Shown: positions 1-35,571, numbered from the stretch's first letter. The stretch: 35,571 nucleotides of DNA from an uncultured virus (IMG/VR IMGVR_UViG_3300027732_000002) (IMGVR_UViG_3300027732_000002); one strand, 5' to 3'. Notes: generated by a model not told the origin, from the letters alone. Numbers and translations are program-made.

Positions 1-221
1 TTGAAAAGGTTGTTGCCCGCAGACTCTAGAACCAGTCTGCGAGCACCTAGAGATTGATTTTTTATATTGCGATCATCTAAGAATAAAATCTTGTAAGATA
101 AAGCATCTGTTTCTGTTGGTTTAGCAAATAGAAAGTAAGATACTTTATCGTCTACAATTGGTTTTGATCGACCAATGCGATAGATTGGCCAATATAAGTT
201 GGCCAGCCCTATCTCATTCAT
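1..221 (-). CDS. Hypothetical protein downstream of DNA polymerase (3' end outside window)
   Basis: Read manually: ATG at 221 overlaps the pol stop and is open to the window edge (MNEIGLANLYWPIYRIGRSKP...LDDRNIKNQSRGARRL). Position and LDxR..RRL pattern resemble the T5 gene following pol. Confidence 0.7.
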   Translation of the reverse strand, partial: MNEIGLANLYWPIYRIGRSKPIVDDKVSYFLFAKPTETDALSYKILFLDDRNIKNQSLGARRLVLESAGNNLF

Positions 222-2505
222 CTTTCTTTACTAGGATATTACCTTCTAGACCGTACCTGCCGTCAAACTTATCAAAACTATAGTCTTGACCCACATCTTG
301 GTCTGTGCCGATTGGACTTCCCATAATGCTACAACCACGATCTAGTTGGGTATATTGCTTTAACACTTTGCAATACTCATCAACGTGTTCGTCTTTTACG
401 ATAGCAACAATAGAGTCATGTACTAGCATAAATATTCTTGCATCCAGACCCAATTTTGCCACAGCATCAGCCGTGTCCATAGCTCCCAACAGATTAACAT
501 CAGAAGCAATACTTTGAACTTCTGCATTGATTCCTGATCGTACTTCATGTGCTGCAATTCCTTTATCTGCACTAAATACATTTGTTAAACGACGCTTGCG
601 ACCAAAGAAACTGTAGGTATAACCATTAGTCTCAATGAACTTCTTGCGAGAGTCCAACCAGCCCTTTAGTTTACTAAACTTGGTAAAGTAAGATTTAATG
701 TCTTCTTTAGCACGATCAATGCCGTAATACTCACCTGTTGCTTTTGTAACTGTATCAGATACCTTCTGTGGGCCACTTCCGTACAAAATTCCAAACGAGA
801 TAGCTTTTGCACTTTGGCGCATGCTGCCATACAGCTTTTTAACGTCTTCTACTGGGCAGGGCAGATCAAATACCATCTTTGCAATTGTGCTATGAAAGTC
901 ACCGCCACTGCTAAAGACTGCTTGGAGGTTCTTGTCGCCACTTAACACCGCGGCATAGTACATCTCGGCTGTTGCCAAGTCTTGAGATACTATCTTATAG
1001 CCCTCCGGGGCCGCAATACAGCCTTTAATAATCGGGTCGTCTCGGGGAATTTGCTGCGCATTAAACTTCCCAGAACTAGACAAACGTCCAGAAGTAGTAA
1101 ATATAAGATTAAAGTTGGTACGTATCCTACAATCTTTGTCAAGCTCGGGTAGAATCTTTGAAACATAGCTGCTCTGAATCTTTCCTAGTTGTCGAACCTT
1201 TAGGATGGCTTGTGGAAGTGGATGCTGATCGCTTAGTTCCTCTAAAACCTCGGCATCCGTTGAAAGTGCACCTGTTTTAGTTAGTTTGCCTGTCGGGGTT
1301 AACTTGCAGTAATCGAATAGCACCACTCGTAGTTGCTGTACTGAGTTAGGGTTGAAAATCTTTCCAGTGTCCTTCTCAAAGGCTTGTACTTGTGGAAAAG
1401 CATAAACTTCTTGTTTAGCTTCTAGAATCCACTTTTCAAGATAATTACCAGCACCTACTAATCGCGGCTTATGAATAGGGATGCCTACTTCTTCCATGTC
1501 CATTAGGAATAGTGTGCCGCGTACTAACAGATTTTTATAAACCCACATTAGCTTGTCGTTCGCTGAAACAATAGGCCAGAACTTTTCAAATAGTTCTAGT
1601 GTTACCGCGGTGTCAATAGCAGCGTACTTGCCGATTACGTCTAGAGGAATTAGATCGTAGGTAAAGTCTTCTTGTAGTACATTGTTCTTTGAACAGTAGT
1701 CCTTCTTAAAGTCGTCCAGTTCCGAGTCATAATCACCATAGTCTGTGTACTTTAGTGCTAGTGGTTTTAGACCATGGCTATCAGTTTCATCGAGCACATA
1801 GTGCATAACCATTGTGTCGTGCACTGCTAGCCGGTTAAACTTAATACCTAGGTGGTAGTTAAACCACTTGTAGTCAAACTTCATGTTGTGAAACACGATT
1901 GTGTAGCGATCACAGATTTGCTGTAACACGGCTAGATGCTCATCACCTAGAATGTCGGTGATAATATAGCGTCCGTGTTTCTTTTTGTAGCTGATTGACA
2001 GCCCTAGCATGTAGCCATCACGAACGTATAGTGCGGTGGTTTCTGTGTCTAGGGCTACTGCTGTTGCATTACTATTTAACACCTCAAGCAGGAATACCAT
2101 CGCCTCATCAGACTTTACAATCCAACCAAAGTCCCCAGTCTTTTGTGCTGAGGTTGTTTCACCACTAACAATTTTATGGATCTTATCTACAGCGCGTTGA
2201 AAGTCGGGCTTGCCTTCTGGCTTGAATACCAACATAGCAGGATTTGTAATGCAAACAAACTTGTCGTGCATTAACAACCCTGCATAATTAGTTACGGATG
2301 TAATCTTTCCATACTCTTTAGCGGCTTCCGAACCTACTAGGATTACAAGGTCATAAAGGTCAAGATCAATGTCTAGGTCAACATCCTTCTTCAGTAGCTT
2401 TTGTATTGGTATCGAACTCATGTGGAACTGTTCGAAGTCAAAGGTAAAGTGGTTGCTGTAGTCTGTGCGACTAGGGGCTTTGTCGATTAGTGCGATTTTA
2501 AGCAT
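214..2505 (-). CDS. pol: DNA polymerase, family A, with 3'-5' exonuclease (T5-like)
   Basis: Exonuclease motifs ALDTET, HNMKFD, YAAID; polymerase motifs TSGRLSS, SQDLATAE, RQSAKAISFGILYG, VHDSI. Confidence 0.97.
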   Translation of the reverse strand: MLKIALIDKAPSRTDYSNHFTFDFEQFHMSSIPIQKLLKKDVDLDIDLDLYDLVILVGSEAAKEYGKITSVTNYAGLLMHDKFVCITNPAMLVFKPEGKPDFQRAVDKIHKIVSGETTSAQKTGDFGWIVKSDEAMVFLLEVLNSNATAVALDTETTALYVRDGYMLGLSISYKKKHGRYIITDILGDEHLAVLQQICDRYTIVFHNMKFDYKWFNYHLGIKFNRLAVHDTMVMHYVLDETDSHGLKPLALKYTDYGDYDSELDDFKKDYCSKNNVLQEDFTYDLIPLDVIGKYAAIDTAVTLELFEKFWPIVSANDKLMWVYKNLLVRGTLFLMDMEEVGIPIHKPRLVGAGNYLEKWILEAKQEVYAFPQVQAFEKDTGKIFNPNSVQQLRVVLFDYCKLTPTGKLTKTGALSTDAEVLEELSDQHPLPQAILKVRQLGKIQSSYVSKILPELDKDCRIRTNFNLIFTTSGRLSSSGKFNAQQIPRDDPIIKGCIAAPEGYKIVSQDLATAEMYYAAVLSGDKNLQAVFSSGGDFHSTIAKMVFDLPCPVEDVKKLYGSMRQSAKAISFGILYGSGPQKVSDTVTKATGEYYGIDRAKEDIKSYFTKFSKLKGWLDSRKKFIETNGYTYSFFGRKRRLTNVFSADKGIAAHEVRSGINAEVQSIASDVNLLGAMDTADAVAKLGLDARIFMLVHDSIVAIVKDEHVDEYCKVLKQYTQLDRGCSIMGSPIGTDQDVGQDYSFDKFDGRYGLEGNILVKKDE

Positions 2506-3355
2506 TTATGTATTCTTTAATTGAGTTCACGTAGTCTTGGTCTAGATCACCAGGATCTACGCCATCAGGTAGTGTTATTTTTTCTACTATGTATCCACAT
2601 TCTTCTAACACAGGCTTTAGGGTTTCAGCGGCTTTATTGCCTGCATCATCACCATCATACATAATAAAAATCTTTTGTATACCTTGGATCTTTAAAGTTA
2701 AAAGTTTAGCACCAGCATCTTTACTAATTGTGTTAGTTCCAAAAGTACAACACACATTTGTAATACCTTTGTCGTAAAGATTCAACATATCAAACATTCC
2801 TTCTACTAAAACCGCAGACGTTGCAGGGATTTCAAAGTTGTCAGGAAAGATTGGCATTGTAATACCGGCGGGGTAGTTTAGGTACCGTGGGTTGCCTTGT
2901 GACATTAGGTGACGGCCTACAAATACCTGAATCTTTTTAGCTACGTTTGTAATAGGAAAAAAGATACGATCTTGTAGTTTTTCATCGCCGCCATTTGTGT
3001 AGAAAGCACCAAAGTGGCGAAGTGTCTTAACACTAATACCACGAAAGGTTTTAGTATAAGGAATTTGTTCCGTTGGAAACTCAACCCCATTTTGACTCGC
3101 ACTTAGATCTTTTAGCTTCTGCTTTAGTTTAGCAACCCTAATTGAAGTAAAGTTACTAACAACTCCAAAATGTTTAAAGATATTGCACTTGTATCCGCAA
3201 CTAAAGCAGTGAGCAATACCTGTTAGTTGGTCAATTCTAAAACTAGGAGTGCTGTCGATATGCTCTGGTGATAAACAGTTAGTAACAAAATCTTTAGCGC
3301 TGGTCTGGTAACGAACACCTTCTTTGTCTAGCAGATCTTGTACTGGATTACTCAT
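2498..3355 (-). CDS. DNA primase (Zn finger + TOPRIM)
   Basis: CLSPEH..TPSF..HCFSCG zinc finger; VEGMFD and MYDGDDAG TOPRIM motifs. Start placed at MSNPV (3355), which overlaps the upstream stop as TAATG. Confidence 0.93.
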   Translation of the reverse strand: MSNPVQDLLDKEGVRYQTSAKDFVTNCLSPEHIDSTPSFRIDQLTGIAHCFSCGYKCNIFKHFGVVSNFTSIRVAKLKQKLKDLSASQNGVEFPTEQIPYTKTFRGISVKTLRHFGAFYTNGGDEKLQDRIFFPITNVAKKIQVFVGRHLMSQGNPRYLNYPAGITMPIFPDNFEIPATSAVLVEGMFDMLNLYDKGITNVCCTFGTNTISKDAGAKLLTLKIQGIQKIFIMYDGDDAGNKAAETLKPVLEECGYIVEKITLPDGVDPGDLDQDYVNSIKEYINA

Positions 3356-3603
3356 TATCGTAGTTCTGGTGGTAGGTCGCGGCGTAAAGTTTCGTGTAGG
3401 TAGGAGTGGTAGCAATGACCACCCTGTAGACCCTGCCAGCTAAATAGGAAATCAATAACCGGCCTCATGATCCTGCCAGCAATCTTGTCTTGGTTTTCAA
3501 GACGAAACATATAGCTAGAAATAGTTTCGTCCGGCCATCCGCCAATTAGTGTGGTTGCTAGTTGGTCAATGCCGATCAGTATGTTGATTAAGTATTCTTT
3601 CAT
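3355..3603 (-). CDS. Small phage hypothetical protein (DQLxxxxxGGWPDETISS type)
   Basis: Coupled by TAATG overlaps to the helicase and primase genes; start MKEYL at 3603. Confidence 0.75.
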   Translation of the reverse strand: MKEYLINILIGIDQLATTLIGGWPDETISSYMFRLENQDKIAGRIMRPVIDFLFSWQGLQGGHCYHSYLHETLRRDLPPELR

Positions 3604-4985
3604 TATACGTCCCATGGAATATCTGATTTGGAATCCGGAGCAGTCTCTTGAGTACGCTTACCGGCCTTTTTAATTGTTTCTTTTGAAGCAGGTTGTTCGA
3701 TTGAGTGGGGGCTGATACGAAGTGTAGACCAGTCAATAGGACTAGTAAACGTCATTTCACGATTGCCACGAATCTTAGTAGTTTGAAAAGTGAGAGCAGC
3801 GCTCTCCTTATCATGCGCCTCCATAACAAGTGCAATATCTGCAGCATCTAAAATCCCCTTAGCAAAACGGGCCTCGCCAGTAGCATCAATTTGATATGGA
3901 CTCACCATAACAATGTCGTACTTGCGGGCTAACTCTTTTAGCTTCTTTGAAACAATAATCTGGGGCTGCCAGTCAAACTGATTAGCGCCCTCTACTACAA
4001 TTTGATTTAGGTAGTCTACAACGGCCACAGTGAACTTATCGCCAAAACGAGACTTGATCTTGCCTAGGTGGAGGTCTAGGGTTGTTAGGCTTAACGCGCG
4101 ATCATCAATAATAATCATTTGGTTGTCTGGCTTTAGTTCTTTTGACCTAACCAACTCAGACTCAAACTTGTAACGATCTCGGTGTGTTTTGAAATTCTCC
4201 ACTAGATCACCCGCATCTAGGAACATATCTGATCTGCACTTTACTAACTGTAAAATCTCAGAATCGGACAGTGTGCCCTTCTTGATGTTTTGGTGATCGA
4301 CGTTTGCTAGTATAGATAGGTTACGCTCTAGTACCTCATGAGCAACCATTTCAATTGTAAAGATTACGGAGGTGTTACCAGCCTCGTATTGATTTGTTAC
4401 TATGTTTGAAGCACAGATCGACTTTCCACTACCACGCTTACCACCAATTAGAATAAGTTCCTGGCGAGCAACGCCAGCAAGATTAGCGTCAAAGGTATTG
4501 TTAAAGCCAAGATGAACACGATCTCGGGCCAACTCTGCTGCGTTCTTGAACAGCATAATGTCAGCCATTGAGTATACGCCTTCGGTAGTAAGTGTTTTTT
4601 CATCTAGTGTAAGTACTATGCTGGATAAGTTTTCTTTGATTTCCTGAGTGTCGTAGACAGGAAGTTTATCAATAAACTTGTCTAGCAGCTTGATAGTTTC
4701 GTTTTGTGTGTATTGGTCGATTAGGGCTGCTAAGGCTACTTCACCGGAAATGTCGGCGGAGTCGACTAGTTTTAGGGTCGCTAGTGTGCGAAGTGCAGGA
4801 CCATCACGGAGTGTTATTCCTAGTTCATCAAAACTAGGAATGTTGCTGTAGGTATCGTAATACTTACCAATAGCACTATAAAGGCTGGAAAATGCTGGAT
4901 CTAAAAAGACGAGTTTGAGCTTGCTCCACGTATCTAGATTCCGCTCCTCCAACATCTTATTTAGAACAATAGCACTGCAATCCAT
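3603..4985 (-). CDS. Replicative DnaB-like helicase (T5 D6-like)
   Basis: Walker A GGKRGSGKS, FTIEM, VVDYL, ARFAKGILDAAD; lies near the primase. Confidence 0.93.
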   Translation of the reverse strand: MDCSAIVLNKMLEERNLDTWSKLKLVFLDPAFSSLYSAIGKYYDTYSNIPSFDELGITLRDGPALRTLATLKLVDSADISGEVALAALIDQYTQNETIKLLDKFIDKLPVYDTQEIKENLSSIVLTLDEKTLTTEGVYSMADIMLFKNAAELARDRVHLGFNNTFDANLAGVARQELILIGGKRGSGKSICASNIVTNQYEAGNTSVIFTIEMVAHEVLERNLSILANVDHQNIKKGTLSDSEILQLVKCRSDMFLDAGDLVENFKTHRDRYKFESELVRSKELKPDNQMIIIDDRALSLTTLDLHLGKIKSRFGDKFTVAVVDYLNQIVVEGANQFDWQPQIIVSKKLKELARKYDIVMVSPYQIDATGEARFAKGILDAADIALVMEAHDKESAALTFQTTKIRGNREMTFTSPIDWSTLRISPHSIEQPASKETIKKAGKRTQETAPDSKSDIPWDV

Positions 4986-5284
4986 TAAGTCACCTTAGAT
5001 TCGTTATCAATGATAACTTGGTTCAATATCTCTTCTAACTTGTACAGTACTTCTGACCTAAGTTTCTTTAGATCACTCTGATAAGTGTTGCCTTTGTCAT
5101 AAAGTATACTTAGCTGCTGATGTGTAACCATTTGCTGTAGACCAAAGTAGATTAGGTCGTGAGCCTTAGTAGATTCTGGTGTGATCTCTACCTTGACTTG
5201 ACGACCATAATTATGGATGGCTTGACTAACTACTTCTTCTACAGTAAATGACTCGGTGTCATGGTAGCTCAGTGTTACTTTCAT
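4985..5284 (-). CDS. Hypothetical protein
   Basis: 99 aa ORF with TAATG coupling to the helicase. Confidence 0.75.
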   Translation of the reverse strand: MKVTLSYHDTESFTVEEVVSQAIHNYGRQVKVEITPESTKAHDLIYFGLQQMVTHQQLSILYDKGNTYQSDLKKLRSEVLYKLEEILNQVIIDNESKVT

Positions 5285-5435
5285 ATTGTTTTAGCGCTAC
5301 TCGCACTTCCTCTAGATGTTTTAAAATGGTGTTGTAATAGCGTACATCAGTATCATAAACTTCATCCTCATATCGCTGCGCTTCGCGGGTGAAGTACCAT
5401 TGTACATGGGTTAACAGTTCTTTGCTAAATCTCAT
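5259..5435 (-). CDS. Small hypothetical protein (58 aa, not in ORF track)
   Basis: Read manually: GGAG RBS then MRFSKELLTHVQWYFTREAQRYEDEVYD... Confidence 0.55.
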   Translation of the reverse strand: MRFSKELLTHVQWYFTREAQRYEDEVYDTDVRYYNTILKHLEEVRVALKQYESNTELP

Positions 5436-5448
5436 TATTTCTCCAGCG

Positions 5449-5484
5449 AAAAAAGGGATAGAGATAACAATAATCTCTATCCCT
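5449..5484 (-). terminator. Rho-independent terminator after D5
   Basis: AGGGATAGAGAT/ATCTCTATCCCT stem followed by a T run on the minus strand. Confidence 0.75.
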
Positions 5485-5504
5485 AAAAATAGTTAGAACA
5501 CTAT

Positions 5505-6260
5505 TTAAGCGGTGACTGCTGTCTTAGATTCCGCCTTAGCCTTCTTAGCAGCGCCGTCGTAGTCGGCAACTGTCAACCCACGGCGGGTTAGAAGGGTCTT
5601 AATACCGCGCTCGGTCTTGTCGGTAGCAGCAGCAATTTCAGCAACTGACATACTGTAGAGACCATCACCAAGTTGTGTTACAACATCGACTGCGGCGTTT
5701 GCGTGTGATTCCCGTTGTGTAGGAATCTTGTCGATCTGGCCGTTACGGGTAAGGCTAAGAGCCTTGCCGCGAACTGAAGCAATGGTCTTGCCAAGTGCTG
5801 AGGCAATATCCTCAATGAACTTGCCAGATTGAACCATGCTAACAAACTTGGTCTCTTCTTGCTCAGTATAAGTACGAGCTGCCTCAACCTTTTCGGCGGG
5901 CTTAACAAGACCGGTGAGTTCTAGTGCTAGAATCTTACCCTGTACTTGCTTGGCGGAGAAGATGCCGCCTTCAAAACCTTCAGCGATTTGCTTGTAGGTT
6001 AGTTGATTTGCATTATCGTTTACAAACGATGCTAGTGAAGCGCCTTGGTCTGGTGTAAAGGCCGAAGTCTTTTCCTTAGCCATTGATGCTACTTCGTGAT
6101 CTAGCTGACGAAGTTTTGCGGCGACTGAACGGCTAGATACGTCTAGCTCAGCTGCTGCTTGCTCTACTGCGGCTACAGAGACAGGCGACTGCGAACCAAC
6201 AATACTTAGTAGAGTTGCAACTGCGTCTTCTGACCACTTCTTTGCTTTTTCTGTTGACAT
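5505..6260 (-). CDS. D5: T5 D5-like DNA-binding transcription regulator
   Basis: Repeated HTH-like units; AKQVQGKILALE, RGKALSL, ERGIKTLLTRRGL..DYDGAAK match my recollection of T5 D5; adjacent to the ligase as in T5. Confidence 0.9.
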   Translation of the reverse strand: MSTEKAKKWSEDAVATLLSIVGSQSPVSVAAVEQAAAELDVSSRSVAAKLRQLDHEVASMAKEKTSAFTPDQGASLASFVNDNANQLTYKQIAEGFEGGIFSAKQVQGKILALELTGLVKPAEKVEAARTYTEQEETKFVSMVQSGKFIEDIASALGKTIASVRGKALSLTRNGQIDKIPTQRESHANAAVDVVTQLGDGLYSMSVAEIAAATDKTERGIKTLLTRRGLTVADYDGAAKKAKAESKTAVTA

Positions 6261-6263
6261 TTT

Positions 6264-7022
6264 TTAAGTTTCTTTCTGGGTTAATAAATCGTTTAGATTT
6301 GTGATGATTGTTATGCCGTATTCCTCGGCCTTCTTACGTTTCGTGCTAGCCTTGTCTTCTTCATCAACAAGGTAGTTAGTAGTACGCGTTACCGCCTCTA
6401 CTACTTTGAATCCTGCGGCTGCCAGTACCTTGGCTGCTTCGGATTTCGTTTTATAACTTACTAGCTTGCCAGTAATACATACTGTCAAGCTGTTAGTATC
6501 TGGTAGTTCTGCTTTACTAGAACGGAAATCAAAGGGCAAAAACTCTTTGATTTCTTGAAAGTCGGTTGCCAACCAAGTTAGCAAATTCTCTGTTACTTTA
6601 GCACCTAGTCCTGCTGCTTTACAGGTTTCTTCGTTGATTTCGTCAATATGACCCACTACTGCACAGATCTTGGTGGTAGCCGTATTACCCACTAGAGGGA
6701 TAGCAAAACTTGTTAATACTGTTGCAAGATCGGCTGACTTAGCCTTATTGATTTCAATAATTAACTTTTCAGCTAGACGATCTGAACCTAGAACCTCAAC
6801 AAGCTCAGACTCTTCCAACCAAAAGATTTCAGTAATATCAGCAAGATTTAGTTTTTGCACTGTTTTTGGGCCAAGACCCTTAATACTTAGTGTACGGCAA
6901 AAATGTTCAATCTTCTTTGACAACTGAGCACCACAGGCTAGATTTCTACAAAAGAGTTGGGCATTAACCAACTCTAGGGGGTAGTCACAGCACGGGCAGT
7001 TAGTTGGAATTTCGATAATCAT
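6264..7022 (-). CDS. ligB: NAD-dependent DNA ligase subunit B (Zn finger, HhH, BRCT)
   Basis: CPCC...CRNLAC zinc finger, IKGLGPK HhH, VCITGKL BRCT. Confidence 0.92.
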   Translation of the reverse strand: MIIEIPTNCPCCDYPLELVNAQLFCRNLACGAQLSKKIEHFCRTLSIKGLGPKTVQKLNLADITEIFWLEESELVEVLGSDRLAEKLIIEINKAKSADLATVLTSFAIPLVGNTATTKICAVVGHIDEINEETCKAAGLGAKVTENLLTWLATDFQEIKEFLPFDFRSSKAELPDTNSLTVCITGKLVSYKTKSEAAKVLAAAGFKVVEAVTRTTNYLVDEEDKASTKRKKAEEYGITIITNLNDLLTQKET

Positions 7023-7048
7023 TGGTAAATTATTTGCTTTGAGTATGT

Positions 7049-7077
7049 ATTATACGGTAAAAGGCTACACAGTTCAA
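7049..7077 (-). promoter_or_regulatory. sigma70-type promoter for ligB-D5
   Basis: TTGAAC-17 nt-TATAAT. Confidence 0.75.
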
Positions 7078-7093
7078 GTCTAAATTTTGATAC

Positions 7094-8041
7094 CTACTCG
7101 ACCTTATGCAACACTTGCGGAATGATCTCACCAGCACGTCGAACTGCTACTGTGTCACCAATGCGTAGATCTAGTGTACGAATAAACTCACCATTATTAA
7201 GAGTTGCCCTAGATACCAAAGCATCGCCAATAAGTACAGGCTGTAAAATTGCCACGGGAGTGACTTTGCCTGACTTTCCAACTTGCCATTCGACTGATAA
7301 TAGTGTTGTTTCAACATGAGCAGACCGCTCCTTTTGTGCGTAGGCACCTCGAGGATGCTTACTAGTATGTCCTAGAACATCAAAGTCAGCGTTATTGTTG
7401 ACTCTGAACACTAAACCGTCTGTAGGGTAGACTTCGCTTAAGTTGCGGTCTTGGACGGTAGAAAATCCCATCTTCTTTAGAGAAGCGAGATCGCTAGTAA
7501 ATTCTTCGGTGATATAGGGATAAACACCATACGCAAAGAATTCAATAGAACGAGTACGAAACTCGTCTACAGAGTTTAGATTTAGTGCACCAGCCGCATA
7601 GTTGCGTGCGTTTTCAACGTGTTTAGGAGCACATACCTCACCTGTTACTTGGATAACACCTAAATGCTTGATTTTGTTTGGTACTAGCTTTGTGTTTGTA
7701 AACTTTTCAGTAACGTCTTTGCCTTCGATACCATCACCACGAGTAAGCGCCTGAGTTAAAACACCATTAATGTACAGCAAACTTACGGCTGCGCCGTCAA
7801 GTTTAGGAGTCATTGACTTGTTTTTATGGTCAGGCAGGGGCACAGCACCCTCGTCTACATAGTACTTCTGTAGGCTGTACATTCTGTGGTAGTGGCGGCA
7901 CACATCTTCATGTTGACGAGCGCCAACGGCACTATACCCAATTTGGTCGGCCAGTGCATCAAATACCTCATCAGTGATGATGGGTGATCCAGCGTAATAC
8001 TGAATACTTGCTTCGTCTAGAAAGTCTTTGATTTTGTTCAT
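7094..8041 (-). CDS. ligA: NAD-dependent DNA ligase subunit A (adenylation + OB domains)
   Basis: KLDG motif I, LTRGDG, TGE, ARNYAAG, TDGLV, RAGEIIP. Confidence 0.95.
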   Translation of the reverse strand: MNKIKDFLDEASIQYYAGSPIITDEVFDALADQIGYSAVGARQHEDVCRHYHRMYSLQKYYVDEGAVPLPDHKNKSMTPKLDGAAVSLLYINGVLTQALTRGDGIEGKDVTEKFTNTKLVPNKIKHLGVIQVTGEVCAPKHVENARNYAAGALNLNSVDEFRTRSIEFFAYGVYPYITEEFTSDLASLKKMGFSTVQDRNLSEVYPTDGLVFRVNNNADFDVLGHTSKHPRGAYAQKERSAHVETTLLSVEWQVGKSGKVTPVAILQPVLIGDALVSRATLNNGEFIRTLDLRIGDTVAVRRAGEIIPQVLHKVE

Positions 8042-8047
8042 GAATCT

Positions 8048-8076
8048 ATTATAGCACTTTAGGCATTTGATTTCAA
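8048..8076 (-). promoter_or_regulatory. sigma70-type promoter for ligA (probably leaderless mRNA)
   Basis: TTGAAA-17-TATAAT with only 6 nt before the ATG. Confidence 0.7.
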
Positions 8077-8355
8077 CTGTGTTATTTTGTTGCTAAAGTA
8101 ATTAGTGATAACATCAACCGATTCTTCTTGGCTACAGATTTCAATTAGTCCATCCAGCATAGCAAAGATGTTTTGAATTGAAGCCGGAATAGAAGCGCCT
8201 TCCTTGCTTGGCATGTACTCACCTTCGTAAGTCAAAAAGTACTTACGAAGGTGGAGATACTGCACCTCTCGAAACTCTGACACAGTTAAACGATATTGAA
8301 AGCCTTTTTCAGTGTTTTCAAAAATTGTTTTGCTAAAAATATCGTTATCACCCAT
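8059..8355 (-). CDS. PC4/p15-like ssDNA-binding protein (T5-like)
   Basis: YRLTVSEFREVQYLHLRKYF...PSKEGASIP is a PC4-type pattern; upstream of ligA as in T5. Start uncertain (the ORF extends to a TTG at 8439). Confidence 0.8.
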   Translation of the reverse strand: MGDNDIFSKTIFENTEKGFQYRLTVSEFREVQYLHLRKYFLTYEGEYMPSKEGASIPASIQNIFAMLDGLIEICSQEESVDVITNYFSNKITQLKSNA

Positions 8356-8448
8356 TCTTGGTGTGTTCCATAAGTTGATAGGACCAAAATGAATGTTCGG
8401 CCAGGAAATTGCGCTTGGATTTTCGGAGGTTTGGCGCAAGGTAAAAAA

Positions 8449-8628
8449 TCACACCTTGGCGGTTGCCTTCGTCATGGACTCTTTAATGTCCATTAGTTGC
8501 GTCATTGTAAACGGCGATGACTTACCTACTAGTGATCCGCCCATTGTTACCATGTCCATCATTACTGTGGCTGGTAGGGTGGCAGTTAGTAGGCTGGCTT
8601 TTGTTAGGTGGCTAAGAATGTCTTTCAT
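8449..8628 (-). CDS. Small hypothetical protein (59 aa, not in ORF track)
   Basis: Read manually: AAGGA RBS, MKDILSHLTKASLLTATLPATVMMDMVTMGGSLVGK... Confidence 0.65.
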   Translation of the reverse strand: MKDILSHLTKASLLTATLPATVMMDMVTMGGSLVGKSSPFTMTQLMDIKESMTKATAKV

Positions 8629-8637
8629 TTATTTCCT

Positions 8638-9252
8638 TTAATTAAAATGAGCACCGATGGCTTCGAGTGCTTCTAGTGATGCCAACTCCTCGGCTGGCTG
8701 GTATGCGTATTGCTGCCACTTTTCTGACAACAACCACACGCGATAAACCCAAATGTCGTTTTGGGTTGATTCTTTCTCAATGCGGGCAATTGAATCATAC
8801 CGTGCCGAGTATACTACCTCGTTTACCTTAAACCGGCTCCGCATTGCGGCCTCTGGAATAAGTTCTGGTCGAAAGTAATCATGACTGCTAGCACGGCGGG
8901 GCACACTGTACTCCTCTAGAATGTTATTAACGAAGGTTGGGGAACGAAATAGTCGGTCTGCAATCTTGCTTACTGGAGCACCTTCTAGGTAGTCTTTTAC
9001 AATGTAAATAACATCATCTCTGCTAGCCGGCTTGCCACGATTAGCCGCTCGTCGTTCTGCTTCTTTGGCTTTCTTTTCTTTGAACTTTTCAACTAGGGTA
9101 GTTAGCCTAGCAGTATTGTAAGCAATGTTTAGTGCTGCACAAGCATCTTTTTTACTGCAAGGCTTTTCAGCCTCCAACATTTGGATAACGCGAACCATGT
9201 TGGTATCATCCAACTTTTCTGCATCACCCATTTTTGTTTTACGAACACCCAT
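8638..9252 (-). CDS. D2: T5 D2-like protein
   Basis: KKDACAALNI, YLEG..VSKIADRLFRS and IPEAAM resemble remembered T5 D2; lies in the replication module. Confidence 0.8.
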   Translation of the reverse strand: MGVRKTKMGDAEKLDDTNMVRVIQMLEAEKPCSKKDACAALNIAYNTARLTTLVEKFKEKKAKEAERRAANRGKPASRDDVIYIVKDYLEGAPVSKIADRLFRSPTFVNNILEEYSVPRRASSHDYFRPELIPEAAMRSRFKVNEVVYSARYDSIARIEKESTQNDIWVYRVWLLSEKWQQYAYQPAEELASLEALEAIGAHFN

Positions 9253-9270
9253 TATAACTCCCTAAATGAC

Positions 9271-9296
9271 AAAAGGCAGGACTAAGCCTGCCTTTT
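9271..9296. terminator. Potentially bidirectional terminator after D3
   Basis: AAAAGGCAGG-actaag-CCTGCCTTTT. Confidence 0.75.
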
Positions 9297-9298
9297 GA

Positions 9299-9652
9299 TT
9301 AGCCAATGATAGAAGCGAAGTATACGGCAGCCTTGCCAGTTAGCTTGTCGAGAATTTCGTCGTCTACGGTCTTGCCAGCGGCTTCGATAGCGGCTTTGAG
9401 CGCGGCAATTGAGGACTCTTTTGACACACGCTTTGGAGCGCCGTCTTTAGGAGCAGCAGTCTTCTTATCTGAAGTACCTGCGTCCTTCTTGACATAAACA
9501 CCGGCTTGCACTAGAACCATGCGAACGCCATTTGGTGACTGTTCGTGTTCTTCGGCGATACTCTTAATGAGTTCGGTGCTGGTTTCTGGAGTAGGCTCGC
9601 CTGCAACATAAGCGTCGATGACGGTCTGCTTCATTTCTTCTGTCCATGCCAT
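9299..9652 (-). CDS. D3: T5 D3-like DNA-binding protein
   Basis: SPNGVRMVL..AGVYVKK and ILDKLTGKAA match remembered T5 D3. Confidence 0.85.
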   Translation of the reverse strand: MAWTEEMKQTVIDAYVAGEPTPETSTELIKSIAEEHEQSPNGVRMVLVQAGVYVKKDAGTSDKKTAAPKDGAPKRVSKESSIAALKAAIEAAGKTVDDEILDKLTGKAAVYFASIIG

Positions 9653-9665
9653 GATTTATATTTCC

Positions 9666-9926
9666 TTAGTGTTTAGTTGTGGTAGTTTTAGGATAGCCAT
9701 TTTGTATTAGTGATTCGTCTAGCAATTTGATATACATCGCGTGATAACATATCATTAGATCGTATAAAACATCAGTAGGCACTAAACTCATTGGTAAGGT
9801 TTCTGGATTTGTTTTATTATCGCAGGCTTCTTCAATTCTAGCACATATTTGTATTGCGCGCTCGTAACCTTGAAAAATACTGTTTGAATCCCAAATCCTG
9901 AACTTTCGTTTGTTTCTTGAGTTCAT
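9666..9926 (-). CDS. Hypothetical protein
   Basis: 86 aa ORF directly behind a promoter. Confidence 0.65.
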   Translation of the reverse strand: MNSRNKRKFRIWDSNSIFQGYERAIQICARIEEACDNKTNPETLPMSLVPTDVLYDLMICYHAMYIKLLDESLIQNGYPKTTTTKH

Positions 9927-9932
9927 GTTATT

Positions 9933-9961
9933 ATTATAGGGCTTTTGGCTCTATGAATCAA
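9933..9961 (-). promoter_or_regulatory. sigma70-type promoter (probably leaderless mRNA)
   Basis: TTGATT-17-TATAAT with 6 nt before the ATG. Confidence 0.7.
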
Positions 9962-9971
9962 GTGAGAAATT

Positions 9972-10214
9972 TCAAATGTGTTTGCGTCGAAGCATTTCTT
10001 CGAAGGTGTTAAAACACTTCTCGAACTTGTGTGCGTATAGAGTTGCAATGGCTTCTACAAGTTGGTCTTGATTGCTATGCCCTAGGGTCGACTTTAGATC
10101 CTCAATAATGCTCCAGCAGTTCATAAACTCCTGTTCGAAGTCGAAACGGCTATAATCTTCTGTTTCAATGTAAGTAGCGGTAGGAAATTCTTTTGTTTGC
10201 TTAGTCTTCTTCAT
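9972..10214 (-). CDS. Hypothetical protein
   Basis: 80 aa ORF overlapping the clpP end; RFDFEQEFMNCWSIIEDL. Confidence 0.7.
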   Translation of the reverse strand: MKKTKQTKEFPTATYIETEDYSRFDFEQEFMNCWSIIEDLKSTLGHSNQDQLVEAIATLYAHKFEKCFNTFEEMLRRKHI

Positions 10215-10779
10215 TTTTGCTTTCTTTGCGTAGGTTTGCTAGTTTGTCGTGGATTGCTTTAACTCGTGTTCGTACTTCGTCTGAGTCCATCCAAATGTCT
10301 TTGTTTTCCAACATTTGAGTAATTTCTGTTGATGTTAAAAACTCCTTGTAAACATTTTCTAGTAGTTTGCGTGACCAAGCTCGTTCAAACTGAATTTGGT
10401 CGTAAATTTCACCACCCTTACCAAATGCACCACCTGCGTAATTGTGGAACATAAATAAAGCATGATCGCAGATTTCTAGTTCATCTGCGGATAAAAAGAT
10501 CATTGTAGCAGCAGACATACACGCGCCTTCTACTGAACAGATTACATATGCTGAGGTGGACTTTAGCGCGTGCATAAACTGGATTGCAGTATCTACATTA
10601 CCACCCGGGCTGTTGATGTAGATCTTTACAGTATCTTGGTCACTAGCAGAACGAATTACGTTTAACCATTCTACATAATCTTCTGGTTCTGTGATCTCTC
10701 CGGAAAGGTAAAACTCATGCAGTTGAGCAATAGTCTTACTAAAAACATTCTTGGGCTTGCTATCTTCTAGGTCAAACAT
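10201..10779 (-). CDS. clpP: ClpP-like serine protease
   Basis: YINSPGG, ACMSAATMI (catalytic Ser), FMFH (His), DIWM (Asp). Confidence 0.9.
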   Translation of the reverse strand: MFDLEDSKPKNVFSKTIAQLHEFYLSGEITEPEDYVEWLNVIRSASDQDTVKIYINSPGGNVDTAIQFMHALKSTSAYVICSVEGACMSAATMIFLSADELEICDHALFMFHNYAGGAFGKGGEIYDQIQFERAWSRKLLENVYKEFLTSTEITQMLENKDIWMDSDEVRTRVKAIHDKLANLRKESKNEED

Positions 10780-10803
10780 GGTCAGCCCTTTATAAAAAGT
10801 TGA

Positions 10804-10877
10804 TGGAGCGACAAGTGGGAATCGAACCCACGTCCTTAGCTTGGAAGGCTATGATTCTGCCATTGAACTACTGTCGC
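10804..10877 (-). tRNA. tRNA-Gly(TCC)
   Basis: Cloverleaf, loop CTTCCAA, GTTCGATTC, encoded CCA. Confidence 0.93.
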
Positions 10878-10957
10878 GGCTATGGTATATCCCATCAAAA
10901 GCACTCTCACGGTTTATCTTTCCGTTCCTGAATACACAGACAAGAGTGCTTTTGATG

Positions 10958-11252
10958 TGGGGGAATATTATTGGATAAGGAATTCCCCCGAAACCTCAGC
11001 TTAGCTAGTTTTTCAGGCTGCTAGAGCGAATTGTAGATCGTTTGCATTTAATTGCTTTGCTTGATTTACAGTCATCGCCTACTGGATTGTCCATGCATAT
11101 ACTCTTTGCCCTGTCGAAACCTTGTCAGCCCCATCAAAAGCATACTAAGACCTTTTGGCTACTGCCGATACTAGTCAGAATATGCTTTTGGTGGAGCTGG
11201 CGGGAATCGAACCCGCGTCCAGAACTTATTTCTAATTACTTCATACAATCAT
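10958..11252 (-). ncRNA. ssrA: Permuted (two-piece) tmRNA, tag ANDLQFALAA; outer ends approximate
   Basis: Acceptor piece ending GGTTCGATTCCCGCCAGCTCCACCA (11189) comes before an intervening hairpin and the GGGGCTGAC..GGTTTCGAC start (11132); tag frame 11045-11013. Confidence 0.9.
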
Positions 11253-11253
11253 A

Positions 11254-11322
11254 GCATCTCGGTTTGGATTCGAACCTTGTCCTAGTGTTGTCCACCCGCA
11301 CGTCCCACCGTACTGACCGAAA
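11254..11322 (-). ncRNA. tRNA-like element (degenerate)
   Basis: Acceptor-like TTTCGGT/ACCGAGA and GGTTCGAATCC T-loop, but no canonical anticodon arm or CCA. Confidence 0.45.
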
Positions 11323-11325
11323 ATT

Positions 11326-11517
11326 TTACCAAGTAACTGGTTCTTTAGTGATTGTGCGTAGACCCATGTTTACTAGGCACAATAGCCCTGCTTGCATGGT
11401 GGGGTCAAAGATAAACCCAGACTGCATTTGCATAAATAGCCCTAGTACTGCTAGGACGTTAATCCATAGTGTTTTAGATAGCCAAAATGCTTTTCCTGTT
11501 AATACTTGTTCTGTCAT
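11326..11517 (-). CDS. Small two-TM membrane protein (holin-like)
   Basis: KAFWLSKTLWINVL...GLRTITKEPV; two hydrophobic segments. Confidence 0.65.
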   Translation of the reverse strand: MTEQVLTGKAFWLSKTLWINVLAVLGLFMQMQSGFIFDPTMQAGLLCLVNMGLRTITKEPVTW

Positions 11518-11774
11518 GTTCGATCCTTAATGTTGGTGTCAATAAATTGACGTAGGCTGTGGGTTAGGTCAAAGTCAGCCTTTAGTTCTTCAACGGCATC
11601 AATAAAATCTTGAAGTAGGCCGTCATACTCAGCGGCAAAACTGTCGCGCTCGGTAGGCTCGATCTCTGAAACCTCAATACCTATCAACTTATTACTAGGT
11701 TCACGAATAACAAGAACCTTGCGGTTAGTAATCTTGCCTTTTGCGTCTGTGTAAGTAAATTCAGTATATTTCAT
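11514..11774 (-). CDS. Hypothetical protein
   Basis: 86 aa ORF with GAGG RBS, behind a promoter. Confidence 0.75.
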   Translation of the reverse strand: MKYTEFTYTDAKGKITNRKVLVIREPSNKLIGIEVSEIEPTERDSFAAEYDGLLQDFIDAVEELKADFDLTHSLRQFIDTNIKDRT

Positions 11775-11800
11775 AGTTGTTTGTGGCCTCGTGAATATCT

Positions 11801-11829
11801 ATTATACACAAAATGATCGACAACATCAA
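11801..11829 (-). promoter_or_regulatory. sigma70-type promoter
   Basis: TTGATG-17-TATAAT. Confidence 0.7.
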
Positions 11830-11839
11830 GTGTAAAATT

Positions 11840-12103
11840 TTACTCTTGATTATTCAAAAACGATTTATGGAGTGCGTGACGAAATGTAGCCCCCATTTTT
11901 GGTATAATTACTAGTGGAAAGAATAAAGGAGCCACAATGAATATTAGTACCGCGCTAGCTAGGTAAGTAATCCAACTATGTTTAACTACTGTAATTTCTG
12001 GGTTTTTGCCTTTTAATACCCAGATTACTGGCATTACCAGTTCATAAACACCTGCTATTGCCGTTGTTAAAGCAAATATCAGATAGATCTCTAACCCCGT
12101 CAA
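11840..12103 (-). CDS. Membrane protein, hypothetical
   Basis: Two hydrophobic segments; TTGA coupling to the upstream gene. Confidence 0.7.
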   Translation of the reverse strand: MTGLEIYLIFALTTAIAGVYELVMPVIWVLKGKNPEITVVKHSWITYLASAVLIFIVAPLFFPLVIIPKMGATFRHALHKSFLNNQE

Positions 12104-12495
12104 AACTTAACACCTGTTACAACACGAGCACGGGCCTCTAGTGTGAACATACCAAACTCAGAAGTAGACTTGGTTTTGACTGCAACACTAAATGGGCCTG
12201 GTAGGGTTAATGCTGGGGCCGAGACTTTTTCGTTTGTTGAAAAGATTTCAGGATGGCACACACCCTTAAACTCCTTCATTAGCCCAGCAATACGTCGCTT
12301 AGTACTACTCCACATTGCGGTGGTAGGGGTCTTACGACGATAATGAATATTCTTCATTGCTGTAACGATTTGTTCGTTATTTGGGTGGCGTTTTTGTGCT
12401 CGCAGAAGCTTTGCTAGTCGATTGGTTTCCCAACGCTTTGTGCCCTTATAGCTAGATGCTTGAGACTCTTTACTAGCGCCTTTTTTATTTGCCAT
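12100..12495 (-). CDS. Basic hypothetical protein
   Basis: 131 aa Lys/Arg-rich ORF in a coupled operon. Confidence 0.75.
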   Translation of the reverse strand: MANKKGASKESQASSYKGTKRWETNRLAKLLRAQKRHPNNEQIVTAMKNIHYRRKTPTTAMWSSTKRRIAGLMKEFKGVCHPEIFSTNEKVSAPALTLPGPFSVAVKTKSTSEFGMFTLEARARVVTGVKF

Positions 12496-12748
12496 TATAT
12501 TTATTTCCTACTAGAATTGTGTTGTTTTTGGTAATGGACAGTTCAATCATATCCATACTGTCCAGCAATTTTAAGCTGTGTAGTACGTCGTCTTCTGATT
12601 CGCAAATAGTGCCCCCTAGGTATAGGAACGCTTGCGTTAGATTTAGTGCTTGTTGGGTTAGTAGTTGAGGAGCACGACTAGGAAACAGCGAAAGGATGCT
12701 GCTTAGCGGGTTAAAATCATTGATCGGTGTGACTTTCATTTTGTACAA
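12485..12748 (-). CDS. Hypothetical protein
   Basis: Fills the gap between thyX and the next gene, overlapping both. Confidence 0.6.
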   Translation of the reverse strand: MYKMKVTPINDFNPLSSILSLFPSRAPQLLTQQALNLTQAFLYLGGTICESEDDVLHSLKLLDSMDMIELSITKNNTILVGNKYNGK

Positions 12749-13391
12749 TGTTTGAGATACTAGGAAATTGTTCTACCATAATGTCTAGGCATAGATTTGC
12801 TACTTCACGGTGTTCTTTTTGAGTTTCGATACCACAGCGTAACTGGCAGTAATGAATCCAACTTCGAAGGTTACCGGCCATGTATAGCCGACTCATTGTA
12901 TTGCCTTCGGGTAACACAGCGCGAGCCTGTTCCTTAGCAATGCCATTAGTAATTGCCCAGTTATAGACTTGGCGAGTAAGTCCAATAAGACCTTGCTGTT
13001 TTTCTTCCCAGAGTTGTGCTAGCTCGCGATCGGTTGCAGGAGTACTAGCCTGACGATTCTTGGCATCCTGCATACGACACTCACGAACCTCAAAGCCTAG
13101 TTCATCACCACGAGCATAGCGTTGGCTAAACTCTTGGAAACTAAATGAGCGATGACGAAGAATTTGACGAGCAATGTCGCGGGTTGTCTGGATTTCCATT
13201 ACCATGGAAACCATCTCAAATGGTGACCAATGTTGGTGACGAACTAGATAGCTCAGCAGTTTATTAGAAGTTGTGGTATTGGCCTGATTTGCAGGATTAC
13301 TAACACGAGCTGCGTAGGCTACTAGATCTTCTGCACTATCGGCCACGTCTACTACAGGCATTGTAATGCCGATTAGAGTTACGTTAGGCAA
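12717..13391 (-). CDS. thyX: Flavin-dependent thymidylate synthase
   Basis: HQHWSPFE, RQILRHRSFSFQEFSQRY (ThyX motif), KEQARAVLP, TQKEHR. Confidence 0.96.
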   Translation of the reverse strand: MPNVTLIGITMPVVDVADSAEDLVAYAARVSNPANQANTTTSNKLLSYLVRHQHWSPFEMVSMVMEIQTTRDIARQILRHRSFSFQEFSQRYARGDELGFEVRECRMQDAKNRQASTPATDRELAQLWEEKQQGLIGLTRQVYNWAITNGIAKEQARAVLPEGNTMSRLYMAGNLRSWIHYCQLRCGIETQKEHREVANLCLDIMVEQFPSISNIVQNESHTDQ

Positions 13392-13701
13392 GGATACGTA
13401 CTCCAGTGTATTGATGGGTACAGTTGATTATTTCTTCCTCGTCATCTCGCATACGCTCTTCAATTGTAGCGCGCAGGTTGATGAGTTCTTGTAGGGCATA
13501 AGTGGCTTCACATAGGGCATCAATCTGATCTAGATCAAATGGAACCATGCGACCACAAGTATCGTGCAAACGTACACACCCGTCACTATCAGTTTCCATC
13601 ATGTAGAAAAAGTGATTGCCAGTGTCTGGGTCTTGAAACATTTCGTCAGTTTCGGCGTGGGTATATTCTTCGGGATCGACTTCAGCAAAAAAGATTTTCA
13701 T
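13384..13701 (-). CDS. Hypothetical acidic protein
   Basis: 105 aa ORF overlapping the thyX start. Confidence 0.75.
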   Translation of the reverse strand: MKIFFAEVDPEEYTHAETDEMFQDPDTGNHFFYMMETDSDGCVRLHDTCGRMVPFDLDQIDALCEATYALQELINLRATIEERMRDDEEEIINCTHQYTGVRILA

Positions 13702-13742
13702 TTTAGTTGATTTGTTTGGTTGTAGTGGTGGGGTGAATATAA

Positions 13743-13771
13743 ATTATATCGCAATTTAACAACAACTTCAA
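13743..13771 (-). promoter_or_regulatory. sigma70-type promoter
   Basis: TTGAAG-17-TATAAT. Confidence 0.7.
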
Positions 13772-13788
13772 GTATGTTTTTTCAAACT

Positions 13789-13821
13789 AAAAAAGCCCTA
13801 GAAGGTTGGTTCTAGGGCTTT
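13789..13821 (-). terminator. Rho-independent terminator
   Basis: AAAGCCCTAGAA/TTCTAGGGCTTT stem plus T tail on the minus strand. Confidence 0.8.
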
Positions 13822-13921
13822 GGTTAGATATGTACTACAGTACAAAAGTTAGCACGGTTAAAGTGCCAGACTAGGAATGTGTTTGGTAGTTGTGGTGGGA
13901 AATGATAAATAACAGGTGTGC

Positions 13922-14086
13922 TCAAAATAACTCCAGTTGAGTAGGTTCGCGATAACATACTACACCTTTGCCAAGGTCTTGCAGGTCATTGAAGTATTCT
14001 AGTGACACATCAAGAACACAATTGCAACAGCGATAGTTATAGTGACCTTTGTCATTTATACTCTGAAACACCCATAAGTGACTCAT
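13922..14086 (-). CDS. Small Cys-containing protein ending in QLELF (54 aa, not in ORF track)
   Basis: Read manually: ATGA overlap; MSHLWVFQSINDKGHYNYRCCNC...REPTQLELF. Confidence 0.55.
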   Translation of the reverse strand: MSHLWVFQSINDKGHYNYRCCNCVLDVSLEYFNDLQDLGKGVVCYREPTQLELF

Positions 14087-14376
14087 TCTGGCCGTTCCGT
14101 AGGAAAAGGCCAGGGGGTGAAATCTACTTCATACTCGTCTGCTTCTTCCGGCTCGGCGTCTACAGGCTTTTTACCAACTTTGATAATGTTAATATCAAAG
14201 CCCAGCTCGTGGCCCATGTCGGCAACTAGAGACTCTACGTCTAAGTATAGGTGGCCTTCTGTGTCAGTTTCTACATCAAAGTAGTCCTGTAGAGCGTGTA
14301 GTTTGCTCTCGGCCTTAATAACAGTCTGGCTAAGTCCAGAAGTTTCTGAAAACTCTGCGATTACATATTTTCTCAT
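14083..14376 (-). CDS. Hypothetical acidic protein
   Basis: Start MRKYVI at 14376 (TAATG coupling). Confidence 0.7.
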   Translation of the reverse strand: MRKYVIAEFSETSGLSQTVIKAESKLHALQDYFDVETDTEGHLYLDVESLVADMGHELGFDINIIKVGKKPVDAEPEEADEYEVDFTPWPFPTERPE

Positions 14377-14510
14377 TATAGATACTCGATAAACATTAGT
14401 GGGCCAAAACGTGTAACACGTCGAACTAAACCTGAGTTGTACTGGGTATCTCGCCACATAAAAGGTGTGCCACGATACCAGTGGGTAAACATGAATCTAT
14501 AGTGCTTCAT
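14376..14510 (-). CDS. Small hypothetical protein (44 aa)
   Basis: Read manually: MKHYRFMFTHWYRG...; coupled at both ends. Confidence 0.45.
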   Translation of the reverse strand: MKHYRFMFTHWYRGTPFMWRDTQYNSGLVRRVTRFGPLMFIEYL

Positions 14511-14671
14511 TTCATGCTAGAGATTAGTTTAGCGGTTTGTTGAGAAAACACTGGTACTGCGTTAGACTTGTGCATTGTTGCAATGCCCAACATTTCTGTA
14601 CCGGTATATCGCTTAACAGGCTTTAGCGCTGTTGAACCACAAAACTTTTGTTTGAATGTGTCGTTTGTCAT
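14507..14671 (-). CDS. Small phage hypothetical protein (YTGxxMLGIATMHKSNAVPVF type)
   Basis: Read manually; I recognise the motif from aquatic phage genomes. Confidence 0.65.
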   Translation of the reverse strand: MTNDTFKQKFCGSTALKPVKRYTGTEMLGIATMHKSNAVPVFSQQTAKLISSMK

Positions 14672-14685
14672 AGTTTTAATTTAGT

Positions 14686-14760
14686 TGGCTCCTCAGACTG
14701 GGATCGAACCAATGACCGAAGCATTAACAGTGCTTAGCTCTGCCTCTGAGCTACTGAGGA
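14686..14760 (-). tRNA. tRNA-Asn(GTT)
   Basis: Cloverleaf, loop CTGTTAA, CCA. Confidence 0.93.
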
Positions 14761-14761
14761 A

Positions 14762-15070
14762 TTAAGTGTGTGTTACTTTCTTAATGGCGGTTTGTTTAAT
14801 AGCCGAAGTACAAATAGCACAGGGCTTTGACAATACAGGCTGACCCTGTTCATTATAACGAAAGATACTAATGGAGTGAGCTTTTGAAATATCTAAGCAA
14901 CGAGTAATAGCATGGATCTCAGCGTGTAAAAAGATCTTGTAGTCTTCACCAACCCTAGCAGCGTGTTTAGCCTGCAGTGGGTGTGATTTAACGTAGTTAT
15001 TCTGACCGATTGAAAGCACGTTGCCTTTACGATCATAAATAATAGCGGTTACTTTGTGTCGTTTACTCAT
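14762..15070 (-). CDS. Zinc-dependent cytidine/dCMP-deaminase-fold protein
   Basis: HAE and PCAIC zinc motifs. Confidence 0.85.
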   Translation of the reverse strand: MSKRHKVTAIIYDRKGNVLSIGQNNYVKSHPLQAKHAARVGEDYKIFLHAEIHAITRCLDISKAHSISIFRYNEQGQPVLSKPCAICTSAIKQTAIKKVTHT

Positions 15071-15081
15071 GATCCTAATCG

Positions 15082-15125
15082 TGTTGCTTAAAGATTATTA
15101 TACAATCTTTAAGCAACAAAATCAA
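15082..15125 (-). promoter_or_regulatory. sigma70 promoter whose -10 sits in the loop of a 15-bp inverted repeat
   Basis: TTGATT(15125-15120)-17-TATAAT(15102-15097); arms 15082-15096 and 15104-15118. Confidence 0.75.
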
Positions 15126-15280
15126 GATGATTTTGTTGCCCCTGCGTGCACGCAGAGAACTGTAACAAGGACGCGTACAGAGCCTAATTTGTCCACTTTG
15201 TTTACGTTCTAAAGTCTCTTGGTGAAGCACCTTCCTCTTAGGGCGGTAATGCTCTCTGAGCTTTCGGTAACGAACACTTG

Positions 15281-15475
15281 TTACTTGTCTTTATTAACCA
15301 TTTTATACATATCTTCCATACTCAGGTACTCACTAGAACTATCTTTCCTAGGTACCATCTCATCCTGAATATGAATAGCGGCTGCCGCTGCGTGGCAAGC
15401 CTCTAGGGTATTAAATACGCAGCTGCCATTGACGCCGTACTTGTACTTGCCGTTTGAACATTTCATGCAAGGCAT
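15281..15475 (-). CDS. Small Cys-rich hypothetical protein
   Basis: AAGGAG RBS; start MPCMKCSNGKYKYG (the longer ORF runs into tRNA-Cys). Confidence 0.7.
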   Translation of the reverse strand: MPCMKCSNGKYKYGVNGSCVFNTLEACHAAAAAIHIQDEMVPRKDSSSEYLSMEDMYKMVNKDK

Positions 15476-15494
15476 GACTAACTCCTTAATTGAC

Positions 15495-15569
15495 TGGACA
15501 CCCGAGTAGGACTCAAACCTACATAAAGTGGATTTGCAATCCACTGCATGATCTCTCTGCCATCGAGTG
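15495..15569 (-). tRNA. tRNA-Cys(GCA)
   Basis: Loop TTGCAAA, U73, CCA; atypical T-loop TTTGAGT. Confidence 0.88.
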
Positions 15570-15573
15570 GTTG

Positions 15574-15648
15574 TGGCGGTCTCAAGGGGTAACGATCCCC
15601 TTCCTCATGCGTGACAGGCATGTATGCGTCCGTGAACACTTTAAGACC
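15574..15648 (-). tRNA. tRNA-Asp(GTC)
   Basis: Loop CTGTCAC, G73, CCA; atypical T-loop ATCGTTA. Confidence 0.88.
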
Positions 15649-15653
15649 TGATA

Positions 15654-15730
15654 TGGTGCGGAAGGAGAGACTCGAACTCTCAGCTTACGGCTTCTAAGAC
15701 CGCTGCGTTTACCAATTTCGCCACTCCCGC
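15654..15730 (-). tRNA. tRNA-Leu(TAG), short variable loop
   Basis: Loop CTTAGAA, CCA, 77 nt. Confidence 0.9.
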
Positions 15731-15999
15731 TATGCTACAACGCCTGCTGTTATTACTACCACAGTAGACTCTTTTTCGTAAAGTTCCCAGTGTGGAAAAT
15801 ATCTAAAGGGTTCGTGTACATAAGTACCGTCTTCCTTTAGTATCATATAACTAAGGCGACTAACACGTTCATTGTACTCTGGATTGTTATCCTCGTAAGT
15901 ACCAATGTAGTGATGTTCTAGATCACGATTATCGCCTGGAACTACAAAAAACTGTGTTCCAATGACTTCTGAATCATACCAACAAATAATTGTTTTCAT
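15730..15999 (-). CDS. Hypothetical protein
   Basis: 89 aa ORF between tRNAs. Confidence 0.7.
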   Translation of the reverse strand: MKTIICWYDSEVIGTQFFVVPGDNRDLEHHYIGTYEDNNPEYNERVSRLSYMILKEDGTYVHEPFRYFPHWELYEKESTVVVITAGVVA

Positions 16000-16013
16000 A
16001 ATACCTAAAATGT

Positions 16014-16089
16014 TGGTGCCCCCACTACGATTCGAACGCAGGACCTACGGTTTACAAAACCGTTGCTCTACCTGCTGAGCTATAGGGGC
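16014..16089 (-). tRNA. tRNA-Thr(TGT)
   Basis: ACGGT-TTTGTAA-ACCGT anticodon arm, CCA. Confidence 0.92.
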
Positions 16090-16097
16090 GAAAAACT

Positions 16098-16172
16098 TGG
16101 TGGACCGCCGGAGGATCGAACTCCGACTAAAGCCTTGCAAAGGCCCTGTGCTCCCATTATCACTAGCAGCCC
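16098..16172 (-). tRNA. tRNA-Ala(TGC)
   Basis: Loop TTTGCAA, G3-U70 pair, CCA. Confidence 0.92.
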
Positions 16173-16422
16173 ATATTGAAACACACCCAGACGTAGTAGG
16201 TCTTTAGTCCAGCAAGATACAGGGCTACTACTCCTGTCATTGCTTGAATGTGTTTCAATATGGCCCCAGTCCCTAAACTGGTGTCATATTGTCTTTGCGG
16301 AGGACGACGATCCCTGTGTATCTTGGGGGCGGACAAACACACTCTACACCGGCGTGTGTTTGTTTTTCGATAAGATCACTATAACCTAGGGAAGGGTTGT
16401 AGTGATCTTAGCACCGCGTGTC

Positions 16423-16515
16423 TGGTGGGTGTTCTTGGAGTCGAACCAAGAATGTTTACCTGATAGGACGAGATTTACAGTCTCGGGATGCACACGCCAT
16501 AGCATCAAAACACCC
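16423..16515 (-). tRNA. tRNA-Tyr(GTA)
   Basis: Loop CTGTAAA, long variable arm, CCA. Confidence 0.88.
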
Positions 16516-16521
16516 TATATC

Positions 16522-16597
16522 TGGTAGGACGAGTGGGGTACGATCCCACGGCCAATAGATTAAAAGTCTACTGCTCTACCTGCTGAGCTATCGTCCT
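16522..16597 (-). tRNA. tRNA-Lys(TTT)
   Basis: Loop CTTTTAA, CCA; atypical T-loop ATCGTAC. Confidence 0.9.
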
Positions 16598-16602
16598 GTA
16601 TC

Positions 16603-16677
16603 TGGTACTCGATAGGAGAATTGAACTCCTATTACTGGAATGAAAATCCAGCGTCCTTACCGTTAGACGAATCGAGC
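16603..16677 (-). tRNA. tRNA-Glu(TTC)
   Basis: CTGGA-TTTTCAT-TCCAG anticodon arm, CCA. Confidence 0.9.
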
Positions 16678-16684
16678 ATAAATC

Positions 16685-16760
16685 TGGTAGGCCCCCAGGG
16701 AGTCGAACCCTGTCCTAACGATTATGAGTCGTTTGCTATTACCACATTAGCTTAGGGCCC
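16685..16760 (-). tRNA. tRNA-Ile2/Met(CAT), probably Ile2
   Basis: CGACTCATAATCG anticodon arm and GGGCCCT acceptor resemble bacterial Ile2. Confidence 0.85.
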
Positions 16761-16887
16761 GAATGGTTATAGCGATTCCATAGGAGAACACACCACCCTT
16801 GCATTGTTAGGGCACGGTAAAAGAATTGAGGATTAGACCTCTCTAGTACGATGTGTTCTACTATGGAATCTCTCAGTCTAAGTATCT

Positions 16888-16916
16888 ATTATATCAACTT
16901 TTACTAGCGATATCAA
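16888..16916 (-). promoter_or_regulatory. sigma70-type promoter for the tRNA cluster
   Basis: TTGATA-17-TATAAT. Confidence 0.75.
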
Positions 16917-16923
16917 GTGTGTT

Positions 16924-17136
16924 TTATAGCCGTGTTTTCATTTCTGTTAGAGCAATCTTCAGACCACTAATTTTGTCTAAGATGACATCAAACTCAGCGT
17001 TGCTCTTTTCAGCCAGGTGCGTTTCTTCGCCTTGCACTGTTACTTCAGCACCTAGATCTCGTAATACCCTAGCGATAACAACCATAAGATATCCCTTGTG
17101 TGAGTGCTCTGGGCCGGATATTTCAATTTGAACCAT
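16924..17136 (-). CDS. Hypothetical protein
   Basis: 70 aa ORF overlapping the upstream gene. Confidence 0.65.
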   Translation of the reverse strand: MVQIEISGPEHSHKGYLMVVIARVLRDLGAEVTVQGEETHLAEKSNAEFDVILDKISGLKIALTEMKTRL

Positions 17137-17431
17137 TTCGTTCTGCCTTTAAGTCATGTTGTTTTAGCAAAGCCTCAATAGCATGGATCAAATAATGTTC
17201 CCGTTCTGAGATTTCAAAGATGCCGTCACCTAGTGGATCTGCTTGATACACAAGTGTACCGCCCACATCGGGATAAACAACAGTAAAATGACCATGCCGA
17301 AGCCTAAGATAACCAATTTGTGTTCCTTCTAGGAACACATCATACTGTTCTGGACAGGCGTAACACGTCATTAGGAGATCACACCCCATAATGCTTAAGT
17401 GATTATGAACGCCTTCGCTGTCTTCAAACAT
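17123..17431 (-). CDS. Hypothetical protein (ACPEQYDV..GYLRLRHG type)
   Basis: AAGGA RBS; motif I recognise from phage hypotheticals. Confidence 0.75.
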   Translation of the reverse strand: MFEDSEGVHNHLSIMGCDLLMTCYACPEQYDVFLEGTQIGYLRLRHGHFTVVYPDVGGTLVYQADPLGDGIFEISEREHYLIHAIEALLKQHDLKAERNGSN

Positions 17432-17449
17432 TTTGGTTCCTTATTCTAA

Positions 17450-17526
17450 TGGCAGGGGATGATGGACTCGAACCACCGAAATGTCAGAATCAAAATCTGA
17501 TGCCTTACCAACTTGGCGAATCCCCT
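17450..17526 (-). tRNA. tRNA-Gln(TTG)
   Basis: TCAGA-TTTTGAT-TCTGA anticodon arm, G73, CCA. Confidence 0.92.
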
Positions 17527-17679
17527 ATAGTTAATAGCATAAGTCTGTGGGGGGCTGCAACCCACCACCTTGCACATTGCAGTATGCCACAAATCATACC
17601 ATTTATTGTAGATATTTGTGCTTATGCTATTAACTATAGGGGCTATGGCCGAAGCCATAGCCGTTCGATCTAAGTAATT

Positions 17680-17708
17680 ATTATATCAAATTAGTGAGAT
17701 AAACTCAA
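17680..17708 (-). promoter_or_regulatory. sigma70-type promoter
   Basis: TTGAGT-17-TATAAT. Confidence 0.7.
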
Positions 17709-17712
17709 GTGA

Positions 17713-17928
17713 TTATTTTAAACGGTCTGAGAATAACTGAAAAATCCAAGCGCCCATTGAAACTACAGCGGAACCTAGTACCATGATACCCCAGCGTAGA
17801 GCGTTGTTACGGTCTTGTTCTAGAGCTGCGATCTTCATCGCATCTTGATCTTGACGTTCTTCTAAAGAGTTGATCTTTTCCTGTAGCACAGCGATGATAA
17901 CCGCCGTCTGTGTGTTGGAATCATCCAT
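17713..17928 (-). CDS. Coiled-coil protein with C-terminal TM helix (XhlA/holin-like architecture)
   Basis: AAGGA RBS; heptad-like N-terminus and WGIMVLGSAVVSMGAWIF. Confidence 0.7.
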   Translation of the reverse strand: MDDSNTQTAVIIAVLQEKINSLEERQDQDAMKIAALEQDRNNALRWGIMVLGSAVVSMGAWIFQLFSDRLK

Positions 17929-17982
17929 GATTAGTCCTTTATTTTAGGTCATAATTCTCTATTTTAGTTAAGAGTTAAAGAT

Positions 17983-18017
17983 AAAAAATCACTATAACCA
18001 GAATTGGTTATAGTGAT
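17983..18017 (-). terminator. Rho-independent terminator
   Basis: ATCACTATAACCA/TGGTTATAGTGAT stem plus T tail on the minus strand. Confidence 0.65.
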
Positions 18018-18178
18018 GAAAGTTGGGGGTCAGCAGGAGCTTCTTCTACTGTGCTATCTGGGGCTGTATCTTTTGGTTTATCTATACCAAAGATACAATC
18101 CCAGCGTGTTGCGTACTCTTCGTTTGTAACGCTAAATGGTCTTGGTGTTGAACCTTTTCCGCCGTCGCTCATAGTCAT
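18008..18178 (-). CDS. Small phage protein (MSDGGKGSxPRPFSV..WDxIFG type)
   Basis: Read manually; ATGA coupling to the phosphoesterase gene. Confidence 0.65.
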   Translation of the reverse strand: MTMSDGGKGSTPRPFSVTNEEYATRWDCIFGIDKPKDTAPDSTVEEAPADPQLSSL

Positions 18179-18954
18179 ACCTCTAAAAACTTTGTGCTAT
18201 AGTTATTATGTTCTGTGCGGCAGGTTTCACGGCCATAACCAGCAGGATTGGCTACCACTCTAGTATTACCCAGCATAGTATCAATAGTATCGTGAGTGTG
18301 CCCATGGATCCAGTAGTTTGCTTTTTCTACAACATGATCCGAGTCGCTAGCAAAGCCACCATTGTGAACAGTGCCAAAACGTGGATGACAAATCTTGTAG
18401 CTAGGAAGATGATGAGTTATAACAACAGTTTTATTCTTACTGATATTTAGTCTGTCGTTTACTTCGTTCATTTGCCAGCGATGAATAACTTGCATATCGC
18501 TAACCTTGAACACGCGGTGGTCAAAAGTAATGTAGCGAAAGTCGCTTACTGCTGTAGCAACACACATTTCTTCTTGGTAAGTGCGACCACCATCTGCCCA
18601 GCCTGTGCAGAATATGAAGTCCACACGACCAATGGTACAATACTCTACAGTACCAGCAGCACAGTAAGTGTTTGACAGTTCTGCACGACAAAGGGTACGA
18701 AAGACCCTATTCCAGTGACACATTTCTGAACCGTAATATTCGTGGTTTCCAGGAACATAAATTACCTTTACGAAGCGTGACTCAACTTGTTTGATAAAGT
18801 CCACGAGAACCACCATCTTGCTGCAAATGTCCCCAGCAAGCACTAACACTGACGACGAATCGCGTGGGTCTGGCGGCAAAAACTTGGACTCTTGGGCTTC
18901 TGGTATGCTCAAAAAACCCTCAAGATGAAGGTCGCTACAGTATCTAATCAGCAT
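18175..18954 (-). CDS. Calcineurin-like metallophosphoesterase
   Basis: SDLH, AGDI, GNHE, THH, HGHTH; GGAGG RBS before MLIRY. Confidence 0.92.
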   Translation of the reverse strand: MLIRYCSDLHLEGFLSIPEAQESKFLPPDPRDSSSVLVLAGDICSKMVVLVDFIKQVESRFVKVIYVPGNHEYYGSEMCHWNRVFRTLCRAELSNTYCAAGTVEYCTIGRVDFIFCTGWADGGRTYQEEMCVATAVSDFRYITFDHRVFKVSDMQVIHRWQMNEVNDRLNISKNKTVVITHHLPSYKICHPRFGTVHNGGFASDSDHVVEKANYWIHGHTHDTIDTMLGNTRVVANPAGYGRETCRTEHNNYSTKFLEV

Positions 18955-19063
18955 GATTTCCTCCATTATAAAATACTACAAACAAGGCGTTTCTTGGTTG
19001 AGGCTAATAATTATGCGTCGGTTGGAAGAATATATCCTTTGACGTCTATAGTATTTTATAATG

Positions 19064-19215
19064 GAACACATTAGGGTGTTATCTGATCTATTTAGGAGTC
19101 CGGTGCGTCCGTTCCATAGCGACTAATCAGTTATATCAGGACGCGTTCCTCGCCAGTTGCGCCCGAGTAGTTACTACGTCTAGTAACGTTACCTTGATAA
19201 CACCCTAATGTATTC
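19064..19215 (-). ncRNA. Candidate structured ncRNA with pseudoknot
   Basis: 16-bp perfect closing stem; GGGCGC/GCGTCC hairpin whose loop TGGCGA can pair with downstream TCGCTA. Confidence 0.5.
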
Positions 19216-19285
19216 AATTAAAAGCCGGTTACGGTTCCGGCGGCGGGATCACTGGTGGTAGTGCTTTCGCCCGTTTTGAATATCT

Positions 19286-19314
19286 ATTATACCCTAAACA
19301 GCATTGGATTTCAA
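19286..19314 (-). promoter_or_regulatory. sigma70-type promoter
   Basis: TTGAAA-17-TATAAT. Confidence 0.75.
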
Positions 19315-19321
19315 GTGTGTT

Positions 19322-19912
19322 TTAAGTATTGGCCTGCTGAAAGGCCTCGGAAAAGCCACGTGGTGTCATAGATCGTAGTTCTTTAGTACGCTCTGACTTA
19401 CCCCCATACCGCATGATGGGTGAGTTGCCCAAGCTAGGTTCTACTGGACGCTTTTCTGGGCGATTGAACACACCCCAGAGTCCTGTTTTCTTGGTATAGG
19501 CTTCAACACTAGGATCCTGCAGCCAACCAGCAAACTCACATGGATTAAAGTACCAGGGTACACCAATCCTGGGTCGTAATTTTGGTAGTCGACCAACAGG
19601 GTTTTCAAGTGCCCAGAACGTGGGGTTGTAGTAGTCTACCAGCTCTAACACTTTGTCTACTAATTTAAGGCTGGCCTCAGTGCGCCCGTCTGAATCTTTC
19701 ACACCCCAGTACTGTGCACCCGACCCTGCAAAGTCTGTGCAAGGGGGAGCAGCTAGTATGCCGTAGACTTCATCAAATGGCATATCACTTGGTTGGAGGT
19801 CGAGTATGTCAATCCCTAGTTTAATGTCTACACGGAATACATTGTATCCACGACTATGGTAGGGGTCAGACCAACGCCCGCTGTAGTCAAATAAACTAAG
19901 GATTGTTTTCAT
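19322..19912 (-). CDS. Short DNA cytosine-5 methyltransferase-like protein
   Basis: LSLFDYSG (motif I-like), APPCTDF (catalytic PC), WALENP (motif VI-like). Confidence 0.8.
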   Translation of the reverse strand: MKTILSLFDYSGRWSDPYHSRGYNVFRVDIKLGIDILDLQPSDMPFDEVYGILAAPPCTDFAGSGAQYWGVKDSDGRTEASLKLVDKVLELVDYYNPTFWALENPVGRLPKLRPRIGVPWYFNPCEFAGWLQDPSVEAYTKKTGLWGVFNRPEKRPVEPSLGNSPIMRYGGKSERTKELRSMTPRGFSEAFQQANT

Positions 19913-20901
19913 AGGGTTTCTAAGAACTTACGGCTGGCTAGATTCTTCATCTTTGACTCTAGCATAATGTCAGCGTACGGCATGAAAGTGCGCGCGTAGT
20001 CGTTTAGTGGACGATTCCAGTACATATCAGAGTGTGCACGAAGTTTAGCTCTAGTAAAGCCAGCAGCCATGAGTTGATTTCGATTAGGCAACTCGTCTGG
20101 GGAATGGTCTACTAACACGTCTTCCCGAGAGCAGCTGTAGTGAATTACTGGGCGTACACCGCGCCATGACTCCTGAACAATTTCGTAGTCACGAACATCG
20201 AAGTATTCACCTTCCCTAATATTATGATGATGAATGTCTAGAACCAGAGCAACATGTTTGCTTAGCACTAGACTGTCTTCGATGCCCCACTTGAACTCGT
20301 CGTTTTCTATTGTTAGAATGTTGCGTGCTTCGGGCGACAATCGGTTCAACACGGCTAGAATACCTTGTGGGCCTAGCTTGCCGCCGATGTGTACGTTGCA
20401 TTTAAAGTCTTGAAACTTGCGAGCAAAACCCATGTAGCGGGCTAGGTCAGCATGGTACTCGAATTCCTGAATGGAGTTTTCCACAACATTAGGATTTTCA
20501 CTGGCTAACACGCAAAACTGGCCGGGGTGGAATGATAAACGAATGTCATGGAGACTGGCTAGCTCGCCGACCTTGATTAGGTTGGTTTCTAGGTACTGGA
20601 TAACGTCAGGTTGTTTGTAGAACCAGTCCCAGTCTGCATGAGTGTACGCGGTGAGGATCTCCGACCCCATACGAAACATACGCTGGTTTGGGGGAAGCAG
20701 TGCAACCCATAGCATCTGACGCTGTAGGATACCTACGTTAGTACGCATGAGCTCCCATAGCCGATCAACTGCCTTGTCTTTCGTCTGATTATTAAGCCAG
20801 GTAATTGTCGTCGATGTAGTGTTTAGCCCTTTGAGGTTAACACCGCTGTCGTCTACAATTTTGCAAGCAAAGCCGATTCGCTGCAGTTTAGGGTCAAACA
20901 T
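19909..20901 (-). CDS. uvsE: UV damage endonuclease (UVDE)
   Basis: RIGFAC, FRMGS, RLSFHPGQFCVLAS, TIENDE, VLDIHH, HYS, RAHSD, MLESK. Confidence 0.93.
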   Translation of the reverse strand: MFDPKLQRIGFACKIVDDSGVNLKGLNTTSTTITWLNNQTKDKAVDRLWELMRTNVGILQRQMLWVALLPPNQRMFRMGSEILTAYTHADWDWFYKQPDVIQYLETNLIKVGELASLHDIRLSFHPGQFCVLASENPNVVENSIQEFEYHADLARYMGFARKFQDFKCNVHIGGKLGPQGILAVLNRLSPEARNILTIENDEFKWGIEDSLVLSKHVALVLDIHHHNIREGEYFDVRDYEIVQESWRGVRPVIHYSCSREDVLVDHSPDELPNRNQLMAAGFTRAKLRAHSDMYWNRPLNDYARTFMPYADIMLESKMKNLASRKFLETL

Positions 20902-20902
20902 A

Positions 20903-21226
20903 TTAGGCTACGAAAGTTTTAAGATGTTCTGGGTAGCAAACACACTCATAGCCGTCATACTCCTCAATATAGAAGGTACGGCCTGTGGCAACCCACTCTA
21001 CCACAAGATTGTATGGGATGCAGTAAAAATCTGGGTACTTGGTCTTGCAGTACTCAATGACTTCTTGTTCCCAGCCGTCAACCTTGCTCATCACAATGTT
21101 TACAATTGCTGAGTCAAATAACAGATTCTCACGATCTTCTGGAAGACAGCAGGTCGACCAGCCAATGCCGTGGTCTTCGTTTACTAGAACGGCTACATCA
21201 CCGAATTCGTTAACAAATTTGTTCAT
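20903..21226 (-). CDS. Hypothetical protein (VAVL...GxGWST type)
   Basis: 107 aa ORF with a recurrent phage motif. Confidence 0.75.
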   Translation of the reverse strand: MNKFVNEFGDVAVLVNEDHGIGWSTCCLPEDRENLLFDSAIVNIVMSKVDGWEQEVIEYCKTKYPDFYCIPYNLVVEWVATGRTFYIEEYDGYECVCYPEHLKTFVA

Positions 21227-21328
21227 TGTGTGCTTTTATTTGCTGAAGTAAAGAAAGGCTACAAGTGCCATAAACATAATTAAAAAGAATAGTGGTAACA
21301 TTTTATGTTTTAGTTTAGTTAAAGAATT

Positions 21329-21357
21329 ATTATAGTATATTAAACCCACAAAATCAA
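21329..21357 (-). promoter_or_regulatory. sigma70-type promoter
   Basis: TTGATT-17-TATAAT. Confidence 0.7.
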
Positions 21358-21365
21358 GTGTGGAT

Positions 21366-21635
21366 TTACCAATAGTATTTGTGTGGTTTGTTGCTAACGT
21401 TAGGCGGATCAACATCATCAAGGTCTTCTACTTTGGCTTTGACAATGTCGTGTTCCCAGATCGTGCAACGAGCACGAATAGGTTTTGTGTGGTAAAGATG
21501 GTTCCACCAGCTAGGGGTAGCCTGAACCCAGTGCCACTCATTGTCACGATACTTAGGTACTTTAGGCTTGTCCCCAGTATCCCAGTAGTTTCCATATAAT
21601 AGATCTGTTGGTTTGTCTTTTGTTGTTCTCGACAT
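21366..21635 (-). CDS. Hypothetical protein
   Basis: MSRTTKDKP...TPSWWNHLYH...KPHKYYW. Confidence 0.7.
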   Translation of the reverse strand: MSRTTKDKPTDLLYGNYWDTGDKPKVPKYRDNEWHWVQATPSWWNHLYHTKPIRARCTIWEHDIVKAKVEDLDDVDPPNVSNKPHKYYW

Positions 21636-21640
21636 AGTAA

Positions 21641-21799
21641 TCACCAATGATGTATAATTCCAATTACGATTGTGATGTTCGTTATTAGATAGGTAAGAAC
21701 AATCACACTGCGAACTAGAGCAACCCTGTCAGCTACTCTGCTATTGTCATGAGCCTTATCACCTAAGGCCTTCTTCCAAATATAAATTAGATTTCCCAT
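21641..21799 (-). CDS. Small membrane protein (WxKALGxKA..ADxVA..R type)
   Basis: C-terminal TM segment; motif I recognise from aquatic phages. Confidence 0.65.
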   Translation of the reverse strand: MGNLIYIWKKALGDKAHDNSRVADRVALVRSVIVLTYLITNITIVIGIIHHW

Positions 21800-21881
21800 A
21801 ATATAAAATACTCCATACTTTATATTATAAGCGCTATGCATTTACAGTGCTAGCGAACCCGTCTGCTTCCCATCCCTGGGG

Positions 21882-22079
21882 TTAAATAGTTTCTTTGTAT
21901 CGTTTGATTACGTCGGCATCTAGTGATGCATAAACACGGAACTTGTCGCGACCTACTTTGTCATAAAAAGTATTAGCCATGATCTCTAAAGACTCCATCT
22001 GCTCTAGTGTAATAATGTTACAATTAACAAACTTGTCTAGGAACGCGTTAACTAGAAACTCTTTAGTATACCCGGCCAT
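21882..22079 (-). CDS. Hypothetical protein
   Basis: MAGYTKEFLVNAF; TAATG coupling. Confidence 0.65.
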   Translation of the reverse strand: MAGYTKEFLVNAFLDKFVNCNIITLEQMESLEIMANTFYDKVGRDKFRVYASLDADVIKRYKETI

Positions 22080-22300
22080 TACCAACTCCCGAAGTGTTCT
22101 TTAGTGGGACGTTCAAGATGGTATGCATTGATACCATCAATCATGACTAACTTTTCTTGCGTAGCTAGTACCTCGTATACCACAAGGTCGCCGAACAGCC
22201 TCCAGTCAAAGTCACCAATGTACTCACGGTCAGTAGCATGGTCTTTACGAAGACCCGCTAGCTTAGCCAGTCTCAACATATTCAAATTATCGTTCATCAT
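22079..22300 (-). CDS. Hypothetical protein
   Basis: 73 aa ORF behind a promoter. Confidence 0.65.
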   Translation of the reverse strand: MMNDNLNMLRLAKLAGLRKDHATDREYIGDFDWRLFGDLVVYEVLATQEKLVMIDGINAYHLERPTKEHFGSW

Positions 22301-22318
22301 ACGCCCTTTCTAATATTT

Positions 22319-22347
22319 ATTATACAAGAAAGAGATTACAAAATCAA
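22319..22347 (-). promoter_or_regulatory. sigma70-type promoter
   Basis: TTGATT-17-TATAAT. Confidence 0.7.
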
Positions 22348-22541
22348 TCAAGAATTTCGTAATCTGTAATGTCACCATGGAGGGACTGTTCAAACAACTC
22401 TGCAGTAACGCTATCTACTTCATAGCCATCCGCTAAGAAGTAGTCGTAGGCACTCTCAATAGCGTCTTTATCAAAGGGAGCTACAGACACACATTGATAC
22501 CATTCACCATCAATCAGGTTAATAGTTACTACCCAGTTCAT
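22344..22541 (-). CDS. Hypothetical acidic protein
   Basis: ATGA coupling to dps. Confidence 0.65.
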   Translation of the reverse strand: MNWVVTINLIDGEWYQCVSVAPFDKDAIESAYDYFLADGYEVDSVTAELFEQSLHGDITDYEILD

Positions 22542-22975
22542 TGATTGGCCTTTAGTATCGAACGAATCATCCAGTTGTGCTTTTCGTACGCATCAATACG
22601 TTCTGCGATGAAGTTGGAGATCCCTTGCTTGTTTTCTGCAGCAGCGCTATCAAAGCAAACATCAAGTTGTTCAAGTACTTGTTCAATGTCGCTGTAGAGT
22701 TGTGTCATCATTTCTGTTGGCAGTAGTGGTAGTGGCTCGTCCTGTAATACCGATAGGGTTTGCATTGCCTTTAAACCCCCAGGTGCGTATGCATTTAAGG
22801 TACGAATGTATTCCGCAGTACGATCAATACTGCTATAAACCTCACCATAAAGGTTGCCCAAGAATTCGTGGTACTGTGGAAAGTTTGAACCCTCAACATT
22901 CCAATGAAATCCAGCGGCTTTTGTAAAGAGGGTGAAGGCTGTGCCTAAGTGTGTTTTTAAGTCATCAACTAACAT
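22538..22975 (-). CDS. dps: Dps-family ferritin-like DNA protection protein
   Basis: FHWNVEG..F..YHEFL..LY....D..AE.IR and KHNWMIRS. Confidence 0.92.
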   Translation of the reverse strand: MLVDDLKTHLGTAFTLFTKAAGFHWNVEGSNFPQYHEFLGNLYGEVYSSIDRTAEYIRTLNAYAPGGLKAMQTLSVLQDEPLPLLPTEMMTQLYSDIEQVLEQLDVCFDSAAAENKQGISNFIAERIDAYEKHNWMIRSILKANQ

Positions 22976-22987
22976 AATTTATCCTTG

Positions 22988-23062
22988 TGGTGCGGCCGAG
23001 AGGAATCGAACCCCTGTTCTAGAGGTAGAAGCTCTATGTATTATCCGTTATACGACGGCCAC
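22988..23062 (-). tRNA. tRNA-Arg(TCT)
   Basis: TAGAG-CTTCTAC-CTCTA anticodon arm, CCA. Confidence 0.9.
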
Positions 23063-23065
23063 ATA

Positions 23066-23272
23066 TCATAATCCTACAAATCTAACACATATTGTGCAGA
23101 TTACATCATTGTCTAGATCGCGTACAAGTCTGCCCGTACGTTCCCAGATGCCACAATGTGCACACTGGGTTAGGTTAGGGGTCTCGGCTAGTTCTAAGTC
23201 AAGGCCCAAGTCTTCGCACGCTGTGTGTAGGGAAGTATAGCGGCGGTATAGTTCTTCTTCTAGACGATTCAA
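23066..23272 (-). CDS. Small zinc-finger-like protein
   Basis: CAHC...CTIC. Confidence 0.65.
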   Translation of the reverse strand: MNRLEEELYRRYTSLHTACEDLGLDLELAETPNLTQCAHCGIWERTGRLVRDLDNDVICTICVRFVGL

Positions 23273-23871
23273 AGTACTTCTCGGTCATCATTGTTGTACC
23301 GAGCGTTGTACTTGTTGTAGTAGATTAGAAAGATCACATTGCAGCCCATGTGACTCAGATGTGACAACCCAGACTCGGGGTCTAGGTCTTCCCCACGGGC
23401 CCAGGAAAATGTGTGACGTAGCAGGCTGCTCAACACTCGCGTCCAGCTAAAACCAGTACCATCACGCCAGTTGTGAGCACTGTATTTTTTAGCACCAAAC
23501 TCTAGGACCTTGTTGATTTCCTCTACACACTCCCACGGCATTAACGACCAGTCGGTTTTGCCGGCATCAGCTCGAACAGGAAGCGTTGATTCCACGGTTG
23601 TGCGTGGTAGTGCTTGATGACGCCAGTCTTCCGGCTCTTCCATAATTGGAAATAGTATTGATTTAGGGTCGGGCGGAGGAGAATCAGTTCCGTTGCATAC
23701 AGCCCATAAACGTTCAGTAGTAGCATACGCACTAGTATCTACTGAGCCCTGTGGGGCAAACATATATTGATCTGCATGCCTGCGACCAAACAAGGCTTCT
23801 TCTTTTTGTTCCGCTTGATAATCATCGTAGTTTTTAGGAGTAGGACTGTATCCGGTACTATAGGTTGTCAT
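23269..23871 (-). CDS. dATP/dGTP diphosphohydrolase-domain protein (DUF5664-like)
   Basis: DAGK..WSL.P, VLEFGAKKY..HNW, SLLRH..W..GEDLDPESGLSHLSH. Confidence 0.85.
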   Translation of the reverse strand: MTTYSTGYSPTPKNYDDYQAEQKEEALFGRRHADQYMFAPQGSVDTSAYATTERLWAVCNGTDSPPPDPKSILFPIMEEPEDWRHQALPRTTVESTLPVRADAGKTDWSLMPWECVEEINKVLEFGAKKYSAHNWRDGTGFSWTRVLSSLLRHTFSWARGEDLDPESGLSHLSHMGCNVIFLIYYNKYNARYNNDDREVL

Positions 23872-24116
23872 GGTTAGTTGGTTAGGTTGATAGGGATGTG
23901 GGGTTTTGCACCCCACCGAGTTAGGCAGTATTACCCTCTGCTGTAGTTTGGGTCACCCCATAGTTAGCACGATGGATGCTATAACATCACTTACACGGCA
24001 TGCAGCTAAAGCGTGCGCACAGTTTATAGGCTGTGTATTGAGTTAGCTTGACTACGCTTTGGTTGGTTCTTGCTGTTACGCTGTTCGAGGCAAACGCGAA
24101 ACCCCCGAGAACTATA

Positions 24117-24208
24117 ATTATAGCACTAACAGCCCTTGAGATCAAGTGTGTTTTTAGTCGCAGCATTAAAAAAATAATCTTGTGCGGGATTACCCATCAT
24201 GCTATAAT
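24117..24208. promoter_or_regulatory. Divergent sigma70 promoter pair at the strand switch
   Basis: Minus: TTGATC(24145)-17-TATAAT(24117). Plus: TTGTGC(24180)-17-TATAAT(24203-24208) with an extended -10. Confidence 0.7.
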
Positions 24209-24234
24209 AGATATTCGAAAGGGCAATTTGAACA

Positions 24235-24546
24235 ATGAAATTTAATGATCCAACCCCTCACTATACAACTCAGCCCGACGGCACACAGACTGTTGAGTGG
24301 CTGCCGCCTACCGCGCTACAGCAGACTGCGCAGCGTGAAGTAGAGAAACTACATGAGGTCATTGGCGGTCAGACCCGCACTATGCAGACCATGCAGGAAC
24401 ACATCAACTATCTAGAACACCATATCAACAACCTACAGGCTCACATAAATGAACTCAATACAGCCAAAACTACCGACGGATCAGGAGCTGATTCAGGGAG
24501 CACAGATACGATTAGTGACAGTGCTGGAAAGCCTGAAACATCGTGA
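24235..24546 (+). CDS. Hypothetical coiled-coil protein
   Basis: First ORF after the plus promoter. Confidence 0.7.
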   Translation: MKFNDPTPHYTTQPDGTQTVEWLPPTALQQTAQREVEKLHEVIGGQTRTMQTMQEHINYLEHHINNLQAHINELNTAKTTDGSGADSGSTDTISDSAGKPETS

Positions 24547-24697
24547 GCTAGAGGTTGAAAGCCTTCGTGAACACGTATATCGACTAGCTAGCCAGCTTTA
24601 CGCTGCTGAAGCCCTGCTAAAACTGTGTAGCAAGGTAATTCCTCTACACTACTCGATGACACACAACTCAATTAACAACTACTTCCAACAACCATGA
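24449..24697 (+). CDS. Hypothetical protein
   Basis: Overlaps the previous gene; ATGA coupling to the next. Confidence 0.55.
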   Translation: MNSIQPKLPTDQELIQGAQIRLVTVLESLKHRELEVESLREHVYRLASQLYAAEALLKLCSKVIPLHYSMTHNSINNYFQQP

Positions 24698-24837
24698 AGA
24701 TTATCGACACACCTGAGTGGTGGTACCACGATGATAGCCAAGAGCTGGATGAGTACCACTGCCATCACCGCAACCTGTACGAAGACTGTGAAGAATGTGA
24801 GATCGAAGAAAATCCTAATACGGAGCATCAAGAATGA
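24694..24837 (+). CDS. Small acidic His/Cys-rich protein (47 aa, not in ORF track)
   Basis: Read manually: MKIIDTPEWWYHDD...CHHRNLYEDCEEC; ATGA coupling at both ends. Confidence 0.55.
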   Translation: MKIIDTPEWWYHDDSQELDEYHCHHRNLYEDCEECEIEENPNTEHQE

Positions 24838-25103
24838 ATATGGTTACTAAGCCACAAGATCTCTTTGAGGAGGTCTACAGCACTTATCCAGTAGGCACTA
24901 CCCGCACTAAGGAAATGTTGCGTTACTTTTTCATGTTAGGATATGCTCAGGCTGCAGATGATGCTGTGGACTTAATGAGTGATTTTGCTGCTGGAGTAGC
25001 AGGCTGTGCTGCCCACATCTACCGTCCCGAAGACATTTATGACGGTGTTGAACACGACCTACGTAACTTTTTTACGAAGCAAATTGGAGAAGTAAATGCC
25101 TAA
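24834..25103 (+). CDS. Hypothetical protein
   Basis: GGAG RBS, coupled operon. Confidence 0.7.
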   Translation: MNMVTKPQDLFEEVYSTYPVGTTRTKEMLRYFFMLGYAQAADDAVDLMSDFAAGVAGCAAHIYRPEDIYDGVEHDLRNFFTKQIGEVNA

Positions 25104-25380
25104 TTATAAAGACGATGTTGATTTTTCCCCGTGGTCTTGGACTGGTGATGGTCGTAGAATTTATCACTCGGACCATGATGCCGACGTGGTTCTGACAGTA
25201 AGCGGCGACTTTGAGAACGACGATCAGAGGTTTCATTTTTGTCGGGACGTAGTGCGTAAGCTGGACAACTACGAACGTCGCAAACCTCTTACGGAGGAAC
25301 AGATGAATCGTATGTGGTTTGACACAAATGGTTATGAGTCGATTGTGCGTGCTGTTGAGAAAGCACACGGCATAACATGA
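25096..25380 (+). CDS. Hypothetical protein
   Basis: GGAG RBS; ends IVRAVEKAHGIT. Confidence 0.7.
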   Translation: MPNYKDDVDFSPWSWTGDGRRIYHSDHDADVVLTVSGDFENDDQRFHFCRDVVRKLDNYERRKPLTEEQMNRMWFDTNGYESIVRAVEKAHGIT

Positions 25381-25541
25381 TTACACTACATAACGAAGCC
25401 GACTACAAGGCTGCGATGGTGGAACTGGACATGATCTGGCATCGACTAGACGATGACGGGGACGCAATCGACCGCGAGTGGTTTGATCATCTTATAGACG
25501 CTATTATCGAGTACGAAGACACACACTTTTCCTGGGAGTAA
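25377..25541 (+). CDS. Stand-alone HigA N-terminal-like protein (54 aa, not in ORF track)
   Basis: Read manually: MITLHNEADYKAAMVELDMIW...FDHLIDAIIEYEDTHF; ATGA coupling. Confidence 0.6.
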   Translation: MITLHNEADYKAAMVELDMIWHRLDDDGDAIDREWFDHLIDAIIEYEDTHFSWE

Positions 25542-25542
25542 C

Positions 25543-25848
25543 ATGAACGAAAAGATTATATCAATGCTGGACAAAGCAGGCTTTATTATGTGGGACGGTG
25601 AGGCCTGGGCACCTAAAGGGGCTGTAGTAGACTGGAACGCAGACTACAGCGTGGAGATGGCAACCTTTGTCCACGACTTGGTCTGTCAAGCTGCCCGTGT
25701 TGCTGCTACTGCTGAAGGTGAGTTTAACAACGATATCTACTACGCGGTGTTTGACCACTTTACAACTACCGATCGTGACACCAACGATTTTACCCCCTAC
25801 GAACCCTCGGAAATTGACGAGTGGGCAGACTACGATAAGGACTGCTAA
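25543..25848 (+). CDS. Hypothetical protein
   Basis: GGGAG RBS, 101 aa. Confidence 0.7.
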   Translation: MNEKIISMLDKAGFIMWDGEAWAPKGAVVDWNADYSVEMATFVHDLVCQAARVAATAEGEFNNDIYYAVFDHFTTTDRDTNDFTPYEPSEIDEWADYDKDC

Positions 25849-25849
25849 T

Positions 25850-26014
25850 ATGTTTAAGAACATTACTAAATTTTACTTTGACCCACGTTTCAACTGGTTT
25901 GATATCTGCTACTTTATCGCAGTAGGCATACTTTGCACTACTAGCTGGTGGTGGCTGTGTTTAATCCTACCCCTAGTAATTGCCTCAACAATCATGGAGA
26001 CCGTTACACGATGA
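25850..26014 (+). CDS. Small membrane protein
   Basis: AAGGA RBS; MFKNITKFYF... hydrophobic. Confidence 0.6.
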   Translation: MFKNITKFYFDPRFNWFDICYFIAVGILCTTSWWWLCLILPLVIASTIMETVTR

Positions 26015-26253
26015 ACACAATCCCAAAGACACGCGAACTACTACTACGTTGCGTTCCAGACCTAGACACCCACATGGAGATCTACAATCATGCCTACGCT
26101 AAAGGCCAGATCCAAGAAGCCGACCGCATCGCTAAGGACTGGATTCGTCATAACGGCGGCAGCGATCGCCACGGTGTTGCAAAGTTCATACGCGACTGCA
26201 TCGACCGACGCGTTGAAGAAGCCATGCGTCGCAGATTTGGAGCTAGCAGCTAA
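26011..26253 (+). CDS. Hypothetical protein
   Basis: GGAG RBS and ATGA coupling; MNTIPKTRELLL. Confidence 0.6.
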   Translation: MNTIPKTRELLLRCVPDLDTHMEIYNHAYAKGQIQEADRIAKDWIRHNGGSDRHGVAKFIRDCIDRRVEEAMRRRFGASS

Positions 26254-26611
26254 GGTCAACCACTGGACTAACCGCAATGTTGTATTCAGAACCGATCAAG
26301 AAGTTTGGGGTGTGCGCGACTACTGGCAAACCCCACGTGAAACACTCAAGCTACTCCACGGAGACTGTGAGGACTACGCCATCTTTAAGTACTTCACACT
26401 GGTCAGCTGGGGTGTTGATAAAGCCGATCTCCAGCTTTGGTATGGCTACTGGTACTCGACGCCTCACATGGTGGTGACGTACTGCGGTCTGGTACTAGAT
26501 AACCTTACTAACAAAGTCCTACCGGTCTCACAATCTCACTTCCAGCCTAAGTTTAGGGTAGACAGCCCTAACATAAGCCACTGGCAATCCCTACAACACA
26601 GAATAAAATGA
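26090..26611 (+). CDS. Bacterial transglutaminase-like cysteine protease (BTLCP/LapG-like); start uncertain
   Basis: D..VWG..DYWQTP.ET, GDCEDYAI.KY, HMVV, VLDNL (Cys-His-Asp triad). Confidence 0.85.
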   Translation: MPTLKARSKKPTASLRTGFVITAAAIATVLQSSYATASTDALKKPCVADLELAAKVNHWTNRNVVFRTDQEVWGVRDYWQTPRETLKLLHGDCEDYAIFKYFTLVSWGVDKADLQLWYGYWYSTPHMVVTYCGLVLDNLTNKVLPVSQSHFQPKFRVDSPNISHWQSLQHRIK

Positions 26612-26784
26612 TCAACTATATCAAAACACTACTAAAGCCACCCACCATCCAGTCTATTCTTGTCAAAGAACTCTACGAGACCAGAGTGGGTTTGCTAACA
26701 GCTCAGTCCAACCTAGAGTATCAAACTGCTATGGTGGCCTACTACAACTCAAAACTGCGCCGGCTTGAGTCCACCAAACCGTAA
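26608..26784 (+). CDS. Small hypothetical protein (58 aa, not in ORF track)
   Basis: Read manually: MINYIKTLLKPPT...LTAQSNLEYQTAMVAYY; ATGA coupling. Confidence 0.6.
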   Translation: MINYIKTLLKPPTIQSILVKELYETRVGLLTAQSNLEYQTAMVAYYNSKLRRLESTKP

Positions 26785-26806
26785 CTAACCCTAGTGAGGG
26801 GGAATC

Positions 26807-27214
26807 ATGAACATTAAATCCATTATTTGTGCAATCCCCCTGCTTCTAGGGCTTGTTGCAGCTGAGGGTAACGATAACCCCAACCTAAACCCTACATCCA
26901 CCGAGTGCCTAGCCGCTGCGATCTACAAAGAAGCTCGAGGTGAACCACTAAGGGGTAAACTAGCAGTAGCCCAGGTGGTCCTAAACCGCGGTGAGCCTTG
27001 CGCAGTGGTGAACCAACCTCACCAGTTTACGTGGCGTAAAACTGATCGTTTAAACTGGGATCACAACACCCTAAAACTAGCCACTATTGTTATGAACCGT
27101 GGATGGGCTGTAAAGGGCTTTAGGGCCACGCACTTTCACAACCTAACAGTACGCCCCAACTGGTCTGGCTACATCACAACAATAGGCAATCACAGCTTTT
27201 ACTACTCCCCATGA
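26807..27214 (+). CDS. SleB-like cell wall hydrolase (Hydrolase_2)
   Basis: Signal peptide; CLAAAIYKEARGE..GKLAVAQVVLNR, QFTW, IGNHSFY. Confidence 0.9.
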   Translation: MNIKSIICAIPLLLGLVAAEGNDNPNLNPTSTECLAAAIYKEARGEPLRGKLAVAQVVLNRGEPCAVVNQPHQFTWRKTDRLNWDHNTLKLATIVMNRGWAVKGFRATHFHNLTVRPNWSGYITTIGNHSFYYSP

Positions 27215-27230
27215 CCGTAGAAAATTGCAC

Positions 27231-27259
27231 TTGTATATTCCATTTTTCCGTGATATAAT
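27231..27259 (+). promoter_or_regulatory. sigma70-type promoter
   Basis: TTGTAT-17-TATAAT with an extended -10. Confidence 0.65.
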
Positions 27260-27287
27260 AATAACATGATATGAAATATGAACAACA

Positions 27288-27406
27288 AAACCTTTTTAAC
27301 AAAGAAATATAAAGCATGGGTTTGAAGATTTTGCGGGGAAAACAAGGGGCCCCGAGAAAATCTTATAAACCCATGCCTTTATAGTCAAACATTGTTAAAA
27401 AGGTTT
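27288..27406. repeat. Large imperfect inverted repeat (119 nt hairpin)
   Basis: AAACCTTTTTAACAA/TTGTTAAAAAGGTTT outer arms plus TATAAAGCATGGGTTT/AAACCCATGCCTTTATA inner arms. Confidence 0.85.
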
Positions 27407-27492
27407 ATATCAATGATGCAAACGACTGGAAGTCTTTTAAAAAAGCAAACAATCCGCTAAGGATTTTCACCCTAAACAAACTGAACAAGCAA

Positions 27493-28296
27493 ATGTCAAT
27501 TACACAAACCTTTCAAACTTCTCGCAAACTAAGTCAATTTGTCATTCCTGAGGCCGTAGATACCAGCTTTAAGGGAACCGTTTTAGCTAACGCTAGCTGG
27601 CTGTTACCGCAGGCCTCAGCATTTATAGCAAGGGTGATCATACCACAGCACAATAACAACAATCTCGTGAGTTTTGACCTTACTATTAAAGACCTTATTA
27701 GCCGCCGTGCCAGTCTCACCTTTGACGACGGCTATCCTTGCCGCAGTTTAGGGTCAATTATTGGCCTGCTGACCTATGCACCTCGTGGTGATATTATTGG
27801 CACTAGCAAGACTGGTATCAAGGACTCCAGCCGTTGGAATTCTGCAGTTCCACTAATCCTAGCAGCGCTTAAGGAATACAAGAATATAGACTATTCGCAA
27901 TGGGACTGGACAGACCCGGCACGTATCGAGCTCCTAGACAAGGATATGTACGAGTACAGTAAAACCTTTCATACTGAGTACCCTTTTACGAAGGACGAGT
28001 TGTTAGAGTACCAAACAAACGCTAGAACTTTTAAAACTGGCCCAAAAGCTGGCACACAGCGATCTGTAGGTTCCACTACACTGATTACTAAAACAGATAA
28101 CTCCGACTTTAATGCACTGCCCCGGTTGACCAAGCTAGCACTTTGTCAGACTTGGATATTTCACCCTTCAAAGTACAATAAGTTTATGATAACAAATACC
28201 CTAGACTTGGACAACCCTCAAGTACCTTTAGTAGACGCAGAAGTTATTGTTCCTCAACCTACAACCACGTATAACCGTGTTAGCAACTGGGATTAA
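27493..28296 (+). CDS. Hypothetical protein
   Basis: 267 aa ORF; function not recognised. Confidence 0.8.
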   Translation: MSITQTFQTSRKLSQFVIPEAVDTSFKGTVLANASWLLPQASAFIARVIIPQHNNNNLVSFDLTIKDLISRRASLTFDDGYPCRSLGSIIGLLTYAPRGDIIGTSKTGIKDSSRWNSAVPLILAALKEYKNIDYSQWDWTDPARIELLDKDMYEYSKTFHTEYPFTKDELLEYQTNARTFKTGPKAGTQRSVGSTTLITKTDNSDFNALPRLTKLALCQTWIFHPSKYNKFMITNTLDLDNPQVPLVDAEVIVPQPTTTYNRVSNWD

Positions 28297-28302
28297 TTTA
28301 CA

Positions 28303-28599
28303 ATGAAATACACAGCAGAACAGACCGCTGAACTCCTCCACCACCATTCACTGGGGGAAGATCCCGAGGCTTTGGGTGCCCGTTTCGGTGTACCAAAGCG
28401 GTCGATTATTGCAAAATTGTCTCAGCTAGGGGTTTACCACCGCAAACCCTACCTTACCAAGCGTGGGGAAGCACCTTGCAGCAAAGAAGAGCTAGTCGTT
28501 AGACTAGCTGAACTGCTGGGGGTGGAACTAGATCGACTTGAGTCCCTCGAAAAGTGCAACAAGTCGGTGCTTATGCTACTTGAATCCTCCCTTAAGTGA
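28303..28599 (+). CDS. T5 A2-like DNA-binding protein (paralogue 1)
   Basis: YTAEQT..RSIIAKLSQLGVY..TKRGEAP..K..LESLEK. Confidence 0.75.
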   Translation: MKYTAEQTAELLHHHSLGEDPEALGARFGVPKRSIIAKLSQLGVYHRKPYLTKRGEAPCSKEELVVRLAELLGVELDRLESLEKCNKSVLMLLESSLK

Positions 28600-28604
28600 T
28601 AACG

Positions 28605-28645
28605 AAAAAAAGCCCCCACAACCTAACGGTTGTGGGGGCTTTTTT
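28605..28645. terminator. Bidirectional Rho-independent terminator
   Basis: A6-GCCCCCACAACC-taac-GGTTGTGGGGGC-T6 between convergent genes. Confidence 0.9.
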
Positions 28646-28650
28646 GTTGG

Positions 28651-28944
28651 TTAGGGTGCAACAGCTCGTAAGACTTCTCGAAGTGCTTCGTGGCTGGCGG
28701 AGGCAAGTGTGTAAGTCTTTGTAGGGTCCATACCTAGTCGAACGCACAGCTCGCCCACAAGCTCCGCTTTTGTGGGAATACGGGTGGGTTTAGGGTTTGC
28801 GTGATATAGCCCCAACTGCGTGAACTTTGCAATAATGCTGCGGTCCGTGCGGTCTAGTGCCTCAGCAATTGCTACAATGCTGTGGCCCTCTTGGTACAAC
28901 TTCGCGGCGAAGGCCGCTGATTCTGGGGTCCAGGGTAAATTCAT
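28651..28944 (-). CDS. T5 A2-like DNA-binding protein (paralogue 2)
   Basis: WTPES..RSIIAKFTQLGLY..TKAELV..TLASAS. Confidence 0.7.
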   Translation of the reverse strand: MNLPWTPESAAFAAKLYQEGHSIVAIAEALDRTDRSIIAKFTQLGLYHANPKPTRIPTKAELVGELCVRLGMDPTKTYTLASASHEALREVLRAVAP

Positions 28945-29008
28945 AATTTGGGTGCGTGATGCTCCTGTGGTTGGTTTTGTTAGGCCCTAAACTGCAGCAC
29001 ATGTTTTA

Positions 29009-29037
29009 ATTATAACATAATCACCAGACCTTGTCAA
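29009..29037 (-). promoter_or_regulatory. Consensus sigma70 promoter
   Basis: TTGACA-17-TATAAT. Confidence 0.8.
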
Positions 29038-29076
29038 CCATAAAATTTTTTATGGGTATTGCAGGTTTATCGAAAA

Positions 29077-29334
29077 CACACTTGACAAGTTATTGATTTA
29101 CCACTATAATGTTGGCGCTGCGGAACCCGTTTAATTTACACTTGATTTTACACTGGCGCAAGGCCACCTGATCTTAAAATGCACTTGACTTACCACTGGC
29201 GCAGAACTTTTAGTGTTTTCAAAATTTTTTCGTTAGAATCTAACTTTGTACCAGACTACACTTGACAATAGTTACTTTCCCACTGGCGCAGAACCACATT
29301 GATTTTACACTTGCATTGATTTCCCACTGGCGCA
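29077..29334 (+). repeat. Five degenerate direct repeats CACTTG...CAC(...)TGGCGC; the first is a consensus promoter
   Basis: TTGACA(29082)-17-TATAAT(29105)-GTTGGCGC followed by four copies lacking the -10. Confidence 0.8.
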
Positions 29335-29342
29335 AAGTGCGT

Positions 29343-29520
29343 TAGTATCTCCAAATACTAATAAGGGTAAACCCTAACTAATATCTCCAGTTACTAATAA
29401 GGGTTAACCCTAACTAATATCTCCAGTTACTAATAAGGGTTAACCCTAACTAATATCTAATCATACTAATAAGGGTAAACCCTAACTATTATCAAAATAA
29501 ACCAATAAGGGAAAGTACCT
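29343..29520 (+). repeat. 36-nt tandem repeat, about 5 copies, with internal palindrome AGGGTTAACCCT
   Basis: Unit TAATATCTCCAGTTACTAATAAGGGTTAACCCTAAC. Confidence 0.92.
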
Positions 29521-29683
29521 ATAAGAAAACACTTGACGTCGGCCGACTCGGTGTGGTAAAATGGCGCGGTTGTGGTATTTTCACAACACAGGGTAAACAC
29601 CTACGAAAAATCTCTTGACACCGGCCCATTATATGGTATATAATGGCGCAATATTATCTTAGATAATAGTATCTAAGATAATA

Positions 29684-29707
29684 AAAAAGCCGGTAAAAAC
29701 CGGCTTT
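29684..29707 (-). terminator. Rho-independent terminator
   Basis: AAAGCCGGT/ACCGGCTTT stem plus T tail on the minus strand. Confidence 0.65.
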
Positions 29708-29730
29708 AAGTAATAATATCTTAGATTATA

Positions 29731-29940
29731 TCAAACCATCTCGAATGTCACGAAAGTATCAAACCATTCTTCGTCCGACATAATGGTAAGGTTATCATCG
29801 TTTTCAAAATCAAACCATTCCTCAGAATCATCCGACGAATTAAGGTTTGCATTATGTGCCATTACCAATTCACGAAAATCAGTAATGGGGATTCTGCTAG
29901 AATCCATCCCCTGCACAGTATCAACAGTAATCTCAATCAT
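29731..29940 (-). CDS. Acidic hypothetical protein
   Basis: GGAG RBS, TAATG coupling; internal repeat S.EEWFD. Confidence 0.7.
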   Translation of the reverse strand: MIEITVDTVQGMDSSRIPITDFRELVMAHNANLNSSDDSEEWFDFENDDNLTIMSDEEWFDTFVTFEMV

Positions 29941-30137
29941 TATAGTTTCTCCGCAAATTTAATCCAACCCTTTTTGCACAAAAACTGGATTTCAGTATAT
30001 CCATTTTCCTGCAGCATTTTAACATCACGAATACTAAAGTATGGCCCTTGATTACCAGCCATACTAAAATCTCGACCATCTTGCCAATCGTCGATACTAG
30101 ATTCTCGACCATAAGCACCCTCAGCGAATAATATCAT
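29940..30137 (-). CDS. Hypothetical protein (AYGR..DW..GRDF type)
   Basis: GAGG RBS; start MILFAEGAYGR. Confidence 0.65.
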   Translation of the reverse strand: MILFAEGAYGRESSIDDWQDGRDFSMAGNQGPYFSIRDVKMLQENGYTEIQFLCKKGWIKFAEKL

Positions 30138-30291
30138 TCTCATCATCCTCAGTAATATGTTCAATAAATGCAAACTCATTACCTGTACATAGTTTATTGC
30201 AGTCTGCCTCAATAGTACCGATAATGCGGGCAGCCGCCACGCTTTCAATATCTTGAATATCTGGAAAATCAAAAACAACCATAATTCTCAT
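30121..30291 (-). CDS. Small hypothetical protein
   Basis: GGAGG RBS; MRIMVVFDFPDI. Confidence 0.6.
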   Translation of the reverse strand: MRIMVVFDFPDIQDIESVAAARIIGTIEADCNKLCTGNEFAFIEHITEDDENDIIR

Positions 30292-30292
30292 T

Positions 30293-30511
30293 TTACATTT
30301 CCTCCACAACCCAACCCAACTCACGCAATTCCTCGCGGCCTGCTGCCGTCGATTTCATGCGATCCAGATACGCATCGCATTGTGCAATGAGTGAGTCAAC
30401 CTCTGCCTCGTCAGTCCAGAATTCTGCCCCAAAATGCCTTGGGCGATAGCCAAAGCAGTCTTTGTAAAAATCCCAGACATATGCACATTTTTCTTCAAGG
30501 TTCATTTTCAT
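30293..30511 (-). CDS. Hypothetical protein (WDFYKDxxGxRPRH type)
   Basis: GGAG RBS, behind a TTGACA-16-TAGAAT promoter (30561-30534). Confidence 0.7.
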   Translation of the reverse strand: MKMNLEEKCAYVWDFYKDCFGYRPRHFGAEFWTDEAEVDSLIAQCDAYLDRMKSTAAGREELRELGWVVEEM

Positions 30512-30761
30512 ATTCTCCGTTACCATGAGTGCAATTCTACACAAACCAGCAACCATGTCAACACCCTTTTCATCGTGGGGTCTTTATGCCAAGTGCACCA
30601 GGATAGTGCATTTTTGGCGCCCACAATCCATTGTACACCACCACCGCGAAAAAACCATAGGTGAAAACACCTAGCATAAAGTTCTTGACACCACCCCATT
30701 TTATGTGATAAAATGGCGCCAGTATTAGGGTTTACCCTAATACTGCCCCTAATACTAAGTA

Positions 30762-30968
30762 TTACTCGGGGAGAATCTCATACCTCGAAACTCGGTGGAG
30801 TTGCAGAGTATCACCCTCGATAATAGTGATTCGATTATTCTCAAAATAATCATCAAAATCAATATCTTCAGCATGGATTTGAGCAATAACCTCTTCGAGA
30901 GTATCACCCTCAACCGCGCACAATACCTCTTCAGGGCTAAACTCAGAAAAGCAAATACCGAAAAACAT
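30762..30968 (-). CDS. Acidic hypothetical protein
   Basis: AAGGA RBS, 68 aa. Confidence 0.65.
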   Translation of the reverse strand: MFFGICFSEFSPEEVLCAVEGDTLEEVIAQIHAEDIDFDDYFENNRITIIEGDTLQLHRVSRYEILPE

Positions 30969-31036
30969 AATGATTCCTTTAGTATGAAAAACAATTATCG
31001 GGTATCGGCAGGATAATCCCTGCCGATACCCTTATC

Positions 31037-31372
31037 TCAGATTGGCCGAGAATTAGCCAGAGCCGAGAAAATCTTAACCAGAGCCGTTTTGTTGGCCTTG
31101 GTCAGGCTCTCGGTTTCGGCTTCCGTCAAGGCCAGCACCGCGCCGATTGCGTCGGCGGTGGCGTCCTTTTTCTGGATTGGCTCGCCCGACTTCGTGGTGC
31201 GCTCCGCCTTTTGGTACACACCCTCGCGGCTCAGTTTAGCCACAACGCTCCGAACCGACTTGCCAAACGTGATTGCAAGGGCTTCCACAGTAGCGCGCGA
31301 AGGGTTCGCGCTATACTCGGACACCATCATCATCGTTTGCGACTCGGTGTAGTTTACAGTTTTTTCAGTCAT
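31037..31372 (-). CDS. T5 A2-like DNA-binding protein (paralogue 3)
   Basis: NYTESQT..KSVRSVVAKLSREGVYQK..TKSGEP..ESLTKANK; AAGGA RBS. Confidence 0.8.
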   Translation of the reverse strand: MTEKTVNYTESQTMMMVSEYSANPSRATVEALAITFGKSVRSVVAKLSREGVYQKAERTTKSGEPIQKKDATADAIGAVLALTEAETESLTKANKTALVKIFSALANSRPI

Positions 31373-31935
31373 GATCAATTTCCTTTGGTCGTTGAGTGGA
31401 GATTAAATTTTAACAAATTTTCGTAGGATCGTCAAGATGTTTTTTCTGGGTGGTGTTTTCCTTTTTGTAGGGGTTGCGAAGTGTGCGCCTATGTTAGCAC
31501 AATTTTTACGCGCCTGCAAGTGCAGGTTTGCTGTTTGTTCTGATCTGTTTCTCGATTCCATAAATGTATTATGATGGAAAATCAGGCCCATGTCAACACC
31601 TATTTTTTGTGGGGTTATTGCCTCGACCAAGCCCAGGCCCACCACACCAACTTATTTTCGTCTATAGGGGTTTTCCCGGGGCTTGCGCCGGCCCCAGTTC
31701 GTGTGGTATAATGCAAGATTTTGCTGCCACAGACAAAATTTTGGCGCGCCCACACCCCATTGTACACCGCGCCCGAAAAAAAGTCCATAGGGATAAACCC
31801 TAAGTGGCAAAAACACAACATAGGGAAAACACCTAGAAGAAAACGCTTGACAGCCCCCCATTATATGGTATATAATGGGCGCGAGTATCTCAGATACTAG
31901 TATCTGAGATACTCGGGGCATTACCCCCGATACTA

Positions 31936-32628
31936 TTATTTCGCCGTGAACCAATCCTTTACCTGAAAAGCCTTCCAGTTATATGCGGTGATTCTAGTAT
32001 CCCAACCCTTGCGCTTGATAATCGACATAAGTATCGGCAATTCAAAATCTCGGGCATCTTCTAAGGCAGTATGTGGCTCGATACTGAATACACCCTTAAT
32101 AAAACCACATACTGATTCTGCCGTGGTCGAGTATGTCATGTTACCCTTATCGGTTACATTATTGAATAAGTGGTTTTGAATAACAAACTTTCGGTAGGGT
32201 TTAGTATGGCAGATATTACCAACAGCAGCAGACCACAAACAAAATGATTTTGTGAAGATACCCAATTCGATACCAGTATTCTGGCACTTTGCATTATCAA
32301 AAGCGATATTATATGCGGTGAGAGTAGGGTTATATCGGGAAACCATCGACAGTAACCAGTTATTGATTACCTTAGTGGAAGCAATAATACGCTCACCAGC
32401 ATCCAGCAGATTATTATAGTTTTCCATGCGGCGAGATACTGATTCACGCGCCCAGATACCCTTTGCTTTAGTATCATAAAAAAGGTCGTCGATACCAAAT
32501 GTTTCGAGTACCAACGCCGAGAATGTCTCGATAACATTACCCTTACTATCGACCACGACAGCACCAAAATCGACAACCTTATCGGTAATGGTAGTTTCAG
32601 TATCGACGATAATATAATAGGTCTTCAT
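31936..32628 (-). CDS. DEDDh 3'-5' exonuclease
   Basis: VDTET, AYNIAFD, HTALEDA; start MKTYY after AAGGA. Confidence 0.88.
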   Translation of the reverse strand: MKTYYIIVDTETTITDKVVDFGAVVVDSKGNVIETFSALVLETFGIDDLFYDTKAKGIWARESVSRRMENYNNLLDAGERIIASTKVINNWLLSMVSRYNPTLTAYNIAFDNAKCQNTGIELGIFTKSFCLWSAAVGNICHTKPYRKFVIQNHLFNNVTDKGNMTYSTTAESVCGFIKGVFSIEPHTALEDARDFELPILMSIIKRKGWDTRITAYNWKAFQVKDWFTAK

Positions 32629-32629
32629 T

Positions 32630-33094
32630 TTAGTGTCCTTGCTTTGAGGGAATATAAACGCCGCGAATACCAAACTTGTCACATACTGTTTTGAGATACT
32701 GTATATTATCTTCGTAAAAAGTAATCTCGGCATCCTTGAAGTTTTTAAGGTTAAAAAACTTCTGCAAACCCTTAATCTTCAGCAACCCGCCAGATATAGA
32801 ATCACCTTCTTTGCGAGATATTAGATAATCGGGCTGTCCGAGTATATCAGCGACAAACTTATAATCTAAAGCACCCATTACTCGGGCGGTTGCGATAATC
32901 ACGAAACATTCTGGATCGAGCAAATCTGCACGATACTGTTCAGCCAGAGGCAATAATGAATCTGACATAACCTTATCTTGATTTTCTCTCCAGTAATCGA
33001 GGTCGATTCTGATGCCGTCGATAGCCCGATACCTATGCAAACTGCACACAATAGTGCCGTCCATGTCGTAAATCTGAACCCGCTTGATAGCCAT
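32630..33094 (-). CDS. dmp: HAD-family phosphatase, T5 Dmp-like (deoxynucleoside-5'-monophosphatase)
   Basis: RVQIYDMDGTIVCSLHR, DSLLPL, IIATARVM...DY and FYEDN parallel remembered T5 Dmp. Confidence 0.8.
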   Translation of the reverse strand: MAIKRVQIYDMDGTIVCSLHRYRAIDGIRIDLDYWRENQDKVMSDSLLPLAEQYRADLLDPECFVIIATARVMGALDYKFVADILGQPDYLISRKEGDSISGGLLKIKGLQKFFNLKNFKDAEITFYEDNIQYLKTVCDKFGIRGVYIPSKQGH

Positions 33095-33398
33095 TTTTGA
33101 AACCCTTTTTGTTGCGATGCCGTAGTGTAACCCGAAACGCCCACCAGCGCAAGCCCCTATTCGTCGTGGGGTTATTACGTGGCCCAGGAGTTGCAGTAAG
33201 CCCAGGCCCACTAAATTCTTTTTTGTCAATAGGTGTAAACACCTATTGACGCGCCGCGCGCGGCGGTGTATAATTTTGGCGCCCCAAAATGTCTCATTTT
33301 GGACCTAGGGAAAACACCTAGAAGAAAGTGCTTGACAGCACCCAATTTTATGTGATAAAATTGGCGCCCGAATAAGGGTTAACCCTTATTCGGTATTA

Positions 33399-33545
33399 TT
33401 ATTTAGCCAGCATGAATAGTCCGATATTACTAAAGGCATATCCGGTGTAGATAATAAAATTTGGAATCGAACCCTTGAATAACTGGGTAATACCAATACC
33501 GAAATAAACAACCCCGATAATAATAATAAGATAATTTGAATTCAT
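33399..33545 (-). CDS. Small membrane protein
   Basis: GGAG RBS, ATGA coupling, two hydrophobic segments. Confidence 0.65.
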   Translation of the reverse strand: MNSNYLIIIIGVVYFGIGITQLFKGSIPNFIIYTGYAFSNIGLFMLAK

Positions 33546-33904
33546 TTTACAATCTCCATTGTGTGATAAGTATCTGCGGGCAAACCATATTGAATCATGA
33601 TAATCTGCCATGTCTTGCCGTGCCAGCGATTACCTTTTGGAAAACCATTTTTATTGTAGTCAACTTGATGGCATAACTCGTGGGGAATAATAACATTATG
33701 CATTATGTCGGGATGCTGAATCATAAACTTAGTGCCGACCACAATTTTATTTTCCAGCACTAGGCAATGCCCTGCTGTTTTGGTGAAACGATTTGACAAT
33801 TCAAACTTAGGGAAAACCATAGCACCATGTTGCTGCTGCAATTTTGCCCATGCCGTTTGCGCGGTGGCAAGCACTTCGATGAGGATGTCGTTTTGTGTTT
33901 TCAT
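33542..33904 (-). CDS. SprT-like zinc metalloprotease
   Basis: TAG, IPHELCH, HGKTW. Confidence 0.85.
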   Translation of the reverse strand: MKTQNDILIEVLATAQTAWAKLQQQHGAMVFPKFELSNRFTKTAGHCLVLENKIVVGTKFMIQHPDIMHNVIIPHELCHQVDYNKNGFPKGNRWHGKTWQIIMIQYGLPADTYHTMEIVK

Positions 33905-34150
33905 GTGTTCCATTCTACAGCCACCAACCAATCTGTCAAGCCCCTATTTTTTGTGGGGTCTTTCCGTGGCCGTGTGGAAATAGTGTAAACGATTTACACT
34001 ATTTCGACCAGGCCACCCAAATCTTTTTTGTCAATAGGTGTAAACACCTAGAAGAAAAACCTTGACACCCACCATTTTACTGTGGTAAAATGGCGCCTAT
34101 TAGGGTTTACCCTAATAGGCTGGCTGTCAATAGGGGTTTCCCCCTATTGA

Positions 34151-34471
34151 TTAACCGATTTTCGCCAACACCTTTTGCAGTGCCGACTTCGATGCCTTGG
34201 TGAGCGAATCAGCCTCGGCCTCGGTCAGTCCACACACCGCAGCCAGTCGGTCAGCCAGATCATCCTTACGGGTTACAGGCTCACCAGTCTTGGTGACTGG
34301 TGCAGCCTTTTGGTACACGCCCTCGCGTGACAACTTGGCAACCACAGATCGCACGCTCTTGCCAAACTCAACAGCCAAACCCTCGACAGTCTCGCGCGTC
34401 GGGGCCGACAGATAAGCCTCCAGCATGGTGTTGGTTTGCTCGTCGGTATAGTTCACAATTTTTTCAGCCAT
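34151..34471 (-). CDS. T5 A2-like DNA-binding protein (paralogue 4)
   Basis: NYTDEQT..KSVRSVVAKLSREGVYQK..TKTGEP..DSLTKASK; GGAG RBS. Confidence 0.8.
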   Translation of the reverse strand: MAEKIVNYTDEQTNTMLEAYLSAPTRETVEGLAVEFGKSVRSVVAKLSREGVYQKAAPVTKTGEPVTRKDDLADRLAAVCGLTEAEADSLTKASKSALQKVLAKIG

Positions 34472-34575
34472 TATTTGCTCCAGTTAAAAAAGTAAAGAAA
34501 GAGGGGAAACCCTATGATAGCAGCAGCGGTACAAGCCTGCAAGAAAAAACGCATCTTAGCGTACAGCGTCATCAT
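34471..34575 (-). CDS. Small hydrophobic peptide (34 aa)
   Basis: Read manually: MMTLYAKMRFFLQAC...; coupled at both ends. Confidence 0.45.
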   Translation of the reverse strand: MMTLYAKMRFFLQACTAAAIIGFPLFLYFFNWSK

Positions 34576-34817
34576 GCGAAAAACTCCATGTCGAAACCTT
34601 CGGCCTCTTGCTCGTCCATGTATCGGATCTCGTCCCGAGCCTCGGTGATGAGATCGAACATCATCTGTTCGGCATCCATCATCTCATCGAAAGCCCCATC
34701 ACCGCTAGGGTTCAGCGAGTATTCAACGCAACGATTAGCGTAGGCGATAGCAGCATCAGCCAGATCACGGCGAAGGCTCAGAGCAAGCACGTTGTTTTGG
34801 GTAGCGTTCATTTTCAT
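34572..34817 (-). CDS. Acidic hypothetical protein
   Basis: AAGGAG RBS, 81 aa. Confidence 0.7.
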   Translation of the reverse strand: MKMNATQNNVLALSLRRDLADAAIAYANRCVEYSLNPSGDGAFDEMMDAEQMMFDLITEARDEIRYMDEQEAEGFDMEFFA

Positions 34818-34824
34818 TTTCTCC

Positions 34825-34980
34825 TTAGGTGATGATGAGGTCGATCATTTCGAGGTCACAGAATAACACAAGCCAGTCAAGATCGCAAGTGTCGCCAGCA
34901 TCAAATTCCATGCTAGTCGAGGACACCACGCTGACTTGGTTGTTGTCGAACAGATTCTTGACAGCAGTTACTTGGTACAT
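34825..34980 (-). CDS. Small acidic hypothetical protein (51 aa)
   Basis: Read manually: MYQVTAVKNLFD...; AAGGGA RBS; promoter TTGACA-17-CATAAT upstream. Confidence 0.55.
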   Translation of the reverse strand: MYQVTAVKNLFDNNQVSVVSSTSMEFDAGDTCDLDWLVLFCDLEMIDLIIT

Positions 34981-35072
34981 TTCGTTCCCTTTCTTGATTC
35001 GATGGATCTATTATGATCAAAATTCAGGCTCATGTCAACACCTATTTTTTGTGGGGTTATTAGCCAGGCGGC

Positions 35073-35153
35073 CCAGGTTAACCGTGTAAAGTGTGCAAAC
35101 TACGTTAGCCAGGTTAACCGTGTAAAGTGTGCAAACTACGTTAGCCAGGTTAA
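35073..35153 (+). repeat. 36-nt tandem repeat, 2.25 copies
   Basis: Unit CCAGGTTAACCGTGTAAAGTGTGCAAACTACGTTAG. Confidence 0.9.
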
Positions 35154-35358
35154 GTAGTTAAACTGATTTGATTGAGTAAAGTGGCCAAAGTGATGTGCAA
35201 GGGTAAGTCCCTATTGACGGGGGAGGGGCGGGTGTGGTAGACTAGGGGGGTTCGGAGACTGGTTGAACTCTGTAACGCGGGGGCCCACCCACACGGCCAA
35301 CTTCAAAAAATTTCCACACAACTTTCGGTGCCAACCCACCCCCAAAAAATTTTCATAC

Positions 35359-35387
35359 TTGCAAAAACTTTCCCAACCTGCTATAAT
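35359..35387 (+). promoter_or_regulatory. sigma70-type promoter for terS
   Basis: TTGCAA-17-TATAAT with an extended -10. Confidence 0.7.
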
Positions 35388-35415
35388 GATCTCTCAACTA
35401 CAATAATAATCCCAA

Positions 35416-35571
35416 ATGTTGCCCACAATTCTCCCAAATAGTCACCCCGCGGAACCTCTCCAAATTTCTCCGGAAGCCCTCGAAGTGGCTAACAGCTATC
35501 TCACAAGCCAATCTCACCAAAAAGTGGCTGAAGACCTAGACTTGCCCGAGACCGTAGTGCTGGGCTACCTA
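35416..35571 (+). CDS. terS: Terminase small subunit, T5-like (partial, runs off window)
   Basis: Read manually: MLPTILPNSHPAEPLQISPEALEVANSYL...VAEDLDL resembles the remembered T5 TerS N-terminus (SPEGMDVIEAYL). Confidence 0.7.
   Translation, partial: MLPTILPNSHPAEPLQISPEALEVANSYLTSQSHQKVAEDLDLPETVVLGYL

What the first reader, a model, noticed from the sequence alone, without database searches (positions are those of the whole stretch)
10893..19215. Family of long-stem-closed RNA cassettes among the tRNAs
Seen: six intergenic elements of about 65-145 nt, each closed by a near-perfect 15-22 bp stem with no T tail and a different interior: 10893-10957 (15 bp), 16171-16263 (15 bp), 16774-16870 (18 of 19), 17522-17642 (22 bp), 18962-19065 (17 bp) and 19068-19211 (16 bp). 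Two overlap the first bases of tRNA-Ala and tRNA-Gln. Established: RNase III cuts long stems and releases the enclosed RNA, as in pre-rRNA. Inference: a phage small-RNA delivery system in which distinct cargo RNAs (decoys, antitoxin mimics or regulators) are excised from tRNA operon transcripts.
Basis: partly seen in the sequence, partly recalled or inferred. Interest (0 to 1): 0.72.

Follow-up and report, generated by a model that had tools for sequence, protein, structure and literature searches.

The report
Stem-closed spacer RNAs in phage tRNA operons
The long hairpin-closed segments between the tRNA and tmRNA genes of this uncultured T5-like phage are real RNA structures of the same kind as phage T5's long-annotated "stable RNAs", and most likely act as cut-here processing stalks rather than as a delivery system for special cargo RNAs.

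Summary
All six inverted repeats exist at the stated coordinates and are far beyond chance: 6 perfect repeats of 15 bp or more in the window against 0.02 expected. In the 87-kb phage record they occur only in the 8.3-kb tRNA/tmRNA stretch.

The stems are selected as RNA on the tRNA strand. Isolated mismatches are G·U 14 times and A·C twice after de-duplication. Arms covary between relatives.

Interiors are mostly passengers. One shrinks to a short loop in a close relative. Others are replaced wholesale or are decayed tRNAs.

There are two exceptions. The 10893-10957 element is a conserved three-way-junction module, which in 12 of 15 related contigs is the intervening segment of the permuted tmRNA. 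Half of the 16774-16870 interior is invariant.

Phage T5's annotated "stable RNAs" III, IV and 2H have the same architecture, and RNA III has the same swappable interior.

Verdict: a new member of a known kind with unknown function. RNase III cutting is plausible but unproven. The cargo-delivery reading is not supported. Earlier notes of this scan describe the same thing on other DNA.

The parts
19068..19211 (-). Cassette C6: 16-bp perfect closing stem (25 bp with 2 mismatches), 112-nt interior with about three hairpins. It lies behind promoter 19318-19286 and a terminator-like hairpin.
   Evidence: (z -4.43)
18962..19065 (-). Cassette C5: 17-bp perfect closing stem, 70-nt poorly structured interior. 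The 3' arm runs into the GGAGG ribosome-binding site of the metallophosphoesterase gene (ATG at 18966).
   Evidence: (z -6.24)
17522..17642 (-). Cassette C4: 22-bp perfect closing stem, 77-nt interior with three hairpins. The 3' arm overlaps the first 5 nt of tRNA-Gln.
   Evidence: z -6.59
17641..17662 (-). Short GC hairpin between promoter 17712-17680 and C4. T5 has the same order: promoter P13b, hairpin, RNA 2H, tRNA-Ala.
   Evidence: sequence; promoter; T5 comparison
16771..16873 (-). Cassette C3: 19-22-bp closing stem with one mismatch and two interior hairpins. It lies directly behind promoter 16920-16888 and 13 nt before tRNA-Met. The 3' half of the interior is invariant against L010 (0 of 24 positions differ).
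   Evidence: (z -5.36)
16171..16263 (-). Cassette C2: 15-bp perfect stem plus 3 further pairs (two U·G, one C-G), 57-63-nt interior. The 5' arm starts at ..GGGGCCA and the 3' arm ends in the first 2 nt of tRNA-Ala. In L010 the interior is only a short loop and tRNA-Ala is absent.
   Evidence: (z -4.64)
11133..11188 (-). A 12-bp helix stacks on the acceptor stem and the interior is hypervariable among relatives. The arms are paralogous to those of C1.
   Evidence: R1 28.3 bits; z -5.98
10893..10957 (-). Cassette C1: a conserved three-way-junction module (closing stem, 4-bp hairpin 1, 4-bp hairpin 2 with an invariant 9-nt loop). It sits after the tmRNA coding piece and 15 nt before tRNA-Gly.
   Evidence: z -5.53; R1 96.8 bits
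27288..27406 (+). Extra long nested hairpin (15-bp perfect outer stem) behind plus-strand promoter 27227-27259 and before ORF 27493-28296.
   Evidence: z -9.40
16888..16920 (-). Promoter of the phage consensus ACACTTGA-N19-TATAAT in front of C3. Promoters of the same type stand at 17680-17712 (before C4) and 19286-19318 (before C6).
   Evidence: 22 matches against 5.7 expected

Best explanation
The elements are the spacer and leader segments of the phage's polycistronic tRNA/tmRNA transcripts, plus one mRNA leader. In each, the sequence just 3' of one mature RNA (often starting at its CCA) pairs with the sequence just 5' of the next RNA or gene. This forms a 16-25-bp double-stranded stalk that is maintained by selection on the RNA. 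The stalk brings the two maturation sites together. I infer that host RNase III cuts across it while RNase P cuts at the tRNA 5' end. The units are then separated, and the enclosed segment is released as a stem-closed, exonuclease-resistant small RNA. That is what phage T5's annotated stable RNAs III, IV and 2H look like. The stem is the functional unit. The interior is mostly a passenger slot that drifts, shrinks, is swapped, or holds decaying tRNA remnants. The phage's own permuted tmRNA gene uses the same device for its intervening segment, which has to be removed to make the two-piece tmRNA. Shown here: the structures, their RNA-level selection, their placement, interior turnover, and the architectural identity with the T5 RNAs. 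Inferred: the cleaving enzymes and the accumulation of the products.
For: (1) Non-random and localised. There are 6 perfect repeats of 15 bp or more against 0.02 expected. All 5 in G001 lie in the tRNA/tmRNA stretch. Relatives with tRNA arrays carry them too (L011 3, L012 2, L013 8), whereas L014-L031, most of which have no tRNA array, carry 0-1 each. (2) RNA-level selection on the tRNA strand. Isolated mismatches in extended stems of the window and 8 relatives are 16 G·U, 2 A·C and 2 transversion-type. After dropping one homologous duplicate and one cross-cassette pairing this is 14 against 2, binomial p about 0.002. (3) Compensatory evolution. C3 has T-A to C-G plus repair of the mismatch, and its inner hairpin changes G-C to C-G. 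The L012/L013 Thr-to-tmRNA stalk has 3 double changes. In the C1 family 13 of 25 pairs change on both sides, 95.2% of cells are paired, and 0 of 500 shuffles reach this. (4) Interiors are dispensable or variable. (5) Arms sit flush with mature ends. In L011-L013, 8 of 13 perfect repeats begin within 4 nt of a tRNA 3' end or end within 4 nt of a tRNA 5' end. C2 and C4 overlap tRNA 5' ends. (6) The tmRNA intervening segment, which the literature says is removed by tRNA-processing enzymes (PMC11915505, passages), has the same architecture and arms paralogous to C1. (7) T5 RNA III, IV and 2H fold as stem-closed multi-hairpins. RNA III starts after the CCA of RNA I and ends at tRNA-His. RNA 2H follows promoter P13b and a short hairpin and precedes tRNA-Ala. 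The RNA III interior is replaced wholesale among 7 T5-like phages while its outer arms are invariant. (8) The annotated ends of T5 RNA III and RNA 2H lie 7-8 bp inside the helix with exactly a 2-nt 3' overhang, the RNase III geometry. (9) A review states that E. coli RNase III takes part in T4 tRNA maturation (PMC4810235, passages).
Against: No cleavage or RNA ends were observed for this phage. The metatranscriptome data are contigs only and cannot show ends. Several stems are 15-18 bp, shorter than the roughly two helical turns preferred by E. coli RNase III (recalled). The host and its RNase III are unknown, and the 87-kb record encodes no RNase III or dsRNA-binding domain. The basis of the T5 end coordinates is unknown to me, and RNA IV shows a 1-nt rather than a 2-nt overhang. 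The C1 interior is invariant over distant relatives, and the 3' half of the C3 interior shows 0 of 24 changes against 28% at four-fold degenerate sites. So at least two interiors do more than fill space. Tight tRNA pairs in the same operons (gaps of 4-8 nt) are processed without any stalk, so stalks are not generally required. A transcription-linked C-to-T bias could contribute part of the G·U excess.
Confidence: 0.55

Rival explanations
1. Functional cargo RNAs. Each stem-closed interior is a distinct trans-acting small RNA (decoy, sponge, regulator), and the stem serves to excise and stabilise it.
For: The C1 interior is invariant in 4 close relatives. Its 21-nt core is found in 15 viral contigs with covarying stems. 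The 3' half of the C3 interior shows 0 of 24 changes against a 28% neutral proxy. The central part of T5 RNA 2H is conserved in 6 T5-like phages. The T5 counterparts are annotated as stable RNAs. Some interiors in relatives contain T-arm-like pieces or a whole degenerate cloverleaf.
Against: The C2 interior is absent in L010 with the arms intact. The tmRNA intervening interiors are unalignable in 4 close relatives. Interiors are swapped or deleted in the L011/L035 and L012/L013 pairs and in T5 RNA III. No Rfam family matches any interior, and no tRNA-model hit falls inside one at E up to 5. No target or partner was identified.
Confidence: 0.15
2. Passive folding insulators. The helices only sequester spacer sequence, often tRNA debris that could mispair with neighbouring tRNAs. 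Ends are made solely by RNase P, RNase E and exonucleases, and the helix is never cut.
For: Spacers contain T-arm-like and pseudo-tRNA fragments. The stems are selected while the interiors are not. Stems of 15-18 bp may be poor RNase III substrates (recalled).
Against: The annotated ends of T5 RNA III and RNA 2H lie inside the helix with a 2-nt overhang, which indicates cutting within the duplex. A hairpin left on the 3' CCA of the upstream tRNA would block exonucleolytic trimming unless it is cut (inference).
Confidence: 0.15
3. 5'-leader control elements. The promoter-proximal members (C3, C4, C6/C5, 27288-27406) regulate transcript stability, translation or read-through, rather than serving tRNA processing.
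For: Four promoters of the phage consensus are followed directly by such elements. The 3' arm of C5 covers part of the GGAGG site of the downstream gene. A terminator-like hairpin stands between promoter 19318-19286 and C6.
Against: C1, C2 and the tmRNA intervening segment are internal, not at 5' ends. The same architecture links tRNA to tRNA in relatives. No riboswitch or leader family matches.
Confidence: 0.08
4. DNA-level palindromic mobile elements or recombination sites (MITE-, Correia- or attC-like) that insert into or shuffle the tRNA region.
For: Inner arms plus interior are replaced wholesale at fixed outer arms. An extra 91-nt cassette with the same arm type is inserted in L033. The C1 module occupies three different positions in different phages.
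Against: The G·U over A·C asymmetry shows selection on one RNA strand. Every cassette in the window has unique arms, so there are no repeated copies. The 22-nt C4 arm has 0 matches in 185,579 species-representative genomes. tRNA gain and loss between the window and L010 (Glu, Asp) happens without any adjacent stalk. No transposase or integrase was seen among the ORFs scanned.
Confidence: 0.07

Closest known systems
Phage T5 stable RNAs of the tRNA gene region (RNA III, RNA IV, RNA 2H; misc_RNA features in NC_005859, RNA 2H also in BF23 AJ604530)
   Same: They lie in the tRNA cluster of a T5-like phage on the tRNA strand. They are 100-170-nt non-tRNA segments closed by a long terminal helix. 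RNA III starts after the CCA of the preceding RNA and ends at tRNA-His. RNA 2H follows a promoter and a short hairpin and precedes a tRNA, as C4 does. The RNA III interior is swapped among T5-like phages while the outer arms stay, as with C2 and the tmRNA spacer here. Function is annotated as unknown.
   Different: No sequence similarity was detected: blastn of the window region against 50,697 phage records hits only tRNAs, and model R1 scores only 17.4 bits (E 0.44) on T5. The phage is distant, with its best DNA polymerase match at about 48% amino-acid identity. Accumulation as stable RNAs has not been shown here. This phage also applies the device to a permuted tmRNA, which T5 lacks.
Intervening segment (IVS) of circularly permuted, two-piece tmRNA genes (Rfam RF04321, RF01850)
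   Same: 11133-11188 is exactly such a segment, between the acceptor-piece CCA and the 5' G of the coding piece. C1 is homologous to the IVS of 12 of 15 related phage contigs. It is known to be removed by tRNA-processing enzymes (PMC11915505, passages).
   Different: In this lineage the conserved IVS module sits after the coding piece, and another variable sequence fills the IVS slot. The conserved three-way-junction interior is not part of the Rfam models. It was not found in 185,579 bacterial and archaeal genomes or in 50,697 phage records.
RNase III processing stalks (pre-rRNA stems, T7 early mRNA sites, T4 tRNA precursor and species 1 RNA)
   Same: Long double-stranded stems formed by sequences flanking the units of a polycistronic stable-RNA transcript. 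RNase III involvement in T4 tRNA maturation is stated in PMC4810235 (passages).
   Different: Here the helix encloses the spacer, not the mature RNA. Cleavage is untested. Several stems are only 15-18 bp.
Correia/NEMIS and ERIC-type hairpin MITEs
   Same: Elements of 100-150 nt closed by inverted repeats that fold into long hairpins when transcribed. Processing of Correia elements by RNase III is recalled, not seen in any call.
   Different: MITEs are multi-copy families with shared terminal repeats and target duplications. Here every element is unique, and none was found in bacterial genomes for the arm tested.

Membership tests
T5-type stable RNAs of the tRNA region (RNA III/IV/2H) | Lies within the tRNA gene cluster of a T5-like phage, on the tRNA strand | tested here: met
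   13 tRNAs and a tmRNA on the minus strand. T5-like gene set: D5-like regulator, split NAD ligase, PolA, ClpP-like protease.
T5-type stable RNAs of the tRNA region (RNA III/IV/2H) | Non-tRNA segment of about 100-170 nt closed by a long terminal helix around several hairpins | tested here: met
   Window folds; T5 RNA III, IV and 2H folds.
T5-type stable RNAs of the tRNA region (RNA III/IV/2H) | Sequence or model-level homology to the T5 RNAs | tested here: not met
   blastn of window 10700-19400 and 16100-19400 against phage records matches only tRNAs. No Rfam family exists for them.
T5-type stable RNAs of the tRNA region (RNA III/IV/2H) | Accumulates as a discrete stable RNA in infected cells | not testable with these tools
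   Only assembled metatranscriptome contigs were available.
RNase III processing stalk | Continuous dsRNA of about two helical turns | tested here: inconclusive
   Extended stems are 16-25 bp. C1 and C2 are at the short end.
RNase III processing stalk | Staggered cleavage leaving 2-nt 3' overhangs, dependent on RNase III | not testable with these tools
   Indirect only: the annotated ends of T5 RNA III and RNA 2H give a 2-nt 3' overhang and RNA IV gives 1 nt.
Permuted tmRNA intervening segment | Lies between the acceptor-piece CCA and the 5' end of the coding piece | tested here: met
   Met for 11133-11188. Not met for C1, which lies after the coding piece.
Permuted tmRNA intervening segment | Homology of C1 to the IVS of related phage tmRNA genes | tested here: met
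   The 21-nt core occurs in 15 viral contigs and is in IVS position in 12 of them. Model R1 scores 96.8 bits on C1 and 90 bits on the L011/L035 IVS. 13 of 25 pairs covary.
MITE / Correia-like palindromic mobile element | Multiple copies sharing terminal inverted repeats | tested here: not met
   All arms in the window are unique. The C4 arm has 0 hits in the GTDB genome collection.
Intrinsic terminator | GC-rich hairpin followed by a T run | tested here: not met
   No T tail follows any of the six. None is listed by the terminator scan.
Any curated RNA family (Rfam 15) | Covariance-model match of an interior | tested here: not met
   Gathering and E<=5 scans return only tRNA and tmRNA, plus sub-threshold chance-level hits.

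The most novel reading that the evidence does not exclude
The closing helices define exchangeable slots in the stable-RNA operons of T5-like phages. Host tRNA-processing enzymes and RNase III release whatever sits in a slot as a stem-protected small RNA. Phages swap slot contents by recombination at the conserved arms. Contents include tRNA-derived fragments and the conserved three-way-junction module, which moves between the tmRNA spacer and other positions. At least some contents would then be functional, for example decoys for tRNA-targeting defences or cofactors of phage tmRNA function. This would make it a hypervariable RNA cassette system.
Probability: 0.12. Interest if true: 0.75.

Novelty: new member of a known kind. 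Interest (0 to 1): 0.36.

Why it matters
T5's stable RNAs are annotated in its genome record with function unknown. My four searches of the held library turned up no paper discussing their function. The same architecture in a very distant, uncultured freshwater relative argues that the helix is an old, general device of phage stable-RNA operons. The supporting points are RNA-level selection on the stem, free turnover of the interior, and use of the same device for a permuted tmRNA spacer. This gives a concrete test that can be run in T5: stem mutants against interior mutants, in rnc hosts. A by-product is a conserved, covarying three-way-junction RNA module specific to the tmRNA genes of this phage clade. 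It was absent from bacterial genomes and cultured-phage records at the sensitivity tested, and nobody seems to have described it.

Tried and rejected
1. Rfam at gathering threshold and at E<=5 over 10700-19500: no family for any interior.

2. Closer relatives covering C4, C5 and C6. Protein anchors 18175-18966 and 17123-17431 found only the phage itself, plus one 29% relative, in IMG/VR. Exact-pattern scans for conserved pieces near C2 and in C3 found only the window's own phage and L010. So there is no comparative evidence for C4-C6.

3. Metatranscriptome and metagenome contigs of 4 runs laid on 10700-19400. RNA-library contigs identical to the window cover parts of the region and enter C3, C4 and C5, but contigs cannot show ends, strand or level. 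No two studies stopped at one place. I draw no conclusion from uncovered parts.

4. Phage-encoded RNase III (PF14622) or dsRNA-binding domain (PF00035) in G001: none.

5. Host MITE idea: the C4 arm has 0 hits in the GTDB genome collection.

6. tRNA-cassette or attC-like idea: rejected, because tRNA-Glu and tRNA-Asp are gained or lost between the window and L010 without any adjacent stalk.

7. Hammerhead-like reading of the C1/IVS module (CUGAUGG and GAAA by eye): rejected. The order of the motifs does not fit and there is no Rfam ribozyme hit.

8. Homology between C3 and C4 (a shared CAATG..CAAGG..TGGTG string seen by eye): not pursued. The string falls in different structural contexts in the two folds.

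9. Reading the 160 nt upstream of C2 as a tRNA-like RNA ending in CCA: inconclusive. The putative acceptor pairing is not conserved in L010 and the fold z is only -3.0.

10. Papers PMC516066 and PMC16621 (two-piece tmRNA) are not held. The 1980s T5 stable-RNA papers are recalled only and were not seen.

Full report
**What the window is.**
All genes in 1-24000 are on the minus strand. ARAGORN finds 13 tRNAs and a permuted (two-piece) tmRNA at 10922-11281 with tag ANDLQFALAA. Rfam confirms the tmRNA: RF04321 at 139 bits and RF01850 at 116 bits over 10953-11292. The proteins are those of a T5-like phage:
- PolA-type DNA polymerase
- primase and DnaB-like helicase
- D5-like regulator
- split NAD-dependent ligase
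- ClpP-like protease
- thymidylate synthase

The best DNA polymerase matches are about 48% identical, in Vibrio phages of 120-129 kb. The window is identical over the stretch compared to an 87-kb IMG/VR record (G001) and to a 98.5-kb metagenome contig (L032). No cultured phage is close.

**The observation.**
- With loops of 20-160 nt the window has 6 perfect repeats of 15 bp or more. Second-order Markov shuffles give a mean of 0.02 and a maximum of 1 in 100.
- Folded as minus-strand RNA, each beats its shuffles (z -4.4 to -6.6).
- None has a T tail.
- Two overlap tRNA 5' ends.
- In G001 the perfect long repeats occur only in the 8.3-kb tRNA/tmRNA stretch, none in the other roughly 75 kb.
- Two further members were missed: the tmRNA intervening segment 11133-11188, and a plus-strand element 27288-27406.

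A strong phage promoter consensus, ACACTTGA-N19-TATAAT, gives 22 matches against 5.7 expected. It stands directly upstream of C3 (16771-16873), C4 (17522-17642), C6 (19068-19211) and the plus-strand element.

**Relatives.**
The ClpP-like protein as anchor fetched four sets of relatives:
- L010: 88% amino-acid identity, 77-99% nucleotide identity over window 16928-10102
- L033 and L044: these cover the tmRNA and C1 only
- L011/L035: 66-68% amino-acid identity
- L012 and L013: 56% amino-acid identity

All of these with tRNA arrays also carry long stem-closed spacers (L011 3, L012 2, L013 8). L014-L031, most of which have no tRNA array, carry 0 or 1 each. In L011-L013, 8 of 13 such repeats begin within 4 nt of a tRNA 3' end (arms start CCATAT...) or end within 4 nt of a tRNA 5' end (...ATATGG).

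**The stems are selected as RNA.**
I extended every seed repeat across single mismatches flanked by at least 3 pairs, in the window and 8 relatives. The mismatches are 16 G·U on the tRNA strand, 2 A·C (which would be G·U on the other strand) and 2 transversion-type. Dropping one homologous duplicate and one cross-cassette pairing leaves 14 against 2, binomial p about 0.002. A DNA-level palindrome would show no such asymmetry. A transcription-linked mutation bias could add to it but is unlikely to give seven-fold.

Compensatory changes are seen wherever homologues exist:
- C3 against L010: T-A becomes C-G, the window's single mismatch is paired in L010, and the first inner hairpin changes G-C to C-G.
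- The Thr-to-tmRNA stalk of L012 against L013 has three double changes.
- The tmRNA intervening helix has four different, internally complementary versions in four close relatives.

**The interiors are mostly passengers.**
- C2 (16171-16263): the arms are 100% conserved in L010, but the interior is reduced to a short loop and tRNA-Ala is absent. A DNA run also holds a form that skips 16094-16171.
- tmRNA intervening segment: the interiors are unalignable and of very different length in the window, L010, L033 and L044.
- L011 against L035 (89-95% identical around it): one stalk keeps only its outer 6 bp, and the inner arms plus interior are different sequences. In another, the interior is a degenerate cloverleaf pseudo-tRNA in L011 and a 41-nt remnant in L035.
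- Calibration: four-fold degenerate sites of the ClpP-like gene differ at 17 of 60 (28%) between the window and L010. The 5' half of the C3 interior differs at 16 of 34, at least the neutral level.

**Two interiors are constrained.**
The 3' half of the C3 interior plus the leader to tRNA-Met shows 0 of 37 differences, 0 of 24 and 0 of 13.

The 34-nt interior of C1 (10893-10957) is identical in the window, L010, L033 and L044 while its stem covaries. Its 21-nt core occurs in 15 IMG/VR contigs:
- In 12 it lies between the acceptor-piece CCA and the 5' end of the coding piece, so it is the tmRNA intervening segment. In one of these 12 ARAGORN calls no tmRNA, and I judged the position from the flanks.
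- In 2 (the window's own phage and L010) it lies after the coding piece.
- In 1 it is elsewhere.

On 14 sequences, the structure (closing stem, 4-bp hairpin 1, 4-bp hairpin 2 with an invariant 9-nt loop) has 95.2% of cells paired and 13 of 25 pairs with changes on both sides. None of 500 shuffles and none of the slid controls comes near. A covariance model (R1) scores 96.8 bits on C1, 90 bits on the L011/L035 intervening segments and 28.3 bits on the window's own intervening segment, which has paralogous arms. It scores nothing on C2-C6. The core is absent from 185,579 species-representative genomes as an exact match, and blastn with the 77-nt C1 element found no match in 50,697 phage records. 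In the Rfam beta-tmRNA alignment, C1 replaces the terminal GC hairpin of the bacterial gene.

So the 'family' is one of architecture, not of sequence. C1 plus the intervening segment form one true sequence family.

**Closest known.**
The T5 record NC_005859 annotates eight 'stable RNAs with unknown functions' among its tRNA genes.
- RNA III (106 nt), RNA IV (103 nt) and RNA 2H (172 nt) fold as stem-closed multi-hairpins.
- RNA III begins 4 nt after the CCA of RNA I and ends at tRNA-His.
- RNA 2H follows promoter P13b and a short hairpin and precedes tRNA-Ala. C4 here has the same order: promoter, short hairpin, cassette, tRNA-Gln.
- Among 7 T5-like phages the outer arms of RNA III are invariant, while the inner arms and interior exist in at least three unrelated versions of different length.
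- RNA 2H keeps its closing helix and central hairpin in 6 phages, while two sub-hairpins are swapped.
- The annotated ends of RNA III and RNA 2H lie 7-8 bp inside the helix, with exactly a 2-nt 3' overhang in the minimum-energy fold. RNA IV gives 1 nt. I do not know how those ends were determined.
- A review states that E. coli RNase III takes part in T4 tRNA maturation (PMC4810235, passages).
- The tmRNA database paper states that permuted tmRNA transcripts are cleaved by tRNA-processing enzymes and that the intervening sequence is absent from the mature RNA (PMC11915505, passages).
- Two-piece tmRNAs are known in aquatic phages (PMC9004378, passages).
- The four library searches I ran and the BF23 genome paper (PMC10644984, passages) gave nothing on the function of the T5 stable RNAs. 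The original 1980s papers are recalled, not seen.

**Mechanism.**
The best-supported reading is a processing stalk. The 3' trailer of one RNA pairs with the 5' leader of the next. This forms dsRNA that host RNase III cuts while RNase P cuts at the tRNA 5' end. The spacer is then released as a stem-protected by-product. The phage record encodes no RNase III or dsRNA-binding domain, so the enzyme would be the host's.

For C5, the 3' arm covers part of the GGAGG site of the metallophosphoesterase gene. Cutting or opening the helix could therefore also control translation; this is inference.

What is shown: the structures, their selection at RNA level, their placement, the turnover of interiors, and the likeness to the T5 RNAs. 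What is inferred: the enzymes, and the accumulation of the excised RNAs. The rivals are set out in their own section: functional cargo, passive insulators, leader control and DNA-level elements.

**Limits.**
- C4, C5 and C6 have no homologues in the collections searched, so for them only the statistics and the family-wide G·U argument apply.
- RNA-library contigs identical to the window exist in three studies, but they prove neither transcription nor ends.

**Earlier notes of this scan.**
I called these up after I had stated my own reading. They describe the same architecture in other phages and reach the same comparison with T5 RNA III/IV/2H. One describes the tmRNA spacer as a swappable slot. 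They are not independent evidence.

**Verdict.**
- It is a new member of a known but functionally unexplained kind.
- The added value of this window is threefold: the strand-asymmetry test, the link to the permuted tmRNA spacer, and the conserved phage-specific three-way-junction module.

Noticed in passing
window 19216-19279 (-): Promoter 19318-19286 is followed after about 40 nt by a GC hairpin (19241-19224) and a T run. This would give a roughly 60-nt terminated transcript, or an attenuator, upstream of C6. The order promoter-then-terminator is unusual.
   Followed up: no
window 10922-11292 (-): Phage-encoded permuted (two-piece) tmRNA of the betaproteobacterial type (RF01850), tag ANDLQFALAA, directly followed by tRNA-Gly and a ClpP-like protease gene. 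The tag varies among relatives (ANDSIFAVAA, ANDQVYALAA, ANESVYALAA, ANDETFALAA and others).
   Followed up: partly
L033 2201-2286: An extra 91-nt stem-closed cassette with the same arm type as C1 and the intervening segment, containing a T-arm-like hairpin, is inserted between the tmRNA coding piece and the C1 module. The L010 intervening segment also holds a T-arm-like hairpin.
   Followed up: partly
window 16603-16677, 16098-16172, 15574-15648 (-): tRNA-Glu, tRNA-Ala and tRNA-Asp are present in the window but absent from the close relative L010. A DNA run also holds a form that skips 16094-16171. tRNA content turns over gene by gene.
   Followed up: partly
window 16264-16422 (-): The 160-nt non-coding stretch between tRNA-Tyr and C2 has a 16-bp hairpin whose sequence differs in L010 but stays complementary. 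It also has a second hairpin that is 100% conserved, and it ends in ..GGGGCCA. It may be a further small RNA, by position the counterpart of T5 RNA I.
   Followed up: partly
window 29342-29492 and 33368-33393: A cluster of overlapping palindromes and repeats built on GGGTTAACCC with AT-rich flanks (53-68-nt arms, about 72% complementary). Possibly protein-binding iterons or an origin.
   Followed up: no
window 15730-15999 (-): An 89-aa ORF exactly fills the gap between tRNA-Thr and tRNA-Leu and is conserved in L010 (about 83% nucleotide identity). It has no family match. Similar small ORFs starting MKT follow tRNAs in L011 and L013.
   Followed up: no
L010 6918-7405: An insertion of about 490 nt immediately upstream of the tmRNA acceptor piece, relative to the window, L033 and L044.
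   Followed up: no
window 6264-7022 and 7094-8041 (-): The NAD-dependent DNA ligase is encoded as two adjacent genes, with a promoter-like site between them at 7049-7081.
   Followed up: no
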